The translations under genes and the position numbers were made by a program. The notes under the pieces were generated by a model, which was not told where the DNA came from, ran no database searches, and worked only from the letters and a program-made list of their open reading frames with translations. Source: a virus. Taken from it: a stretch of 64,000 nt of DNA. Within the stretch, counting starts at the first letter, position 1; every line of letters begins with the position of its first letter. Of this stretch, positions 1-64,000 are shown one piece after another. The stretch lies in IMG/VR virus record IMGVR_UViG_3300028422_001962, positions 1 to 64,000 of that record, one strand, 5' to 3'.

Positions 1-405
1 CTCCTGAAAATCAAGCCCTCCGTTTGAAGAGTACATACCCGGCACATTCTCCAGCACCGCGAACTTGGGGTATTCGTTATCTGTGGCGGCGAGCATCTCT
101 TTAATGATTCTGATTACTTGAAAGAACAGCCCTGACCGCTCGCCGTGCAGCCCAGCACGCTTGCCCGCCACCGAGAGGTCTTGGCAGCAAAAACCGCCCG
201 TGATGATGTCCACGGGTGGCACTTTAGAGCCGTCTATTATATTGATGTCGCCATAGTGTTGTACACTCGGCAACCGTTTGGTCGTGACCCTTATCGGGAA
301 CGGCTCAACTTCCGATGCCCAGAGCGGTTCGATGCCGGTTAAAATAGCTCCGAGCGGAAAACCGCCAGAGCCGTCGAATAGGGAGCCGAGAGTCAGTTTG
401 GTCAT
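1..405 (-). CDS. DNA (cytosine-5) methyltransferase, phage-encoded (partial, runs off window)
   Basis: Hand translation MTKLTLGSLFDGSGGF...ASEVE...GDI...ITGGFCCQDLSVAG...LENV gives motifs I, IV and VI; absent from ORF track. Confidence 0.9.
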   Translation of the reverse strand, partial: MTKLTLGSLFDGSGGFPLGAILTGIEPLWASEVEPFPIRVTTKRLPSVQHYGDINIIDGSKVPPVDIITGGFCCQDLSVAGKRAGLHGERSGLFFQVIRIIKEMLAATDNEYPKFAVLENVPGMYSSNGGLDFQE

Positions 406-1655
406 ATCAACGCCACCTCCTTCACGAGGTCGGCGTAGGCTATGGTCTTGCCGTCACGTTCGCAGGTGATATCCTCACCACCGTTCTGTTTGAACTCAGC
501 ATAGCGACGGAGTATAACACTCGCATATTTCTCGTCAAGTTCAAGCATGAAGCAGGTTCGGTCAATCTGCTCGCAGGCAATGAGCGTAGAACCGCTCCCG
601 CCGAAAGTGTCCAGTACGATTGCGTTCGCCTGACTGCTATTGGAAATCGGGTAAGCAAGCAAATCAAGCGGCTTGCTCGTGGGGTGGTCGGCGTTTTTTT
701 TCGGTTTGTCGAAGTTCCAGATGGTTGTTTGCTTACGGTCTGAGTACCATTTGTGCTTGGCGGTGTCCTTAAAGGCATACAGCACCGGCTCGTGCATTTG
801 CTGGTAATCGCCGCGCCCAAGCACGAGAGCGTTCTTCACCCAAATGCAAGTGGTGGAATAATGAAACCCCGCATCCACGCAGGCGCGGAAGAAGTTTACC
901 TTTTCCGAATCTGAGTGGAAGCAGTAAAAAGCCCCGCCGTCAGCGAGGTTCTCATAAAAGCATTTGAACGCTGAGAGCAGGAATGTGTAAAACTGCTCGG
1001 CTTTCATGCTGTCGTTCTTAATTTTCAGCCCACTCGCTGACTCGAAGCTGACATTGTAGGGCGGGTCGGTCAGAACGAGGTTTGCCTTGCGTCCGTCCAT
1101 TAACTTCTTGACGGTATCCGCATCGGTCGCATCGCCGCAGATGAGCTTGTGCCGCCCAAGCGTCCACACGTCGCCGGGCAAAACAAAAGCCGCCTGTTCA
1201 AGGGCGGCCGTGAGGTCAAAATCGTCGTCTTGCACATCCCCGCCGGAATCGGCAAACAGCTTCTCAATTTCAGCGATGTCAAAACCCGTAATTTCGAGGT
1301 CGAAGCCGAGTTCCTTCAAATCCGCAAATTCCAGCGCTAAGAGTTCTTCATCCCATCCTGCGTTAAGCGCCAGACGGTTGTCGGCGAGGATGTAGGCTTT
1401 CTTCTGCGCTTCGGTCAAATGTTCCACGAACACGCAGGGAACTTCGCTCAGCCCTTCGGCTTTGGCGGCAAGCACCCGCCCGTGACCCGCGATGATGTTG
1501 TAGTCCTTATCGCAGATAATCGGATTGACAAATCCGAACTCACGAAGAGAAGAGCGAAGCTGTAAAATCTGCTCCTTGCTGTGGGTGCGGGCATTCCTCG
1601 CGTATGGAATCAGGCGGTCGATGTCCACCTTTTCAAATCTTTCTGTGGTCTGCAT
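402..1655 (-). CDS. ParB/Srx-N domain plus N6A/N4C DNA methyltransferase
   Basis: PYARNARTH...IIAGHGR...DNRL ParB-like N-terminus; TDPPY, HPTSKP, DTFGGSGS motifs. Confidence 0.9.
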   Translation of the reverse strand: MQTTERFEKVDIDRLIPYARNARTHSKEQILQLRSSLREFGFVNPIICDKDYNIIAGHGRVLAAKAEGLSEVPCVFVEHLTEAQKKAYILADNRLALNAGWDEELLALEFADLKELGFDLEITGFDIAEIEKLFADSGGDVQDDDFDLTAALEQAAFVLPGDVWTLGRHKLICGDATDADTVKKLMDGRKANLVLTDPPYNVSFESASGLKIKNDSMKAEQFYTFLLSAFKCFYENLADGGAFYCFHSDSEKVNFFRACVDAGFHYSTTCIWVKNALVLGRGDYQQMHEPVLYAFKDTAKHKWYSDRKQTTIWNFDKPKKNADHPTSKPLDLLAYPISNSSQANAIVLDTFGGSGSTLIACEQIDRTCFMLELDEKYASVILRRYAEFKQNGGEDITCERDGKTIAYADLVKEVALI

Positions 1656-1658
1656 TGG

Positions 1659-2156
1659 TTAAAACCCCCTGTTCGTGAGCAGTTCGAGGAAGGCGTTTTT
1701 CTCCTCGCCCTGTGTATTGCTGTGTCGGTTGATAATCTGCATGATGAGATTGAAATCGCCCTGCATCGCCTTGTAGTAACCCGCGCCCGCCGTCACGTAG
1801 GGCGAGAGCTTCAGGTCTTTGGTCATGCGTCCGATTTTGCGGTTCATGCACTCGCAGGCAAGGAAGCCCTGCCGGTTCAGCACGTAGTCCGTAATTGTCT
1901 GCGGAGCGACGAAGCCCTCACAGCCGCGAGCGGCGATATATTCTTCAATTTCGGCTCGCAGCACATCCGCAGACGGCACTTCTTTTTCACATTCCTTCAT
2001 CGCCATGGAGAAGTAGTCCGCCATGACGTTTTTGGAATAAACCTTTTTAGGTGCCGGGATAGGAGTCGCATTCGACTTCGCTTTGCCTTCCAGTTTCTTG
2101 TCGTTTATATTTTTCCGAGGGCGTCCTGCCCCCGGACGATAGCCGCCGCTGGGCAT
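1659..2156 (-). CDS. Probable terminase small subunit
   Basis: MPSGGYRPGAGRPRK N-terminus; directly after HNH and cos-like region; RBS GAGGTG favours start at 2156. Confidence 0.65.
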   Translation of the reverse strand: MPSGGYRPGAGRPRKNINDKKLEGKAKSNATPIPAPKKVYSKNVMADYFSMAMKECEKEVPSADVLRAEIEEYIAARGCEGFVAPQTITDYVLNRQGFLACECMNRKIGRMTKDLKLSPYVTAGAGYYKAMQGDFNLIMQIINRHSNTQGEEKNAFLELLTNRGF

Positions 2157-2169
2157 TGTCATCACCTCG

Positions 2170-2275
2170 TTTTGATATTTGATTTTTTGATTTTTGATTT
2201 TTGAAAAATTCACACGGCAGGCCGAGCGCGCTGCCCTGCCTGAAAGTGGCAGAGATTCATACCGCCCCTCGGTTT
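2170..2275 (-). other. Putative cos/packaging region with TTTGA tandem A-tracts
   Basis: Between HNH and TerS; GC-rich stretch (GGGGCGG...GCGCGCTCGGCCTGCCGTGTG on minus) followed by 5-6 TTTGA repeats. Confidence 0.4.
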
Positions 2276-2284
2276 TTCAAAATA

Positions 2285-2635
2285 TCAAAAGTAGTCGCCT
2301 TGCTGACCGTGCAGTCTGCTGTGGCACTCGGAGCAGAGAGCTTGCAGGTTCGACCAGTCGTTCGTGCCGCCGTCCGTCAGCTTGCGCTTGTGGTGGACGA
2401 GTTCGGCGGGCGTCAGCTTCCCGTCGGCTTTGCATATCTCGCAGAGAGGGTTCGCCGACAGGAACGCCGCGCGTATCCTGTTCCACGACCGACCGTAGCG
2501 CTTGTTGGCTTCGGGGTCGCGGTCGAAATGGTTGTAGCGTTTGGCTTCCACCTTTTGGTGTTCCTCACAGTACCTACCCGTTGTCAGCTTGGCGCAGCCG
2601 GGGTAGGCGCAGGGCTTCTTTGCTTTGTATGGCAT
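2285..2635 (-). CDS. Phage HNH endonuclease (terminase-associated)
   Basis: MPYKAKKPCAYPGC..YCEEH; CEIC..VHH..GGTNDWSNLQALCSECHSRLH. Confidence 0.9.
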   Translation of the reverse strand: MPYKAKKPCAYPGCAKLTTGRYCEEHQKVEAKRYNHFDRDPEANKRYGRSWNRIRAAFLSANPLCEICKADGKLTPAELVHHKRKLTDGGTNDWSNLQALCSECHSRLHGQQGDYF

Positions 2636-2709
2636 GTTGCACCTCCTGTTCTGCGCATAAGAAAAGCCCCGTGGGATTTCTCCCGCGAGGCTCGCGTGTG
2701 CATTCAATT

Positions 2710-2768
2710 CTGCCATTATAGTTATAACACAGAAGCCTCGTGGCTTTCTATGACATTTAGTGACATCC
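2710..2768 (-). promoter_or_regulatory. Late promoter with activator repeats
   Basis: Minus strand ATGTCAC/ATGTCAT/AAGCCAC repeats ~10 bp apart, then TATAAT, directly downstream of the ArpU-like gene. Confidence 0.55.
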
Positions 2769-3200
2769 TCATTGGTGGCGCCGGATTAAATCCACTTCCT
2801 CTAAAGCCCTGCCGTGCAGGCGGTGGATATGGCGTAAGTCATAATGGAGAGCCACGGCGATTTCTTCCCACGTCTCAAAGCAGAGGTAGCGCATCTCCAG
2901 AATGGTTTGGAGTTCGGTGCGCTCCACGCACTTGATAATGGTGACCACTTCACGTTTCAGGTCAATGAGTGTTTTAAGATCGGCGTTAATTTCCGATTCC
3001 AAGTCCAAAGCCTTAGCGATGAAGTCCTCCATGCGGTGGAAGTTAGGGCTTTGGCTTCTCGGCATATCAGACAGCGTGGCGGATGCTTTCGTCGCCAGTT
3101 CACGCAAAGATTTCACCTGCTCCAGTTTAGAATTTATTCGTTGGTCTATTCGGTAAGCTTGGGAGAGATACTCCTTCGCCGTCAGTTTTTCTGTATCCAT
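2769..3200 (-). CDS. DUF1492/ArpU-RinA-like late transcriptional activator
   Basis: TAKEYLSQAY..D..I; ILEMRYL..TWEEIAVAL.Y..RHIHRLHGRAL sigma-r4-like HTH. Confidence 0.8.
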   Translation of the reverse strand: MDTEKLTAKEYLSQAYRIDQRINSKLEQVKSLRELATKASATLSDMPRSQSPNFHRMEDFIAKALDLESEINADLKTLIDLKREVVTIIKCVERTELQTILEMRYLCFETWEEIAVALHYDLRHIHRLHGRALEEVDLIRRHQ

Positions 3201-3263
3201 TGGCTACCTCCGATTTTGGTGAAGAATTTCCCTCGGATTGGCAGCTTTTGACTCCGTTGATTG

Positions 3264-4622
3264 TCACAGATTTGCTTTTACCGCGTCGATTAAGGCGGTC
3301 TGCGTCCTGTCCTTTTCGGATAGGGCTTTTATAACACGCTCGTCGATGGTATCTTTGGCGGTGATATGATGGATGACTACCGTTTCGGACTGCTGACCCT
3401 GCCGCCATAAGCGGGCATTGGTCTGTTGGTAGAGTTCTAAACTCCACGTCAACCCGAACCATATAATTGTATTGCCTCCACTTTGAAGGTTTAGCCCGTG
3501 ACCAGCAGAAGCAGGGTGGATGAGGGCGACTGCCAACTCGCCACGATTCCATCGGGCAATTGATTCCGATGTATCCATCTTGGAAAATGGGATGTGGCGG
3601 GATTTCAGCCTTAAAGAAATCCGCTCTAAATCGTGCTTAAACCAGTAGGCTACCATGACAGGTTTGCCGTTGGCGGCTTCGATTAAGTCCTCCAAAGCAT
3701 CCAGCTTGCGGTCATGGATGTGGTGGACATCACCGCCGTCGCCATAGACCGCACCGTTCGCCATTTGGCACAGCTTGTTGGAGAGAGCGGCAGCGTTAGC
3801 TGCAGTAATTTCGCCATCTGCAAGCTGAAGCACCAATTCCCGCTTCATCTCGTCATACCGTTCCCGCTCATCGTCCGACATCCGTACGGGGTACTCGGCG
3901 GTGACCAATTCCGGCATTTTCAAGTGATCGGTTGATTTCATACTGATGGTGATGTCGGCAATTTTGTCGTATATTCGCTTCTCGGCGGAAGGCTGTGGCT
4001 TATAGCTGAAAATGACCTGACCGTTACGCTTATCGGGTACAAAGTAGTCCGTGCGGTACTGTCCAATAAACTTTCCGAGCCGCTGACCCATATCAAGAAG
4101 CCGAAACTCAGCCCATAAATCCATCAAGCCGTTGCTGCTGGGCGTTCCCGTCAGCCCAATGATGCGTTTTACCTTGGGGCGGGCTTTCATCAGCGACCGG
4201 AATCGCTTTGACTGGTGGGACTTGAAACTGGACAACTCATCGACCACCACGGTGTCGAATTCGAAGGGCATATCGCTTTCCTCAATCAGCCATTGCACAT
4301 TCTCGCGGTTTATAATGTAAATATCGGCTTGTTTCCAAAGCGCCGCTTTGCGCTCCGCTTCCGTACCGACCGCAACGGAGAATTGCAGGTTGGAGAGGTG
4401 TTCCCATTTCCGCAGTTCCTCCGGCCAAGTATCTCGGGCGACGCGGAGCGGTGCGATGACAAGAATGCGGTGTGCTTCAAAGCTGTCAAACAATAAGTTA
4501 AATAAAGCAGTCAAAGTAATCGCCGTCTTGCCAAGTCCCATGTCGAGTAGGAGGCAGGAGATGGGGTTCGATTCAATAAAATCCGTGGCATATTCCTGAT
4601 AATTATGTGGCTGATATTTCAC
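3264..4622 (-). CDS. Phage SNF2-family helicase
   Basis: DMGLGKT, VVVDELS, LTGTP, SAGHGLNLQ, QTNARLWRQGQ. Confidence 0.92.
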   Translation of the reverse strand: MKYQPHNYQEYATDFIESNPISCLLLDMGLGKTAITLTALFNLLFDSFEAHRILVIAPLRVARDTWPEELRKWEHLSNLQFSVAVGTEAERKAALWKQADIYIINRENVQWLIEESDMPFEFDTVVVDELSSFKSHQSKRFRSLMKARPKVKRIIGLTGTPSSNGLMDLWAEFRLLDMGQRLGKFIGQYRTDYFVPDKRNGQVIFSYKPQPSAEKRIYDKIADITISMKSTDHLKMPELVTAEYPVRMSDDERERYDEMKRELVLQLADGEITAANAAALSNKLCQMANGAVYGDGGDVHHIHDRKLDALEDLIEAANGKPVMVAYWFKHDLERISLRLKSRHIPFSKMDTSESIARWNRGELAVALIHPASAGHGLNLQSGGNTIIWFGLTWSLELYQQTNARLWRQGQQSETVVIHHITAKDTIDERVIKALSEKDRTQTALIDAVKANL

Positions 4623-4884
4623 GAATCACACCTCCAATCTGCTCTGCATCGTCCAGTACAAAAACCTTGTAGCCCATCTGCCGTAACATCCCGTGTCTTG
4701 CTTCCTGTAATGGGCGGGGCTTTTCGCCTTGCCGCTTCACTTCCACAAAACCGCACTTCCCATCGGGGAGGAGCACAAGGCGGTCGGGCATTCCATCGAA
4801 GCCGGGGCTTATAAACTTGGGTGAGATACCCCCCATTGCCTTGACTGCCTCCGTGAGTTTGCGTTCCAATGTTTTCTCTCGCAT
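4603..4884 (-). CDS. VRR-NUC domain nuclease
   Basis: GMPDRLVLLPDG..FVEVK..RPLQ. Confidence 0.9.
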   Translation of the reverse strand: MREKTLERKLTEAVKAMGGISPKFISPGFDGMPDRLVLLPDGKCGFVEVKRQGEKPRPLQEARHGMLRQMGYKVFVLDDAEQIGGVIREISAT

Positions 4885-4903
4885 ATAGACCTCCGTTTTT
4901 CTT

Positions 4904-5020
4904 ATTGCCCATCTTGCCGATTCTGCCTATAATTCCTACGCGGGCATATTGCGTATGCTCATTGCTCTTATTACTTATAAAATAAGATTTAATAGGGATA
5001 ACATCGGCAATATGGGCAAT
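4904..5020. repeat. 18-bp inverted repeat around AT-rich core; candidate phage replication origin
   Basis: ATTGCCCATCTTGCCGAT (4904-4921) and ATCGGCAATATGGGCAAT (5003-5020), 1 mismatch; further TTGCC/GGCAA units to ~5105. Confidence 0.55.
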
Positions 5021-5115
5021 GGCTGTGGTGAAACCGTTGTATATTCGGCGCTTGCGACATTGCCGATTAAGGTTGCCCAAGCCCCGACAAGCAATCATGG
5101 GCAAAGATTCTGTCT

Positions 5116-7443
5116 TCATTTATCCCTCACAAACACACGCTGGACGCCGTACATTGGGACAGCTTTTTTGCCTGTCTTGTTGCCTTCGTACTTCGCCCAA
5201 CCGCCTATTTGGCCCAAGATGCCCTCGATCTCGTAGGAGTCTGCTTTCTTTATGGATTCACGGGACTTCCCGAAGCACTCGCACCAAATCTCCATCACGC
5301 AGACTTGACTCCGGCGCACAGCGCCTTTTGCCCTCGTGGGGTCGTCGGGCGAGCGGAGGTATTCGAGCCTGCGGTAAATGTCCATTGTGTCCCAGTTGTC
5401 CGGGAGCAAGGCTTCAAGGTATTCCGATACCAAGCCCTCGCGGTCGTCGTTCTCCATAGCGTCACGCTGCTCGGCGAATGCCGCTAACGCGATGTCGCCT
5501 TTTAGGAACAATTCCTCGCCCTCGGAGTACCTGACAAGGGCTTCCGCCCAAATCTGGCCAGTATCCGTAAGTTCCCAAGCATGGTACTTGCCGCCGCCCG
5601 AAACCCGTACAGGCCAGAAGCGGCGATTGCCCGTGATGTCTCTTAAGAAACCGCCGTCCGAGTTGGTTGTTCCCACGATGATGCATTGACGAGGGTGGCT
5701 TTCCACGGCTCTGCCGTATGAAGGGCGGTATTTGTCGTCGGTGCGGGTGATGAACGACTTCACCGTTTCCACGTCCATTTTCTTAATGCCCGCAAGTTCT
5801 CCCAGTTCGAGTAGCCAGTAACCTTGCAGCTTCTCAGGTGCGGTCTTGTCTTTCATATCCGAAATGGAGAGACTGTCGGAGTACCATTTGCCACCGAGTC
5901 GTGAGAAGAGCGTTGACTTTCCGATACCCTGTTTGCCGTTCAGAACGAGAATGGAGTCATGTTTCGCGCCGGGGTTTAAGATTCGGGCTACCGCCGCCAC
6001 AAGCGTTTTGCGAGTGACGGCTCTGGTGTAAGGCGTGTCCTCCGCGCCGAGATAGTCGATGAGCAGCGTATCCAATCGGGGAATCCTGTCCCATGGCGGC
6101 AGGCTGTTCAGGTACTCCCGAATCGGGTGGTAAGCCCTGTCGTCGGCAACCTTGGTAAGAGCCAGTTCGTAATTGCGAGCCGAGAAAGTGCCGTAGCGTT
6201 TATCCACATACGCCACAAGCTGGGCGGTGTCGGCGTCGCGCCAAGGCGGATGCGGCCGCTCCCACGGGAGGTTCTCGCCGTATATCTGGTTCGCCAGTTT
6301 ATTGTGGCGGATGCCGCTGATGGCATCGTCGTTATTGAGGATAAGGAGCAGATTGCCCAGCGTGTTGCAGAGGACGCCGCTTTTTTCCCTCTGGAGCCGT
6401 GACATCCAGTCTTTACCCTCGGCAAACTCCGTCTCGGCGGCGGCGATGCGCTCCTCGGCAATCAGGGTGTTGACCTTTTCATCTTTTAGAGCAAATTCGC
6501 TCATTGCCTTGAAGCTCGCCTTATCGTCAAGGTCGGTGAACTTGTGGATTCGGACAAGATCAAAGGCGTTTAACAGCTTGCCGCAGGCGGGGTCGGTCGC
6601 GTGGTGCGAGTAAGCCCATTTGCCTTCATACAGCACGACGCCCGCGCTTGAGTCGGCGAGGATATAATCGTAACGCCCCGTCATCGCAGAAGGCTCGTAA
6701 ATGTCGGGCAGGAATGCCGCGATCGCATCCTCTATCGAGTAGGAGCGGCAGAACGCACCGACCACGCCTTCTTTTCCGAGCGGGTCTTGCTGCTGGCGGA
6801 TGCTGCGCTGTATCACCTCGGACTGGCGGCTCGATGTCGGCCAGAGCGAGCAGTCCCGCCAATCGGATAGCTTGACGAGGTATTCATTGGGATCGAGTTC
6901 ATCGCCGTCGATTACTTTAAACACATATTCCCCGTCAGACGGCGTGGACGGCCAGTACATCAGGCGCTCCGGTTCATAGGTGGAGTCGTCGAAGAAGTCC
7001 ATGCCGATTTCATCCGCAACAAGCCTTGATAGCGCGGCGTACTCATCCGGCGTAACATCGCGGGAGAGTGGGATAACCACTCGAAGCCTCGGATTTTCCG
7101 GCGTGTGGCTGTGGGTGGAGTAGATGGCGCATTTGTGTGAGAAGAGCATCTCCACGCTGTCGATAAATCCGCTGTCGGCGTGATCGGCGTCAAGGGTAAT
7201 CCCTGAACGGCTCTCGACCGTGTCCTTTTTACGCCGCCCTGACTTCAGATGACCGAGGACATATCCGCCCACATCCTTTGCGGCGTCGCGGCGGTCTTTT
7301 GTGAACTTTTGATATTCGGCGACCGTTTCCGTTGTGCGACGGGTGAGCTTGAACCGGTCGCACAACTCCTCAAAGGTGGTTCTCTTATTAACCCACCTTT
7401 TTGACAGGCGGCTGTCGCCGTAAGATATTTTTAGGTCTCGCAT
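5116..7443 (-). CDS. VirE/VapE-family primase-helicase
   Basis: TLDAD, STHSH..PRLRVVIP primase-like motifs; GKQGIGKST, ELGEL, GNRRFWP. Confidence 0.9.
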   Translation of the reverse strand: MRDLKISYGDSRLSKRWVNKRTTFEELCDRFKLTRRTTETVAEYQKFTKDRRDAAKDVGGYVLGHLKSGRRKKDTVESRSGITLDADHADSGFIDSVEMLFSHKCAIYSTHSHTPENPRLRVVIPLSRDVTPDEYAALSRLVADEIGMDFFDDSTYEPERLMYWPSTPSDGEYVFKVIDGDELDPNEYLVKLSDWRDCSLWPTSSRQSEVIQRSIRQQQDPLGKEGVVGAFCRSYSIEDAIAAFLPDIYEPSAMTGRYDYILADSSAGVVLYEGKWAYSHHATDPACGKLLNAFDLVRIHKFTDLDDKASFKAMSEFALKDEKVNTLIAEERIAAAETEFAEGKDWMSRLQREKSGVLCNTLGNLLLILNNDDAISGIRHNKLANQIYGENLPWERPHPPWRDADTAQLVAYVDKRYGTFSARNYELALTKVADDRAYHPIREYLNSLPPWDRIPRLDTLLIDYLGAEDTPYTRAVTRKTLVAAVARILNPGAKHDSILVLNGKQGIGKSTLFSRLGGKWYSDSLSISDMKDKTAPEKLQGYWLLELGELAGIKKMDVETVKSFITRTDDKYRPSYGRAVESHPRQCIIVGTTNSDGGFLRDITGNRRFWPVRVSGGGKYHAWELTDTGQIWAEALVRYSEGEELFLKGDIALAAFAEQRDAMENDDREGLVSEYLEALLPDNWDTMDIYRRLEYLRSPDDPTRAKGAVRRSQVCVMEIWCECFGKSRESIKKADSYEIEGILGQIGGWAKYEGNKTGKKAVPMYGVQRVFVRDK

Positions 7444-7859
7444 TCTTCCGTGACCTCCTCGCATTTACCGTTGAAAAAACGGATAGGAATATTGCGTTTG
7501 CGAGCCTTGGCTATTTCCCGGCTCATCCCCTCTGTGGGAGGGCCGAAAGCCCATAACTCGTCGCATTTGCCGAGCAGGACGAGGGCAAACTTAAGCCCCA
7601 GTTCCCTTTGGATATTGTCGTCATCATCCATAAACTGCGGATAATGCAGGTGCGGAGCAAGAGGAATATACCCCTTGCTGACCGCTAACTTGCAATAGCC
7701 CCGTGCCCGGTTGATATTTCGTTCCGTATCGCCTGCGAACGGCGACGCGATATAGACAAGCGGGAGATACGGTTTTCTTTCCTTTTCGTCCCGTTCCACA
7801 ATTGAAAGTGCTTCATACGCGGTGGGGTCGGGATAGCCCTCATGGTTGTATCTGTCCAT
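7431..7859 (-). CDS. DUF4406/nucleoside 2-deoxyribosyltransferase-like protein
   Basis: MDRYNHEGYPDPT; VYIASPF..APHL..CDELW..GM..EI. Confidence 0.7.
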   Translation of the reverse strand: MDRYNHEGYPDPTAYEALSIVERDEKERKPYLPLVYIASPFAGDTERNINRARGYCKLAVSKGYIPLAPHLHYPQFMDDDDNIQRELGLKFALVLLGKCDELWAFGPPTEGMSREIAKARKRNIPIRFFNGKCEEVTEECET

Positions 7860-8133
7860 CGCCGTCCTCCTCCAAAAGCCCTTGTTCGACGAGCATGCGA
7901 AGCCATTCGATCTCTTCGCCCAGACGTATGTTTTCTGATTCATACCGCACATTTTCGGCTTCGAGAGCCGCAAGCTGTTTAGATCGCTCTGAGCTTTCAT
8001 CCACGCTAATAAACAGAAGCGCGAACCAGCAAGTTAGCCCAATCCACATGCATACCCACGGAAGCGCCGACCATACCGCCTTGCCAACCTTCTTCAGAGC
8101 CGCTTTTATGGCTTGCTTCTTTTCATTCGTCAT
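7840..8133 (-). CDS. Small membrane protein with coiled coil
   Basis: Hydrophobic segment WVCMWIGLTCWFALLFI followed by heptad region; overlaps both neighbours. Confidence 0.6.
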   Translation of the reverse strand: MTNEKKQAIKAALKKVGKAVWSALPWVCMWIGLTCWFALLFISVDESSERSKQLAALEAENVRYESENIRLGEEIEWLRMLVEQGLLEEDGDGQIQP

Positions 8134-8905
8134 TGTCGTTTACCCCTTTCCCAAGAAACAGATTGATAAAATACTGCTGTCCTTTGCCTGTGACCTTTGT
8201 GGTTTTGCTGATGGTGACGTGACCGTCCGAGTGCGTGATGGCGGTCTCTTTGACGCGAAACAGCCCCAGCTCCATGGCGCGCTGCGTCGGGGCGTTGTAG
8301 TCCGTGCCCTGACGTTTGATGAGGTAGCCGTCCTGCCGCAGTTTCTCAAACAGGCGGTTCTGTCCGATTTCGATGCCGTTGCCCTTGAGGATTTTCGCCA
8401 GTTCGCCGATGAGGATTGTACCGTCAGAAACCGATACCGCGTCAGCAAAAATGACCTTCGGCTCATTCTTGGCGGCTTCCAGTTGGAGGTGTTCCTTGGC
8501 GGCTCGCTCTTCTTTAAGGGCTGTCAGCACCTTAATCCAAGCGTCGGGATCGTTCATCATCTCTTCCAGCTTGCTGGGAGTGACATACGCACCATGCCTG
8601 CGGATGGTTGGCAGCACCTCGTGAGTTACCCAGCGTTTGAACTTTTTGGCATCAGGTTTGTCGGAGCGGAGGATGACGCTGTAGAGACCGCTCTCGGTCA
8701 CGGCGTACATTTCACGGGTCTGACCACCTGACACGAATTTGATTCGTGTCAGCTCATCACCGTCCAAACGATCCGCCACCTTGTTCGTGTCTGACAGCCC
8801 AAGCACATCACACACATCCTTGAGCACCCAGAGCGTTTCATCGCCGTGGCGTACTGTCCTTACTTCGTTCCCCTCGTAGGAGAACACGCGCAATTGATTG
8901 TCCAT
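8123..8905 (-). CDS. BRO-N/ANT(KilAC) phage antirepressor
   Basis: MDNQLRVFSYEG..WVLKDVC..TESGLY..FKRWVTHEVLPTIR; IGQNRLF..KVTGKGQ; RBS AGGAGG before 8905. Confidence 0.92.
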   Translation of the reverse strand: MDNQLRVFSYEGNEVRTVRHGDETLWVLKDVCDVLGLSDTNKVADRLDGDELTRIKFVSGGQTREMYAVTESGLYSVILRSDKPDAKKFKRWVTHEVLPTIRRHGAYVTPSKLEEMMNDPDAWIKVLTALKEERAAKEHLQLEAAKNEPKVIFADAVSVSDGTILIGELAKILKGNGIEIGQNRLFEKLRQDGYLIKRQGTDYNAPTQRAMELGLFRVKETAITHSDGHVTISKTTKVTGKGQQYFINLFLGKGVNDNDE

Positions 8906-8950
8906 AGATTTGCCTCCTGAAAAATGATTTTTTCGAGAGGCTGTAAACCT

Positions 8951-8989
8951 CTCACCATCCACAGGACAGCGAGAGGTTACTTGGCAACC
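8951..8989 (-). promoter_or_regulatory. Phage-sigma-type promoter, copy 1
   Basis: CTCACCATCCACAGGACAGC-N10-TTGGCAACC, repeated at 13332-13370. Confidence 0.6.
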
Positions 8990-8995
8990 GAGCGT

Positions 8996-10990
8996 TTAAT
9001 CTTTTTTATAAAATGGGCAATCATAACCATCGGCACGGAGTAAAAGCCCTTCAGCCCAAGGCGGTGTGCGGCTCATTTGTTCGCAGAGAACTTTGGTTGA
9101 CATTCGGGAGTCGGCTTCAATGACCATTTCATCATGGACGTGCATTACGATGTCGCAGCATCTTTGCGCCTGCATTGCGTAACAGAGGATGTCACGGCTT
9201 GTGGCCTGCACGATGTTTTCCACGAATTTGGGTCCGTAACTTTCGAGCCGTTCCCATTTCTTTGTGCCGCCAATACCTTCATAGGTCACGCAGTCCGAAC
9301 CAAACTGGTTAGAGCCGATGTGCGGCTTCACATAGGACAGCCGTCTGCCCGAAGGCAAGGTTATAAAGAGCATTCCGCTCTGCATGCCGAAGCGGATGCC
9401 ATGGGTTTCTGTGACTGTTCTGTCCCTGACTGCTTTCAAGGCCGCTTTGTCTATGTCCCACCAGAGCCGGACGATATTCGGGTTTGATGCCCGCCACGCC
9501 GTAACGAGCGGCTGCAACTCATCTTCTGAAAGCCCCATCTCCAAAGCGCCCATCGCCTTGAGCGCGCCAACCGAGCCGCCGTAGCCGAGAGCAAGTTCCG
9601 CGATTTTGCCTTTTTGCCGGAGTGGACTGCCTTTGGTGACTTCATCAATAGGGACGTGAAACATCTGACTTGCCGACGCCTCATAAATCTTGCCGTGGGT
9701 GGCAAAAACCTCGTTGCGCCAACGCTCCCCAGCAAGCCAAGCGATGACGCGGGCTTCAATAGCTGAAAAATCAGCAACCACTAATTTCGTGCCGGGCTTC
9801 GGGATGAACGACGTGCGGATTAACTCCGACAACACTTCCGGCACGGAATCGTATAACATTTCCAAAGCGGTAAAATCGCCGCTACGCACCAAAGACCGTG
9901 CCTGCTCAAGGTCGGGCAGATGGTTCTGCGGGAGGTTTTGCATTTGTATAAGCCGCCCAGCCCATCTGCCGGTGCGGTTGGCTCCGTAAAACTGGAACAT
10001 TCCACGGGCGCGCCCATCGGCGCAGACGGCATTCTCCATTGCCTGATACTTCTTGACCGAGGATTTCGCTAACTGCTGCCTAAGTGACAATGCCTTGCCG
10101 AGCGGTTCCGGGGCTGTTTTTAATAATTCCGCAACCATCTTCTTGCCGAGGGTGTCTGTTTCAAGCCCGTTGTCGGAGAGCCATTGCTTCATCTGAACCA
10201 CAGAGTTCGGATTTTCGAGTTCAGTGATTTCCTTCATGAGCCGTGTGAGTTCTGCCTTGGAGCGGGAATCGGCGGCGATAGCGTTTCTGACGAGTGTCAT
10301 ATCAACCAAAACGCCACGGTCGTTTATTTCCTGGTCGAGGGCATACTCATCCCAAAGGTTATCCGGCACGGGGAAATTAGCGAGCCGCTCCTGTATGGAC
10401 ATTTCGGCTTCCACGTCACGGCGGTTATATGCAATAAACGACGCCCATTTTTCGGGAGCGTGTTCGGGGAGATTCCGTGTCCGCTGGCTGTTGGTGGCTG
10501 TGGCGGTACACGGCTTGCAGAAGTAGCGGATGAGTTCCTTGCCTTCAGTCAGCTTCTGCTTCTCCAAACCCAAGACCGCTCCCGCGCCTTCAAGGGAAAG
10601 GGGTAAGCCCATATACGCCGACCAGACCATGCTGCACCGCCACGATTCGGGATTCAGATATTTCGCCTTGCCGAGATGCTGGGACGAGAAGTGGTTGTCG
10701 GCAAAGGGGTGAAGCCTTATGCCCATACCTGATAAGAAGCGTGATAAGCAGACCCGCTCGAAGTTGGCGTTGAAAGCCCATTTCTGCACGGTGTCATCGG
10801 ACAGGGCATCGAGGATATTTGCCGGAATACTCTCCCCATCGGCGAGAGAAATAACCTGAACCTTACCGCCGTCCACGGAGTAACCAAACAGCAGAATCTC
10901 AAAGTCCAGCGACTCGGCGTATTTATATACGCCGCATTTACTGAGGTCGGTGCTGCTGTAGGTTTCAATATCAATGCTAAGTGTCTTCAT
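8996..10990 (-). CDS. Phage DNA polymerase, family A
   Basis: IDIETYS exonuclease I motif; TGRW..QNLP; ADFSAIEARV; KIAELALGYGG; HVHDE. Confidence 0.93.
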   Translation of the reverse strand: MKTLSIDIETYSSTDLSKCGVYKYAESLDFEILLFGYSVDGGKVQVISLADGESIPANILDALSDDTVQKWAFNANFERVCLSRFLSGMGIRLHPFADNHFSSQHLGKAKYLNPESWRCSMVWSAYMGLPLSLEGAGAVLGLEKQKLTEGKELIRYFCKPCTATATNSQRTRNLPEHAPEKWASFIAYNRRDVEAEMSIQERLANFPVPDNLWDEYALDQEINDRGVLVDMTLVRNAIAADSRSKAELTRLMKEITELENPNSVVQMKQWLSDNGLETDTLGKKMVAELLKTAPEPLGKALSLRQQLAKSSVKKYQAMENAVCADGRARGMFQFYGANRTGRWAGRLIQMQNLPQNHLPDLEQARSLVRSGDFTALEMLYDSVPEVLSELIRTSFIPKPGTKLVVADFSAIEARVIAWLAGERWRNEVFATHGKIYEASASQMFHVPIDEVTKGSPLRQKGKIAELALGYGGSVGALKAMGALEMGLSEDELQPLVTAWRASNPNIVRLWWDIDKAALKAVRDRTVTETHGIRFGMQSGMLFITLPSGRRLSYVKPHIGSNQFGSDCVTYEGIGGTKKWERLESYGPKFVENIVQATSRDILCYAMQAQRCCDIVMHVHDEMVIEADSRMSTKVLCEQMSRTPPWAEGLLLRADGYDCPFYKKD

Positions 10991-11055
10991 AAGCCCTCCA
11001 TAATACGGAAGGACGGCAAGTTTCCTCACCGCCCTCCGCAGTCTGTGTAATCAGG

Positions 11056-11652
11056 TTAGCTGAGGAAGTCTTCATCGTCGTCGGTGGCGAAGTCGTCCTC
11101 GGCTCTGGGCTTCCCGCCGAGCGGATCGCCGTCGCGCAGCTTTTGAATGTTGTTCAGCCCGCAAGCGATACCCTTATTGCCGTTTGAGTTAAAAGCGTAA
11201 AAATTTACGCTGGCGCGGGCATAAACACCGCTATAAATCTCGGAGCGAACTGTGATGGGCTGCGGCTCCTGCTGGTTATCCACGATGCCCGGTGCTGTGC
11301 CGGAGTTGGCGTTCACGAAGTAGCTGTTCGCGTAGGCTTCGTCGTCAGGGCGTTCTGTGTCCCCGTCGCGCAGCGGGGTCTTGAGGACTGCGAGCGCAGG
11401 CACAGTCTTGCCGTTGCCTTTCAGTTTGGTCTCGCCCTCGCGGTATGCCGCCTCAATAGCAGCCTTAATCTTGGCGATGGTACGGGTGTCACTTTTCGGG
11501 ATAATGAGGCTGACTGAGTATTTCGGCGTGCCGCCGTTGATGGACTTCGGTTCCCACAGATTGGCGTAGGAGAGTCTTACTTCGCCCGTGATAACCTTTG
11601 TGGGGTTAGGGGCGGGATTCAGGTCTTTGCGGTTCATTGTCTGATTAGCCAT
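11056..11652 (-). CDS. DUF2815 ssDNA-binding protein (gp2.5-like)
   Basis: VRLSYAN..KYSV..PLRDGD..YSGVY..GLNNIQK; acidic tail. Confidence 0.88.
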   Translation of the reverse strand: MANQTMNRKDLNPAPNPTKVITGEVRLSYANLWEPKSINGGTPKYSVSLIIPKSDTRTIAKIKAAIEAAYREGETKLKGNGKTVPALAVLKTPLRDGDTERPDDEAYANSYFVNANSGTAPGIVDNQQEPQPITVRSEIYSGVYARASVNFYAFNSNGNKGIACGLNNIQKLRDGDPLGGKPRAEDDFATDDDEDFLS

Positions 11653-12778
11653 TGTCTTTTACCTCCATAAAATCGTCTTTAGCAGTATTGATTGCCGGAC
11701 GTTTGTCGCCCTCCGGCACGAGCGTTGGCTTGCCTTGCGGCTTCTCGACCAGTCCGCCGAGTAATTCGGAGAATCGGGCTTTGCCGAGTGCCTTTTCCAT
11801 TGCGGTGATGCCCATCACCTTGTGTTCGTAAGGGTCGTAACCCGCTGACTGTACCGTCTTTGCGACGGCGTCCTCGTTGGCATACCTGCGGTTGCTCTTG
11901 CCCTCGACAACCTTCCAACCGAACCACCGCTTACCGCCAAGAGCGGCTTGCAGGGCATAGTCCTTGATGTCGGAAGCCCAAGAGATAAGGGCGTCGATTT
12001 TGCCGAGGATGGATTCAATTTCATCGTCCTCCAACAGGGGCGGGCGGTTGAATTCCAGTTTTGCGAGTTCCATATTCCGTTCGGCGCGTTTTCTGCATTC
12101 GTACTTCGCCTTGCAGAACTGGCACCAGTCGCCGCAGTTGTACTCGCCGCCGCCTGAGTAGGCGATTTCGGCGGTGGGTTTTAAGACTTCCTCCGCCCAC
12201 TGGTACAGACTTTCTTTGAAAACCGTGTGAGTGCTGACGTTGTCACGACGGGGCTGATAGATGGTCATTGAGACCACATCGATGTCATAGATGCCGTCGA
12301 ATAACTCCAGCGCGCCCAAGGCATACAGCTTCATTTGTGGGTTGTCGACTGCGTCGACGAGTACCCCTTGCCCGTGCTTGTAGTCAACTATGTGGAGCGT
12401 GCCGTCCGCAATAATCACGCAGTCGCCGGTACCGAAGCCGCCCTCCACATATTTGGAGAAGTCGAGCCGCTGCTCTATAAGAACCACGGGATCGGCGCAG
12501 GTCTGCTTTGCCGTCTCCACCAGTTCAAGGATATAGGCGGCATAACCTGTGGCACATTCGTCCATCTCCTCTGAGTAGCGGGTCAGGATTGAGGACGGGT
12601 CTTTCGCCTTAATGCCGAGCGCTGTTTTCAGCTTATACTCGCCAAGGGTATGGGCTTCTGTGCCTTCAACGGCATAGTCGCTGCCTTTATCCTCGTACTG
12701 CTCGCAGAGCCTTGCCGATGGAGGGCAATTTAACCACCTATGGCTTGAGGAAGCTGAGAGGAGAGCGTGTTTACCCAT
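11645..12778 (-). CDS. DUF2800 Cas4-like PD-(D/E)XK nuclease
   Basis: HALLSASSSHRW.NCP; GTEAH; FGTGD..IVDYKHG; Q..LYA; C..C..C cluster. Confidence 0.88.
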   Translation of the reverse strand: MGKHALLSASSSHRWLNCPPSARLCEQYEDKGSDYAVEGTEAHTLGEYKLKTALGIKAKDPSSILTRYSEEMDECATGYAAYILELVETAKQTCADPVVLIEQRLDFSKYVEGGFGTGDCVIIADGTLHIVDYKHGQGVLVDAVDNPQMKLYALGALELFDGIYDIDVVSMTIYQPRRDNVSTHTVFKESLYQWAEEVLKPTAEIAYSGGGEYNCGDWCQFCKAKYECRKRAERNMELAKLEFNRPPLLEDDEIESILGKIDALISWASDIKDYALQAALGGKRWFGWKVVEGKSNRRYANEDAVAKTVQSAGYDPYEHKVMGITAMEKALGKARFSELLGGLVEKPQGKPTLVPEGDKRPAINTAKDDFMEVKDNG

Positions 12779-13130
12779 CTTCGCCCTCCCCAAGCCCGAT
12801 GGTGGCGGCTTCCCCAAGCAGGGTCTCAAACTCCGCAGGGTTAATCTCCGAAAGCTTTGTCGCACCGTGCTTTAGGAGCAGTTCCCGCACATCGGCGGTG
12901 TGGCCGCTTCGGGATTTTTCTGCGAGAACTGCCCGCACCTGCTCCAGCGTGACAGGCTTTGTCTTTGCCTTGGCCTCGGATTTTGCAGATGGCGTCGACA
13001 CTTTTGCCTCAGTGTCCGCATTACCGTTTCCGCTGAATAATGCCGTCAAGCTGTCAGCCACCGCAGTCAGCGACTGTGCGGCATTTCGCAACTCACCGAT
13101 GCAGAGGTCGAGTTCACTCATCTTGCTCAT
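12771..13130 (-). CDS. Conserved phage early protein
   Basis: VTLEQVRAVLAEKSRSG..VRELLLKHGA.KLS motif typical of this phage module. Confidence 0.7.
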   Translation of the reverse strand: MSKMSELDLCIGELRNAAQSLTAVADSLTALFSGNGNADTEAKVSTPSAKSEAKAKTKPVTLEQVRAVLAEKSRSGHTADVRELLLKHGATKLSEINPAEFETLLGEAATIGLGEGEDG

Positions 13131-13296
13131 CTTGGTTTCCTCCTTCCCCGGTTGTCTCGTCCCGCTTTTGAAGCGCGAGCAGCTTCTTGGCGAGGCGCTT
13201 GGACACGATGCTTATCGCCGTCAGGATACCTGCGAGTTCTTCGTTAAGGTCGTCGTCGCGCAAGTCTGTGTCCGTGTTTTTTGCCTTTGTTTCCAT
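13114..13296 (-). CDS. Small phage early protein
   Basis: EELAGILTAISIVSKRLAKKL; RBS GGAGG; first gene after the repeated promoter. Confidence 0.65.
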   Translation of the reverse strand: METKAKNTDTDLRDDDLNEELAGILTAISIVSKRLAKKLLALQKRDETTGEGGNQDEQDE

Positions 13297-13331
13297 TGGT
13301 CTACCTCCGTTTCTGAGGGAGGTTTGCTCCC

Positions 13332-13370
13332 CTCACCATCCACAGGACAGCAAGGGGAGGTTTGGCAACC
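13332..13370 (-). promoter_or_regulatory. Phage-sigma-type promoter, copy 2
   Basis: Same two boxes and 10-bp spacer as 8951-8989. Confidence 0.6.
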
Positions 13371-13387
13371 GGGGATTGGGCGTTTTT

Positions 13388-13849
13388 TTATTTCACACCC
13401 ATAATGCTGCGCAGTTTTTCAATGACCTTCTGTTTGCGTTTGCCTACCGCTTGATGCGAGATGCCGACTTCGGAGGCGTAGTCCCGTTCGGTGCGGTCGT
13501 TATAAAAGAGCGCACTGATGAGCGATCTTTCGTCCGGGTCTAAATCATCAAGGGCATCCACAAGCTGTTCGAGAAGCAGCTTGTCCGCCACCAGTTCTGC
13601 CAAATCCACTGAATCGGCGACTTCGTAGCCTTCATCATTGAACTTGTCGAGGGAGAGGATGCTGCCCTCACGGGACTTTTCGCAGGTGCGGCAGTCCTTG
13701 GTGCAGCGGAAGCCGTTCTCATCACGGCATCTTTTAGCGCGTTCCTTGCGCTTGTGTTCCGCCCAGAGTGGGCGTTTGTAGGCTCTGTAAACTTCTTCCG
13801 TGACGGGGATTTGCTCGCTGTCAATTTCGATAAAGCATTGATTTTCCAT
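13388..13849 (-). CDS. Sigma-70 region-4 (ECF-like) phage transcription factor
   Basis: VTEEVYRAY; C..C..C..C; LSLD; TERDYASEVGISHQAVGKRK HTH. Confidence 0.85.
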   Translation of the reverse strand: MENQCFIEIDSEQIPVTEEVYRAYKRPLWAEHKRKERAKRCRDENGFRCTKDCRTCEKSREGSILSLDKFNDEGYEVADSVDLAELVADKLLLEQLVDALDDLDPDERSLISALFYNDRTERDYASEVGISHQAVGKRKQKVIEKLRSIMGVK

Positions 13850-13979
13850 GTTCGACTCCTTAGAAATTTAGATTTTTGTTGCTCTCATGAGCAGTGAGAG
13901 CGGGTTAGTACGACCACCAAAAAGGCGGCCGGGCGAGAGTGTACATTGGCACGGCGTGCCTCCTTGGGGTGGGGGAAAC

Positions 13980-14028
13980 AAAAAAACGACCGCGAGAACA
14001 GCCCCTTTGGGACTGTCCGCACGGTCGT
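13980..14028 (-). terminator. Intrinsic terminator upstream of sigma gene
   Basis: ACGACCG...CGGTCGT hairpin followed by a T-run on the minus strand. Confidence 0.6.
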
Positions 14029-14059
14029 CTAAGCAATCTGGCGGTGAACTTTTTGATTT

Positions 14060-14257
14060 TTAGCTCAGCAGGCTATCCTGTGATGGAATCACGATGGCTT
14101 CAGGCGGGCTATCTCCCGCTTTATACCTCAATGTACATCCTTCTTTTGGGAGAGGGGTCTGCCGGATGTTTTTGCCGTCAATTGTAGTAATTGTGTAGGT
14201 ACAGACATCCAATGTGCCGTACAGTTTGCCTTTCGGCGTTCGGATTTCTTTCGTCAT
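14060..14257 (-). CDS. Small hypothetical protein
   Basis: MTKEIRTPKGKLYG; RBS AGGAAG. Confidence 0.55.
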   Translation of the reverse strand: MTKEIRTPKGKLYGTLDVCTYTITTIDGKNIRQTPLPKEGCTLRYKAGDSPPEAIVIPSQDSLLS

Positions 14258-14275
14258 AAACAACTTCCTTTCTAT

Positions 14276-14320
14276 AAAAACAGCCGGATGCATCACGATT
14301 AACTCGTAACACATCCGGCC
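14276..14320 (-). terminator. Intrinsic terminator after zinc-finger gene
   Basis: GCCGGATG...CATCCGGC stem followed by TGTTTTT on minus. Confidence 0.55.
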
Positions 14321-14360
14321 ATTTGGTCACTCACATTCGGTGCCGTTGCTCGGTATGGTT

Positions 14361-14516
14361 TTAAACTGCGTTCTTTTTGGGTGAAGAGTTCGAATTTCGC
14401 TCTATAGATACGATGTTGCGGCAGTGAATACATTTGATTTTTATAGTCGTGCGCCCCTGCCATTCGAGGTCAAAAATTCGTTTTTTGCAGTTAGGACATT
14501 TGACCGTCTCTTGCAT
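14361..14516 (-). CDS. 51-aa Com-like zinc-ribbon protein
   Basis: Hand translation MQETVKCPNCKKRIFD...IKIKCIHCRNIV; RBS AGGAGG; below ORF-track cutoff. Confidence 0.75.
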   Translation of the reverse strand: MQETVKCPNCKKRIFDLEWQGRTTIKIKCIHCRNIVSIERNSNSSPKKNAV

Positions 14517-14595
14517 ATTTACCTCCTTTCACGCAAAATAGCAAATTAGCTAATATGCGAAGTTATTAGCTAAAAAAATACAGTCTCCTTTGTTG

Positions 14596-15306
14596 TTATT
14601 CGCGCAAATAATAGCCTCGCTCGCCGAGACGAATTTCTACGGACTGCTTAGAGACCTGAAAGAAGTTCGCTAAGCTGTTAACGACTGCACGATGCAGATA
14701 CCACCCCCCGCAAGTGCCAGCTTTATGCGAATGCTCCTCAATATATCGAGTTGTCATTTCATCAAACTGTTCAGGCGGCATAAGGATGCGCGGAGCGATG
14801 CCTCTTGCCTGCCACTCCATCCAGTCCTCGTCAGACCAGTTCGCCTTGTTGGATTCATTATATGCCGCAAAATCACTTCGAATTTTTACCGTCGTTTTAG
14901 GGTCGACTACAGAAATTGCAATATGATAGTCGCGATGTTTATGCCAATGAAAAGCTTCGTGAGCGATTGTGTTGTTCTTACACCCCTCGTTGCGATTGGC
15001 GATGGTATCAGGGTCGATAATCATCGTTCCATACCGTGCTTTTACCATTTTGTACGAACCATCGTCTTTGTCATAAATCTCGGTCAGACCGCTTGTAAAA
15101 CACATTTGACCGAGAACACTAAAATCCTCGGTTAGCCGTTTCTCGACAACGCGCAATCCCATGCGATGGCGGGCAACATACAGGATTGGCACCGCCATTG
15201 GGCGTATCAAAGCTTCCGGATAATACTTTTTCAGAAACTCCAAAGCTTCTTTATCAAATTCATCCCGACAGATGTGCGGAGCATTTGACGCAAGTAGCAC
15301 AGACAT
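14596..15306 (-). CDS. ImmA/IrrE-family metallopeptidase
   Basis: TIAHEAFHW; EWQA..IAPRILMP; LANFFQVSKQS..IRL. Confidence 0.88.
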   Translation of the reverse strand: MSVLLASNAPHICRDEFDKEALEFLKKYYPEALIRPMAVPILYVARHRMGLRVVEKRLTEDFSVLGQMCFTSGLTEIYDKDDGSYKMVKARYGTMIIDPDTIANRNEGCKNNTIAHEAFHWHKHRDYHIAISVVDPKTTVKIRSDFAAYNESNKANWSDEDWMEWQARGIAPRILMPPEQFDEMTTRYIEEHSHKAGTCGGWYLHRAVVNSLANFFQVSKQSVEIRLGERGYYLRE

Positions 15307-15322
15307 ATAATCCCTCCCAAAC

Positions 15323-15715
15323 CTATGGTTGTTTATCTTCCTTACTGATGTCGTCAAGTACCTTTTTCCAAAAGTCGTCGCCAAGATTTTTCTCATTTGC
15401 ACGGCGCAGAGCCTTTCGGACGTGGGGTAATTGTGTGGACATCAAATATTCGGGCAAATCAGGAGCCGCGGTATCCCTTTCTCGCCCCGCAAGGTCGAGC
15501 ATCTCTTCTTTTTCATCGGGCGTAAGTTGTAAAACAACTGCAATTTTTTCGAGAATCTGCATTTCTGGCGGGTTTCGCCTGCCTTTGACGATATCCGATA
15601 GGTACGACGCCGTCATGCCCATTGCATCGGCAATGTCCTTTAGTTTGATATCTTCGCCACCGATGCCACGACCTTTTCTCTTGTTGTCGATATATGCGCC
15701 AAATTCTCCTGCCAT
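15323..15715 (-). CDS. Xre-family repressor (ImmR-like)
   Basis: FGAYI..LKDIADAMGMTASYLSDIVKGRRNPP. Confidence 0.9.
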   Translation of the reverse strand: MAGEFGAYIDNKRKGRGIGGEDIKLKDIADAMGMTASYLSDIVKGRRNPPEMQILEKIAVVLQLTPDEKEEMLDLAGRERDTAAPDLPEYLMSTQLPHVRKALRRANEKNLGDDFWKKVLDDISKEDKQP

Positions 15716-15754
15716 AGCCTTTCTCCTTTCCGCTTACGGCATCGTTGCCGTACA

Positions 15755-15811
15755 GCATATCAGCAAATTCGCTGATATGCGTATTATATCATGTGCTGAA
15801 AAAGATGTCAA
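15755..15811 (-). promoter_or_regulatory. Consensus sigmaA promoter plus operator palindrome for the repressor
   Basis: TTGACA-17-TATAAT on minus (15811-15783); GCATATCAGC-N6-GCTGATATGC (15755-15780); related site at ~14539-14560. Confidence 0.8.
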
Positions 15812-16167
15812 GTCATATTTTGATTGTACTCAATTGTAAAGTAAAAATCTATACCCACTAAAAATACAACAGTAAAAACACCTTTAAAAACAAACTTTCA
15901 GATATATCGCATTTCACTTTACAAAAATATATTTATTCATGGGAAGAAAGACAATTTGGCTTTCTTCCCATATTAACAACAAAGCAGAAAACAGATGGCA
16001 TGTCAAGGGCGACGAAGTCGTATATTTACCCTTGATATGTCATTTGTTTTCTGCTACAAGACTTTCGAAAATTTGGTATAATAGTTTTTGAAGCAGTAAG
16101 CACTGCTTCACCACAAGCGGTGCTTACTTTTGTGCTACAAGGTATTCCGTAAGAAAGGAATAATACC

Positions 16168-17457
16168 ATGTCTAATTATACCACATTTGATGAAAGAATG
16201 GAAATTGAAAATATGTTAGCCAAGAATTTTTCGTTTGGAGAAATGGCACGCTGGCTTAACAAAGACCGTTCTACAATTTCCAGAGAGGTCAAAAATCACT
16301 CTCTTACAGAGAAAACAGGTTATTCATCAATATCATTTAATTGTTGTAAAAATCGTTTAGATTGCGTAAAAATGCACGTCTGTAATATATGCAGCAGACA
16401 ATCTGCTAAGAATTGCCGTACTTGTAGCAAGTGCAATGATAACTGCTCAGATTTTGAGGAAGAAGTTTGTATTACAAGATTAAAACCGCCCTATGTTTGT
16501 AATGGTTGCGATGAAAAAAGCCGCTGTACTCTTGTTAAAACTATGTATCGAGCCACTGATGCTCACAAATTGGCAAAGAGTAAAATATCACAGTCCAGGC
16601 GTGGAATATTGACCACAGAACAAGAACTTAACCGACTAAATGAGCTTGTAACACCATTAATCTTGCAAGGTAACTCGCTGCATCAAATCTATGTAAACAA
16701 TATCGATAGCTTAATGTGTAGTGAGAAAACCTTGTACAATTACATAGATAACTGTTTCTTTGACGCTCGCAATATTGATTTACCTCGTAAAGTGCGTTAT
16801 CGTCCACGCAAAAAGAAACAAGAATTTAAGGTGGATAGAGGCTGTTATGTTAATCGCACATACGAATTGTATCAAAAGTATTTAGAAAATCACCCAAGCC
16901 AAAATCCAGTGCAAATGGATACTGTAATAGGCTCTATTGGTGGCAAAACCTTGCTAACTATACATTTCCCTAACACCAACTTTATGCTTGCGTTCTTGCG
17001 TAATAACAATACTTCACAGTCGGTAATCGATGTTTTTGATTATTTGTACTCTAAACTTGGCAGAAAGCTGTTTGAAAAGGCATTTCCTGTTATTTTAACC
17101 GATAGAGGCTCTGAATTTTCAAATCCATCAGCAATAGAAAGAGATACCAGTGGTATTCACAGAACGAATGTATATTTCTGCGACCCTAATGCACCGTTTC
17201 AAAAAGGTGCAATTGAGGTTAATCACGAGCTAATTCGTAGAATACTGCCAAAAGGCACTTCTTTTGACAACTTAACGCAATCACAGATTGATTTAATGAT
17301 GTGCCATATCAATTCTTACAGAAGAAAAAAGCTTGGTAACAAATCTCCATTTGAAGCTTTTGAGTTCTACTACGGCACTGAACTTTTCGATAAATTAGGC
17401 TACAACCCTATACCTGCCAACAGCGTTATGTTGACGCCAAAACTATTTAAAAGATAA
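16168..17457 (+). CDS. IS30-family transposase with Cys-rich insertion
   Basis: HTH STISREV; QMDTV, LTDRGSEF, QKGAIE..HELIRRILPKG DDE motifs. Confidence 0.93.
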   Translation: MSNYTTFDERMEIENMLAKNFSFGEMARWLNKDRSTISREVKNHSLTEKTGYSSISFNCCKNRLDCVKMHVCNICSRQSAKNCRTCSKCNDNCSDFEEEVCITRLKPPYVCNGCDEKSRCTLVKTMYRATDAHKLAKSKISQSRRGILTTEQELNRLNELVTPLILQGNSLHQIYVNNIDSLMCSEKTLYNYIDNCFFDARNIDLPRKVRYRPRKKKQEFKVDRGCYVNRTYELYQKYLENHPSQNPVQMDTVIGSIGGKTLLTIHFPNTNFMLAFLRNNNTSQSVIDVFDYLYSKLGRKLFEKAFPVILTDRGSEFSNPSAIERDTSGIHRTNVYFCDPNAPFQKGAIEVNHELIRRILPKGTSFDNLTQSQIDLMMCHINSYRRKKLGNKSPFEAFEFYYGTELFDKLGYNPIPANSVMLTPKLFKR

Positions 17458-17600
17458 CTAAAAACAACGACGTGGGATACCTAATATTGTGGTGATTTAG
17501 GGGTAGATGTTTGGATTACAAAAAACTTTGCAATTTAGTCTATCTCTGTTTCAGTGCGTTGTTTTTTAATTTCCATAGGACAAAAAAGAAGTGCAAGTGT

Positions 17601-17740
17601 TGCGTTTTACTTGCTAATCGTGCGTTTCGTTTACAAAACTTGCATTTCACTTACAAATCGTGCATTTGAGATTACAAACTTGCATCTCATTTACAAATGT
17701 TGCGTTTCACTTTTCAAATGCGACATTTCGTTTTACAATT
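17601..17740 (+). repeat. Seven degenerate ~20-bp tandem repeats inside the IS right end
   Basis: Units TGC(A/G)TTTCACTTACAAA-like at 17601, 17621, 17641, 17661, 17681, 17701 and ~17722. Confidence 0.8.
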
Positions 17741-17826
17741 CAGCATATTTTGATTGTACAACGTAGTAATTCAAAATATAATTCAATAGATAGCAACTAA
17801 AATTCATGACTTCTCAGCATTTACTC

Positions 17827-17855
17827 TTGCAATAATTTGTCGAAAGGGTTATAAT
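17827..17855 (+). promoter_or_regulatory. sigmaA promoter of the defence operon
   Basis: TTGCAA-17-TATAAT. Confidence 0.65.
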
Positions 17856-17903
17856 AAACAATAGACTTTTACACACTATGAAACCTGAAGGCGAGGTAAT
17901 CAA

Positions 17904-18110
17904 ATGGCTATAAGTTATAAAAGGCTATGGAAACTCCTAATTGATCGTGACCTAAAAAAGAAAGACCTGCCATCTTTGGCAGGTATCAGTTCTGCATCGG
18001 TCACAAAATTAGGAAAAAATGAAAATGTAAATACAGAAATTCTTGAAAAAATATGCCGAGCGTTAGATTGTGACATCTCCGATATTATGGAGATGACTGA
18101 AGACCAATAA
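17904..18110 (+). CDS. HTH_26/Xre regulator
   Basis: ISYKRLWKLLIDR..LEKICRALDC. Confidence 0.9.
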   Translation: MAISYKRLWKLLIDRDLKKKDLPSLAGISSASVTKLGKNENVNTEILEKICRALDCDISDIMEMTEDQ

Positions 18111-18124
18111 AGGAGCTACTTGCT

Positions 18125-20998
18125 ATGCCATATACAGCACATCAAATAAAGTTCTTTGCCGAACAGCTTATGCTGAAACGTCCTCAGCACTCAATTGACG
18201 GGCTTGCTTCTGCTATGTCAGGAGTGAAAGTGGATTTGAACCCGCACCAAGTAGACGCCGCTTTATTTGCTCTGCAGTCGCCACTGTCAAACGGAGTGTT
18301 ACTTGCGGACGAAGTTGGGCTTGGGAAAACCATAGAAGCCGGTCTTGTTCTTGCTCAATGCTGGTCGGAGCGCAAGCGGAAAATCCTCTTGATTGTCACT
18401 GCCTCGCTCCGCACACAATGGAGAGCTGAGCTGGAGGAGAAATTTTTTATTCGTTCTGAAATACTGGAATCAAAGAATTATAACAAGGCGAAGAAAGAGA
18501 ACCCGTCTTGCAACCCGTTTTTAGCGCAGGACGCAGTGGTGATTTGTTCATATAACTTTGCATCGACAAAGATGCAGGATGTTCGGTCGGTAGATTGGGA
18601 CTTAGTTATTATGGATGAGGCGCATAAGCTTCGCAACGTCTATAAGCGAAACAACGTGATGGGCAACAATCTGAAAATTGCTCTCCGTGGGCGGAAAAAA
18701 CTGCTCCTCACGGCGACACCATTACAAAACAATTTGATGGAACTGTACGGCCTTGTCAGCATTATTGACGAGCAAGTTTTTGGCGACCCTGATATTTTTC
18801 GTGAAGTATATGTCAACGTGAGTAATATAGAGAGCCGCAACAGGAACCTAAAAGTACGCTTACAGAATTTTTGTAAAAGAACCCTACGCCGACAAGTGGC
18901 AGAATATGTGCCATATACCAATCGAACGGCTATTTTACAGGAATATACACCAAGCCACGATGAGGAGCAACTGTACTCAGACGTATCTGATTATTTACAA
19001 CGGGAACGACTTCACGCTTTTCCGCAAGGACAACGTCAACTCCTGATGTTAGTGGCGCGAAAATTGCTTGCATCATCTTCAATGGCAATTCACGGCACTC
19101 TGTCCACCATTATTGACCGCCTGAACCTAAAACTAAGTGATTATCAAGCCCAGTTGAAACTGACAGACCTTGATGATTACGATGGCATTGAGGAGTTAAT
19201 TGACGAGGAATCGAACGGTGCCGATAACGGTGCTGTGGATGAAATGGCGGCAGATTACGAAGGTATAAGGGCGGAAATTGAGGAACTGAAACAATACGCC
19301 GCTCTTGCCGAAAGAATTACAACCAACGCCAAGGGAGACAATCTTCTGACCGCTCTTAATCGCGGATTTGAAATGAATGAACGCCTTGGTGGTGCAAGAA
19401 AAGCAGTAATATTTACTGAATCAAAGCGGACGCAGCAGTACCTTATGAATCTGCTTTCCCAAAATGGTTATGATGGACAGATTGTTTTTCTGGACGGATC
19501 AAATAACGACCCAGTATCTACTCGCGTTTATAAGGAATGGCGCGAGCGGCACGAAGACGACGGCAAAATTTCAGGCTCAACAGCAGCGGATAAAAAGTCG
19601 GCGATTGTTGAGGAATTCCGCGACCGCGCTTCAATTCTCATCGGAACAGAAGCTGCTGCCGAGGGAATCAACCTGCAATTTTGCAATATTGTTGTCAACT
19701 ATGACTTACCGTGGAATCCTCAGCGCATAGAGCAGCGTATTGGCCGTTGCCACCGTTATGGGCAAAAGAATGATGTTATTGTCATCAACTTTTTAAATCG
19801 CGCCAACGCCGCCGATGAGAGGGTTTTTGAATTACTATCTCAGAAGTTTAGGCTGTTTGATGGTGTGTTCGGTTCGTCGGATGAAGTGCTTGGAGCCATT
19901 GAGGATGGCGTGGATTTTGAAAAGCGTATCCTTGATATTTACCAGTCTTGTCGTGAATCGGATGCAATCAGGGCGGCGTTTGATGCTCTGCAGGAGGAGC
20001 TATCCGAACAGATAAGTGAAAACATTACTAAGGCGCGGCAGTCTATATTGGAAAATTTCGATGAGGATGTTTTCAAACATCTGAAAGACTGTCACGAGGG
20101 GACAAAAGCAGAACTCGACAAGTTTTCCCGGTGGCTTTGTAACTTCTTTACTATGTGGGGAGCGGAACGGGTTGAGCCTCTCGACCAATGGCGCTTTGCT
20201 TACATAGAAAATGGCGAGCGTAAGACTTATAACCTCCGTTGGAAAGACGCAGAAGCACTACATGATGAGTTTTTGCGCCGGGATGGTGAACTTTGCACCA
20301 AGTGGATTGCTGAAGCAATGAATACAAATGCGCCTCCCGTTGCCATACGGTTTAATCATTCAGACTTGCCACAGAAAGACCATATCAGCTTTTTGGACAG
20401 CCATCCTACTCTGAATAACGGCATCATCTCAATCGACAAGCTGACGCATAGGGGTATTGACAATGAGGAGCATCTGATTGTATCTGTTGTCACCAACGAT
20501 GGTACACTCATTGATGGCGATGATGCAGGCAATATAATTGACCGTATTATGGAGCTACCGGCCGATATCGTCGGCGAGTGTTCGCCCGAATCGGAAACTC
20601 TTATCAGGCGGCGGCAGGAAGGTATTCAACGGCAAAAGGATGATATCGCCGAACGCAACAAGATGTATTTCTTGGAGCAGGTCGAAAAACTGGACGCTTT
20701 CAGTGAAGATTTAAAAGAAGGATTACAAAAGCAACTGAAAGCCCTGAAAAAGGAAATAGCAGAAAAACGTAAGGATTTTCGAACTTCAAAGGATATCTGC
20801 TCTCTTGATGAAATGTTGGAGAAACGATCGGCGATTACCGCCTTAGAAGATAAGCGCAAAAAAATGGAGCGGGAAATAAGCCTCGAAGAAGATAGGATTA
20901 CCCTTGAGAATGAGGCTTTACAGGAAGATATCCGCACCCGTTTAAACGGCGAAATCGAAACCGAAACGATAATGACTTTCTCGTTCGAGATAGTATAG
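18125..20998 (+). CDS. SNF2/RapA(DrmD)-like helicase
   Basis: LADEVGLGKT, MDEAH, LTATP, AAEGINLQ, EQRIGRCHRYGQ; C-terminal coiled coil. Confidence 0.92.
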   Translation: MPYTAHQIKFFAEQLMLKRPQHSIDGLASAMSGVKVDLNPHQVDAALFALQSPLSNGVLLADEVGLGKTIEAGLVLAQCWSERKRKILLIVTASLRTQWRAELEEKFFIRSEILESKNYNKAKKENPSCNPFLAQDAVVICSYNFASTKMQDVRSVDWDLVIMDEAHKLRNVYKRNNVMGNNLKIALRGRKKLLLTATPLQNNLMELYGLVSIIDEQVFGDPDIFREVYVNVSNIESRNRNLKVRLQNFCKRTLRRQVAEYVPYTNRTAILQEYTPSHDEEQLYSDVSDYLQRERLHAFPQGQRQLLMLVARKLLASSSMAIHGTLSTIIDRLNLKLSDYQAQLKLTDLDDYDGIEELIDEESNGADNGAVDEMAADYEGIRAEIEELKQYAALAERITTNAKGDNLLTALNRGFEMNERLGGARKAVIFTESKRTQQYLMNLLSQNGYDGQIVFLDGSNNDPVSTRVYKEWRERHEDDGKISGSTAADKKSAIVEEFRDRASILIGTEAAAEGINLQFCNIVVNYDLPWNPQRIEQRIGRCHRYGQKNDVIVINFLNRANAADERVFELLSQKFRLFDGVFGSSDEVLGAIEDGVDFEKRILDIYQSCRESDAIRAAFDALQEELSEQISENITKARQSILENFDEDVFKHLKDCHEGTKAELDKFSRWLCNFFTMWGAERVEPLDQWRFAYIENGERKTYNLRWKDAEALHDEFLRRDGELCTKWIAEAMNTNAPPVAIRFNHSDLPQKDHISFLDSHPTLNNGIISIDKLTHRGIDNEEHLIVSVVTNDGTLIDGDDAGNIIDRIMELPADIVGECSPESETLIRRRQEGIQRQKDDIAERNKMYFLEQVEKLDAFSEDLKEGLQKQLKALKKEIAEKRKDFRTSKDICSLDEMLEKRSAITALEDKRKKMEREISLEEDRITLENEALQEDIRTRLNGEIETETIMTFSFEIV

Positions 20999-21011
20999 GA
21001 GGATTTTATAT

Positions 21012-22592
21012 ATGCAGAAACTTGAGCTCACGTGGATTGGTAAGGGCGATGAGCCCGCTGTCGAACCACGTATACTGCTTCACGATGCTTCAAAGGATTA
21101 CGGCGACCCCGCCGCTGATAATATGCTGATCCACGGTGATAACCTGCTCGCGCTGAAAGCCTTGGAGCAGGAATTCGCCGGGCAGGTGAAGTGCATCTAT
21201 ATTGATCCTCCATATAACACGGGCAGCGCTTTTGAACATTACAACGACAACTTAGAACACTCCACCTGGCTATCGCTAATGGTTCCGCGCCTGCGTATCC
21301 TGCGTAATTTGTTGAGTGATGACGGTAGTATTTGGATTAGCATTGATGACGAAGAACGCGATTATCTCAAAGTGGTCTGCGATGAAATATTTGGCCGCAA
21401 TTGCTTCGTGAGTGCAGTGTGTTGGCGCAATTCTGATAATAGTAACAATAATGCTTTAACATTTTCGATTGACCACAATTATATTTTAGTTTATGGTCGG
21501 AATCCCGGATGGAGGCCGAAGTTTCTTAATGATCCGAGTAAACGAACGCACTTTAAGAATCCCAACAATGACCCGCGGGGCCCATGGTTTGACGGAAATC
21601 CTGTTAATAATCCGGGATTGAGAGTAAATCTCCAGTACAACATCACCACTCCAAACGGGAAAATTATTAAGCACCCACCGAATGGCTGGCGTTGGTCATG
21701 GGAAACCATCCAAGAAAAGATGAAAACAGGTGAAATCCGATTTTCGGAGGATGAAACGCGACTAATAAGGCGAACTTATCTTAATGATATGGAAGGATTG
21801 CCACCGTCAACATTATGGACGGATTTGGATACGACAGGGCATACTCGTAAAGCAAAATATGAATTAAAAAACTTATTCCCTGAGGTTCCGGTAACCAGCC
21901 TGTTCAGTACCCCGAAGCCAGAACTGTTAATCAATTATGTTCTACAACTGGCAACTAATTCCGGCGACCTCGTTCTTGACTCGTTCCTCGGCTCAGGCAC
22001 AACCGCCGCAGTTGCTCACAAGATGGGACGGCGATATATCGGTATCGAACTAGGCGAGCATTGTTATACTCACTGCCTGCCCCGCTTGCAAAAAGTAGTG
22101 GACGGCGAACAAGGCGGCATTTCTAAAGCCGTAGACTGGCAAGGCGGTGGCGGTTTCAAGTTATACGAACTTGCATCCACGCTGATTGTGACGGACAAGC
22201 ACGGCCAATCTGTCATTAACGACAAGTATAATGCGCAAATGCTCGTCGCCGCAATCGCCAAACTCAATGGCTACGATTATGCGCCTGATACCGATGTGTT
22301 CTGGAAACAGGGAAAAAGTCAGGCGGGCAGCTTCATCTTCGTCACAACCGAATACCTTACGGCGGCACAGCTTGACGATATCTCCCGCGACCTGCCGGAG
22401 TATGAACGTCTGCTTATTTGCGCCCCGGCATTTGATATTGGTCTTGGCAAACGCTACGAGAACATAAATGTCCGTAAAATTCCGCAGTCGGTTCTCGATA
22501 AGTGTGAGTATGGTGCGGACAACTACAACCTGAATATTGTAAATCCCCCCGAACTGGACGAAGACGAATGGGAGGACGGAGAAGATGCTTAG
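21012..22592 (+). CDS. mod: Type III RM methyltransferase (Mod)
   Basis: IHGDNL, IYIDPPYNTG, FSTPKPE, DSFLGSGTT. Confidence 0.92.
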   Translation: MQKLELTWIGKGDEPAVEPRILLHDASKDYGDPAADNMLIHGDNLLALKALEQEFAGQVKCIYIDPPYNTGSAFEHYNDNLEHSTWLSLMVPRLRILRNLLSDDGSIWISIDDEERDYLKVVCDEIFGRNCFVSAVCWRNSDNSNNNALTFSIDHNYILVYGRNPGWRPKFLNDPSKRTHFKNPNNDPRGPWFDGNPVNNPGLRVNLQYNITTPNGKIIKHPPNGWRWSWETIQEKMKTGEIRFSEDETRLIRRTYLNDMEGLPPSTLWTDLDTTGHTRKAKYELKNLFPEVPVTSLFSTPKPELLINYVLQLATNSGDLVLDSFLGSGTTAAVAHKMGRRYIGIELGEHCYTHCLPRLQKVVDGEQGGISKAVDWQGGGGFKLYELASTLIVTDKHGQSVINDKYNAQMLVAAIAKLNGYDYAPDTDVFWKQGKSQAGSFIFVTTEYLTAAQLDDISRDLPEYERLLICAPAFDIGLGKRYENINVRKIPQSVLDKCEYGADNYNLNIVNPPELDEDEWEDGEDA

Positions 22593-25332
22593 AGAACCTT
22601 ATTCGGCGAAATCATACTCCTATAACTCAAAATACATTGACAATCGCCTTGCCCTCCGTCCCCCTCAGAAGGAGAGCTTGGAGCGGTTCGCGCGGATTGT
22701 GGATATACTCTCCCTCTCAAAAACACCGAACTTGGATGAGGAACTCATAAAAATCCGTGAACTGTTCCCAACACTCACCAGTTTTGAGCGGGACTTTCCG
22801 TCGGTATGCTTCGCCCTTGCCACGGGCATAGGCAAAACTCGATTGATGGGCGCAATGATTGCCTATCTGCACTACGAGAAAGGTGTCAATAATTATTTTG
22901 TGATGGCCCCCAACCTCACGATTTATAAGAAGCTGAAAAACGACCTCGGTAACCCGAACAATGAAAAGTACGTGTTTCGAGGTTTAGATAAGTTCGTCAA
23001 CGCGCCACGCATTATCGATGGCGACAATTACGAAGAATTCCGTCAGATGTCGCTGTTTGAAGGCGGCGTTACCATCAACGTCTTTAACATCAGCAAACTG
23101 AACTCAGAGAGCGGACGGATGCGCCGCTTGCAGGAGGTTCTTGGGCAGTCTTATTTTTCGTATTTACAATCCTTGCCCGACCTCTGCATCTTTATGGACG
23201 AAAGCCACCACTACCACGCCGACAGAGGGTTTGACACCATAAACGAGCTTCACCCAGTCCTTGGTGTGGAACTTACCGCAACACCACAAATTCAAAAAGG
23301 CGCACGGAAGATCGATTTCAATAACGTGGTGTATGAATACTCTCTTGCTCATGCGCTGAACGACGGGCTTTACGTCAAAGTCCCCGCCGTATTCACTCGC
23401 CGGGATTTTCGCCATGAAGAATATACCCCGCAACAACTTGACCGCGAAAAACTCAACGACGGCATCCGTCTGCACGAAGAAACAAAAAGCAGACTGGATG
23501 TGTACGCTCGTACCCACGGCAAGTCCATTGTTAAGCCGTTTGTGCTTGTTGTTGCCAAAGATACAACCCACTCTCGGGAAATACGCGAGTATCTCACTTC
23601 GGATGCTTTCTTTCATGGATATTACAAAGATAAGGTATTGGAAATCAACTCGGCACAGCGCGGCTCGGAAAAGGACGAGAACATAGAGCTGCTACTCTCG
23701 CTTGAGTTGACCACCAATGTAATCGAAATCGTCATTCACGTCAATATGCTCAAGGAGGGCTGGGACGTGACGAACCTCTATACCATTATCCCTCTCCGCG
23801 CTTCGGCATCCGAAACACTCACGGAACAGACCATTGGGAGAGGTTTGCGTTTGCCTTATGGTCAGAGAGCAGGAGTGGATGAGGTTGACAGACTCTCTAT
23901 CGTCAGTCACGACCGTTATCAGGCGATTGTAGACCTTGCTAAAGACCCGAACTCACTTGTCCGTAAGATTTACTACATTGAGGAACAAGAACTTCCCGAA
24001 AGCGAAGACGGGCGCGAAACCGTACCTCTTCCGACAGTTTATGACGCGTTGACCTCCGGCGAGAGCTTCACACAACAGTTGGCGTTTACCCTGCGTGAAA
24101 CGGCGACGGACGAATACAAAGCTGAAAAAACGCCCGACCAGACGATGCTTATCGCAAGCATTGTCCAAAGTATAACCGCTAAAACGGTGGTCGAGGTTAA
24201 CAGGCAGGTTCGGAATATTAATGCCATTAATGATGAACAAACGCGCAAATGGGTGCATGGCAGTATTGTTACGCAAGCCATACAGCAACTTCCCGAATTT
24301 GGGCTAAAAGAAGAGGACTTAACAGCAGTTGTCACGAAAGCAATCGAAACTTGTGCCCAAGCCCTCACAGAAAACGTCATTCCGATACCGCAGTCAGTCG
24401 TTCAGCCCCATACCGAAGTTAAGCGTGGATTTTATGACTTCACGCTTGATACGAGCCGTATGCGTTGGCATCCGTCCGACGACACACTCCTCGGCACGGA
24501 ACTCATGGAGGGCGGCGAAACCTTTACGCTGGAAACAGGAACAGTTGCATTTGCAAAGATTGATACAGTGGAAAATGAGATTGTCCGACATATTATCGTC
24601 CATGATAACGTGGACTACGCAACTTGTTCAGACCTCATCTATTCACTTATCACAGATGCCAAGCGGCACTTTTTGTCGTACTTGAATGATGAGGAAACGG
24701 AAAAAGTCATGCGCGATCGGCAGCGCACCATCGCTGAAATCATCTACGCGCAGATGAACGAGCATTTTTATAAAGAGGAAGTCAGCTATAGGGCAGCCAA
24801 TATGCGCCCATTCACAAGGATTGAACCGAGTTTCGGCGGCAAGTTTAAATCGGATGAGATATATGACTTGCGGACGCCTATGGCGGCATCTGATGTGAAG
24901 TCCAAGATATTCAGCGGATTTAAAAAAGCAGGTCATACGCTGTACAAATTCGACAGTGACACGGAGCGAACTTTTGCAGTCGTGCTGGAGAACGATAATG
25001 CCGTTCTTCGTTGGTTGCGTCCCGCGCCGCGTCAGTTTAACATCTACTGGGGACAAGGCGGCGCGAGCCGTTATGAGCCAGATTTCATTGTTGAGACCGC
25101 CGAAACAATTTATATGTGCGAACCGAAAGCGAGCAACAAGATGCGAGATGCGGACGTGCTTGAAAAGCAGGAAGCCGCAGAAGAATACTGCCGCGCCGCC
25201 AGTGAATTCAACACCGAAAACGGCGGTAAACCGTGGAAGTATGTTCTTATTTCTCACGATGAAATCCGACCGCAGTCGAGTTTTACTTATCTCGCAAAAC
25301 AAGCTTCGCACGAGCAGTTATCGATAGAGTAG
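22585..25332 (+). CDS. res: Type III RM restriction subunit (Res)
   Basis: LATGIGKT, MDESHH, EGWDV, QTIGRGLR; C-terminal YEPDF..EPK nuclease motif; overlaps mod. Confidence 0.9.
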   Translation: MLREPYSAKSYSYNSKYIDNRLALRPPQKESLERFARIVDILSLSKTPNLDEELIKIRELFPTLTSFERDFPSVCFALATGIGKTRLMGAMIAYLHYEKGVNNYFVMAPNLTIYKKLKNDLGNPNNEKYVFRGLDKFVNAPRIIDGDNYEEFRQMSLFEGGVTINVFNISKLNSESGRMRRLQEVLGQSYFSYLQSLPDLCIFMDESHHYHADRGFDTINELHPVLGVELTATPQIQKGARKIDFNNVVYEYSLAHALNDGLYVKVPAVFTRRDFRHEEYTPQQLDREKLNDGIRLHEETKSRLDVYARTHGKSIVKPFVLVVAKDTTHSREIREYLTSDAFFHGYYKDKVLEINSAQRGSEKDENIELLLSLELTTNVIEIVIHVNMLKEGWDVTNLYTIIPLRASASETLTEQTIGRGLRLPYGQRAGVDEVDRLSIVSHDRYQAIVDLAKDPNSLVRKIYYIEEQELPESEDGRETVPLPTVYDALTSGESFTQQLAFTLRETATDEYKAEKTPDQTMLIASIVQSITAKTVVEVNRQVRNINAINDEQTRKWVHGSIVTQAIQQLPEFGLKEEDLTAVVTKAIETCAQALTENVIPIPQSVVQPHTEVKRGFYDFTLDTSRMRWHPSDDTLLGTELMEGGETFTLETGTVAFAKIDTVENEIVRHIIVHDNVDYATCSDLIYSLITDAKRHFLSYLNDEETEKVMRDRQRTIAEIIYAQMNEHFYKEEVSYRAANMRPFTRIEPSFGGKFKSDEIYDLRTPMAASDVKSKIFSGFKKAGHTLYKFDSDTERTFAVVLENDNAVLRWLRPAPRQFNIYWGQGGASRYEPDFIVETAETIYMCEPKASNKMRDADVLEKQEAAEEYCRAASEFNTENGGKPWKYVLISHDEIRPQSSFTYLAKQASHEQLSIE

Positions 25333-25357
25333 ACACTTCTAAGGAGGGAGTTGCCAC

Positions 25358-26500
25358 ATGAAATTTTTTCACTTATCCGACCTGCATCTCGGTAAGCGTG
25401 TCAACGAGTTTTCCATGCTGGAAGACCAGTGGGACATCCTGCAAAAAATTGTTGTGCTTGCCAAAGAGAATAAACCGCATGCCATCCTCATCGCAGGTGA
25501 TGTCTACGATAAAGCTATGCCCATTGTAGAGGCCGTCCAACTATTGGATAGATTTCTTGTTTGGCTCAACGAACTGGGAATTGCGGTGTTTATAGTTTCC
25601 GGCAACCACGACAATGCTGAGCGTGTGGCGTTCGGCGCGGAATTGTTGAAAAACAGTAACGTGCATATTGTGCAGTCGTATAATGGCAAAATGAATCCTA
25701 TAACTCTCTCCGACAGATATGGCGATATCAATATCTGGATGCTACCGTATCTCAAGCCGTCCCTGGTCCGCAAGCACTTTCCTGACAGGGATATAACTAC
25801 ATACTCGAACGCCGTATCCGCAGCTTTGAGCAATGCGAATCTTGACACTTCAGTAAGAAATGTGCTGATTGCCCACCAGTTTGTTACCGGGGCAGTTACA
25901 AGCGAATCTGAAGAAATCTCTGTCGGTGGTTCGGAGAATGTGGATGGCTCGGTTTTTGATGGGTTTGATTACGTTGCATTAGGGCATATTCACCGTCCAC
26001 AGCAGATCGGTCGAGAAACCCTTCGATACAGCGGAACCCCGCTCAAATATTCGTTTTCGGAAGCAAGCCATACAAAATCTGTGACAGTCGTTGATATGGA
26101 TGTCAAGGGCAAGATAAAAATCACTGAATTGCCGCTTGTACCGCTCCGTGATATGCGTGAAGTTCGCGGCACATACAACGAGATTATGAACCGTAACAGC
26201 TACCGGGGTACGAACACGGAGGACTATATCCATATTGTGTTGACAGATGAGCACGATGAGCCGGATGCGATGTCAAAACTGCGAAACGTCTACCCTAACC
26301 TGATGCGCTTGGAGTACGATAACAGACGAACACAGGCAGCGAGTTCTCTCGAAACGGTAGCGTCCACGGAAAAGAAAACGCCATCTCAGTTATTCGGGGA
26401 ACTGTTCGAAATGCAAAACGGACAGCCGATGAGTGAAGAGCAATCAAAATATGTAACAAGCCTATTCAACGAAATCTGGGAGGAGGTGTCGAACTCATGA
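25358..26500 (+). CDS. sbcD: SbcD/Mre11 nuclease
   Basis: SDLHLG, AGDVYD, SGNHD, AHQFV, LGHIH. Confidence 0.95.
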   Translation: MKFFHLSDLHLGKRVNEFSMLEDQWDILQKIVVLAKENKPHAILIAGDVYDKAMPIVEAVQLLDRFLVWLNELGIAVFIVSGNHDNAERVAFGAELLKNSNVHIVQSYNGKMNPITLSDRYGDINIWMLPYLKPSLVRKHFPDRDITTYSNAVSAALSNANLDTSVRNVLIAHQFVTGAVTSESEEISVGGSENVDGSVFDGFDYVALGHIHRPQQIGRETLRYSGTPLKYSFSEASHTKSVTVVDMDVKGKIKITELPLVPLRDMREVRGTYNEIMNRNSYRGTNTEDYIHIVLTDEHDEPDAMSKLRNVYPNLMRLEYDNRRTQAASSLETVASTEKKTPSQLFGELFEMQNGQPMSEEQSKYVTSLFNEIWEEVSNS

Positions 26501-29265
26501 GACCTCTCAAACTGACCATGTCTGCCTTTGGCTGTTATGCAGACAAACAGACCGTTGATTTTCAAACGCTTGGCAATGAAGGGCTATACCTCATTACTGG
26601 TGATACTGGAGCGGGAAAAACAACCATATTCGATGCCATTACCTTCGCACTCTACGGGGAAACAAGCGGTGACAACAGGAAAGCAGAAATGCTGCGTAGC
26701 AAGTACGCACAAGAGAATGCAGAAACCTATGTTGAGCTTTCATTCCAATACCATGATAAGGTCTACCTTATCAAACGTAATCCGGCTTATGTGCGGGCAA
26801 AGCAACGTGGTGAAGGCACAACAGAGGAAAAGGCTGATGCCGAACTGCACCTACCAGACGACCGCATTGTGACGAAACTTAGAGAGGTCAACACCAAGGT
26901 CGAGGAAATACTCGGTATCAACCGTGAGCAGTTTGTCCAGATTGCGATGATAGCACAGGGTGAATTTCTGAAAGTCCTTCACGCCAGTACCGAAGACCGA
27001 ATCGAGATATTCCGTAAGATTTTTTATACGGACGCCTACAAAACATTTCAAGACAGAGTTAAGAAGGACGCGAACGGACTCGTTGCAGAAATCAAAGAGC
27101 AACGGCGCGGTTACGACTTTAGCCTCGGTAATGTTCAAGTAGATGCGAACGACGAAGAAAACACGCAAAAACTCTCCGATGCCAAGTCTGGGCTCTTATT
27201 GGCGGGTGATGTCATCGAATGGCTTACACTAATTATTTCTGCCGACGATGAAGCATTCTCCGCAAATGAGAAATTGTTGGAGAAAGTGGGCGTCAAACTG
27301 GCTGAAATAAACCAGAGGGTCGGGCAAGCCGAGCAGGATAAGAAAGCGCGTGACGCTTTAAAAGCTGCGGAAGACCGTCTCCCTTCTGAAATGGCGGCTC
27401 AGAATGAAGCTGAATCCGTTTTAAACGCGGAAAAAGCTAAACAGCCTGAATACGAGTCCGTAAAAACTCAAATTTCTGAAATAGAGCGGTCGTTGACTAA
27501 ATATCAGGAACTGCAAAATCTTATCGATTCGATAAAGTTAAACGAGGAAAAGTTATCTGTCGAAAAGCAAAATGCCGATAACTTACAAAAGAAACAAACC
27601 TCCGATACATCTGCGCTTAAGACCGCAAAAGAGGAACTCAAGTCTTTAGTGGATGCCGAAGTCATAGCCGAAACATTGCGTAGCCAACAAGGAAAGCTGA
27701 CCACAAAGCAGAGCAGTATTGGTTCGTTAACCGCTTTGCTCGAAGGTTATAGCAGACTGCTTTCTGAACTCAAAGCGGCACAAGACGATTACACCGAAAA
27801 GTCTACAATTGCAAAGACTAAGCGGGATGGATATGAAACTCTTAACAAGGCGTATCTCGATGAGCAAGCGGGGATATTGGCAGTAGAACTGAAAGATGGA
27901 CAACCCTGCCCAGTCTGCGGTTCTACCGAGCATCCTGATCCTGCGGTTTTATCTGTTAAGGCTCCTACAAAGGCGGAACTTGATAAGGCAAAGAAGGCCG
28001 CTGAGGCTGCAGAATCAGAAATGACTACTGCCAGTGGCTTGGCAAGCAACTTGAACGGGCAAAGCGGTACTAAGCGAGACGAAATCATAACCGCTGCAAC
28101 GACGTTATTGGGAGAAATCTTGTTCGATAATATCCCGTCGGTTTTGGAGAGTGCGTTAACTGAGGTCAAAACAGGACTTGCGGAAGTCAATGAGAAACTC
28201 GCCGAGCAAGAGAAAAGAATAGCTCGAAAAAAGGAACTTGAAGAAGCGATACCTACTTCCGAGAGTAACCTTATTAAAGTCGGCGAGGCTCTTGGTAAGT
28301 CCAAAGAACAAGTCGCTGCACTGACCACGCAGATTGACGCCGACAGCAAAACAAGGGACAAGCAGGCAGCGGAACTCAAATTTAAGAATGAGGCAGATGC
28401 CAAAGCGGAAATCACCGCTCTCAGCACCAAAAAGAAAGGCTACGAAGATGCCCTCCAAACCGTCCAGACCGCATATGATACAGCAAAAACGAAAGTGAAC
28501 GGCACAGCAACGGAGATACAAACATTGCAAGCACAGCTTGGTGATTCACAACCTTTGGATTTGGATGCACTAAAACAAGAAAAAGGCACTATTGAAAGCA
28601 CACAGCGTGGATTGGGCGAAATCAACCGTGTTGTCGGCACACGAAAGTCTGTCAACCAAACTGCGTTGAACGACATTAACAAAACGGCTAAAGCCATCAT
28701 GGAGCTCGAAGTTCGTTACAAGTGGTTGAAAGAAATTTCCGACACAGCAAACGGAGATATTAGCGGCAAAGAAAAAATCAAACTGGAAACCTATATCCAA
28801 GCAGCGTACTTCGACAGGATAATTGCGCGGGCAAATATTCGCCTTCTTCAGATGTCAAATAGCCAGTTCGAGTTAAAGCGGCGAGATGTAAGCGGCAAGC
28901 AGGGACAAAGCGGCTTAGACTTGAATGTCATTGACCACTACAATGGTACAGAACGCGATGCAAAAACGCTCTCAGGTGGTGAGTCGTTCATCGCCTCTCT
29001 GTCGCTTGCACTTGGTCTTTCGGATGAAATACAGAACAATGCTGGAGGCATACGTCTTGATTCGATGTTTGTTGATGAGGGCTTCGATTCATTAGATGAT
29101 ACGAAACTGTCACAATCAATACAGGCGTTGATGAGTATATCGCAGACCAATCGCCTTGTTGGGATAATATCACATGTTACTGGGCTTGATGAAAAAATAG
29201 GTCGCAAAATCGTCGTGATCAAAGACCGTACGGGTGGTAGCAGAGCCGAAATACTGGTGGGATAA
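26497..29265 (+). CDS. sbcC: SbcC/Rad50 SMC ATPase
   Basis: GDTGAGKTT, QGEF, CPVC zinc hook, LSGGE, FVDEGF, ISHV. Confidence 0.95.
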   Translation: MRPLKLTMSAFGCYADKQTVDFQTLGNEGLYLITGDTGAGKTTIFDAITFALYGETSGDNRKAEMLRSKYAQENAETYVELSFQYHDKVYLIKRNPAYVRAKQRGEGTTEEKADAELHLPDDRIVTKLREVNTKVEEILGINREQFVQIAMIAQGEFLKVLHASTEDRIEIFRKIFYTDAYKTFQDRVKKDANGLVAEIKEQRRGYDFSLGNVQVDANDEENTQKLSDAKSGLLLAGDVIEWLTLIISADDEAFSANEKLLEKVGVKLAEINQRVGQAEQDKKARDALKAAEDRLPSEMAAQNEAESVLNAEKAKQPEYESVKTQISEIERSLTKYQELQNLIDSIKLNEEKLSVEKQNADNLQKKQTSDTSALKTAKEELKSLVDAEVIAETLRSQQGKLTTKQSSIGSLTALLEGYSRLLSELKAAQDDYTEKSTIAKTKRDGYETLNKAYLDEQAGILAVELKDGQPCPVCGSTEHPDPAVLSVKAPTKAELDKAKKAAEAAESEMTTASGLASNLNGQSGTKRDEIITAATTLLGEILFDNIPSVLESALTEVKTGLAEVNEKLAEQEKRIARKKELEEAIPTSESNLIKVGEALGKSKEQVAALTTQIDADSKTRDKQAAELKFKNEADAKAEITALSTKKKGYEDALQTVQTAYDTAKTKVNGTATEIQTLQAQLGDSQPLDLDALKQEKGTIESTQRGLGEINRVVGTRKSVNQTALNDINKTAKAIMELEVRYKWLKEISDTANGDISGKEKIKLETYIQAAYFDRIIARANIRLLQMSNSQFELKRRDVSGKQGQSGLDLNVIDHYNGTERDAKTLSGGESFIASLSLALGLSDEIQNNAGGIRLDSMFVDEGFDSLDDTKLSQSIQALMSISQTNRLVGIISHVTGLDEKIGRKIVVIKDRTGGSRAEILVG

Positions 29266-29275
29266 GGAGATTTCT

Positions 29276-30601
29276 ATGTTTTACTGGAAAGGCAAGACTG
29301 AAAACAATCTGACATTGACTGAAGAACTGCTTTCATGTGGCTCAATTAAATCAATTCAAATAGCCACAGCTTTTATCTCCGCCGAAGGTGTTGCAATTGT
29401 GCGTCAACTCCTGGAGAAGTATCAGCTTTCAAAGGAACGCATCTTGCTCTATTTATCCGAGCAATTCTCGTCCGACAAACCGGGGGATTTGCTTGAACAG
29501 TTATTTGAAATTAGCACTGTAAAGGTTTTGTTTGACCAGAGCTTTCACGCCAAGGTGTTCTTGCTTTCCGGAGTAGAAACCAAACTTATTTATGGCTCGT
29601 CGAATTTAACGGCGGGCGGTTTTACCCGAAACATGGAATTTGATTATATTGGAATACCCTCCAAAGAAGAATTAGAGAAAGTCCTTGAATTTTTCAGATA
29701 TTGCGACAGGCTTTCAACTGCGGTCAGCAGTGAAGTGATAACTTACTATAAGGAACTGCAACCTGCACTTGATGAGTTAAATCAAACACAGTGGTTTCTA
29801 AAAAAACGTCTTACTGGTTTTTCTAAAAAAGAAGATCCATTTCGTGAAGATGATTATGATTTGTCAGACAGCTACTTTTCTTTTGAGGACTACGAGACAT
29901 TTTTTTCACGCAACGCTCAAAGTAACGATGCCCAAATCCGCCACCGTAGATTAAGCGTTCAACAAAAAATGCTTGCTGTCCACCAAATGATATACCCTAA
30001 AATTAGAAGTCTTGGTATTGCACATCATAAACGAGAGAAAAATATCACTTCAACCGTCGAACCAAACATATATAACCACCATTCCGTGGGCTGGATTGGC
30101 GTTCGGTACGGGAAATTACCGCATGAGATTGACTGGCTTAACGCTGGACGCGAAAGTGATGACGATGCTTATGGCTTCCAAAAGCATGGTTGCTTACAAT
30201 TCAGCATCAACAGTGGTGGGTTTGATATAAATCTGTTTTTAGCAGTTCGAAATGATGCGATAGACCGCATGAAACTCAGTGAGCATCAATTTAAAATGCT
30301 GTTTGAACAGCGCCCGCAGATTGAAACTGAAATGAGAAACCTTGTGGGACACGGCTTTGAATGGCGAATAGAAAATGGGGCAGAACCCTTTCGAGTTGAT
30401 AACGACCCAGTCGAAAATTTCTGTGACTGGTTTAAGGTCAATGACTCGGATGGATACGAATCATATTTGATAAAATATTACGAGCCAGGCGATCCGATAT
30501 TAAAAAGCAAAGAGAGCATTTCCGCTGAGGTTATTCGTGTCATGACGATGCTCCAACCACTATATGACACTATGGTATGGCGGCCGCTGAAAAAGTCGTA
30601 G
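29276..30601 (+). CDS. PLD-superfamily (NgoFVII-like) nuclease with C-terminal domain
   Basis: ATAFIS, FHAKV..GSSNLT.GG..N.E; RBS AAGGAG before 29276. Confidence 0.8.
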   Translation: MFYWKGKTENNLTLTEELLSCGSIKSIQIATAFISAEGVAIVRQLLEKYQLSKERILLYLSEQFSSDKPGDLLEQLFEISTVKVLFDQSFHAKVFLLSGVETKLIYGSSNLTAGGFTRNMEFDYIGIPSKEELEKVLEFFRYCDRLSTAVSSEVITYYKELQPALDELNQTQWFLKKRLTGFSKKEDPFREDDYDLSDSYFSFEDYETFFSRNAQSNDAQIRHRRLSVQQKMLAVHQMIYPKIRSLGIAHHKREKNITSTVEPNIYNHHSVGWIGVRYGKLPHEIDWLNAGRESDDDAYGFQKHGCLQFSINSGGFDINLFLAVRNDAIDRMKLSEHQFKMLFEQRPQIETEMRNLVGHGFEWRIENGAEPFRVDNDPVENFCDWFKVNDSDGYESYLIKYYEPGDPILKSKESISAEVIRVMTMLQPLYDTMVWRPLKKS

Positions 30602-30769
30602 GAGAAAGAATCAAATACCAACATGCGGTAAAAGTATCAACCTATTTTTGTTGGATGGAAAACCGATGGGGTGCATTGCATGCACTCTTGTCATCTGGAC
30701 TGGTGTAGTGTATTGAATTGCATAGGAAACTGACGGACACTGCAGGTTCGGTGTTTGAAGATAAGGAGC

Positions 30770-30885
30770 AAGGTCTCACTCGAAGTGCAAGACGAAACCA
30801 ATGACGGTTTCTCGCAGTAGGCTGTGCGGTCGGCGCCTGAAAACTGCCGGACGCTGCGGGTGCGTCAGAGCGGATTTGAGAAATT
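30770..30885 (+). pseudogene. Remnant of a DUF499 ATPase C-terminus
   Basis: Frame reads KVSLEVQDETNDGFSQ*AVRSAPENCRTLRVRQSGFE, resembling the recalled DUF499 tail; internal stop. Confidence 0.55.
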
Positions 30886-30914
30886 AAGCAATTGCAGTAC
30901 AGGAGGAAAGTTCA

Positions 30915-33890
30915 ATGGAATTCAAAAAGGAAGCCATAGGCAATAACTACTTAGCTTATTTTCCCGTAGTTGATGAGTTTCCAAGTGCAGACGAAGTAGT
31001 CTGCACTTGGAAACAAAACGTCTTTGATTATGTTGTCGAAACAGAATCGACTAAAGGTTTTCGCGCCGCGCAGTTAGGCGCAATTTTTGCGGTAAAATCC
31101 CATTGGACTATTTCCGAAGCCCCTGTAACTGTTGTTATGCCGACCGGTACAGGAAAAACAGAAACTATGTTTGCAACAATTGTGTCTGAATGCCGTAAAC
31201 GCACACTTATCGTTGTTCCCAGTAATTTACTTCGCCAACAGACTGTAGAGAGATGCTTAAAGTTAGAAAGGCTGCGTGAGTTCAACGCAATAAGTGATAA
31301 ATGCCTTAACCCAGTTATCGCTTGTCTCAATTCATCTCCGACGAATAAGAATGAACTAAAAAACATTATCGAGAGAAGTAATGTTATTATTTCGACAGCT
31401 TCGCTTCTAAGCGGTTTTACTGACGAATATTTTAATGTCTTGTCTGAACTCTGCGATACATTGATTGTTGACGAAGCGCATCATACTCCTGCAAAATCGT
31501 GGCATAGAACAAAGCTGAAGTTTGCTGGTAGGCTTTGCATCCAGTTTACAGCTACACCATTTCGAGATGATGGGCAAAAAATTGACGGCAAGATAATATA
31601 TAACTTCCCATTGTCACTTGCCCAAAAACAAGGCTATTTCAAGCCAATTAACTTTTATCCGATTCTTGAGTTTGACTACGATAAAAAAGATTTAGCCATT
31701 GCTAATAAAGCTGTAGAAATTCTTGAAACTGATTTATCAAATGAATATCCCCATTTGCTCTTAGTTCGCGCGTCAACCAAAAAGCGAGCTGAAGAACTAT
31801 ATAATCTTTACTGTCAACATTTTGATAAGCACAGTCCAGTTCTTATCGTCAGTGGTCAAAAAGGAAATAAGCAGTCGATTGCCGATGCAAAAAGCGGAAA
31901 AGCAAAAATCATTGTTTGCGTAGATATGTTTGGAGAGGGCATAGACATTCCTCAATTGAAGATTTGCGCCATTCATGACAAGTATAAATCAATTCCAATA
32001 ACTATCCAGTTTATCGGGCGTTTTGCACGCTCGCAAGGCAATCTTGGTAATGCTTCGGTCGTAGCTAATATTGCAGATGATGATATCGAAGATGCCTTGC
32101 AGGAATTGTATTCACAAGACGCGGATTGGAGCGAACTCCTAAAGAAAATTTCTGAAGATAAAATAAGCAAAGAGGAGCGGTTGCAAGAGTTAGTCAGAGA
32201 CTTTACGGGAAAAGAAGAAATTCCTATTTCACAAATTCGACCCAAAGTCAGTATGTTTATGTATCATACTGACGACAAAAATTGGAATTGGGGGAACTGG
32301 GATTCAGTTTTCAATCCCGAACACAGTCATTGCTGTGTTAACCAAAAGGCTAAGATATTAATTATCACGGAACGCGATATAAGTTCTGTTGACTGGACAA
32401 CCAGTAAAGACATAGTTGACCTTACTTGGCAATTACACATTCTATACTGGAATGAAAAGAAGAAAGTCTTTTTCATCAACACTACCGACAAAGGATTAGC
32501 TGACCGTTTTGCCTCAGCAATATTTACTTCCAAGAAACGAAAAGCAGATGAAGATTTATTCAGATGCTTATCAGGTGTCAACCGACTAAAACTTGCAACC
32601 GTAGGTCTGAAGCCTAAGAACGGAGGGCATATCAGGTATCAAATGTATGCCGGTATCGATGTAGAAGCTGGACTCACTGAAGCACAAAAAGTGAATGTGA
32701 GAAAGTCAAATCTATTCGGTGTAGGGTATGAAGACGGCAAAGATATTAGTATTGGGTGTTCTTATAAAGGTACTGTTTGGGCAAAGTGGGTAGAGACATT
32801 GGATTACTGGATTGAATGGTGTAATAAGGTGGCCGACAAAATTCTGGACAGCAGTATTAGCGTAGAGGAAATCTTAAAAGGCGCACTAATCCAAACCGTT
32901 GTCACGAGTCGACCTGACGCAGTACCATATGGAATTGACTTCCCTATCGAATTATATTTGAGCAGCTCATATTACTTAAAAGCTGGGGTCATGGATGACT
33001 ATCTGATAAACTTCGATATTGCATTAACAGTAGAAGATAACTCGTCACCACTAACCTTTTCGGTGTCAAATGGTCAAATGAGCGAGGAATTTACTCTTGA
33101 AGTGTCAGATAAATATAGTGACGGTTTTATGGTGTCGCACAAAAGCGGGGATTTAATATTGGTAAGCGACAGGAAGAAGGAACGGTATTTATCGGAATAT
33201 TTCTGCGAAAACCCGCCTGAAATACGGTTTTGCGACCAGTCATCGCTTGATGGAAATCTATTAACGCGAGCAAAAATTCATGATACAAAATTTAGCAATG
33301 GCAACATCACTGTGCTTAACTGGGATGGGGTTGACATAAAGAAGGAATCACAATGGCAGACTGGCATAGGTGTAAAAGCAAATGATAGTATCCAATATAA
33401 AGTGATTTCTATGCTGAAATCAACGAATAAATATGCCGTTATATTTGATGATGATGACAAGGGCGAAATCGCCGATGTTGTTGCAATAATTGAAGAGCCA
33501 ACAGCAATCAGGTTTGAATTGTACCATTGCAAGTTTTCTGGCGGAGGTGAAGCAGGCTTCCGAGTTAAGGATTTGTATGAGGTTTGCGGACAAGCGGAGA
33601 AGTGTGTGAACTGGTATCCTCGCATAGACAAACTTATAGACAGGTTGATTGAGAGAGAAAGCAAACGACTGTCAAAGCCGCAAGGTACTCGCTTCGAAGT
33701 AGGTGATGGCAAGACACTTCAATCGCTCAAAAAGAAACTTAAATTTTTTAGACCTGAATTTAGTGTATACATTGTACAGCCGGGTGTTGACAGCAAAAGA
33801 ATAACACAACCTATGCACGATGTACTATGTAGTGCTTCATCTTATCTTAAAGAAACATATGCCATACAGTTGCAGCTGATTTGTTCTTGA
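30915..33890 (+). CDS. SF2 (ResIII-like) helicase with C-terminal PD-(D/E)XK-like nuclease
   Basis: MPTGTGKT, VDEAHH, FTATP, EGIDIP, QFIGRFAR; C-terminal GEIADVV..LYHCK..YEVCGQA. Confidence 0.82.
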   Translation: MEFKKEAIGNNYLAYFPVVDEFPSADEVVCTWKQNVFDYVVETESTKGFRAAQLGAIFAVKSHWTISEAPVTVVMPTGTGKTETMFATIVSECRKRTLIVVPSNLLRQQTVERCLKLERLREFNAISDKCLNPVIACLNSSPTNKNELKNIIERSNVIISTASLLSGFTDEYFNVLSELCDTLIVDEAHHTPAKSWHRTKLKFAGRLCIQFTATPFRDDGQKIDGKIIYNFPLSLAQKQGYFKPINFYPILEFDYDKKDLAIANKAVEILETDLSNEYPHLLLVRASTKKRAEELYNLYCQHFDKHSPVLIVSGQKGNKQSIADAKSGKAKIIVCVDMFGEGIDIPQLKICAIHDKYKSIPITIQFIGRFARSQGNLGNASVVANIADDDIEDALQELYSQDADWSELLKKISEDKISKEERLQELVRDFTGKEEIPISQIRPKVSMFMYHTDDKNWNWGNWDSVFNPEHSHCCVNQKAKILIITERDISSVDWTTSKDIVDLTWQLHILYWNEKKKVFFINTTDKGLADRFASAIFTSKKRKADEDLFRCLSGVNRLKLATVGLKPKNGGHIRYQMYAGIDVEAGLTEAQKVNVRKSNLFGVGYEDGKDISIGCSYKGTVWAKWVETLDYWIEWCNKVADKILDSSISVEEILKGALIQTVVTSRPDAVPYGIDFPIELYLSSSYYLKAGVMDDYLINFDIALTVEDNSSPLTFSVSNGQMSEEFTLEVSDKYSDGFMVSHKSGDLILVSDRKKERYLSEYFCENPPEIRFCDQSSLDGNLLTRAKIHDTKFSNGNITVLNWDGVDIKKESQWQTGIGVKANDSIQYKVISMLKSTNKYAVIFDDDDKGEIADVVAIIEEPTAIRFELYHCKFSGGGEAGFRVKDLYEVCGQAEKCVNWYPRIDKLIDRLIERESKRLSKPQGTRFEVGDGKTLQSLKKKLKFFRPEFSVYIVQPGVDSKRITQPMHDVLCSASSYLKETYAIQLQLICS

Positions 33891-34032
33891 TCGCTAAAAT
33901 CAAAAGAACATCAGAATTTAGAAAATTCGCTGCGAAGGACAATCAGCGATAAGGGTGTCCAACTTTTAACGATTTGCATTCGGGTGGTGGATTTTATCAA
34001 TATGGTAGGACATGAACCTGTACGATATAATT

Positions 34033-34320
34033 GACTTGTTTCCCAGAACGGATAAAAGCATAAAAGTTCAGTGGACATGTTTCCACGCACGGATAATGCC
34101 CATAAAAACCACTATCGACATATTCCCACGAACAGAAAATCAGCAAAACACATACCAGACATCAATCTGATGCTATCGTTCCACGTTGAGACGGTCGTAT
34201 TGATAACAAGGGTTAACAAGCAAGTGTAGTAAGAAGCCTGTAAACAAAGGCTTTCAAAGGTTTGAGAGTGAAAAATCGAAGTGATAAAAACGTGAAAATA
34301 TCTGTTCGCGGGAACAAGTC
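34033..34320 (+). repeat. att junction between elements 1 and 2
   Basis: Three 20-bp motifs (34033, 34074, 34117) plus an inverted copy at 34301-34320; ~180 bp homologous to 61497-61672. Confidence 0.85.
34182..34229 (+). pseudogene. rlmD: rlmD/rumA 3'-end replacement fragment
   Basis: Encodes HVETVVLITRVNKQV*, matching the RlmD C-terminus after (VDMFPxT). Confidence 0.8.
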
Positions 34321-34352
34321 CAAAGTCATGATTTTGAACGTGACAGAGCGAT

Positions 34353-34466
34353 TTAGATGTCGGTGCTTAGTGAGTGGTTGGGAATGGTGTGCAGCGCTAC
34401 GCTGATGTCCTCGGCAAGCTGCTTTCTCTGCTTGCCTGTGATGTTGTAGGGTATTGTCATTTTCAT
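34353..34466 (-). pseudogene. Truncated phage gene fragment
   Basis: MKMTIPYNITGKQRKQLAEDIS.. with RBS GGAGG; stops after 37 codons beside the att junction. Confidence 0.45.
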
Positions 34467-34776
34467 GTAAAAATCCTCCGTTCTTTTAATCTTCTTAAAA
34501 GGCTGTCGCGTTTTGCGACTCCCTTTGCTCGATGGGCTGTACCAATGGACGCTGAACACTTCGTTCACCGTTCCGGTCAGCCCGGTTCCTTCTTTTCGGT
34601 ATGTGTATATTCGCTCTGAATGCACAGAATAGCAAGTCATTTTCGAGAGATGTATCAGAAAATTAAAAGTTTTCCGCAGGACATTTTCTTATAATGTGCG
34701 AAACAGTATTGTATTTTGAGATATTTTGTGCTATTATATAGTTTAGATTATTGTGTATTAAGGCTGGAGGCGTAAT

Positions 34777-34989
34777 ATGGCTACCTCATATAACAAGCTA
34801 TGGAAACTGCTCGTAGACAAGAAAATGAGCAAGGCCGACTTGCGAAAAGCCTCCGGTGTGTCTCCTAACACGATGACAAAACTGCGCCGGGACGAGCCGG
34901 TCATGCTGAGTGTGCTGGACAAGATATGTAAAACGTTGGATGCCAATTATGGGGACATCGTTGACTATGTGCCGGATGATACTTTTTAA
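34777..34989 (+). CDS. HTH_26/Xre regulator
   Basis: TSYNKLWKLLVDKKM..LDKICKTL; paralog of 17904-18110. Confidence 0.9.
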   Translation: MATSYNKLWKLLVDKKMSKADLRKASGVSPNTMTKLRRDEPVMLSVLDKICKTLDANYGDIVDYVPDDTF

Positions 34990-35072
34990 TGTTACTATGA
35001 GGAATGAAAATAAAACTTCTTACGTATCAAGCTTGTTCAAATATAAGAATTAATTGATGGGAGTGATAATTT

Positions 35073-36245
35073 ATGGCGCAACTTGCCGAAATCATCAAGT
35101 ATGAAGGAGATAATTCTACCTTCATATGGAAGCATCCTTGTGAGGACTTCAACACAACTACACAGTTGATTGTTCATGAGTCGCAGGAAGCGATATTCTT
35201 TATGAACGGTCAGGCGTTAGATTTGTTTGGAGCGGGTCGGTACACGCTCGAAACCGAAAATATCCCGCTCATCAAGAAGTTTCTCAACAAACCGACAGGC
35301 GACAAAACGCCGTTTCATTGCGAAGTCTATTTCATCAATAAGACCGAGCAGATGGCGATTCGCTGGGGAACCGACAGCAAGGTGCAGTATGTAGAACCTA
35401 CATATAAATTCCCGCTTTCCATTGGTGCAAGCGGTGAAATGGCTCTTTCTGTTGACGATTCGCGAAAACTACTCGTCAGACTCGTTGGCACGGAGCGTGT
35501 TTTGGAACAACCAAAGCTGGTGGCTTTCTTCCGGGCTTTCCTGATGACGAAGGTAAAAACCTACATTGCACAAACAATGAAAGCCAGTGCTATCAATATA
35601 TTTGAGATTGACGAGCATCTAGAGAGCTTCTCCACGGAAATCAGGGAACGCCTGATTAAAGACTTCTCGGATTACGGTGTTGCACTGAAACGCTTCTTCG
35701 TCACCACGATTGTGAAGCCGGACGGTGACCCTACATATGAGAAGTTCAAGGATTTGCATTACAGGCAATACGCCGATGTTGCTGAAGCCCAACTTCAACA
35801 GAGAGTAGGCATCATCGAACAGCAAACCGAAGCCCAGCGTATGGTGATTGAGGCTCAGGGAATCGCACAAAAGCGAACTACCGAAGGTTACTCCTACCAG
35901 CAAGAGCGTGGATTCGATGTTGCTGAAAAGGTTGCCGCAAACGAAGGTGCTGGGAACTTCAGCAGTGCAGGAATCGGATTAGGCATGATGGCTGGAATCG
36001 GTGGTGCGGTCGGCGGCGCAGTAAGTGGCACCTTCAATGAAGCATTCGCTTCGATTGGAACGCCGAACGCTTCCGCTCCTAATCGGTTCTGTGACGCTTG
36101 TGGTGAGGAAATCACCCCCGGCGCGGCATTCTGCGATAATTGCGGAACTCAGCTAAGTTTACCTGATGTGTGCAATAAATGCGGGTTCAAGTTCATCAAG
36201 CCCGGCAAATTCTGCCCTAAATGCGGCACAAAGAGGGAGGGATAA
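35073..36245 (+). CDS. SPFH (band 7-like) protein with C-terminal double zinc ribbon
   Basis: QLIVHESQEAIF..G.YTL.T.NIP..PF.CEVYFIN..WGT; Gly-rich GIGLGMMAG; four CxxC pairs. Confidence 0.85.
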   Translation: MAQLAEIIKYEGDNSTFIWKHPCEDFNTTTQLIVHESQEAIFFMNGQALDLFGAGRYTLETENIPLIKKFLNKPTGDKTPFHCEVYFINKTEQMAIRWGTDSKVQYVEPTYKFPLSIGASGEMALSVDDSRKLLVRLVGTERVLEQPKLVAFFRAFLMTKVKTYIAQTMKASAINIFEIDEHLESFSTEIRERLIKDFSDYGVALKRFFVTTIVKPDGDPTYEKFKDLHYRQYADVAEAQLQQRVGIIEQQTEAQRMVIEAQGIAQKRTTEGYSYQQERGFDVAEKVAANEGAGNFSSAGIGLGMMAGIGGAVGGAVSGTFNEAFASIGTPNASAPNRFCDACGEEITPGAAFCDNCGTQLSLPDVCNKCGFKFIKPGKFCPKCGTKREG

Positions 36246-36248
36246 AGA

Positions 36249-36923
36249 ATGTCGAAGAATAAAAAGTTAGGGTACATAGTATTAGCCATATCGTTTGTCC
36301 TTTTCAATGTTATCGCGTTCGCAGTTCCGACAGACAAGACTTCCGCATTTTGGATCGCGTATGCCTTTACAGTAATCGCTTTTTCGGCACAGATATTTAT
36401 ATGGAATCTGGCATTCAGCAAGGCTGGAACACTCAAAAGTAAATTCTTAGGGTTACCAATAATCCATGTTGGTATTGTTTATCTGATAATCCAGCTAGTC
36501 GCATTCGGTGTATTCTTAGCTCTTCCGTGGATTGCAAACTGGATTTCGATAATCAGTTGTGCCGTTATTCTCGGAGGTTCTGGAATTTGCTTGATAACTT
36601 CAGAGGTTGGGAGAGAAGAAATTGCACGGGTAGAAGAAAAGGTTCAGCGCAAGATTTCAGCAATCAAGGGCTTGCAAGCTGATGTTGAATTGATTGCCGA
36701 GACGCAATCAGATGCCGCCGCAAAAGAGGCTCTCGAAGCCCTCGCGGATAAACTTAAATACAGTGATCCGATGAGCGACGATTCACTGGTTCCTATTGAA
36801 GATAATATTAGCGCAAAAATAACCTCTCTGAAAACTCAGCCAACAGCCGACATTTTGAACTCGGTTAAGCAAATAGAAATGTTGCTGTTGGAACGAAATA
36901 ATAAATCAAAGCTATTGAAATAG
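36249..36923 (+). CDS. 4-TM membrane protein with cytoplasmic helical domain
   Basis: Four hydrophobic segments; KYSDPMS motif; 3 bp after the SPFH gene. Confidence 0.8.
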   Translation: MSKNKKLGYIVLAISFVLFNVIAFAVPTDKTSAFWIAYAFTVIAFSAQIFIWNLAFSKAGTLKSKFLGLPIIHVGIVYLIIQLVAFGVFLALPWIANWISIISCAVILGGSGICLITSEVGREEIARVEEKVQRKISAIKGLQADVELIAETQSDAAAKEALEALADKLKYSDPMSDDSLVPIEDNISAKITSLKTQPTADILNSVKQIEMLLLERNNKSKLLK

Positions 36924-36935
36924 GAGGGAATAACT

Positions 36936-38228
36936 ATGGCGGCACTTGTTTGCGATATTTGTGGAGGCAAATTGACAATGGGTTCCGGCGGCATCGCGGT
37001 TTGCGATAGCTGTGGGATGGAGCACACTAAAGAACGTATGCAGGAGAAAGTTCAAGAGATAAAAGGTACTGTCCGTATAGATAACTCTCATATGACTGAC
37101 AGCTGGATGAAAATGGGTCATGCTGCGGCATCTGCGGGCAACCATAAAGAAGCATATGAATATTTCACTAAGGTAATAGAAGTTGATTCGGAAAATTGGC
37201 GTGCTATATATGAGAAAGGTAAAGCGGGTGCTTGGCAGTCTACGCTCGGCAACTTGCGAACCTCTGAAATTTACCAAGGCATTACATTGGCTCTTGAAAT
37301 TATAAATCGCTCCAATTTGACAGAAGCCGAAGTTGTTGACTTAAAGAATGAGTTTGCCGTTGCTCTATTTAATATTAACAACGCCATTACAGATTTAATG
37401 GAACAAAATCTATCCGAGTTAAATGATAAATATTTTGATTCGCATTGGGATCAAATGTGGAATACAAGACAGCGTTACCTCACAAATGTAGAGCAGTTGG
37501 AAGATGCATTAAGTTTGATTAGTGACTTAGAAGATGATTTGTCAAAAGGGAATGTTATCGAATTTAAGAAGAGAATGTGTGCAGACTTAAAAAACGCCTG
37601 CGAATCAATTCAATATTGGACGGATTACTCAGAATCGTCGTTAGGCTACTTGGGCTTCTCAGCATCCGAAAAACAAATATATTTGGATAAATTTTGGAGT
37701 CTGGCAGATGATATTCGGTTAGTTGAGCCAGATTATGCCACAACGAAATACAGTCAACCGGATCCGTTTAATGCGGGATATGAATCTAACCGTGCGGATA
37801 GAATTATGCAATATTGGCAGAAGCAAGATGATGAAAGGCGATTGAAGAAAAAGAGAGAAGCACAAGAAAAACGATTCACAGAATACTGGAATGCACACCC
37901 AGAAGAAAAGGCAATGCTTGAAGCTGAAGCTCAAAGCCTTACCCAACAGATAGTCGTACTTAACACGGAAATCAACAACGTTCCCGGGAAAGCGGAAATT
38001 ACGAATATACAGGGCAGAATAAGCAAACTAAAGACCGACAAGGACGCTCTGAGTATCTTCAAAGGCAAAGAGAAGAAAGCTATTCAGGAGCAAATCGATG
38101 CTGCTACTTCGGAACTTAATGGTGTGCAGTCACGCCGCAATGCCGCTATCGAGGATATAAATCGGAAAATTGCTCCTTTGGAAAAGCGCAAAGTGGCAAT
38201 TGCGGAAGAGTTTACCAAAGATAGATGA
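36936..38228 (+). CDS. Zinc-ribbon, TPR and coiled-coil protein
   Basis: CDICGG..CDSCG; AYEYFTKVIEVD TPR-like; long C-terminal heptads. Confidence 0.75.
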   Translation: MAALVCDICGGKLTMGSGGIAVCDSCGMEHTKERMQEKVQEIKGTVRIDNSHMTDSWMKMGHAAASAGNHKEAYEYFTKVIEVDSENWRAIYEKGKAGAWQSTLGNLRTSEIYQGITLALEIINRSNLTEAEVVDLKNEFAVALFNINNAITDLMEQNLSELNDKYFDSHWDQMWNTRQRYLTNVEQLEDALSLISDLEDDLSKGNVIEFKKRMCADLKNACESIQYWTDYSESSLGYLGFSASEKQIYLDKFWSLADDIRLVEPDYATTKYSQPDPFNAGYESNRADRIMQYWQKQDDERRLKKKREAQEKRFTEYWNAHPEEKAMLEAEAQSLTQQIVVLNTEINNVPGKAEITNIQGRISKLKTDKDALSIFKGKEKKAIQEQIDAATSELNGVQSRRNAAIEDINRKIAPLEKRKVAIAEEFTKDR

Positions 38229-38304
38229 ATATGAGACAGCGTGTATAGATTTATATAAAAACGTACTCCGCGCTGTACTGATTTTTTTGAAAGGAGAGGT
38301 GTTT

Positions 38305-39816
38305 ATGCAAAGGTCTCTGCTTGTCGGCAACGGACTCGACATTCAGCTTGGCGGGAATGATTTCTTGAACAAGTGGATTCTTGTTCGTCTATTAGCTGAC
38401 GTAAAATCAGGAAAATACGATGAACTGTTCAGAGACAAAGAAAGCACATCTCCTTCGATATCTGGCGACGAACTTGTGGCTCTTTTCATGGAAATGCCAT
38501 CACTAGCAAATAAAGCCCGTAGGTGTGGCTTTGATTCTTTAATAGATGCTGCCAAAGAGTCAGAAATTGTGGCTGCTTTAGTAGATTTTAAAGCAAAGTA
38601 CACATGGGATGTAACAAGTCCGGAACAAATCGGCTTAGAAGATTGGCTGCTTTTGTTGCGCCTATTCTTGCAGGAACAAGCTGATTTGTTACCGCTATTT
38701 GGCTCTATGAAACAAGGGTTTGAACGAGTTATCCTTGATAGTATCTACTGTAATGGTATGATTCAGCAAATTCATAAAAATGCCTGTAAAAAAGCAAAAG
38801 AATTTTTTTGTGGATTCGATTCACTGTTTACACTGAACTATGATAACAATCTCGAAAAACTCTCTGGGAAGCCAGTTTATCATTTGCATGGTGATTTTGA
38901 AACGGTGGCTTTGAGCGAGAACCCTAATACTGCATATGGCTTTTTAAGAAAACAGAGGGGCGAAACCGTCTACTTCCCGCCAAATTTCCAGCATTGTAAT
39001 TGTAATACGATACTCGATTACAGCGGAGATAATAAGTATAAACTTGCTGCGGCTCTTTCTTCTGCGATACCAGAATTCGAAAAGCTGAAGTCGCTATATG
39101 ATAACGACGGGGGCGAATTTAATAATTCCCTGTCAGAGTTTCCTCCTGAACAGCAGGAAATCATTATGGTTGGTATGGAGCAAAATTTACCGCTTGGCTA
39201 CAACTATCATTTCAATGATTTGGAGATGCTTGCGGGTGAACTGACAATTATCGGCATAGCTCCCCAGAACGATCGACATCTGTTCGAGTTGATAAATAGA
39301 AGCAATCTCAATAAGGTTTTGTTTTATCATTTATTCCCCCCGGATGACGAACCTGCTCCGGTATTGCCAATTTGCAAACCTTACGAAGTCAAGAATGTCA
39401 GTAATCTTTGGGCGGATATCAAATTGCAGAAACCGATGTATCTGAGTGCAACTGGTAAAGATTTCTACTTTAAATCAATAAATAATAGAGCGGAGACGCA
39501 AAAGTTCGTGGATGTTTTTAATGCGTTTGAGACGGCTGCAAACGCAATAAGCATTGCGGATCTCTTAGAACAGCTTAAATCCATACCTAAGGAAACAGAA
39601 AAATCGATTATTAACATGATGAAAGCTGAAATTCAAAAGGGTAAATACCACACATCACCAGAAACAGCAGAGGCACAATATAAACAGTTTCGAGGATTTG
39701 GAAGGACGCTTGTTACCTCTTCGTTAAGCCCGCAAACCCTGTATTTCTTATATATCTCTAATATTCGGAATAACAAGGCAAAAGCAACTATAAAGCGCAA
39801 AAAGAAAAAGAAATAA
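38305..39816 (+). CDS. AbiH/SIR2-like protein
   Basis: LLVGNGLD, FTLNYD, YHLHG, IIG motifs; RBS AGGAGAGG before 38305. Confidence 0.7.
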   Translation: MQRSLLVGNGLDIQLGGNDFLNKWILVRLLADVKSGKYDELFRDKESTSPSISGDELVALFMEMPSLANKARRCGFDSLIDAAKESEIVAALVDFKAKYTWDVTSPEQIGLEDWLLLLRLFLQEQADLLPLFGSMKQGFERVILDSIYCNGMIQQIHKNACKKAKEFFCGFDSLFTLNYDNNLEKLSGKPVYHLHGDFETVALSENPNTAYGFLRKQRGETVYFPPNFQHCNCNTILDYSGDNKYKLAAALSSAIPEFEKLKSLYDNDGGEFNNSLSEFPPEQQEIIMVGMEQNLPLGYNYHFNDLEMLAGELTIIGIAPQNDRHLFELINRSNLNKVLFYHLFPPDDEPAPVLPICKPYEVKNVSNLWADIKLQKPMYLSATGKDFYFKSINNRAETQKFVDVFNAFETAANAISIADLLEQLKSIPKETEKSIINMMKAEIQKGKYHTSPETAEAQYKQFRGFGRTLVTSSLSPQTLYFLYISNIRNNKAKATIKRKKKKK

Positions 39817-40041
39817 TATTTTAGCTATTTGGGGCGGTTTTTGTACTTCCTCCGGCGAAGAGCCTGTACTGAACCATTTAAAGCAGAGTGTGGTTGTAGA
39901 AGGTATAGCAACCATAAAAAATATCCGGTAACAAAGTGAATCCTGCCAACAGCATTGCCAGAGTATTCTTGTAAATCTTTGTAGCGTGTAGTCGCATGAC
40001 ATCACATAAATTTAAACACCAACTAAACACCAAAGGCTTCG

Positions 40042-40494
40042 TTACAGTGCCGAAAAGTCCCGTAGTATGGGGATTTCTGCTGTATCGAAGTCTTTTTTCT
40101 CGTAGAAAACGGGTATGCTCTTTTCCTTAAGCTGCCGGATGTATTTCAGGCAATCCAGGGTATTGCGGGCAAACCTGCTGATGGATTTTGTAATGACCAT
40201 GTCGATGCTGCCCGCCATGCACTCATCGATCATTCGGTTGAATTCTTCACGCTTCTTTGTATTTGTACCTGAGATGCCGTCATCTGCATAAATTCCTGCC
40301 AGTGTCCAATCCGGATGGCCGTTGATGTAAGCTGTGTAATGCTCAATCTGCGCATCGTAGCTGGTAGCTTGTTCATCACTGTCGGTTGAAACCCTACAGT
40401 AGGCAGCAACACGGAGTTTTGGCTTTTCTTCATCACTATCTTTTCGGATATGCTTCCTTGCTGGAAGCACCGTAACAGTTCTATTTGTTGCCAA
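40042..40494 (-). pseudogene. Truncated large serine recombinase (catalytic domain only)
   Basis: [27 protein letters not shown]; ends at PVFYEK plus unrelated tail, no recombinase or zinc-ribbon domain. Confidence 0.85.
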
Positions 40495-40498
40495 TTGT

Positions 40499-40567
40499 TT
40501 ACACCTCGCTTTCTATTAGGCTATCATCTGCTGCGCAGCTCCGTGGACTTGTCTGTGCCTTATACAT
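40499..40567 (-). pseudogene. 22-codon deletion-scar fusion ORF
   Basis: RBS GGAGGTG; [22 protein letters not shown]. Confidence 0.6.
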
Positions 40568-40708
40568 TCGTTTCACCTCCTTGGAAGGAGCGCTTGTCGT
40601 TTTGCTCTTTCCACTACCCAATGGAGGTGAAAATGCTGTTTGAACGAAAATCGAGAAAAGTTTTTCTCCGGCCCCCTAAAAAGGCAGCCGGAGAATGATG
40701 GTGCGGTA

Positions 40709-41230
40709 TCAGATGTAGTCGTGCAGGAGCTCTCGCAAAGTGTCAAATGCTTTTTTCTTTTTGTAGTTGATAGTGGATTGCTGAGAAATGCCCATGATGG
40801 CAGCTATCTCTCGTTCCGTCTTATCCTGAAGCAAAAGTTCACAGATGCGGCGACCATCAGGGTCGAGCTTGTCCAGCTTGCATAGAAGGGCGTCCAGTAG
40901 TTCGCGCTCTTCCAAAACTGACTGAGCGCTGGGAGAATCGTCTGGTAAGTCATCGAGCCAGCTTTTTTCGTTACCATCCTCGTCCGAAACGGTGTAGTCA
41001 AGGGAAAGCTCATCCCCACCTTTGCGAAAACGGCAGGTGCAGCAGTCCATGTCGCAGAGATAGCGCTTGCTTGCAGGGCAGACACAGCGGCCATGTTCTT
41101 GTTGCCTACGACGATAGGCATTGATGTCACGGTAATAGTTGTCATAGTCGATTTTGCTGATAGACACCCATTGGTGCAGGTCTTTGAGGTAGATTGCGCG
41201 TTCGGTGGGTTGATTGTCTTGGGTTTTCAT
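40709..41230 (-). CDS. Sigma-70 region-4 (ECF-like) phage transcription factor
   Basis: CVC..CDMDCCTC, LSLDY, TEREIAAIMGISQQSTINYKK; positional paralog of 13388-13849. Confidence 0.85.
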   Translation of the reverse strand: MKTQDNQPTERAIYLKDLHQWVSISKIDYDNYYRDINAYRRRQQEHGRCVCPASKRYLCDMDCCTCRFRKGGDELSLDYTVSDEDGNEKSWLDDLPDDSPSAQSVLEERELLDALLCKLDKLDPDGRRICELLLQDKTEREIAAIMGISQQSTINYKKKKAFDTLRELLHDYI

Positions 41231-41453
41231 TTAGATTTCCTCCTGTGATTTGAATTGCGTGAGCAATCGCAGGGAGGAAACATGTTGAAAAATGTAAAAT
41301 TTACCATTATGTCATTGAATTTCGGTTTACTACGTGATATAATGGTTTAGTTGGGTTTGGTGGGAGTTACGAAAGTAAGTAACCTGCACCGGCTTTGCTG
41401 TATCCAGAAGCAATAAAAAATGCCCCTGCGATTTCTCACAAGGACATGAAATT

Positions 41454-41507
41454 GTTCGCCGAGTTCGCCAGCCATACTTCGTTTGGTTGCTTGGAGTTCG
41501 CCGAGTT
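41454..41507. promoter_or_regulatory. 12-bp direct repeat, candidate Xis/HTH-binding sites
   Basis: GTTCGCCGAGTT at 41454 and 41496 in the divergent intergenic region. Confidence 0.5.
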
Positions 41508-41534
41508 AGTTTTTTTGAAATATGGTGAAAATCT

Positions 41535-42467
41535 ATGACAAACACTTTAAAACAGCGCCTTTGCGGCGGTACTTTTTTCACATTATTTTTACGCGCCAGA
41601 AAGCCCTTGCGTGGAGCAAATGAATATTATGCAGGGACTCCAGAGCCATATTCCGAACCCATAGCTCTGTTTGCCTTATCTAAGGTGATAGTTCCTGATT
41701 GGAAGAGCATATTTGTATACGCCGATAGCACAGTTAGTGGTAATACTTCGGAATATAAGACCTGTAACAATGAAGGCGGCTCAATATACCCTTTTGGTGA
41801 TGGTGCAGCGCTGACTGCATTCAATGCACGAATCAAAGAAAACTATCCTTCTGTATTAGCCGAAATGTGCAAGGTTATAGGCTTGCTCGTTGACACCGGC
41901 AGCATGAGAAAAGATGAGCGCTTTGTTAAAGAGCTTTTAGCCTTGATTGCAGTCGATGATTCCATCGGGGATAGTCAACCTTTCTTTGCTCTGGAAAGCG
42001 GCGATACTATAACAAAATCCGATCTCCTCAAAGCAACAGGTGTTTGCTTACAATCATTTTTATTAGGTGTTTGGCATTTCGCAGTAACCCGTTCGGAAAA
42101 GAACACTTTTGGTAAGGAAACAATCGATCTATGGTGTCCTTCAACCGGGGGTGGAAAGCGCGAATACAAAGGTAACCTTGCAAACCTCATAACAAGGAAT
42201 ATCACGCTAACCTATCGTGAACCATTTGAGGAAAGTGCAGATTCCGAAATTGTTGATGAGCCCTTGGTGGATGAGCCTATGACAAGTGATGAACCTCATA
42301 GCGAGGAACAATCGACAGAAAAAGAACCTGCCGCATCCAATTTGACGCAGCAGGTTATAAACAACAATCCGACATTCTTCAATTTCAACATATCAGGCAA
42401 TAACAACAGCTTCTATAACAGGGTAGATACAGTAAATATTAAGAACGGAGGGCAAAAAGATGAGTGA
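41535..42467 (+). CDS. Hypothetical protein A with acidic linker and C-terminal N-rich amyloid-like motif
   Basis: RLCGGTFFTL N-terminus; E/D/P linker; ends FNFNISGNNNSFYNRVDTVNIKN. Confidence 0.75.
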   Translation: MTNTLKQRLCGGTFFTLFLRARKPLRGANEYYAGTPEPYSEPIALFALSKVIVPDWKSIFVYADSTVSGNTSEYKTCNNEGGSIYPFGDGAALTAFNARIKENYPSVLAEMCKVIGLLVDTGSMRKDERFVKELLALIAVDDSIGDSQPFFALESGDTITKSDLLKATGVCLQSFLLGVWHFAVTRSEKNTFGKETIDLWCPSTGGGKREYKGNLANLITRNITLTYREPFEESADSEIVDEPLVDEPMTSDEPHSEEQSTEKEPAASNLTQQVINNNPTFFNFNISGNNNSFYNRVDTVNIKNGGQKDE

Positions 42468-43086
42468 GAAACTTCAGCCGATCTCATCGGCCTTCCTTCC
42501 GTCGAACGGCGCATCGGCTAATATAACTCTACCCGGCGACGGGAACACATTGATTGCCCAGGCCAATGTGGTAAACATGAAAAGCGTGTACATTCCTGTT
42601 GTTCAGGCAAACGGTGTAACACTTCCGACAAGACGGACTGTGAATGAGGATTATTATAATCTTTTCGTTATTGGCGATGAAACATTTACTGGAGGATATT
42701 TTATCGTACCGAAGAAGTGTGCATTAACTGAAAGCATAGCGCCAGAATTGAAAGCCTTGTATGCTAAGCTCGATATGAATGCCATTGCAGCAATCAAAAC
42801 TTTCCCAGCCATATTCGCAAGCAAAAATCATCAGTATTGTTGTGCGGGAGTGAATCAAGAGGCATACCTCGGATTTGTAAATGATATAAGCATTCAGGAC
42901 AACGGTATTAAGGTTTCTTTTCATCTACTGTATGCAATTCCCCAGAGAAGATTGAATGAACTTGCTTGTGAGATTTCTATTGACTGTGCTTCAGCGTTCA
43001 ACGAATTCGACAATACGCATTGGACAATTAAGCGGATAAACATTATAGAAAAACTGCGTAAAGCAGGCATAGACACACTCCTTTAA
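42460..43086 (+). CDS. Hypothetical protein B with N-terminal amyloid-like motif
   Basis: ITLPGDGNTLIAQANVVNM then globular domain YYNLFV...EFDNTHWTIK; overlaps gene A by 8 bp. Confidence 0.75.
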   Translation: MSEKLQPISSAFLPSNGASANITLPGDGNTLIAQANVVNMKSVYIPVVQANGVTLPTRRTVNEDYYNLFVIGDETFTGGYFIVPKKCALTESIAPELKALYAKLDMNAIAAIKTFPAIFASKNHQYCCAGVNQEAYLGFVNDISIQDNGIKVSFHLLYAIPQRRLNELACEISIDCASAFNEFDNTHWTIKRINIIEKLRKAGIDTLL

Positions 43087-43134
43087 GATAAATAGCCGCA
43101 CAGAAACTCGATATACACATTATGGAGGTTCAAT

Positions 43135-43335
43135 ATGAGTAACGAGAAAGAAAACAGTGTTCCTGAAAAATGGGTAAACCTTGAGGATGTTGCAGAACAT
43201 CTCAGCGTTAGCAAGGACACCGTCCGCACATGGATGCGGGAAGGTAAACTCCCCATTAACAAAGCTGGGAAGAGATACAAGTTCAAAATTTCCGAAGTTG
43301 ATGAATGGGTACGAAAAGGAAAAATCAAAGATTAA
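43135..43335 (+). CDS. Excisionase-like HTH_17 DNA-binding protein
   Basis: WVNLEDVAEHLSVSKDTVRTW..K.GKRYKFKISEVDEW. Confidence 0.88.
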   Translation: MSNEKENSVPEKWVNLEDVAEHLSVSKDTVRTWMREGKLPINKAGKRYKFKISEVDEWVRKGKIKD

Positions 43336-43392
43336 TAGGCAATAAATGATATTTCGTAAATACCGACCAATCTCGGTGGAAGGAGAAAAATT

Positions 43393-45669
43393 ATGACGCC
43401 AAAAATGTCATCCGCAATCAAAAAAATAACGCTCAATACCCCCACCTTCAACGGAGACGTGGTTGAGCCGACATTTATTAATTTCTTTTACGGCAGAAAC
43501 GGCGCTGGCAAATCCACGATAGCACAGGCTATCGGCGCAAATACCGGCCTACTTTGGCAGGACGGCAAGTCAGCGGCGGATTATGATATTTTGGTTTATG
43601 ACCAAGACTTCATCAACAACAACCTGCAGAATTACGGGAACCTCGCAGGCGTGTTTACTGTATGTGATACAAATATCGAAATTCAAAAACAGGTGGAACA
43701 GAAAACGGCTGAAAGAGCCTCATTTGATGAGCAGTACCGTACTCTTACCACTGCAGCGGGAAGCAAACAGGATGCTATGACCGCCTCTTTGAGCACTTTT
43801 CAGAATGCTTGTTGGGAAAAGTCGAAGTCGATTCGGGACGCATTCGATGAGGCGATGAAGGGCAAAAAGCGAATTAACTTGTTCGCAGAATCTGTTTTAT
43901 CCGTTCCGACACCCGCTGAGCATGACTTAGCCGCGCTGAAAAAAATGTACGATATTGCATTCGATACTTCAGCAACAGTATATAAGCTCTTTTCCAGAGC
44001 TGGCAGCTCCACCACATATGGAAAGTTACCCGGAAAAGACCTCATGGATAAAGCCATTGTAGGTAGTAGTGAGTCAACATTCACGGCATTTATGAAGGCC
44101 CTTCATGCAACCGACTGGGTACGGCAAGGACACGATCACTATGTGGCTGGAGCCGACGGAAAATGTCCGTTCTGCCAGCAGAAACTACCGGCGGGTTTTG
44201 ATGATGAAATTGCGGCTTGTTTTGATGCACAGTACCAGCAAGACATTGACGATATTACGGAATTTCAAGCTACATATTCACGTGAGACGGGTGCCATTTT
44301 AGACACGCTCCAAACAAACCTGCAGGATGTGCTTGCTACCGTAGATTTGGTGGAATACAAGGATAAAATTGCACTATTAAAAAGCAGTATCGAAATCAAC
44401 AAGCAGCGCATCTCCGGTAAAGTTAAGGAACCCACCTCTATCGTGGCGCTTGAGGATACGGATTCACTGCTCATAGAAATAGGCACTCTCATTGATGATA
44501 TCAACCGCCAGATCAAGGCCAACAACGATGTCGTAAATGACAAGAAGGCGAAAAAGGCAGCTTGTGTCAATCAGGTGTGGGAGCATCTTGCTTTCATGTT
44601 GAGCCGTGATGTCGCTACTTATAAGGCTGAACAGGCAAAGCTAAAAAAAGAAGCTGATGACCTGACAGCCAAAGCGACTGCTGCACGTCGCGCTTTTAAT
44701 GCCGCAACGGGCGATATTGCCGAACTTAACAAACAGGTAGTCAATACCCAAGCAGCTATTGCCAGCATAAACGCTTTACTAAAAGACTCCGGATTTCAAG
44801 GCTTCAGCCTCCGTGAGAAGACGGGAGTTCCGAATGTGTATGAGGTTGTACGTGAAGACGGAAGCATTGCGGTAAAGTTGAGTGAAGGTGAGCGTAATTT
44901 TATTGCATTTTTGTACTTCTACAACCTTGTTCGTGGCAGCCATAGCAGCGAAGAAGTAAAGGACAAAATCGTGGTTATCGACGACCCGGTTTCCAGTATG
45001 GACAGCAACACACTGTTTATTGTTAGTGCTATCATTCGAGAAATGGTCGAAGTTTGCTATAACAACACCGACTATCGCGACAACACGGTTCAGGGCGACT
45101 ACATCAAACAGATATTCATTCTGACGCACAATGTGTATTTTCATAGGGAGATTACCTATCGGCAGGTCAGTCGCTACAAGAGCGTGTCATTTTACATGAT
45201 ACATAAAACAGACAACGTGTCGACAGTCAAGCTCTGTGACAAAGAGAGTGAAGGATGTCCGACTGAAAAAGAAAATTACAACCCGGTTCAAAACTCATAT
45301 GCGGCTCTGTGGGATGAATTCAGAGTATTGAAGTCCACAATACCGCTGCTCAATGTAATACGGCGTATTTTGGAGTATTATTTTCTGCAGCTTTGCGGAT
45401 ACGAGGGAACGGACATCCGTAAGGTTGTTTTGGAAAAGAACAAAGATAAATTTGTCACCCCGGTGGAAGGCGGTCAGCCGGATTATGAGAAATACCAGCT
45501 GGCTTCGTCGATGCTGACATATATCAATAACCCGCAGGGTATCAGCGATGGTTTGAACTATGTCGAAGATTGCGTCGATGCCGGGCAATACAAAACAGTT
45601 TTCAAGCTTATCTTTGATTCGCTTGGACAGATACAGCATTACAATATGATGATGGGGCAAGAGGCATAA
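43393..45669 (+). CDS. RloC-like AAA_13 ABC-ATPase (zinc hook, HEPN-like tail)
   Basis: YGRNGAGKST, CPFC, LSEGE, IDDPVSSMD, LTHN, RRILEYY. Confidence 0.82.
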   Translation: MTPKMSSAIKKITLNTPTFNGDVVEPTFINFFYGRNGAGKSTIAQAIGANTGLLWQDGKSAADYDILVYDQDFINNNLQNYGNLAGVFTVCDTNIEIQKQVEQKTAERASFDEQYRTLTTAAGSKQDAMTASLSTFQNACWEKSKSIRDAFDEAMKGKKRINLFAESVLSVPTPAEHDLAALKKMYDIAFDTSATVYKLFSRAGSSTTYGKLPGKDLMDKAIVGSSESTFTAFMKALHATDWVRQGHDHYVAGADGKCPFCQQKLPAGFDDEIAACFDAQYQQDIDDITEFQATYSRETGAILDTLQTNLQDVLATVDLVEYKDKIALLKSSIEINKQRISGKVKEPTSIVALEDTDSLLIEIGTLIDDINRQIKANNDVVNDKKAKKAACVNQVWEHLAFMLSRDVATYKAEQAKLKKEADDLTAKATAARRAFNAATGDIAELNKQVVNTQAAIASINALLKDSGFQGFSLREKTGVPNVYEVVREDGSIAVKLSEGERNFIAFLYFYNLVRGSHSSEEVKDKIVVIDDPVSSMDSNTLFIVSAIIREMVEVCYNNTDYRDNTVQGDYIKQIFILTHNVYFHREITYRQVSRYKSVSFYMIHKTDNVSTVKLCDKESEGCPTEKENYNPVQNSYAALWDEFRVLKSTIPLLNVIRRILEYYFLQLCGYEGTDIRKVVLEKNKDKFVTPVEGGQPDYEKYQLASSMLTYINNPQGISDGLNYVEDCVDAGQYKTVFKLIFDSLGQIQHYNMMMGQEA

Positions 45670-45737
45670 GCCCCTCTCATGGGACAGCCAATGGCGTAGA
45701 ATGATAACGGGCAAAAAGCCTGAGTGGAGGAAATTTT

Positions 45738-47843
45738 ATGGTTGATAAGCAAATAATAGATGCAATGTGGGATGATTCCCCCATTGATGTGTCTACAGAG
45801 GTAAACTTTATCTGGTCGATCGCAAACAAGCTGCGCGGTCCGTACCAGAGCGATAAATATAAGGATGTCATCATACCGATGACCGTCATCCGCCGTTTTG
45901 AGTGCGCTCTTGCACCTACCAAAAAGGCGGTCGTTGATCAGTTTAATGCCAATCCGAGCTATCCGCCGAAAGCGATGTATCGCATCTCCGGCTTTCAGTT
46001 CTACAATACCAGCGGTTATGATCTCGCTGAGCTGGTGAACGATGCCGACCACATTGCCGCCAATTTCAAAAGCTATATTCAGGGCTTTTCACCTAATGTG
46101 CAGGAAATTCTGCTGTCAGCCGAAAAGGGTCTGGATTTCTATAAGCAAATCGACAAGATGGATAAAAACAATCGCTTGCTCAGTGTTGTCAAGGCGTTTT
46201 CAGAACTCGACTTGAACCCTCGTACCATCGACAACGTGAAAATGGGATACATATTCGAGGAGCTCATACGTAAATTCTCTGAAAATGCCGAGGCTGGCGA
46301 CCACTACACGGGCAGAGATATCATTAAGACGATGGTCAATATTCTGCTGGCAGAGGGCTGCGACGACATTTTTGATGATGGCAAGGTTATCACGATACTC
46401 GACCAAGCCTGCGGCACAGGCGGTATGCTTTCTACTGGCTATAACTTCATTAAACGTTATAACCCCTCTGCCGACGTCCGGCTTTTTGGGCAGGAAATCA
46501 ACCCGGAATCTTATGCGATGTGCCTTTCCGAAATGCTCATTAAAGGTCAGAACTCCGAGAACATCTGTTATCAAGACACCATGAAAGCCGACTGCTTCAA
46601 GGGAACAGCGATGCGTTTCGTGCTCGAAAATCCGCCGTTCGGTACTGCGTGGGGTGGCAAGGACGCTGCCGAGGGCGTTGAAACTGCAGTAAATGATGAA
46701 TTCAAGAAGGGCTATGACGGACGCTGGGGTGCGGGGCTTCCCGGTTCCGGTGATATGCAGATGCTGTTTTTACAGTCTGCAATTGACAAAATGGACAAGC
46801 ATAACGGACGCGCTGCCATCATTCAAAACGGCAGTCCTCTGTTTTCCGGTGGCACTGCTTCTGGCGAGAGCCAGATCCGCCGCTGGCTACTGCAAAGCGA
46901 CCTGATTGAAGCAATAATTGCGCTGCCGACAGATCTTTTTTACAATACCGGCATCGCTACATATATTTGGGTGTTATCGAAAAATAAGCGCGCCGAGCGC
47001 AAGGGTAAAATTCAGCTCATTGACGCTTCCAGCATTTTTCATAAGCTCCGTAAAGCTCTGGGGAACAAGAAAAACGAGATTGCCCCGGAAGACCGCTCCG
47101 ACATTACACGGTTGTATGCGGACTTCAAAGAAAACGAGCTATGCAAAATCTATAACAACGAAGAATTCATTTATCGAGAGTATACCGTGATGCAACCGCT
47201 CCAACGTAGCTATGCCATCACTGAAGAACGCATCCAGCAGATGCTTTCAAAAGGCGCACTCAGTTCTTTATATGACGAGGGCAAAGTCAGCGAACTGGAA
47301 AATTCCGAAGAAGAGCTGTCCGGCAAGGACGTAAAGAAGTTGGAGAACTATCAGAACAACAAGCCTGTGTTTGATAGCATAGTTGCCGCACTGGAAGCCG
47401 CCGTTTCTGAGGAAGTCTACCTTTCCCCGGCTGCGTTTCTGCCTGAGGTAACAAAGGTACTGTCTTCCGCAACTGCAGACAAGAAGCTAATTGAGAAAAT
47501 TGCGGACGGTCTTTCCGTCATGGATAAGAACGCTGAAATTCAGCGTGACAGGAAGGGCGAAATCATCTATGACAAGGAATCGAAGGATACCGAAATTGTA
47601 AAATATGAGGAGGACATTGACACCTATATGGCGCGTGAAGTCCTGCCGCACATCCCCGATGCGAAAGCATTCTTCGAGGAAGATTTGAGCAAGAAAAAGC
47701 CGGTCATCAAGACCGGTGCGGAGATTCCATTTACCCGCTATTTTTACAAATATCAGCAGCCTACCCCCAGTGAAGAGCTGGAGGAACGCTTTACTACGCT
47801 TGAGCAATCAATCAATGAGCGCGTAGCAAAGCTGTTCGATTAA
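45738..47843 (+). CDS. hsdM: Type I RM methyltransferase
   Basis: FIWSIA..LRG, GDHYT, DQACGTGGML, ENPPFG, FYNTGI. Confidence 0.95.
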   Translation: MVDKQIIDAMWDDSPIDVSTEVNFIWSIANKLRGPYQSDKYKDVIIPMTVIRRFECALAPTKKAVVDQFNANPSYPPKAMYRISGFQFYNTSGYDLAELVNDADHIAANFKSYIQGFSPNVQEILLSAEKGLDFYKQIDKMDKNNRLLSVVKAFSELDLNPRTIDNVKMGYIFEELIRKFSENAEAGDHYTGRDIIKTMVNILLAEGCDDIFDDGKVITILDQACGTGGMLSTGYNFIKRYNPSADVRLFGQEINPESYAMCLSEMLIKGQNSENICYQDTMKADCFKGTAMRFVLENPPFGTAWGGKDAAEGVETAVNDEFKKGYDGRWGAGLPGSGDMQMLFLQSAIDKMDKHNGRAAIIQNGSPLFSGGTASGESQIRRWLLQSDLIEAIIALPTDLFYNTGIATYIWVLSKNKRAERKGKIQLIDASSIFHKLRKALGNKKNEIAPEDRSDITRLYADFKENELCKIYNNEEFIYREYTVMQPLQRSYAITEERIQQMLSKGALSSLYDEGKVSELENSEEELSGKDVKKLENYQNNKPVFDSIVAALEAAVSEEVYLSPAAFLPEVTKVLSSATADKKLIEKIADGLSVMDKNAEIQRDRKGEIIYDKESKDTEIVKYEEDIDTYMAREVLPHIPDAKAFFEEDLSKKKPVIKTGAEIPFTRYFYKYQQPTPSEELEERFTTLEQSINERVAKLFD

Positions 47844-47855
47844 GGCGGTGATTTT

Positions 47856-49154
47856 ATGAGAGAGATGAAAGACAGCGGCATACAATGGCTCAAAGAAATA
47901 CCATCAAGCTGGAAACTTAAAAAAATTAAATACACATTGAAAGAGCGTATAGAAAAAAATAATCCTATAAGAACATCTGATATTTTGTCTCTTACTGCGA
48001 AGCAGGGTGTCATTCCTTATGACGAAAAAGAAGGTGGCGGTAATAAGCCAAAAGAGGATGTGAGCGCATATAGATTGGCATATCCTGGTGATATAGTGAT
48101 GAACAGCATGAACATTCTTTCTGGTTCGGTGGGATTGTCGCGTTATTTCGGATGTGTAAGTCCGGTATACTATATGCTCAGACCGTATAGCAATGAAGAC
48201 GACGTACGCTATTTTAACTATATTTTTCAGACTACCGTTTTTCAAAAAAGTTTATTTGGTCTCGGCAACGGTATTCTCATAAAAGAGTCTGGCAACGGTA
48301 AGTTAAACACGATTCGTATGCGAATACCGATGGACAAGTTCGGCAATTTAGTTATTCCAATAGCAACAGCACAAGAACAACGAATTATTGCCGACATCCT
48401 CGATAACAAATGCTCCGAAATAGACAGCCTTGTCGCGGATATCCAATCACAGATTGACACCTTGGAACAATATAAGCGGTCGGTCATCACTGAGGCGGTC
48501 ACAAAAGGCTTGAACCCGGATGCCGAGATGAAAGACAGTGGGATTGAATATGTAGGAACGATACCCGCACATTGGGATAAACATCCGCTATATTGCTATT
48601 TTGTAGAGAGGAAAAACAAAAACAGTCTTGGCAAAGAAGAAAACCTGCTATCTTTGAGCTATGGTCGCGTTATACAAAAAGATATCAACTCAAATGGCGG
48701 TTTACTTCCGGAAAGTTTTAATACCTATAACATTGTTGAAACCAACGATATCATTATCCGCCCAACTGACCTGCAAAATGATAAACGCAGTCTGCGTACC
48801 GGACTGGTAAAGGAACACGGTATTATTACATCTGCATATATAGCTTTAAAAGCAAAGGCAAACCTGATTTCCGGGTATTACCACTACCTGCTTCATGCGT
48901 TCGATGTTATGAAAGTGTTTTATAACATGGGTAACGGTGTGCGTCAGGGATTGAATTTCTCTGAATTTTCTCGTTTGATGGTTTTTTACCCTCCGTATGA
49001 GGAGCAAAAAGCAATCACTTCATATCTTGACAAAAAGTGCTCTGATATAGATTCTGTGATTGCCGATAAGCAGTCACAACTTGCATCCATTGATGAATAC
49101 AAAAAATCTCTCATCTACGAGTATGTCACAGGTAAAAAGGAGGTCACCGCATGA
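47856..49154 (+). CDS. hsdS: Type I RM specificity subunit
   Basis: Two MKDSGI.W/Y..IP..W repeats, two TRDs, EQ..I..LD.K coiled coils. Confidence 0.93.
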   Translation: MREMKDSGIQWLKEIPSSWKLKKIKYTLKERIEKNNPIRTSDILSLTAKQGVIPYDEKEGGGNKPKEDVSAYRLAYPGDIVMNSMNILSGSVGLSRYFGCVSPVYYMLRPYSNEDDVRYFNYIFQTTVFQKSLFGLGNGILIKESGNGKLNTIRMRIPMDKFGNLVIPIATAQEQRIIADILDNKCSEIDSLVADIQSQIDTLEQYKRSVITEAVTKGLNPDAEMKDSGIEYVGTIPAHWDKHPLYCYFVERKNKNSLGKEENLLSLSYGRVIQKDINSNGGLLPESFNTYNIVETNDIIIRPTDLQNDKRSLRTGLVKEHGIITSAYIALKAKANLISGYYHYLLHAFDVMKVFYNMGNGVRQGLNFSEFSRLMVFYPPYEEQKAITSYLDKKCSDIDSVIADKQSQLASIDEYKKSLIYEYVTGKKEVTA

Positions 49155-49552
49155 AAGTTGAATTTGCTGATTGTGAATTAGGGATTGGTGTTGCGTTATA
49201 TGTCTCTGGTACCGAATTTTTGAAAGCCGATAAGTCAAAAGATGAATTTTGTAGTCTTGCTGCAGCAACAGATGCTTTTTATAATCAACAAGGACTTGAC
49301 TACCATATTGGCTCAACAGACTATGATACGGTAAAACAATGGGTCAAAGCATCCGGCGCAGTAATATTCGCTATTGAATCAGACCGTTATGGACACAGAA
49401 AGTGGTATGAAATTTATGTGTCTACAGATAATCGCTACACCAGAATTATCTGGTCTGATGATGGCAGAGAGTATTATTCAAAAGATAGCTCAGATTTGAA
49501 AAAGACTCCGACTAATACTACAACAAGGCAGAAAGGAGGTCGTGACGTATGA
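49151..49552 (+). CDS. Hypothetical protein inserted between hsdS and hsdR
   Basis: ATGA overlaps at both ends. Confidence 0.7.
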   Translation: MKVEFADCELGIGVALYVSGTEFLKADKSKDEFCSLAAATDAFYNQQGLDYHIGSTDYDTVKQWVKASGAVIFAIESDRYGHRKWYEIYVSTDNRYTRIIWSDDGREYYSKDSSDLKKTPTNTTTRQKGGRDV

Positions 49553-52518
49553 ATAATATTCTTTCAGAAAAAGAATATCAGAAGTTTATAATGGAGCGTT
49601 TGGAACAAGACAACGGATATGTCATCCGTAAGGCTACCAGTTACGACCGCTTGTTTTCCATCGACCGTGAGCTGCTGTTTAAATTTCTGAACGATACGCA
49701 GGGCGCAACAATGGCGGCACTGCGAAAAATTTATAAAGACGATTTGGAAGAAACCATTGTCAGCTTCATTAACGCCGAGACAACAAAAACTCGCGGCAGT
49801 CTCTTGGACATACTGAAACATGGGATTGAAATCTCAAGCATGAAGCTGGAGCTGATGTATACCAAACCGGCTACCACCTTCAACAAGGAGCTTCTTGCAA
49901 ACTATGAAAAAAACATCTTCTCAGTCATGGAGGAGGTCTGGGCAAGCGACAATGAACGGGTCGATTTGGTCATCTTCCTGAACGGTCTAACCATCATGTC
50001 CTTTGAGCTGAAGTGCAATGTTGCCGGGCAGTCCTATCAGGATGCGATTTATCAGTACCGCTGTGAGCGCAATCCGAAGACGCGTCTGTTCCTGTTTAAG
50101 GCAGGATGCCTGGTCAACTTTGCGATGGATCTTGAAGAGGTCTATATGACCACGAAGCTGTCCGGTGACTCTACTTTCTTTCTGCCGTTCAATATTGGCA
50201 ACGGAGAAGGCGTCAACGCTGGAGCGGGCAATCCCACCTTTAAGGACAAGTACAGCGTGTCCTATATGTGGGAGGACATTCTCACAAAGGATACCGTGCT
50301 GGGCCTCATCAGCAAGTTCATTTTTGTTGAGACAAAGGAAATAGAGGACGAGTTTACAGGTAAGATCAAAAAGACCGAAAGCATAATTTTCCCACGTTAC
50401 CACCAGTTGGACGTTATCCGCAAGTTATTGGGCGACGTCCGCGAAAATAGAACTGCTCAGAATTATCTGATTCAGCACAGCGCAGGTTCCGGTAAAACGA
50501 ATTCTATCGCTTGGCTGGCCCACCGGCTCACGTCACTACATGACGAAGACGATAAAATCATCTTTGATAATGTGGTCATCATCACCGACCGCGTGGTTGT
50601 CGACCGTCAACTTCAGAAGGCCATCATGGGTATGGAGCACAAGACAGGACTTATCCGAGTGATGGACGACAAGTGCAACTCCGCCGACCTTGCAATCGCC
50701 CTCAAAGGCAACACAAAGATCATTGCAACCACGATTCAGAAATTTCCGTATATCGTGGACAGCGTCGTGGGTTTGAAAACGAAACGCTTCGCGGTCATTA
50801 TCGATGAGGCGCATTCATCTACTGCCGGGAAGGACATGGCGGCGGTCACACAGTCTTTGGGTACCGGTGAGCAGGATTACACGGATGTGCAGGACATCAT
50901 TGCCGACGAGATTGCCCGCAATGGCAAGCAGGTTAATGTGTCGATGTTTGCGTTTACTGCAACACCGAAGCCGACCACCCTTCAGCTTTTCGGGATGTTG
51001 AATACCAAGGGACAGCGCGAGGCGTTCCACGTTTACTCTATGAAGCAAGCCATTGAAGAGGGCTTCATTCTTGATGTGCTGCAAAACTACACAACTTACG
51101 ATACCTTCTATCAGATAAATAAAGAAATCGAGGACGACCCCCGCTGTAAGACTTCGGACGCCAAGCGGCAGATTGCCCGCTTCGTGGAACTGCACGAAAC
51201 GAACATCTCGCAGCGTATTGAAGTCATCGTGGAGCATTTCCGAACTTCCGTTATGGCGGAGCTTGGCGGTATGGCAAAAGCAATGGTGATTACAGCTTCC
51301 CGGCAGGGTGCTGTAAAATACCGTCAGGCTTTCGAGGACTTTATTACGAAAAAGGGCTACAAGGATATTCGCGCTTTGGTGGCCTTCTCTGGCAAGGTGA
51401 AACTGCCGGATAACGACACAGCCGAATATACCGAAGCCTCCATGAATGGTTTCTCTGAAGAGCAGCTCACGAAGGAATTTGAAAAGGACGATTATCAAGT
51501 CCTGCTTGTGGCAAATAAATATCAGACGGGATTCGACCAGCCGAAGTTGTGCGCTATGTATGTTATGAAAAAGCTGAAAGGTGTTACAGCCGTGCAGACG
51601 CTGTCCCGTTTGAACCGGATATTCCCGCCGTTTGAAAAGCACACATTCGTGTTGGACTTTGTGAACGACTATGCGGATATTACTGCTGCCTTTGCGCCGT
51701 ATTACACGACAACATTACTGTCGAATTCAGTTACACCCACGGCAATTTATGATCTTGAAGCTAATATCGACTCCTATACCGTTCTTGATCCGGATGATAT
51801 TGAGAAGGCGAACGACCTGCTCTACAGCGACAACATTACGTCGAAGGACAAGCAGAAACTGACCTTCTATTTCAAAAAGGCGAAAAATCTGATTGAAAAT
51901 TACGATGTGACCAAGCAGCAGGAAATCGTAGCTCTCATGCGCCACTTCGTTCGTTTTTATGAGTTTCTGCTCCAAGTTTCCTGTTTTGAGGATGTAGACC
52001 TACACAAGAAGTACAATTTCATTACTTACTTGCTTTCTTACATCAACATCAAGCATCCAGGCGGCGGCTATAACCTTGACGGAAAAATCAAGGCAACCAA
52101 TTTCGTCCAGAAAAAGGACGAGGAGCATAATAAATCTGATCTTGTCGCTCAACCGGTTATGAAACTGCCGACGGCCGAGAGCTTTGGCTTGACCGAAGCC
52201 AAGGAAGAAAAGCTTTCCCAAATTATCGCGGAAATCAATAGTCGCACAGGGAAAGCCTATGATAATGATGTTGCGGTAAAAGCAATGCTGCAAATCCGGG
52301 ACCTATTGCTAAAATCGGACAAGCTGAAAACCAGCGCCCGGAACAACACCGTCAAAGATTTTGAGTTTTCCTATTTTGACGATATTGACGATGCCCTGAT
52401 TGAGGGACTTTCGCAGAATCAGGACTTTTTCTCGATGCTTTTGAGCAACGAGGAAATAAAGCGGCAGGTGCTTGGCATATTCACCGACGAAATATACGCA
52501 AGCCTGCGTAAAGCATAA
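49549..52518 (+). CDS. hsdR: Type I RM restriction subunit
   Basis: RVD..LNG..ELK, QHSAGSGKT, IDEAH, FTATPK, TGFDQP, QTLSRLNR. Confidence 0.95.
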   Translation: MNNILSEKEYQKFIMERLEQDNGYVIRKATSYDRLFSIDRELLFKFLNDTQGATMAALRKIYKDDLEETIVSFINAETTKTRGSLLDILKHGIEISSMKLELMYTKPATTFNKELLANYEKNIFSVMEEVWASDNERVDLVIFLNGLTIMSFELKCNVAGQSYQDAIYQYRCERNPKTRLFLFKAGCLVNFAMDLEEVYMTTKLSGDSTFFLPFNIGNGEGVNAGAGNPTFKDKYSVSYMWEDILTKDTVLGLISKFIFVETKEIEDEFTGKIKKTESIIFPRYHQLDVIRKLLGDVRENRTAQNYLIQHSAGSGKTNSIAWLAHRLTSLHDEDDKIIFDNVVIITDRVVVDRQLQKAIMGMEHKTGLIRVMDDKCNSADLAIALKGNTKIIATTIQKFPYIVDSVVGLKTKRFAVIIDEAHSSTAGKDMAAVTQSLGTGEQDYTDVQDIIADEIARNGKQVNVSMFAFTATPKPTTLQLFGMLNTKGQREAFHVYSMKQAIEEGFILDVLQNYTTYDTFYQINKEIEDDPRCKTSDAKRQIARFVELHETNISQRIEVIVEHFRTSVMAELGGMAKAMVITASRQGAVKYRQAFEDFITKKGYKDIRALVAFSGKVKLPDNDTAEYTEASMNGFSEEQLTKEFEKDDYQVLLVANKYQTGFDQPKLCAMYVMKKLKGVTAVQTLSRLNRIFPPFEKHTFVLDFVNDYADITAAFAPYYTTTLLSNSVTPTAIYDLEANIDSYTVLDPDDIEKANDLLYSDNITSKDKQKLTFYFKKAKNLIENYDVTKQQEIVALMRHFVRFYEFLLQVSCFEDVDLHKKYNFITYLLSYINIKHPGGGYNLDGKIKATNFVQKKDEEHNKSDLVAQPVMKLPTAESFGLTEAKEEKLSQIIAEINSRTGKAYDNDVAVKAMLQIRDLLLKSDKLKTSARNNTVKDFEFSYFDDIDDALIEGLSQNQDFFSMLLSNEEIKRQVLGIFTDEIYASLRKA

Positions 52519-52529
52519 GGAGGGGTATC

Positions 52530-55361
52530 ATGTTTGAAAAATTTCGTTTGCAGGACGCGCTTGTAAAATACAAGCAGAATTTCGTTTCTACCCAATGGGG
52601 AAACGAGAAATACAAGTGGGAAGCAGTTAAGTTCTTTCAGGACAATTGGGATGTCAATGCAGCGAATTTTGCCTCAATGCTGACTCTCTCCCTCTCGAAA
52701 ACATATAATCTGCTCGCGTCTATGAACAACTTTCCAGCGCGAATGATTGAGAAATTTGCGGAAACGGCTCCCGAAGAAGTGCGGGCGATGTTCATTGCCC
52801 TGTTCGATGAAAGCAAGGATGTCGTTACCAGAATTACAGATTTTAAAGACCAGTCATCCATTCTCCTCGAAAAGTATGGCAACGGAGCGGGACAGCATTA
52901 TCAGTACGAAAATGCCGTCAGCACCTACTTATGGCTGCGTTATCCCGACAAATATTACATTTATAAATACGGCGAGATAAAAACCGCCGCAGATGAACTC
53001 GGCAGTGATTATCGATTCAAGAAAGGCGCATATGCGGACAATCTGCGCAATTTCTATAGCTTTTATGATGAGCTGTGTGCGGAAATCAAGAAGGATGAAG
53101 AACTCGTAAGTCTGCTCAAATCCCAGCTTACGGACGATTGCTATCCAGACCCGGAATACAGAACGCTTACAATCGATGTCGGCTTTTACATCAGCCGCTA
53201 CTTTTCGCAGAAGGAATCCGTAGCCACTGACGACTGGTTTCCGACAGATTACACGCCTAACATTTCTGTCGATGAGTGGGTAGAACTTCTTAATGATCCC
53301 GATGTATTTACGACTGGAAGCCTTGAAATCATGAAGCGCATGAAGGACTACGGCGGGCAGGCTACTTGTACTCAGCTCTCCATCAAATACGGTGAAACGA
53401 AGAATTTCTACAATAGTGGTTCTTCTGCTTTGGCGCGTCGTATTGCTGAAAAAACCGGCTGCCCTGTAATGGATAGAGATGAAGAAAACTCCCGCTGGTG
53501 GCCGATTCTGTATTTTGGACGCAATGCGGGTAAAGATGACTCTGGCAGCTATACATGGAAACTACGAGATGAGTTATCGGCCGCAATTGATAAAGTCGAT
53601 ATGTCTGAGGTTTCGCTTTATGCTGATGCGACTCCTTCAATTTGGAAAATAAGCCATGGAACCGAAAGCACCGGCATTTCAGATGAAAACAAGCAGATAT
53701 TTATGGATCGCGGCGTTATTGTGGTACATAGTACAACCAAGGCAAAAGCCACGTCAAAAGTGTCCCAGGGTGAGTCATTTACCTATTCCATGAAAATGGG
53801 CGATTATTTTTACTTGTGCTATGGCAGCAGAATTCAACTTTTAGGGCAAATCACAAGCAACGATGCTGTGGAAAATCCAGAAATGAAGGATGGCTGGTAT
53901 GAACGTCCATACCGAGTTGTCGCCATGCCGAAAATCAATGATTCCTATGATGGTGTAAAAAAGTGGTGGACGCCTAATGATAACTCCACTTGCATAAAGG
54001 TTGATGACAAGCCATTGTTTGAGGAATTAATTCTCAAACCGTATTTTGGCTTGACGGTTGTACAGCTTCTTGGCGATACCAATGAGCAGCACGGCTATTG
54101 GTGGTTAAATGCAAATCCGAAAATTTGGAGTTTTTCGGACATTGCTGTCGGAGAAGTTCAGTCATATACACTTTATAATGATAATGGCAACAAACGCCGC
54201 ATTTTTCAAAATTTCTTAGATGCAAAAGCCGGTGATATGATAATCGGCTATGAATCGAACCCTGTTAAACAGATTGTTGCGATTGGCAAGGTCAGTGCGG
54301 AACAAGATGGTGAAAAAATTTATTTTGAAAAAATCGAGGGGCTTTCCTCGCCGATTGATTATCAAACGCTGAAAAGCTGTTCCGAGCTGGAAAGAATGGA
54401 ATATTTCAGCAATCCGCAAGGCAGCTTATTTAAGCTGACAAAGGGCGAGTACGATTTTATCGTCGATATGATTCGAGATGAAAACCCACTTGCTCAAGAA
54501 GAAAAAGCAGAAGAGTACGACAAGGCGGACTTTCTTAATGAGGTTTACATGACAGAGAGCCGCTACGATATGCTTCTTTCTGTCCTGAAAAACAAAAAGA
54601 ACATCATTCTGCAGGGCGCACCCGGTGTCGGGAAAACTTTTGCAGCAAAGCGCCTTGCATACTCGATGATCGGAGAAATGGACGAAAACCGAATTGAATT
54701 CGTTCAGTTCCACCAGAATTACTCTTACGAAGATTTCATGATGGGCTATAAACCTGTGAATGATGGTTTTGAGTTGAAATACGGTATCTTTTATCGTTTT
54801 TGCCAAAAAGCTGCAAACCAGCCGGACAAAGATTTCTTCTTTATCATTGATGAAATCAATCGGGGTAATATGAGTAAAATCTTCGGTGAGCTACTCATGT
54901 TGATTGAGCGCGATTACCGTGGTACGAAGACAACACTCGCCTATAACGGCTTGGCATTCACGGTACCCAAGAACATATATATCATCGGTATGATGAATAC
55001 CGCCGACCGCAGTCTTGCCATGATTGATTATGCGCTTCGCCGCCGCTTCAGCTTCTTTGAGATCGAACCGGGCTTTGATTCCGATGGCTTTGTAAAATAT
55101 CAAAACGCCTTGAACAATGAAACATTTAATGAGCTTATTAATAAGGTACAAGAACTTAACAAGGAAATCTCACTTGATAAATCTTTAGGAAAAGGGTTCT
55201 GTATTGGACACAGTTATTTCTGCGGACAAGTTACCTGCTCGGACGAATGGATGCATTCCATTGTTGACTATGATATTCTGCCGATGCTGAGTGAGTATTG
55301 GTTTGACGATAGCGGAAAGCTACAGCGTTGGGAGAACATTTTGCGTGGTGTATTCCAATGA
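52530..55361 (+). CDS. mcrB: McrB GTPase with multi-domain N-terminus including an EVE-like domain
   Basis: YWWLNANPKIW..GD.IIGYE EVE-like; GAPGVGKT, IDEINRG, MNTAD, RRRF. Confidence 0.9.
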   Translation: MFEKFRLQDALVKYKQNFVSTQWGNEKYKWEAVKFFQDNWDVNAANFASMLTLSLSKTYNLLASMNNFPARMIEKFAETAPEEVRAMFIALFDESKDVVTRITDFKDQSSILLEKYGNGAGQHYQYENAVSTYLWLRYPDKYYIYKYGEIKTAADELGSDYRFKKGAYADNLRNFYSFYDELCAEIKKDEELVSLLKSQLTDDCYPDPEYRTLTIDVGFYISRYFSQKESVATDDWFPTDYTPNISVDEWVELLNDPDVFTTGSLEIMKRMKDYGGQATCTQLSIKYGETKNFYNSGSSALARRIAEKTGCPVMDRDEENSRWWPILYFGRNAGKDDSGSYTWKLRDELSAAIDKVDMSEVSLYADATPSIWKISHGTESTGISDENKQIFMDRGVIVVHSTTKAKATSKVSQGESFTYSMKMGDYFYLCYGSRIQLLGQITSNDAVENPEMKDGWYERPYRVVAMPKINDSYDGVKKWWTPNDNSTCIKVDDKPLFEELILKPYFGLTVVQLLGDTNEQHGYWWLNANPKIWSFSDIAVGEVQSYTLYNDNGNKRRIFQNFLDAKAGDMIIGYESNPVKQIVAIGKVSAEQDGEKIYFEKIEGLSSPIDYQTLKSCSELERMEYFSNPQGSLFKLTKGEYDFIVDMIRDENPLAQEEKAEEYDKADFLNEVYMTESRYDMLLSVLKNKKNIILQGAPGVGKTFAAKRLAYSMIGEMDENRIEFVQFHQNYSYEDFMMGYKPVNDGFELKYGIFYRFCQKAANQPDKDFFFIIDEINRGNMSKIFGELLMLIERDYRGTKTTLAYNGLAFTVPKNIYIIGMMNTADRSLAMIDYALRRRFSFFEIEPGFDSDGFVKYQNALNNETFNELINKVQELNKEISLDKSLGKGFCIGHSYFCGQVTCSDEWMHSIVDYDILPMLSEYWFDDSGKLQRWENILRGVFQ

Positions 55362-56422
55362 TTAAGAACAAGAGCATTTTCATAAAAAACATATATTATA
55401 TGCTTTCCTATGCCTTTACGACATTGAATCAATCTAATTTTGAAGATGTGGCGACTGAGGAATTTGAGAATATGCATAACCTCTTTGCCGCAATTCTCGC
55501 AAAAGGCATCGGCCAACAGTTGAAGCAGGGTTTGTATCGCGAGTATTTGAACAAAAGAGAAAATATGGCGGTCATGCGTGGAAAAATCGATATGTCTGGA
55601 ACTATCAAAAACAAGATTGCACGGCAGCAAATTCTTTCTTGCGATTATGATGATCTGTCGGAAAACAATCTCCTAAATCAAATCCTGAAGACCACAGTTA
55701 TGATTTTGCTCCGTCTGTCAAAAGTCAATACCGAGTATAAAGACGCGCTCAAAAAAGAAATGCTATTTTTCTCAAATGTTGATACCATCGAACCGGCATC
55801 AATCCGATGGTCGTCAATTCGTTTCCAGCGAAATAATCAGACTTATCGTATGCTCGTCAGTATCTGCCAGCTTATTCTGGAAGGAATGCTTTTGACAACG
55901 GAACAAGGCGAATACAAGCTGGCTTCTTTTGTTGACGAGCAGAGAATGTGCCGTTTATATGAGAAGTTTATATTGGAATACTACAGCAAGAAGTTTCCTG
56001 CATTGAGTGTGAGTGCATCGCAGATTCCGTGGGCCTTGGATGACGGCATTGGAACGATGCTCCCCACAATGCAGAGTGATATTACACTTTCTCACGGAAA
56101 CGAAGTGCTTATTATTGATGCAAAGTATTATTCTCATACCACGCAGGCGCAATATGATGTACATACGCTTCATTCCGGCAACCTGTATCAGATATTTACC
56201 TATGTAAAGAACAGAGACTCCGAATTTGGAGAGAAACCACATAAGGTATCAGGAATGCTTCTGTATGCCAAAACCGATGAAACAATACAGCCAGACAATG
56301 AATATCGGATGAGTGGTAACAAAATCAGCGTAAGGACACTCGACTTGAATTGCGAGTTTCCTGTAATCGCTGCACAGCTAAATAGCATCGCTAAGAGTCA
56401 TTTTGGTGAGATCATTGCGTAA
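55358..56422 (+). CDS. mcrC: McrC endonuclease
   Basis: IKNIYYMLSYA; QSDI..IIDAKYY..LYQIFTY; ATGA overlap with mcrB. Confidence 0.92.
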   Translation: MIKNKSIFIKNIYYMLSYAFTTLNQSNFEDVATEEFENMHNLFAAILAKGIGQQLKQGLYREYLNKRENMAVMRGKIDMSGTIKNKIARQQILSCDYDDLSENNLLNQILKTTVMILLRLSKVNTEYKDALKKEMLFFSNVDTIEPASIRWSSIRFQRNNQTYRMLVSICQLILEGMLLTTEQGEYKLASFVDEQRMCRLYEKFILEYYSKKFPALSVSASQIPWALDDGIGTMLPTMQSDITLSHGNEVLIIDAKYYSHTTQAQYDVHTLHSGNLYQIFTYVKNRDSEFGEKPHKVSGMLLYAKTDETIQPDNEYRMSGNKISVRTLDLNCEFPVIAAQLNSIAKSHFGEIIA

Positions 56423-56447
56423 TCTTTAACCCGGGAGGAGGTGCATT

Positions 56448-57482
56448 ATGCCCTTTACTATCGTCCGGCAGGACATCACAAAAATGAAAGTTGACGCCAT
56501 TGTCAATGCCGCCAACACCGATCTGCAAATGGGCGGTGGGGTTTGCGGAGCTATATTCAAAGCTGCGGGAGTACTTGAACTCCAAGCCGCCTGTGATAAA
56601 CTCGCTCCGATAAAGACGGGCGAGGCAATTATTACTCCAGGCTTCAATCTCTCAGCTAAGTTTGTTATCCATGCGGTGGGTCCGGTTTATCGGCATTGGA
56701 GCAAAGAGCAGAACGAGCAGCACCTTCACGCTGCCTATACGAACTCGCTGAAAAGAGCTGTTGAAAACAAGTGTGAAAGCATAGCATTTCCTTTGATTTC
56801 AAGTGGTATCTATGGCTATCCAAAAGACGAGGCACTTAAAGTGGCTACCTCAGCGATTCAAGATTTCCTCAAAGATTACGATCTTGAGGTGACCATTGTG
56901 GTGTTTGACAAGTCAGCATTCACCATCAGCCGCGAACTACTCGGAGAAGTCGAAAGCTACATTGATGAGCATTATATCGAAACACACCAAATAAAGCGGC
57001 GACAACTGCTTGATATAGAGCGGGAAGCCTTTTACGAAGCTGACAAAGATGTTAGTAAATATAACAAGCCTCTTTTTGAAGAAATGCTCGCTCCGTCTGT
57101 TGGTGCGCCCGCTCCACTTGATGATTTGGTCGGCAATCTGGACGAGCCGTTCTCCGCGACACTCCTGCGGCTGATTGACGCCAAGGAAAAGACGGATGTG
57201 GAAGTTTACAAACGTGCAAATCTTGACCGAAAGCTGTTCTCCAAGATACGGAGCAACAAAGGCTATACGCCGAGTAAGCGCACTGCCCTTGCTCTTGCCG
57301 TGGCGCTGGAATTGTCACTCAGCGAAACTGATGACCTCTTGGAGCGGGCAGGATATGCACTTTCCCATGCAGCCAAGTTCGATGTAATCGTGGAATATTT
57401 CATCACTAACGGTAAATATGACGTTTTCGAGATAAATGAAGTGCTGTTTGAGTACGACCAGCCGCTGTTGGGAGGGTGTTGA
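56448..57482 (+). CDS. Macrodomain (ADP-ribose) protein with C-terminal HTH-like domain
   Basis: DAIVNAAN..GGGVCGAI, IHAVGP, FPLISSGIYGYP; ANLDRKLFSKIR. Confidence 0.88.
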   Translation: MPFTIVRQDITKMKVDAIVNAANTDLQMGGGVCGAIFKAAGVLELQAACDKLAPIKTGEAIITPGFNLSAKFVIHAVGPVYRHWSKEQNEQHLHAAYTNSLKRAVENKCESIAFPLISSGIYGYPKDEALKVATSAIQDFLKDYDLEVTIVVFDKSAFTISRELLGEVESYIDEHYIETHQIKRRQLLDIEREAFYEADKDVSKYNKPLFEEMLAPSVGAPAPLDDLVGNLDEPFSATLLRLIDAKEKTDVEVYKRANLDRKLFSKIRSNKGYTPSKRTALALAVALELSLSETDDLLERAGYALSHAAKFDVIVEYFITNGKYDVFEINEVLFEYDQPLLGGC

Positions 57483-58792
57483 TTGTGGATTATTTTCTGA
57501 TTATAGCATTGCCAATAATAGCACTCGCTCAAATTGCCGGAGGGGTAGTTTTTTTGTGTAAAAAAACAAATTCCAACGATAACAACGCCATAAGCACAGA
57601 ACAGTCCGATTCAACTAACTCGGAGGTACTTATGCCAGTAGGATGTGTTAAGGGCTACGAAATAACTATACCAATTGAACTTCTGCCTGCGACAACCCAG
57701 ATTGAGGATAAGAGCCTGTTTGAAATTACTGACCACACGGTCATTTCTCGAATTTCTGGACTAATACCTTTTACATTGCAAAATGGGACAAGGATAATGG
57801 CAAACAATGCTCTCAACCCACTAAAAGGTACAGAGTTAGTAAAAATGGATATTCCATTTTCACAACTCACGAAGTCGAAAGACATGGCAGGTGCTGCAAG
57901 AGGTTATGTTCACGGAGGTAAGGGCGTAGCGGCACAAGCAAATTTAACTAAAGTTGACATGACCAAAGTCACAAAAGCGACTGCTGTCGCTAACGGAGTG
58001 GCGAATGTGATGAATGTTGGCTCTTTAGTCGTCGGACAGTATTATATGTCCGAGATAAGTTCCAAGTTAGAAACTATGACAAAGAGCATAGATAAAATCA
58101 GCGATTTTCAAGACAGGGAGTTTAAGAGTCGGATATTATCGGTGATTACTCTTGTTGGAGAAATTTCTCAATTCAGCTCTGAAATAATGGAAGACGATGA
58201 GCAGCGAACACTTAAACTTTCAGCTTTAGAAAACTTAAAAGCTACTGCTACCGAACTGCTGGGGCAAGTAAACATTACAATATCTGGAATCACTCAGAAA
58301 AGCCCTAATCCTAATTATGAAGATTATCAGTACAAAGTTGGAGATCTCAAAGTTTTAGTTGAGTATCAAAACATATTAGTTGCTGTTCTCGCGGAAATTA
58401 GCAAGTTGACGTATTTGTTAGGTAAAGGGGCAATTTCGACTGAACGCAGCTATGCCATATACAGTAAGTATTTGGAACAAGCCAAACAAACTCGAACCCT
58501 TCTTGGACAATGGCACGATAAGCAAGTTACGGCACTGCATATTGATTTAAACAAAGAGCGCATTTCCAAAGCGGGGTTTGAAGCTATTATTTCGGCTCCA
58601 CTGGGCTTGATAGATGATAAATTTAAGTTTAAGGCCTTAAAACAAAGCCTTGTTTACGAGATAAGCACCCAAGCTAACCAAAGTCTCGAAAGTCCAGATG
58701 AACCAAAACGTATCTACGATGAAGATGTAGAAATCATCATAAAGGACGGCAAATATTATTATCTACACGAATCACTGGAAACGGATGAATAA
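57476..58792 (+). CDS. Hypothetical membrane-anchored helical protein
   Basis: N-terminal hydrophobic segment; VVGQYYMSEI..KL; start uncertain. Confidence 0.6.
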   Translation: MLIVDYFLIIALPIIALAQIAGGVVFLCKKTNSNDNNAISTEQSDSTNSEVLMPVGCVKGYEITIPIELLPATTQIEDKSLFEITDHTVISRISGLIPFTLQNGTRIMANNALNPLKGTELVKMDIPFSQLTKSKDMAGAARGYVHGGKGVAAQANLTKVDMTKVTKATAVANGVANVMNVGSLVVGQYYMSEISSKLETMTKSIDKISDFQDREFKSRILSVITLVGEISQFSSEIMEDDEQRTLKLSALENLKATATELLGQVNITISGITQKSPNPNYEDYQYKVGDLKVLVEYQNILVAVLAEISKLTYLLGKGAISTERSYAIYSKYLEQAKQTRTLLGQWHDKQVTALHIDLNKERISKAGFEAIISAPLGLIDDKFKFKALKQSLVYEISTQANQSLESPDEPKRIYDEDVEIIIKDGKYYYLHESLETDE

Positions 58793-58812
58793 CAATTTCG
58801 TAAGCTGTTAAT

Positions 58813-58829
58813 GTCGTTTCGGAAGCGAC
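58813..58829. promoter_or_regulatory. Palindromic operator upstream of vWA gene
   Basis: GTCGTTTC-G-GAAGCGAC in the -35 position before a TAGTAT/TATTCT -10. Confidence 0.5.
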
Positions 58830-58890
58830 CTCTCGCCCCTCGCCAAGTAGTATTCTAAGGTTACAATAAAAATCTTAGGAGGCTACGGAA

Positions 58891-59544
58891 ATGAAAAAAG
58901 GATTAACGGAATTAGTATTTATACTCGACAAAAGCGGATCGATGGGTGGATTAGAAACCGATACTATAGGTGGCTACAATACTATGCTTAAGAAGCAGCA
59001 GACGGTCGATGGCGAATGCCATATCACAACGGTGCTTTTTGATAACAACTACGAGCTACTCCACGACCGTATAGATATCAAGGCGGTCAGCCCAATCACC
59101 GAAAAGGAGTACCAAGTCGGCGGATCAACTGCGCTTCTTGACGCAATTGGGAGGACGATACACAAAATCGGCAATGCCCAGCAGCACACCGCCGACGATT
59201 ACCGTGCAGAAAAGGTCATGTTCGTCATCATCACCGACGGCGAGGAGAACAGCAGCCGCGAGTACAGCTCGGACAAAGTCAAGGCGCAGATTGAGCGGCA
59301 GAAGGCAAAATACGGTTGGGAGTTTATCTTCCTTGGCGCGAATATTGACGCTGTGCAGACAGCTTCGCGCTTCGGCATAGCACCCGACCGCGCTCAGAAT
59401 TATCACGCTGACAGCGAGGGCGTGGAACTCAACTTCCGTGTAATGAGCGAGGCTGTCGCCACCTTCCGAGAATGCGCCGCCATGCCGGAGGGTTGGAATG
59501 ACGAGATACAGAAGGACTATAAACGACGCGGCAGCAAGCGTTAA
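58891..59544 (+). CDS. vWA domain protein
   Basis: MIDAS DKSGSM, GSTALLDA, ITDG.EN. Confidence 0.9.
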   Translation: MKKGLTELVFILDKSGSMGGLETDTIGGYNTMLKKQQTVDGECHITTVLFDNNYELLHDRIDIKAVSPITEKEYQVGGSTALLDAIGRTIHKIGNAQQHTADDYRAEKVMFVIITDGEENSSREYSSDKVKAQIERQKAKYGWEFIFLGANIDAVQTASRFGIAPDRAQNYHADSEGVELNFRVMSEAVATFRECAAMPEGWNDEIQKDYKRRGSKR

Positions 59545-59581
59545 TAAGAGATGATCGTAGCCTACTGCGTAAGGAGAAAAT

Positions 59582-61342
59582 ATGAGTATTATAAAACATA
59601 ATTTATTGCCCAAGCAAAAGTCGCGTAAAAACCATCTTGAAGTTGAGGTAGATTTATATCCTTACGCATCAGAGCTATATGACGAATTGAATTCTTTGGG
59701 AATAATTCAAAGAATGAAAGAAATACCCCAGTTGGGAGTTATCAAGGTTCCGAAAAAGCTTGAAAAAAGCAGATACGATTATGTAATGCTGCAATTGTAC
59801 TTGCATCAGCTTATTAAAAATAAATTACAGAGTCAGTTAAGACTGACATATAACAATCCGGTAAAATCTTATGAATTCAGGCCTGATTACCATTACAATA
59901 CAAAAGAAGACAAGCCAACTATCGGTGATGTCCTTCAGCTACTTACAATCGTGTATAACATCGGCCATTTTTATAATACATTTACATCCTCACGAGCAGT
60001 CACAATGATGGCCACCGAAGATGATACATTTAAGAAAATGATTGTATCTGCTTCGACTGACAATAAATATGCACCTGTTGTAAATAAGCTACTTACAGAC
60101 AATGATTATCAACACTTTCACCTGATAAATTCTATTTTGATTTTGGAGCATTGCGACCAAGCTAAACAATCAGTAATACTGGCAAAGGAAATATTATATG
60201 CATACATAAACGAGAAGAGTTTACCCACTGAGAGTAAACTCGCATATGCATTTTCAGTTTTTAGAAATGTCCGCACCGTATCCTATATGGCGTATGATTT
60301 ACAAATTGCCAACACACCGCTTACTATAGATTTGTGTAATCAAGACGCCGTTCTGGTTTTGCTCAGGGAATTATTGTCAGAATATAACAATAGCAGGTCT
60401 TCATCCAGACTTATCGAATCAGTTAGCAAATTGCTGGATGATACGGTGTATAACGAAAACTCAAATGCTATCTGCTATTATAAAATATCAAGGAAAATCG
60501 TTTCATTCCTTCAAAGGAAAGAGTACTTCGAGGAAAGAAAATATTTCGATGATTTTTTTCTCAATAGAACGAGTTTATTAAATTGTTCCTATTCACACAA
60601 TAGAGATTACGTACAAGAGGCAATATTAAAGATTACTTTTCAACGAAGTGAAAGACATATATCTGAGGATACTTTTTTCACACTTGAACGCATTAATAAT
60701 ACTCGTGTTGGGTATTATGATCGACATACTGGTGAGCAAACGATACTGGTTTCTCTTAAAAAACATTGCGCTTCAAAGACTGCTGCTGCTCTTCATGTAT
60801 TAAGAACCGTAGTAGGTGCTCTGAGAAAAATTGAAGGTATCGCGCCAAATGATATCCGTTTTTTGCTATGCGTTAAATTCTTCTTGTTCTATTTATTTAA
60901 CGAAAATCCTGTTTTGATTAAGCCAACAATCGATGAACACACCTGCGTTATATGTACAAGAGGAAAAAACAGTCGAATAACTGAAGTCAAAAAACTTCTC
61001 AATGATGGGTGTGGAAATCCAGATCAAAATCATGAAGCGGCATTTATGGTTAATTGCTTAGAAGAAGATAAGCTGAATGATACTACAATATGTGTCCCCG
61101 CAAGTATAGTAGTTTATCAAAAAGATGCCGTTGGCCGAAAACTCTGTGAATTTGATGGAATCGTTATACGTCCTATGCGAAAGCAGAAACAAGTATTATT
61201 TCTTGAAGCTAAAAACACTACAGATAAGCCTTCACTTGCAAAAAATTGCTTAATCGAAAAATTAGATAAATTGTCATTTTCATATTCAGCAACTGATATC
61301 CAGACAGTTAATTATGATGCAGAATTAGAAGTTACAATCTAA
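59582..61342 (+). CDS. Inactive HD/dNTPase-like domain fused to PD-(D/E)XK nuclease
   Basis: QRMKEIPQLG..SRYDY..YNIGH..; C-terminal EFDGIV..FLEAK. Confidence 0.65.
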   Translation: MSIIKHNLLPKQKSRKNHLEVEVDLYPYASELYDELNSLGIIQRMKEIPQLGVIKVPKKLEKSRYDYVMLQLYLHQLIKNKLQSQLRLTYNNPVKSYEFRPDYHYNTKEDKPTIGDVLQLLTIVYNIGHFYNTFTSSRAVTMMATEDDTFKKMIVSASTDNKYAPVVNKLLTDNDYQHFHLINSILILEHCDQAKQSVILAKEILYAYINEKSLPTESKLAYAFSVFRNVRTVSYMAYDLQIANTPLTIDLCNQDAVLVLLRELLSEYNNSRSSSRLIESVSKLLDDTVYNENSNAICYYKISRKIVSFLQRKEYFEERKYFDDFFLNRTSLLNCSYSHNRDYVQEAILKITFQRSERHISEDTFFTLERINNTRVGYYDRHTGEQTILVSLKKHCASKTAAALHVLRTVVGALRKIEGIAPNDIRFLLCVKFFLFYLFNENPVLIKPTIDEHTCVICTRGKNSRITEVKKLLNDGCGNPDQNHEAAFMVNCLEEDKLNDTTICVPASIVVYQKDAVGRKLCEFDGIVIRPMRKQKQVLFLEAKNTTDKPSLAKNCLIEKLDKLSFSYSATDIQTVNYDAELEVTI

Positions 61343-61370
61343 AAATATGCTTTATTATATTGAGAACCCT

Positions 61371-61424
61371 CGCTAACGATTTATACTTGCGCTAACGAAA
61401 CCTAAACCTGCGCTAACGATTTAT
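61371..61424 (+). repeat. Three CGCTAACGA direct repeats
   Basis: At 61371, 61390 and 61411. Confidence 0.75.
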
Positions 61425-61496
61425 CCGGCAAATGAACACTGTATCAAAATTATCAGCCTTTGCCAACGGAGGCGGCGAGACTCTAACCCTATTATT

Positions 61497-61720
61497 GACT
61501 TGTTTCCGAGAACGGATTAAAACAAAATAAAAGTGTGGATATATTTCCACGAACGGAGATTATCCCAAAAACCATCATCGACCTATTCCCGAGAACGATA
61601 AATCAGCAAACCACATACCAGACATCAATATGATGCTATCGTTCCATGTGGAGAGTGTTGTATTGATAACAAGAAAAGATAGGTAAATGTTTAGAAAGCC
61701 TTGAAATAAAGGGGTTTCGA
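61497..61720 (+). repeat. att junction at right end of element 2
   Basis: Motifs at 61497, 61538 and 61580; ACATCAAT.TGATGCTATCGTTCCA core shared with 34160-34183. Confidence 0.85.
61645..61686 (+). pseudogene. rlmD: rlmD/rumA 3'-end fragment
   Basis: Encodes HVESVVLITRKDR*. Confidence 0.8.
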
Positions 61721-61910
61721 GGATAGGGTAGAAACTCTGGCTCTCGGATTTTTTTGCTGCCACCTCCTCCATCTCACCAAGCCATAGGAAAGTTAAGTAG
61801 CAAATATAATATATATTTATATAGCAAAGAGAAAAATATATATTATACATTGAAATGTTTATACAAATTTGATATACTTAATTCAAACCAATAACAGGGG
61901 AGTAAGGACG

Positions 61911-62879
61911 ATGGAAAAGAACAGCAGGCTTTTATGCCTTCTGCAGTTATTGCAAAGAGAAACTGATGAGGAGCATATGCTGACAACTTCGCAGCTCATA
62001 GCAAAACTTGCTGAGCTTGATATTTCATCCCATCGTGAAACAATAGCCTCGGATATTAAGCTGCTCCAAAATGCCGGTTATGATATTATCTGTAATAAAA
62101 GCACACAAAATAAATACTTTCTTGCAAGCCGTGAATTTGAACCAGTGGAACTTAAAATGCTTGCCGATGCGGTTAATGCGGCACAGTTTATTTCAGCAGA
62201 TAAATCTAAACAGCTCATAGATAAGCTTTTTTCATCTGTAAGTAAATATCTAGAGGAACAGCTTAAATGTTCTGTAAATTCTGCGAACCTCAACAAGCAT
62301 AACGGAAATTCATGCATATATTGTGCAGACCTAATAAACACCGCAATTGCTCAGGGTGTTAAGATAAAATTTCAATATTATGAGTATACGGCAAAAAAAG
62401 AAAAAGTGCTGAAGCATAATGGCTTCACATATACAGTTAGTCCATATGCGACAGTATGGAATGATGACCGCTATTATCTTGTCGGATATTGTGAAAAGCA
62501 TAAAGATATTACTGTTTTCAGAATTGACAGAATAACGAATATAGCGCTCACTAAGAATATCTCAAAGCCTTGTCCAGAAGATTTCTGCCTCAAGGCTTTC
62601 CTTTCACAGACATTTAAAATGTTTCATGGTGAGCTTTCTGAAGTGAATCTTAAATGTCATAGTAAGCATATGAAGGCAATTGTAGATAAGTTCGGGGATA
62701 ATGTTAAAACAGAAATAATTGATAAAAACTATTTTTCTGCAAAGGTTAACGTTGAACTCAGTCCAACGTTTTATAGCTGGATTTTTCAGTTCAAGGGAGA
62801 ACTTGGCATACAATCACCACAAAAAGCAATTGACGAATTTGTGCAAATGATAGAAAGCGTTAAACAGGTGTCGGAATAA
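61911..62879 (+). CDS. WYL-domain transcriptional regulator (wHTH-WYL-WCX)
   Basis: LQRETDEEH, VSPYA..W..DRYYL, FRIDRI. Confidence 0.9.
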   Translation: MEKNSRLLCLLQLLQRETDEEHMLTTSQLIAKLAELDISSHRETIASDIKLLQNAGYDIICNKSTQNKYFLASREFEPVELKMLADAVNAAQFISADKSKQLIDKLFSSVSKYLEEQLKCSVNSANLNKHNGNSCIYCADLINTAIAQGVKIKFQYYEYTAKKEKVLKHNGFTYTVSPYATVWNDDRYYLVGYCEKHKDITVFRIDRITNIALTKNISKPCPEDFCLKAFLSQTFKMFHGELSEVNLKCHSKHMKAIVDKFGDNVKTEIIDKNYFSAKVNVELSPTFYSWIFQFKGELGIQSPQKAIDEFVQMIESVKQVSE

Positions 62880-62897
62880 TCCGTCACCTGATTTTTT
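62865..62897 (+). promoter_or_regulatory. Palindrome at WYL gene end (operator or terminator)
   Basis: CAGGTGTCGGA-ATAA-TCCGTCACCTG then ATTTTTT; TTGACG follows. Confidence 0.5.
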
Positions 62898-62985
62898 GTC
62901 TATTGACGTAGGAACGTTTGTTTGATAATATATAAGCAGACGTTCACAGTAATGAGAACATAGCTCAAAGAAAGGGGTTAGCTAA

Positions 62986-63360
62986 ATGACTTTCGGCGAA
63001 TACATAAAAGAAAAACGTCTGGAAAAAGGCATTACACTGCGAGGTTTTGCAGAAATGATCGACATATCTCCAGTGTATATGTGCAACCTTGAAAAAGGCA
63101 GACGTGCGGCACCTAGTGAAGTTGTGCTGGAAAGCATATCATCAAAACTTATGCTCAGCAAAGAAGAAAAAGATATGCTTTATGATCTTGCATCAAAGGA
63201 ACAAACTGCTAAAAATCCTGTTCCGAAAGACCTTAATGGATTTCTTAAGGACAATAGAGTTATCGTTTCAGCACTCAGAACTGCAAAAGATCTTGACGCA
63301 ACAGACGAGGAGTGGCAAGAGTTTATTGACAAACTTAAAAACAGTCGTGAAAATCAATAG
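62986..63360 (+). CDS. Xre-family repressor
   Basis: FGEYIKEKR..TLRGFA..ISPVYMCNLEKGRR; homolog of 15323-15715. Confidence 0.9.
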   Translation: MTFGEYIKEKRLEKGITLRGFAEMIDISPVYMCNLEKGRRAAPSEVVLESISSKLMLSKEEKDMLYDLASKEQTAKNPVPKDLNGFLKDNRVIVSALRTAKDLDATDEEWQEFIDKLKNSRENQ

Positions 63361-63378
63361 AAAGGACAAGCAAAATAT

Positions 63379-63981
63379 ATGGGAGATATCTGTTATAGAA
63401 AAAGCACATTGGATTTAATAGCAAATAAATTACTAAAGAATTATCAGCATGGTAAATTTCTATATGGTGATCCACAGTCTGTTCCGATAGAACAGATAAT
63501 AGAGCTTGAATACGGACTTAATATTGAATATGTCTGCCTTAGAAAAAATGGAACTGTTCTCGGACAAACTGTGTTTGAAAACTGCTTTGTGCCTTTTTAT
63601 GATAGTGACAATGAGCAGTACAGTATTATGGAAGTTCAGTCAGGAACGATACTCGTTGATATTTCTCTACTTGAGGACGAAAACAGCGGTAGGCTGAGAT
63701 ATACTCTTGCACATGAACTCGCACATTGGCTTATTCATCAGAAAATATATGAAAATTCACAGCAGTCAGCGGCTAAAGTTGATGGAAATATTGACTGTCA
63801 AACCGAATGGCAGGCTGATACTCTCGCTGCTTCAATTCTTATGCCGAGAATGCAGATTAAAAAAGCCTTCTACAAGACTTTAAATTTATCTGCAAAAGGA
63901 AAAATATCATATATGGCAGAGCTTTTCGATGTTTCAAAGCAAGCAATGTCAATTTGCCTTAAAACACACAACATGATATAG
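63379..63981 (+). CDS. ImmA/IrrE-family metallopeptidase
   Basis: TLAHELAHW, EWQAD.LAASILMP, LFDVSKQA. Confidence 0.9.
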   Translation: MGDICYRKSTLDLIANKLLKNYQHGKFLYGDPQSVPIEQIIELEYGLNIEYVCLRKNGTVLGQTVFENCFVPFYDSDNEQYSIMEVQSGTILVDISLLEDENSGRLRYTLAHELAHWLIHQKIYENSQQSAAKVDGNIDCQTEWQADTLAASILMPRMQIKKAFYKTLNLSAKGKISYMAELFDVSKQAMSICLKTHNMI

Positions 63982-64000
63982 CTGTAAACAAATACTAATT

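Follow-up and report, generated by a model that had tools for sequence, protein, structure and literature searches.

Fungi and animals are known to use amyloid signalling. In the HET-S/NWD2 pair, and in the RHIM proteins RIPK1 and RIPK3, the signal passes via a common short prion-like motif, and the core tetrad of RHIM follows the pattern [IV]-Q-[IVLC]-G. Among the fungal NLR–effector amyloid pairs, both split and all-in-one (fused) architectures occur.

In bacteria, the Bell/NLR pairs with the motifs BASS1–10 place one copy of the motif at the C-terminus of the effector and the other at the N-terminus of the adjacent receptor. Their motifs are reported to be enriched in Q, N, G, V, and I, depleted in K, P, and L, and closer within a locus than between loci; in Firmicutes, these architectures were reportedly rare or missing (Dyrka et al. 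2020, bioRxiv 10.1101/2020.01.06.895854). The abortive-infection pair Bab/Agp of E. coli ECOR25 carries the BASS11 motif, and its amyloid formation and defence were shown; the motif is reportedly modular, occurring with TIR, NACHT, NB-ARC, and other domains (Ibarlosa et al., bioRxiv 10.1101/2024.11.07.622273). With Bab/Agp, there is a precedent for amyloid signalling in defence that involves no NLR, and BASS11 shows that the wider BASS class can do without one. A precedent of another kind is PUA-Cal-HAD, a defence filament triggered by m6-dAMP, whose PUA domain reportedly polymerises after sensing a nucleotide derived from the methylome (bioRxiv 10.64898/2026.01.15.699771).

The window, i.e., the whole stretch of 64,000 nucleotides analyzed here (viral record IMGVR_UViG_3300028422_001962), contains two overlapping genes, A and B (Table 1), which we read by analogy as an amyloid-signalling-type sensor/effector pair of the Bab/Agp (BASS11) kind, with a probability of roughly 0.55. 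As in Bab/Agp, the genes are adjacent and lie in a prophage defence island, and a motif of ~20–25 aa that ends a small helical protein, the putative effector, recurs at the N-terminus of its partner, which is no NLR. The differences are that the A domain has 230 aa and no detectable Bell/HeLo likeness, that the family occurs in Bacillota and their phages, and that amyloid formation and defence are putative for A/B. With the Bell/NLR pairs, A/B shares a motif that closes one protein and opens the product of the adjacent gene, and a likeness within loci that exceeds the likeness between loci; the N/Q/G/V/I-rich composition of their motifs is matched in part; one relative (L075/P0348) has the tag and the B domain before an NB-ARC NTPase. 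Unlike in those pairs, the window B has neither a STAND NTPase nor a repeat sensor, no Bell domain was detected, and the family resides in Firmicutes. PUA-Cal-HAD, and VcaM4I and McrB-N with their PUA-superfamily readers of modification-dependent nucleases, resemble the locus in the predicted PUA-like reader, the defence context, and the position beside adenine methylation. With PUA-Cal-HAD, the proposal for A/B also shares ligand-induced polymerisation as the activation step, whereas the window B has no fused enzyme and coupling would go via a peptide tag instead of a preassembled enzyme scaffold. No description of the A/B pair was found in the literature searched; members could be among the motif-bearing proteins tabulated with Dyrka 2020 and Ibarlosa 2024.

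Table 1. Positions of the features of the A/B locus within the window.
Feature	Positions	Strand	Remarks
Promoter-like site TTGAAT-17-TATAAT with TG	41315..41343	+	10/12 matches; before a ~190-nt leader
28-nt imperfect palindrome/hairpin in the leader	41420..41447	+	candidate operator or RNA element
Gene A	41535..42467	+	ORF of 310 aa
A, globular all-helical domain	41535..42224	+	residues 1–230; presumed effector
A, acidic disordered linker	42225..42338	+	residues 231–268; pLDDT about 30
A, pre-motif (QQ..NNNP type), C-terminal tag, and stop	42339..42467	+	residues 269–310; conserved
Gene B	42460..43086	+	ORF of 208 aa; 8-nt overlap with A
B, N-terminal tag	42514..42591	+	residues 19–44; heads HMM E 6.8e-08
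B, predicted PUA-like (ASCH/EVE/YTH-type) globular domain	42631..43083	+	residues 58–208
Small HTH_17/excisionase-family DNA-binding protein (mad1-like)	43135..43335	+	59–92% identical across loci
AAA_13 (RloC/PrrC-like ABC-type) ATPase	43393..45669	+	PADLOC candidate PDC-S06
HsdM-like N6-adenine methylase, start of type I restriction system	45738..47843	+	context

The ORFs and the residue count confirmed both overlapping genes and both motifs exactly where the preliminary description had placed them, the tags being residues 284–302 of A (42384–42440) and residues 22–40 of B (42523–42579). The overlap in the ORF listing is ATGAGTGA, and GGAGG stands 8 nt 5′ of the ATG of gene B. The linker of A is, as had been claimed, acidic and modelled as disordered. 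The RHIM label given to the motifs did not hold, since neither tag of the window contains an [IV]-Q-[IV]-G core; a core pattern of the RHIM type occurs in a minority of the relatives (5/39 tails and 7/39 heads, on both sides of 2 loci). From HET-S/NWD2 the pair differs in having no HET-s-type pseudo-repeat, no NLR, and no detectable HeLo.

Aligned without gaps over 19 residues, the A and B tags share 4 identities (G, N, V, and N) and conservative pairs. Smith–Waterman comparison of the last 45 aa of A with the first 62 aa of B in this window gave a score of 39, which was attained in 26 of 5000 composition-preserving shuffles of the pair (22.9 ± 4.4) and by none of the 89 natural 62-aa windows of neighbouring proteins (maximum 30). 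The likeness of the tags in a single window pair is modest and only suggestive; it is the relatives that decide whether tag matching across loci is real.

For the co-variation analysis, 67 of 80 loci were usable and were reduced to 40 representatives with <80% identity in the globular part of B; the other 13 lacked an upstream ORF of at least 100 aa ending at B, had fewer than 25 aa of head, or ran into the contig end. In the 40 non-redundant loci, the mean score of the cognate A-tail/B-head pairs was 54.9 versus 31.4 ± 1.7 in permuted pairings, and it was attained in none of 20,000 permutations of partners. Non-cognate tail/head pairs averaged 30.8 (sd 11.6), with 7.1 identities over 18.9 columns as compared with 10.7 over 24.3 in the cognate alignments. 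The cognate partner ranked first for 13 of the 40 tails and 12 of the 40 heads, and among the top five for most. At locus L001, whose proteins are 87–90% identical to the window pair, the cognate partner ranks seventh of 40 for its tail. Several tag types switch jointly in both genes (IPNYGT, NQYG..TQI, VNQ.AEKIVN, SGGNN.F, and NY..V.NQ..I.I..M.G). No tail/head match was found at the visibly disrupted locus L068, which was kept in the co-variation test and left out of the shuffle/composition, alignment-identity, RHIM-pattern, codon, and HMM analyses. The preliminary description had proposed a paired architecture of C- and N-terminal motifs and had named conservation and co-variation in homologous pairs as the check; both were found across the 40 loci, which confirms the architecture as a conserved one whose two sides evolve together.

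The tags are 38–43% identical among relatives versus 17–20% for the linkers, and for A the mean pairwise identity is 48% in the globular part, 17% in the linker, and 42–43% in the tail. Asn makes up 17.1% of the tails and 15.1% of the heads versus 5.9% of the globular part of B. The tags are also rich in Gly, Gln, V, and T and poor in Leu, Glu, and Arg; P, at 4.7% in the heads, and K, at 5.7% in the tails, are not depleted. The HMM of the tails matched residues 271–310 of A (E 1.1e-14), and residues 283–304 of A were also matched by the HMM of the heads (E 0.009). Against the six-frame ORFs of 497 contigs (3.5-Mb assembly), the tails HMM retrieved A only (next best E 0.7); it misses the B head too, which marks the profile as specific to one side, and weak copies may escape this contig search. 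The tags are disordered in the monomer models of A and of B, a low-confidence hairpin at B residues 34–43 being the sole sign of beta propensity. A complex prediction with two copies of A 262–310 and two of B 1–62 scored 0.08 versus a mark of 0.32; run without controls, it is neutral on binding.

The tag is not confined to one pair of families. Among the 71 loci with upstream sequence, the partner preceding B belonged to the A family in 64 and in 5 to A′, a family unrelated to A with a matching tail. Profile–profile comparison of A and A′ aligned the tail alone (33 columns, prob 87%, E 4e-6), and the reading of A′ as a diverged A was rejected on this ground. In L075/P0348, the tag heads a B-NB-ARC-DUF7779 fusion (NB-ARC, PF00931, E 1.8e-5), the upstream partner of which has a matching tail, and in P0300, it is N-terminal to a DUF6650 domain. 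Such modularity is typical of signalling motifs. The survey of fusions covered all 18 proteins of at least 250 aa among the 150 matches listed of 957. Eleven of these long B-domain proteins were A–B single-chain fusions, and in 9 of the 11, the tag was undetectable with the tails and heads HMMs; one tag was kept in some single-chain forms (P0381, E 3e-4, and weakly P0358 and P0375). Tag loss is expected in such fusions if the tags stand in for a covalent link.

Homologues of A numbered 248. In the AF2 model of A, the block-mean pLDDT was mostly 85–97 over residues 11–230, with dips to 61–70 over residues 21–40 and to 80 over 201–210, and fell below 50 over residues 232–310. The N-terminal hydrophobic helix is highly conserved. 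Searches in Pfam, NCBIfam, and PADLOC gave no match for A, and PHROGs gave noise for A and B alike (E 0.1–0.3). At the structure level, Foldseek against the PDB and BFVD returned nothing at E ≤ 0.001 and the best VIA wide row had Z 3.0, so no fold was assigned, which does not by itself prove the fold to be novel. The best protein atlas scores for A (0.80) fell on unnamed, mostly viral clusters and were at chance level, as were all rows of the PDB sequence profile searches for A and B (spidroin, E 0.04; NDUFA8, E 0.15). A showed no detectable likeness to toxins or to the membrane-targeting domains of the Bell/HeLo type; a distant relation to the latter is possible. That A is the effector is a guess. 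A four-Cys metal site in A was considered and dropped, only C10 and C77 persisting in divergent and fused forms. Sequencing runs with matches showed small shares (0.20 or less), and four runs yielded few contigs of 80–250 nt. Two metatranscriptome contigs fall inside gene A, at 41757–41985 (1 mismatch) and 42002–42168 (0 mismatches); as such libraries may contain DNA, these contigs are no evidence of transcription, habitat, or operon.

For B, 194 homologues were collected, and 957 clusters at 50% identity matched with E ≤ 0.001. Pfam, NCBIfam, and PADLOC gave no family match for B, the PDB gave no relevant sequence match, and the protein atlas gave no usable match for the domain among named clusters. 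The structure searches were more telling. Foldseek ranks 1–6 were YTH domains (prob 0.84–0.95; top E 5.8e-3, prob 0.95). VIA wide placed PH1033 ASCH first (Z 7.3, 119 residues aligned, rmsd 3.4), followed by VcaM4I (6.5), Mmi1 YTH (6.2), McrB-N (6.0), ZmASCH (5.9), and THYN1 EVE (5.3). Among the 11 best VIA rows were 10 that we take to be PUA-like readers of the ASCH, EVE, YTH, or McrB-N/VcaM4I kinds (Z 5.1–7.3, 105–119 residues aligned). Residues 58–208 of B are, in the model, a PUA-like beta-barrel, an assignment at fold level only and with middling Z. Invariant aromatic residues of B are Y66, F69, F81, F119, and W188.

Since the predicted fold is that of PUA-like readers, B looks like a sensor or an adaptor, in agreement with the sensor role assigned to it earlier. 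The earlier suggestion that the B domain recalls domains fused to TIR effectors was borne out by the B–TIR_2 fusions P0335 and P0364 and by an E. coli plasmid TIR protein with a B-like domain. The window B (208 aa) contains no NTPase, the B-NB-ARC fusion being found only in the L075/P0348 relatives, and with no NLR in the pair of the window, the description of the pair as non-NLR stands.

Downstream of the pair, the preliminary description had pointed to an Xis-like HTH protein and a RloC-like ATPase, and both identities are as described. The HTH protein matched PF12728 (HTH_17, E 3.9e-14) and TIGR01764 (E 7.7e-12), and the ATPase matched PF13166 (E 2.2e-123) and PDC-S06 of PADLOC (E 2e-215); the PADLOC match of this ATPase to PrrC (E 1.9e-9) covers residues 490–608 only. 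The cassette order A-B-HTH-AAA_13 ATPase recurs across loci. The proposed link of the pair to these two genes holds in most of the 61 loci with enough downstream sequence, the ATPase adjoining the pair in 48 and the HTH in 46, with at least one of them everywhere. The ATPase is not next door in 13/61 and the HTH is missing in 15/61, so there is no universal third partner, and the idea of the ATPase as an obligatory receptor was dropped. RloC and PrrC, both anticodon nucleases, are associated with restriction systems of type I. As in their loci, the ATPase downstream of A/B fits the family profile PF13166 and precedes hsdM; the A–B pair differs in occurring also without an adjacent ATPase, and A and B are additional genes that, to our knowledge, no description of RloC or PrrC loci mentions. 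The cassette was found in prophage records, and in Streptococcus phage Javan105, the ATPase is annotated ‘ACNase RloC’. HsdM-like copies, 79–95% identical, lie downstream of the cassette in many loci, and N6-adenine methylase systems stand beside it in 33 of 57. The cassette is prophage cargo, usually beside adenine-methylase restriction systems.

Upstream of A, the −10 block of the promoter-like site is invariant in a seven-locus alignment; the promoter scan overall gave no more sites than were found in shuffles. The 28-nt palindrome is near-invariant in 7/7 aligned leaders, in which A is merely 44–87% identical. Rfam assigned no family to the leader, its one sub-threshold sRNA row (E 0.099) lying outside it. 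An ORF of 47 codons (41395..41538), the stop of which overlaps the ATG of A, was rejected as a gene, there being no protein conservation (best E 0.025), and its region is read as leader.

From all this, we infer a mechanism with respect to the cross-beta and templating nature of the tags, the division of roles between sensor and killer, the ligand, and the part played in defence. A and B would form a two-protein sensor/effector module joined by ~25-residue Asn/Gln/Gly-rich, putatively beta-prone tags, each suspended on a disordered linker. Most likely, A and B dock through the matched tag, as amyloid-signalling immune pairs do; direct binding between the tags is very likely, and analogy with those pairs suggests that the tags are amyloid in nature. 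The PUA-like reader of B may sense a nucleic-acid or modified-nucleotide cue or dock on the neighbouring NTPase. Ligand-driven clustering of B would then allow the B tags to form a cross-beta nucleus, and this nucleus would impose its fold on the A tag by templating and switch on the helical domain of A, a presumed growth-arresting or killing effector. The module would probably be an abortive-infection layer beside restriction, because it precedes the HTH and the RloC-like ATPase and, usually, an adenine-methylase restriction system. A fuller version, in which a large and hitherto unrecognised non-NLR amyloid motif family of Bacillota and their temperate phages has the PUA-like B sense a modified-nucleotide/methylome danger signal arising around the adjacent adenine-methylase restriction system, polymerise through its N-terminal tag, and template the tag of the helical killer A, with tag classes diversifying to keep co-resident modules orthogonal, is offered tentatively. 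On that version, no amyloid immune switch would be known with a smaller receptor, and prion-like abortive infection would depend directly on restriction–modification status.

The main rival is a constitutive non-amyloid tether, in which the tags zip into a small, stable intermolecular beta-sheet or a single two-rung unit that holds A and B 1:1. A/B would then be the split form of the single-chain A–B proteins, with no templating, polymerisation, or switch. The co-variation, expected of any specific interface, is in keeping with such a zipper, the 8-nt overlap of the genes suggests equimolar co-translation, and 11 A–B fusions, most of them tag-free, occur among the matches listed; the translational coupling of A and B together with the tag-free fusions would suit a lasting complex no less than a switch. 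The split-versus-fused pattern is, however, also found with true amyloid signalling in fungal and bacterial systems (Ibarlosa et al.). The tag is moreover portable among the unrelated A, A′, B, B-NB-ARC, and DUF6650 proteins, its Asn/Gln/Gly-rich composition is closer to amyloid signalling motifs than to ordinary interfaces, and the lone tag of P0381, and the weak ones of P0358 and P0375, would leave a 1:1 zipper without a heterologous partner. The disorder of the tags in both monomer models also speaks against the zipper. We regard the tether as possible rather than probable.

Two other explanations dispense with contact between the tags. Both tags could track a common third reader, such as the ATPase, the HTH protein, a protease, or a chaperone. 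The usual presence of the ATPase and/or the HTH in the cassette is in favour of such a reader, but neither is universal, and the HTH, far more conserved than the tags, cannot drive their diversification. Tag–tag pairing instead explains why both tags are lost upon A–B fusion, and the search of the 3.5-Mb assembly with the tails HMM retrieved no further tag-bearing protein; a third reader is therefore very unlikely. The likeness of the tags could also be a functionless by-product of DNA duplication, gene conversion, or low-complexity composition. Asn-rich tags do inflate chance similarity, and most matched residues share codons in two loci (13 of 16 in L030 and 9 of 13 in L032). Over the whole set, however, the same codon was used at 179 of 414 identical aligned residues, against 166.6 predicted by codon usage. 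With the choice of codons at these residues near random, tag matching is held at the protein level, and the codon analysis excludes recent gene conversion as its general cause. Shuffles seldom attained the score of the window pair, permutations of partners never attained the cognate mean, and the tags are conserved, unlike the adjacent linkers. This explanation, the least probable of all, is already refuted for the most part.

In bacteria, amyloid signalling has so far been shown functionally for one E. coli pair, and the catalogued motifs lie in NLR/Bell pairs of filamentous phyla. If the reading of A/B as a sensor/effector pair of this type is true, the principle would extend to gut/anaerobe Bacillota and their prophages, across the 957 clusters of B. 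The receptor would be reduced to a reader domain of ~150 residues, and the effector would be one without a known fold. Should B read modified nucleotides, restriction–modification would gain, through the module, a link to an abortive-infection back-up. The orthogonal natural tag classes, together with the tag-free single-chain versions, would make a ready series for setting templating apart from mere tethering. Finally, the finding would annotate two widespread families of ‘hypothetical protein’ encoded beside RloC-like ATPases.

The genes A (presumed effector) and B (downstream, sensor-like partner) overlap by 8 nt, and GGAGG precedes the ATG of B. In A, a globular part is followed by an acidic stretch (residues 231–268) and an Asn-rich tail; B opens with a short leader, directly followed by the matching motif, the head. 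Residue counting placed the two 19-mers exactly where the preliminary description had them. Within the window, tail and head shared 4/19 identities with a Smith–Waterman score of 39, a value reached by 26 of 5000 shuffled controls (22.9 ± 4.4) and by none of 89 natural windows of neighbouring proteins. Judged from this pair alone, the likeness appears modest, a lead rather than a finding.

Features of the A–B cassette and its surroundings in the window
Feature	Position	Size or residues	Remarks
Sigma-70 region-4-like gene	40709–41230 (−)		divergent, ahead of cassette
Promoter-like site	41315–41343		ahead of A
Leader of A	41344–41534	~190 nt	conserved at DNA level
Rejected ORF	41395–41538	47 codons	stop overlaps A ATG (ATGA)
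Imperfect palindrome	41420–41447	28 nt	near-invariant in 7/7 aligned leaders
GTTCGCC repeats	41454, 41463, 41496		two within a 12-mer
Gene A	41535–42467 (+)	310 aa	ORF, co-directional with B
A motif (tail)	42384–42440	A residues 284–302	19-mer, by residue count
Gene B	42460–43086 (+)	208 aa	ORF, co-directional with A
B motif (head)	42523–42579	B residues 22–40	19-mer, by residue count
HTH_17 excisionase-family gene	43135–43335		
AAA_13 RloC-like ATPase gene	43393–45669		
ATPase C-terminus	45400–45669		terminal Q-H-Y-[DN]-M-M-M

The relatives proved decisive. A word-indexed search yielded 248 homologues of A and 194 of B, and a full HMMER scan for B gave 957 clusters at 50% identity, 582 of them with E ≤ 1e-10; neither A, B, nor their homologues belong to a named family of Pfam, NCBIfam, PADLOC, or PHROGs. 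Tails and heads form conserved blocks between variable linkers (mean pairwise identity of 42–43% and 38%, respectively, versus 17% and 20% for the linkers). From species-representative genomes, 80 loci with B relatives were collected, the upstream partner being picked by position alone; 67 had a usable tail/head pair, and 40 representatives were scored. The motifs sorted into visibly distinct classes, with the same class on both sides of each locus. Cognate pairs scored 54.9 on average and non-cognate pairs 30.8 (sd 11.6), whereas permutation of partners gave 31.4 ± 1.7 and at most 39.7 in 20000 trials. Independent divergence after an ancient duplication would make cognate and non-cognate scores equal; the excess thus argues that tail and head evolve in concert. 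Recent homogenisation of the DNA was rejected as the cause of the match, since the same codon was used at 179 of 414 identical aligned residues versus 166.6 expected, with a bias apparent in L030 and L032 only. The one clear non-matching locus (L068) is disrupted, with A truncated and B fused to an ATPase fragment. The conservation and co-variation proposed as a check were therefore found, and the matched tags claimed from the window are strongly supported as a real feature by these comparisons. In three loci, two tandem B paralogues follow one A (L076 1696–2938, L077 1353–2595, and L080 1013–2198); there, the first B alone was checked against the A tail.

Sequence comparisons also show the tag to be portable. 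Upstream sequence was available for 71 loci, and five of these have a partner from an unrelated family, A', whose tail matches its own B; in the profile–profile comparison of A and A', only the last 33 columns aligned (probability 87%, E 4e-6). An NB-ARC/DUF7779 protein in L075 and P0348 begins with the tag and the B domain and looks repeat-like towards its C-terminus; the small ORF upstream of it terminates in a matching tail, an arrangement close to the published effector-motif/motif-NLR layout. P0300 carries a head-type tag (E 6e-6) ahead of a DUF6650 domain. Among the 150 best B representatives, 18 proteins had at least 250 aa and 11 of these were single-chain A–B fusions, with the tag undetectable in nine of the 11; L078 is a further single-chain example. 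Tags present on separate proteins and absent once these are fused are a classic sign of a joining element.

Residues 58–208 of B were modelled as an alpha/beta domain. Nearly all of its best structural neighbours were base readers of the PUA superfamily: ASCH PH1033 (Z 7.3 over 119 aligned residues, rmsd 3.4), the VcaM4I EVE domain (Z 6.5), YTH domains (Z 6.2 and 5.9), the N-domain of McrB in complex with m5C DNA (Z 6.0), ZmASCH (Z 5.9), and THYN1 EVE (Z 5.3). Foldseek ranks 1–6 were all YTH domains. With scores in the middling range, the model supports a PUA-like fold, a claim that covers the fold and not the ligand. The suggestion that this domain resembles ones fused to TIR effectors was correct: P0335 and P0364 combine it with TIR_2 in the order X-B-TIR_2 (E 1.4e-8 and 8.6e-7), P0364 with AbiJ_NTD3 in addition, and a TIR protein of an E. 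coli plasmid starts with a B-like domain. Recurring beside recognised immune effectors and NTPases, the domain behaves as a sensor or adaptor would.

A was modelled as all-helical over residues 11–230 (block-mean pLDDT mostly 85–97, dipping to 61–70 over residues 21–40 and to 80 over 201–210) and as disordered outside them. No resemblance to the helical domain was found among solved structures or viral predicted structures. Its most conserved stretch, an N-terminal hydrophobic helix with invariant L9-C10-G11-G12-T13, recalls, by analogy only, the buried N-terminal helix of HeLo/Bell effectors. An extra helical insert of ~130 aa occurs at the junction of effector domain and tail in A homologues of 416–441 aa (P0172, P0174, P0181, P0185, P0192, and P0213) and in L038 (2128–3282); it is found in both A and A' proteins, and several A–B fusions (P0241, P0300, and P0326) have a similar one.

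The pair lies in a defence island. Among the 61 loci whose downstream sequence reached 3.3 kb or more, both HTH and ATPase genes followed in 33, the ATPase only in 15, the HTH only in 13, and neither in none, which bears out their proposed link with A–B. Where the HTH alone follows, the locus continues into an SNF2-DUF4391-(trypsin)-N6_N4 methylase operon or a type I hsdM/S/R operon. An N6-adenine methylase system was present in 33 of the 57 loci whose downstream sequence reached 6 kb or more. B is encoded in eight phage records. In Streptococcus phage Javan105, A and B (both 'hypothetical'), a 'VrlI-like' HTH, and an 'ACNase RloC' adjoin phage replication genes, and tail and head match one another. 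The recurrent neighbourhood and the phage records indicate mobile-element cargo placed ahead of restriction-type systems, of which the A–B pair itself is the sole constant component. The HTH is 59–92% identical across L001–L079 (26–90% for the neighbouring A and B), also heads SNF2/methylase operons in loci without the ATPase, and scores 54 bits against the MADS mad1 model, under its cut-off of 80. The terminal ATPase motif is conserved in the L032, L038, L046, and L047 copies. The sigma-70-like gene occupies the same position in these loci, adjoining phage replication genes, which suggests a fixed cargo slot in a family of phage-like elements.

The leader of A was kept at the DNA level even where A proteins were just 44–52% identical, and palindrome variants in three loci improve pairing; the leader has no Rfam family. 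The palindrome is a candidate operator for the highly conserved HTH, or an RNA hairpin. The 47-codon ORF is probably not a gene, being unconserved as protein in related loci (best E 0.025).

The tags are Asn/Gln/Gly-rich, terminal, matched, co-evolving, portable, and carried on flexible linkers, and tail and head very probably bind each other. The reading that we favour, at a probability of about 0.55, is that they pair homotypically in a beta structure like those of amyloid signalling: clustered B would nucleate a fold, and this fold, templated onto A, would activate it. The cue that B senses may be a nucleic acid or modified nucleotide, and A may be a killing or arresting effector. Our certainty falls from tag–tag binding to the templating structure, then to cue sensing by B, and finally to A as the effector. 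An instructive precedent for cue sensing is PUA-Cal-HAD, in which the PUA domain is reported to bind methylome-derived m6-dAMP and then to polymerise (bioRxiv 10.64898/2026.01.15.699771). The main rival, a permanent beta-zipper tethering A to B, is possible but rather doubtful: the translational coupling of the two genes and the covalent A–B fusions suit it well, but a few single chains retain one tag (P0381 clearly, P0358 and P0375 weakly), and an unpartnered tag fits an element that associates with itself better than it fits a strict 1:1 zipper.

The closest parallels are the bacterial amyloid signalling (BASS) systems. In layout, composition, and co-variation, A–B matches the BASS1–10 Bell/NLR pairs (bioRxiv 10.1101/2020.01.06.895854) and BASS11 of the E. 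coli pair Bab/Agp (bioRxiv 10.1101/2024.11.07.622273), and by this likeness may work like an amyloid signalling pair, although unlike BASS1–10 it has no NLR and no recognisable Bell domain. Of the 'RHIM/BASS-like' label, the BASS half may hold, whereas the window tags lack the RHIM core; the proposed non-NLR character of the pair was borne out. No description of the pair was found in the literature searched. By analogy, A and B are most probably coupled in the manner of amyloid signalling, within a defence module carried by prophages. Its kind is already known, since Bab/Agp is reported as a non-NLR amyloid defence pair. What appears new is the family of tags, the minimal receptor of PUA-like fold, the fold of the effector, the phylum, and the association with restriction systems and RloC-like ATPases.

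Follow-up and report, generated by a model that had tools for sequence, protein, structure and literature searches.

The window, by which we mean the whole 64,000-nucleotide stretch of DNA that was analysed, is a defence island that includes an EVE-domain McrBC system, and within it lies a gene for a protein of 586 amino acids whose features are collected in Table 1. The vWA gene upstream of it stops at position 59544, leaving a gap of 37 nt in which no consensus promoter was found, and co-transcription of the 586-aa gene with the unrelated upstream genes is possible. We considered an operon shared with the vWA gene and a second upstream gene encoding a 438-aa protein, and rejected it because both of these genes are absent from all 13 of the related loci and because the GC content changes at the start of the 586-aa gene, where a low-GC block begins. 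The motif strings quoted in the original prediction are all present in the translation, namely QRMKEIPQLG (residues 43–52), KSRYDYV (62–68), YNIGHFYNTF (125–134) and RTVSYMAYD (231–239) in the N-terminal part, and EFDGIV (523–528) and FLEAK (540–544) near the C terminus.

Table 1. Coordinates in the window of the 586-aa gene, its ribosome-binding site and its protein features
Feature	Position	Strand	Basis
Whole gene	59582..61342	+	586 aa plus stop codon, ATG start
Ribosome-binding site AAGGAG	59571..59576	+	5 nt before ATG, read directly
SAMHD1/EF1143-like dNTPase core, residues 1–432, metal ligands missing	59582..60877	+	VIA-align, Foldseek, profile matches
Motif I, residues 43–68 (QRMKEIPQLG ... 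KSRYDYV)	59708..59785	+	Aligned with SAMHD1-type proteins by HMMER and hhalign
Motif II, residues 119–134 (Q119 ... Y125-N126-I-G128-H129 ... T133-F134)	59936..59983	+	hhalign and HMMER
H180	60119..60121	+	Conserved in 91% of members
Motif IV, residues 231–239 (R-T-V-S-Y-M-A-Y-D)	60272..60298	+	Conservation and forced global hhalign
Predicted PD-(D/E)xK-type nuclease domain, residues 433–586	60878..61339	+	Domain model and structure search
E485, invariant Glu on helix before beta-sheet	61034..61036	+	67/67 members; model helix 480–495
E523-F-D525, Asp of putative nuclease motif at strand junction	61148..61156	+	D525 67/67, E523 95%; junction 520–529
E542-A-K544, (D/E)xK of putative nuclease motif	61205..61213	+	67/67 members; model strand 538–542

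We modelled the protein with AlphaFold2 from an alignment and without templates, which gave a pLDDT of 94.7 and a pTM of 0.91. In this model, residues 1–432 consist of an HD-like helical core (about residues 26–340) followed by a C-terminal lobe (about 341–432). VIA-align matches model residues 1–432 to EF1143 (2o6i_A; Z 16.6, 311 residues aligned, rmsd 4.9) and to SAMHD1 (6u6z_B; Z 16.4, 337 residues aligned, rmsd 3.9), and it matches Dgt-type dGTPases and CloA with Z scores of 12.6–14.2 over residues 24–338 only. When the predicted structure was compared with the PDB by Foldseek, SAMHD1 and EF1143 accounted for all of the top matches (best E 5.9e-4), and the model has an HD-type fold. For profile alignment, SAMHD1-type proteins were obtained via Pfam HD_assoc_2, and the comparison set contained 12 genuine HD plus HD_assoc_2 proteins. 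Against this set, hhalign gave a probability of 90% (E 1.5e-6) with the alignment of a distant clade of the family and 58% (E 9.6e-5) with the alignment of the family itself. As profiles against the PDB, the distant-clade alignment returned SAMHD1-type HD proteins in 26 of 26 matches (best E 2.1e-5), and the family alignment returned no matches. The likeness to HD dNTPases exceeds chance, and the SAMHD1/dNTPase-like N-terminal fold that the original prediction had read from the motif order is borne out by the conserved positions as well as by profile alignment and fold comparison. The best explanation is that residues 1–432 descend from a SAMHD1/EF1143-type dNTP triphosphohydrolase.

Other candidate relatives were tried and set aside. 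Dgt-type dGTPases, represented by six proteins from related genomes, gave an hhalign probability of 0.2% with the family alignment, this subfamily being too distant and the alignment shallow. The HD proteins in the window's own genome are of HD-GYP, CCA-adding enzyme or Dgt type and not SAMHD1-type, and a degenerate DNA pattern for a SAMHD1-type protein picked up a YqeK-type HD protein only. A homodimer prediction for residues 1–432 scored 0.01 against a mark of 0.42, a value that has no bearing on oligomerisation either way.

SAMHD1/EF1143/COG1078-type dNTPases (Pfam HD PF01966 plus HD_assoc_2 PF19276) act against viruses in both animals and bacteria. The 586-aa protein resembles them in the fold of the entire catalytic core together with its C-terminal lobe, in motif I (Q-R-L-x-x-I-x-Q-L-G ... 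R-[FY]-x-[HY]) and in the I-G-H loop, but it differs in having neither the H...HD...D set nor a conserved N-terminal allosteric region and in carrying a predicted nuclease domain fused at the C terminus.

According to the available text of PMC4592219, the metal ligands of SAMHD1 are H167, H206, D207 and D311, and its phosphate contacts include R164, H233 and Y315. Statistically supported alignment of the family to real dNTPases covers motifs I and II. In motif I, R64 is retained in 92% of the 67 family members, and both HMMER and hhalign place Y67 (98%) at the position of the first metal-binding His. In motif II, N-I-G-H is aligned with H-D-I-G-H, so that the variable residue 125 and Asn126 replace the HD dyad, while N126 (91%), G128 (100%), H129 (97%) and T133 (100%) are conserved. 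A conserved HD dyad was found in none of the 67 members, a clade at about 20% identity included. Motif IV contains R231 and D239, each invariant in all 67, and a forced global hhalign alignment sets it opposite D-x-x-D-Y-x-x-R-D within one residue; judging from this spacing, R231 would take the position of the last metal-binding Asp or the one next to it, in a register that is uncertain by one residue, and D239 is retained. H180 may be the counterpart of the phosphate-contacting H233 of SAMHD1, an equivalence that we propose ourselves and do not take from a tool alignment. Alignments and conservation thus agree with the earlier claim that the metal-binding residues are replaced, the replacements being Y67, the variable residue 125 with N126, and R231 or its variable neighbour. 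With the metal-binding His...His-Asp...Asp set gone, dNTP hydrolysis is not expected, and on the strength of the sequence residues 1–432 are most likely unable to carry it out.

The residues that took the place of the ligands are themselves conserved, including R231 at 100%, and the former active-site pocket is the most conserved part of residues 1–432. Positions conserved in at least 80% of members number 26 in residues 26–340, with 1 in residues 1–25 and 1 in residues 341–432. The N-terminal strands, which in SAMHD1 carry allosteric-site residues, are poorly conserved, and it is therefore unlikely that canonical SAMHD1-type allosteric regulation has been retained. In dNTPases, the equivalents of R64 and G128-H129 are triphosphate-pocket residues, R64 corresponding to the triphosphate-contacting Arg. 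Since the pocket is conserved, keeps R64 and G128-H129 and has gained an invariant Arg, we infer that it would bind, but not cleave, a (d)NTP or some similar phosphorylated nucleotide.

The N-terminal module could instead read DNA or RNA and not a free nucleotide, which would make the protein a modification-dependent or nucleic-acid-guided restriction endonuclease. The module might then recognise nucleic acid that is single-stranded or modified, or else a flipped-out modified nucleotide, and it would bring the nuclease to foreign DNA in a type IV-like manner. SAMHD1 can bind single-stranded DNA and RNA, and complexes of this kind (6u6z, 6u6y, 8d94 and 8tdv) are among the best structural matches. 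The allosteric sites of SAMHD1 accept oligonucleotides, and binding is enhanced by phosphorothioate modification, as described in the available text of PMC7854603. Restriction genes of type I, type IIG and GmrSD type also adjoin the gene, and the McrBC system of the island has an EVE domain. However, conservation is centred on the former catalytic pocket and is low in the N-terminal strands, which in SAMHD1 partly build the allosteric and nucleic-acid sites. Moreover, the retained triphosphate-pocket residues R64 and G128-H129 are a better fit for a free nucleotide than for a DNA strand, and no modification gene is conserved as a neighbour at the 13 loci. We consider an endonuclease of this kind unlikely.

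It is less likely again that the N-terminal module is a scaffold or oligomerisation part, or a non-canonical enzyme employing H129, H180 and D239, and that the protein is a nuclease working constitutively for a mobile element or for DNA repair and not in immunity. These three possible metal ligands are still conserved, the low-GC block that begins at the gene start suggests the cargo of a mobile island, and one locus (L001) has an integrase as a neighbour. On the other hand, the family was not found in 72,556 plasmid records and 50,697 phage records, and the conservation of Y67, N126 and R231 points to a pocket with a new function and not to decay. A constitutive PD-(D/E)xK nuclease that has no cognate methylase or immunity partner would be toxic.

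The C-terminal domain, modelled as residues 425–586 (pLDDT 97.5), was compared with 48,161 chains in a structure search. Only six of these reached a Z score of at least 5, and they are Card1, Can2 (three entries), VC1899 and Can1, with Z 5.3–5.9 over 105–123 aligned residues, which is a weak fold match. Below them come PaqCI, MspJI, NucS, SdaI and HsdR, and the best matches are nucleases only; Foldseek with the same domain model returned nothing at E≤0.001. An hhalign comparison with nine PF09002 (Card1_endonuc) proteins gave a weak alignment confined to the catalytic motif (E 0.013, probability 3%), in which E-F-D of residues 523–525 and E-A-K of residues 542–544 stand opposite E-F-D and E-C-K of Card1_endonuc, and the PF09002 model itself had no match in the 586-aa protein at E≤1. 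The restriction-type nuclease with an E.D..E.K motif that had been proposed at this end is supported, as a domain of PD-(D/E)xK type, by this weak fold match and by the invariant residues of the motif. The best explanation is that residues 433–586 are a PD-(D/E)xK nuclease with a predicted intact catalytic set of E485, D525, E542 and K544.

Card1, Can2 and Can1 are CRISPR ancillary nucleases gated by a ligand, in which a CARF sensor is joined to a PD-(D/E)xK domain (Pfam Card1_endonuc, PF09002). The 586-aa protein has the same order of parts, with a predicted ligand-binding module at the N terminus followed by a PD-(D/E)xK nuclease, but a SAMHD1-like module of 432 residues takes the place of the CARF sensor, and no CRISPR or cyclase neighbour is conserved at its loci.

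The gene had been proposed to act alone, and this fits the finding that no neighbour is conserved beside it at 13 related loci. Housekeeping genes are frequent among the 65 neighbours scanned. Restriction genes, of the three types named above, lie upstream of or beside the gene in 7 of the 12 loci with flanks, and in the other 5 no adjoining restriction gene was identified. At four loci (L002, L005, L006 and L007) the gene starts 16–17 nt after a same-strand restriction gene, which is HsdR-type or an Eco57I/ResIII type IIG gene; the gap is 98 nt at L010, and at L001 the gene lies 192 nt after a GmrSD gene. This close following would suit a back-up guard nuclease that the neighbouring restriction enzyme keeps inactive, or that monitors this enzyme, and that fires by abortive infection when a phage disables the enzyme, with the pocket as a secondary regulator. 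The model for such a guard is PrrC, the anticodon nuclease from the type Ic prr locus, and that three restriction types precede the gene is what would be expected of a module riding in restriction operons. Nevertheless, the partner varies among loci and no restriction neighbour was identified in 5 of 12, so a specific guard pairing with one partner is unlikely, and L005, L006 and L007 share their flanking genes and are not independent of one another. We regard a guard function as very unlikely. A defence role for the 586-aa protein fits the evidence of its context, both in the restriction neighbours and in its presence in 1 of 41 related genomes.

From the fold, the replaced ligands, the conservation and the genomic context, we infer a nucleotide ligand, a switching step, DNA as the substrate and a function in defence, and we give somewhat less than an even chance to the reading that the 586-aa protein is a defence DNase acting as a single gene and controlled by a nucleotide pocket that does not hydrolyse its ligand. 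According to this scheme, phage infection would change the occupancy of the pocket, either by shifting dNTP levels or by supplying a phage-made non-canonical nucleotide. The changed occupancy would shift the protein to another conformation or assembly state, and this would license the nuclease to cut DNA, with restriction of the invader or abortive infection as the outcome. More tentatively, the protein may be a SAMHD1-derived pseudo-enzyme serving as an immune receptor, whose former active site has traded its metal centre for an invariant arginine, reads the dNTP pool or phage non-canonical dNTPs and directly gates the fused DNase. On this more tentative view, the family would be a kind of nucleotide-sensing immunity, housed in one protein, that had gone unrecognised, and also a bacterial offshoot of the SAMHD1 lineage where sensing has split from hydrolysis.

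Immune proteins with a dNTPase fold, including SAMHD1, bacterial dGTPases and CloA, are known as enzymes that deplete dNTPs and so starve viruses. If the gated-DNase reading is true, the fold would have a second use as a receptor that controls a nuclease without cleaving its ligand. Should the ligand be either a dNTP or one that a phage has modified, the protein would allow a direct test of how nucleotide pools are read by cells as an infection signal, and it might provide a nucleotide-controlled DNase for tool building. The conserved replacement of a metal ligand by arginine would be a clear and testable case of the rebuilding of a pseudo-enzyme pocket.

Two published kinds of defence protein come near to this proposal. 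The available text on the dGTPase CloA of the Clover system describes sensing of phage-raised dTTP at allosteric sites (10.1101/2025.07.09.663793), and CloA shares the dNTPase fold of the 586-aa protein (VIA-align Z 14.0) and takes part in a phage defence that responds to nucleotide levels, as is proposed for the 586-aa protein. As active enzymes, CloA and the defensive dGTPases deplete dGTP, whereas the 586-aa protein has lost the hydrolase site and its presumed effector is the nuclease; in addition, there is no CloB-like partner at its gene. The fusions of dGTPase domains to SAM, NLR, TIR, CARD, death-domain and SIR2 modules, in which the dGTPase is the active effector (PMC13519002), likewise join a dNTPase-type domain to other immune modules in one protein, but in the available part of that source no listed fusion has a nuclease or an inactive HD domain.

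A literature search found no published description of this architecture, and the protein is recognised by no model of Pfam, NCBIfam, PADLOC or PHROGs. A direct search of PDB sequences with it gave nothing useful. Whether the system already has a name was checked with PADLOC-DB v2.0.0, in which the 586-aa protein matches no system model, the sole match being a weak partial one to PDC-M38B (E 0.0054, residues 135–228). When the 67 family members were scanned with Pfam, only chance matches in single members appeared, and none of them gave a match to the HD model at E≤0.1. The family is thus a compact single-gene candidate missed by standard annotation. At least 419 full-length relatives of 570–650 aa were found at E≤1e-3 among 8000 candidates scored, and the family has at least 339 representatives at 50% identity. 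Among genomes the gene is rare and patchy, occurring in 3 of 401 in the phylum. The family has been exchanged across phyla, with homologues from Bacillota, Veillonella and Succinivibrio at 57–64% identity and a Bacteroides homologue at 50%. In gut metagenomes it is common, with up to 303 member sequences in single clusters at 90% identity.

The gene of interest is a long ORF with an ATG start and AAGGAG five bases upstream, and its 586-aa product contains all of the peptide strings quoted in the original prediction of a dead SAMHD1/dNTPase-like HD domain fused to a restriction-type nuclease (positions are in the table). The protein has no credible match in Pfam, NCBIfam, PHROGs, or PADLOC-DB v2, and phmmer found nothing among PDB sequences. 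Judged by sequence, it is a member of a real protein family, with 419 relatives at E≤1e-3 among 8000 candidates scored from a 90%-identity collection and, in an exhaustive HMMER search, 339 matching representatives at 50% identity (200 at E≤1e-10, 94 at E≤1e-30). Among the 120 matches listed, nearly all are 585–600 aa long, Pfam domains are absent throughout, and only four are named, each as "hypothetical protein." We aligned 67 full-length members with identity down to ~20%; Pfam scans of each gave unrelated chance matches only, each confined to one member. Invariant in this alignment are G52, G128, T133, R231, D239, E485, D525, E542, and K544, and at least 90% conserved are R64, Y67, Q71, Q119, N126, H129, F134, H180, E523, and G526.

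To model the protein, we supplied this alignment to AlphaFold2 without templates (mean pLDDT 94.7, pTM 0.91). The rows shown by Foldseek against the PDB were exclusively SAMHD1 and Enterococcus faecalis EF1143, and the three matches at E≤0.001 were all fungal SAMHD1 chains (best E 5.9e-4). When Foldseek's top 999 chains were realigned with VIA-align, EF1143 (2o6i_A; Z 16.6, 311 aligned, rmsd 4.9) and human SAMHD1 (6u6z_B; Z 16.4, 337 aligned, rmsd 3.9) both covered model residues 1–432, whereas Dgt-type dGTPases and CloA (Z 12.6–14.2, 235–265 aligned, rmsd 3.7–4.6) covered only about 24–338. Because of these scores and ranges, residues 1–432 of the model form a complete SAMHD1-type core, C-terminal lobe included, and are nearer to the SAMHD1/EF1143 clade than to Dgt. 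The sequence evidence agrees with the predicted fold. Searched with a profile of the family's most distant clade (15 sequences), the PDB sequences gave 26 distinct matches, all SAMHD1 or related HD phosphohydrolases (9mr6_A 2.1e-5, 2q14_A 0.007, 2o6i_A 0.051, others 0.27–0.39), and in hhalign against 12 genuine HD+HD_assoc_2 proteins encoded by genomes in the window's phylum, this clade scored E 1.5e-6 (probability 90%) and the 67-member alignment E 9.6e-5 (probability 58%). One distant member is labeled "HD superfamily phosphohydrolase" at its source, and the nearest named neighbors in the ESM Atlas are HD+HD_assoc_2 clusters, although their score of 0.84 is a lead only. Thus, the predicted structure and the profile alignments both bear out the SAMHD1/dNTPase-like fold proposed for the N terminus.

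In SAMHD1, the metal ligands are H167, H206, D207, and D311, and R164, H233, and Y315 contact phosphate (passages of PMC4592219). In the distant-clade and hhalign alignments, R64-Y-D-Y67 pairs with R-F-(E/Q)-H of SAMHD1-type proteins and Y125-N126-I-G128-H129 pairs with H-D-I-G-H. From these pairings and the SAMHD1 ligand positions, the first metal His is replaced by Tyr (Y67, 98% of members), and of the HD pair, the His position is variable and the Asp position is Asn (N126, 91%), while the phosphate-binding Arg (R64) and Gly-His (G128-H129) are retained. None of the 67 members retains the HD pair; even in the distant clade the motifs are H-H-T-R-Y-E-Y and N-I-G-H. The predicted loss of metal-binding residues therefore holds across the family, and by alignment the hydrolase site is gone. 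Equivalences outside motifs I and II are less direct, and that of the fourth ligand is less certain than the other three. R231-x-x-S-Y-x-x-x-D239 has the spacing of dNTPase D-x-x-D-Y-x-x-R-D, but a forced global hhalign pairs motif IV with the dNTPase segment one residue off this register at low confidence, and in neither register is there a conserved acidic residue at the ligand position. In the Y-to-Y, D-to-D register, invariant Arg231 would replace the metal-binding Asp; H180 would be the equivalent of SAMHD1 H233.

To see where conservation falls, we counted the positions kept in at least 80% of members by region (table). The HD-like core positions at 90% or more lie mostly in or beside the motifs that form the active site of real dNTPases, and the replacement residues Y67, N126, and R231 are conserved in their own right. 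Because conservation clusters in this way and the substitutes are themselves conserved, the pocket would be under selection and have a new job rather than be a decaying relic.

The C-terminal region, modeled separately as residues 425–586 (pLDDT 97.5), had no Foldseek matches at E≤0.001. In an exhaustive VIA-align comparison with 48,161 representative chains, six reached Z≥5 and none Z≥8, values that alone would weakly indicate a common arrangement only but are in accord with the sequence pattern. The six chains are all Card1/Can2/Can1-group nuclease domains: Card1 (6wxw; Z 5.9, 123 aligned), Can2 (8q3y, 5.8, 120; 7bdv, 5.4, 105; 8bao, 5.3, 120), VC1899 (1xmx; 5.5, 110), and Can1 (6sce; 5.5, 119). 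The restriction enzymes PaqCI, MspJI, NucS, SdaI, and an HsdR fragment scored lower. In the model, the helix preceding the sheet carries E485, a strand junction carries D525, and the strand that follows carries E542-A-K544; these four residues are present in 67/67 members, as expected of the fused nuclease with conserved acidic and Lys residues that had been predicted. Against nine Card1_endonuc (PF09002) proteins, hhalign gave no significant match (E 0.013, probability 3%), its sole aligned stretch placing E-F-D-G...E-A-K over E-F-D-V...E-C-K. Since motif and fold agree but this alignment is not significant, residues 433–586 are predicted to belong to the PD-(D/E)xK superfamily and are not assigned to the Card1 family.

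With a SAMHD1-type fold lacking metal ligands, a conserved rebuilt pocket, and an intact PD-(D/E)xK motif, the protein is proposed to be a sensor-plus-nuclease immune protein whose new sensor is a dNTPase pseudo-enzyme. The pocket would bind a (d)NTP or related nucleotide without hydrolyzing it, and its occupancy would control the fused nuclease; we tentatively favor this gating over the alternatives. The nuclease domain is structurally closest to those of Can2 and Card1, which are controlled by CARF domains and are a precedent for such ligand gating. CloA, a defensive dNTPase-fold protein described as sensing phage-raised dTTP (10.1101/2025.07.09.663793), is a second precedent. Alternatively, the same architecture might be a type IV-like reader of nucleic acid or its modification, which is unlikely but deserves some weight. 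A scaffold, a non-canonical enzyme, or a role outside immunity we regard as rather improbable. Our literature searches gave no description of a dead SAMHD1-like module joined to a nuclease. Passages of a 2026 survey of dGTPase-domain fusions (PMC13519002) name SAM, NLR, TIR, CARD, death-domain, and SIR2 as partners of a dGTPase that is the active effector, in contrast to the inactive HD domain plus nuclease here; those passages contain neither a nuclease fusion nor an inactive HD domain, and the supplements may list further architectures. Surveys that rely on domain models would overlook the family in any case because the Pfam HD model does not match its members.

Scanning one genome per species with a pattern-based method gave 13 loci with 50–64% identity, from Bacillota, Veillonella, a Mollicutes-labeled MAG, Succinivibrio, and Bacteroides. 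When their ORFs were clustered with those of the window, the most widely shared neighbor, in five loci (L005, L006, L007, L010, and L013), was a type IIG-like enzyme of about 1560–1580 aa that combines an Eco57I methylase domain with a ResIII domain; in L013 its gene is split and lies on the other strand. L005, L006, and L007 have the same flanks and so are not independent. The window's own neighbors were found in none of the 13. A type I HsdR gene is immediately upstream in L002, and L001 has GmrSD upstream and an integrase downstream; the gap to a same-strand upstream restriction gene is 16–17 nt (L002, L005, L006, L007). In 12 loci, the 65 ORFs lying no more than three genes from the family member include 8 ResIII, 5 Eco57I, 2 type I REase models, 1 GmrSD, and one match each to HEC-05, bSEFIR, and SngC, with many ordinary metabolic genes among the others. 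The family is rare: it is in 1/41 related genomes (the window's own) and 3/401 of the phylum (the window's own counted, one match weak), and was not found in plasmid and phage collections. Occurrence is thus patchy and cross-phylum, beside restriction genes, and no partner gene is constant. As a further alternative, an abortive-infection nuclease that guards a restriction system, on the model of PrrC, seems very unlikely. Separately, family members from different phyla are preceded by a recurring three-gene unit that resembles a mobile restriction cassette, with the family gene carried as its 3′-terminal gene.

Positions of features in the window, the 586-aa protein, and related loci
Feature	Position	Remarks
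AAA_13 ATPase	43393-45669	
Type I hsdM	45738-47843	
Type I hsdS	47856-49154	
Type I hsdR	49549-52518	
EVE-domain + AAA_5 McrB-like gene	52530-55361	
McrC	55328-56422	overlaps McrB-like gene
Macro-domain protein	56448-57482	weak DarG match
438-aa protein	57476-58792	hydrophobic N terminus, no family; 7-nt overlap with Macro-domain gene
vWA protein	58891-59544	phrog_7371, E 6.6e-58
586-aa gene	59582-61342	+ strand
Repeats containing GCGCTAACGA	61365-61424	
Three 24-nt direct repeat copies	61491-61597	41-42 nt apart
Perfect 14-nt inverted repeat	61805-61847	just before WYL gene
WYL-domain regulator	61869-62879	PADLOC WYL E 1.5e-26
XRE HTH	62986-63360	
ImmA/IrrE M78 peptidase	63379-63981	
QRMKEIPQLG	residues 43-52	
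KSRYDYV	residues 62-68	
YNIGHFYNTF	residues 125-134	
RTVSYMAYD	residues 231-239	
EFDGIV	residues 523-528	
FLEAK	residues 540-544	
N-terminal strands	residues 1-25	1 conserved position
HD-like core	residues 26-340	26 conserved positions
C-terminal lobe	residues 341-432	1 conserved position
Nuclease domain	residues 433-586	15 conserved positions
Three-gene unit	L005:2044-7977; L006:2044-7977; L007:2008-7977; L010:2193-7896	75-aa HTH (not in L010), 342-344-aa protein without Pfam match, 1562-1579-aa Eco57I/ResIII type IIG-like enzyme
L068, phylum-wide profile match	G090:C28:13531-14388	632-aa frame, E 3.6e-19; probably a distant-clade member
L069, weak phylum-wide profile match	G260:C156:837-1172	436-aa frame, E 2.4e-4; may be a true HD enzyme or an intermediate form

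The window is a dense defense island with the 586-aa gene near its end. The Macro-domain, 438-aa, and vWA genes are on the same strand and may form one module (56448-59544); none of the three was found in the 13 related loci. GC content falls from ~45% to ~35% precisely where the 586-aa gene starts and does not recover before the window end (~59500-64000), which suggests a separately acquired block. This block includes WYL, XRE, and ImmA genes, types that are frequent regulators of defense or prophage modules, and these are not conserved beside family members in the 13 related loci. The 526-bp gap 3′ of the 586-aa gene (61343-61868) contains direct repeats, and the repeats in this gap may be regulator sites.
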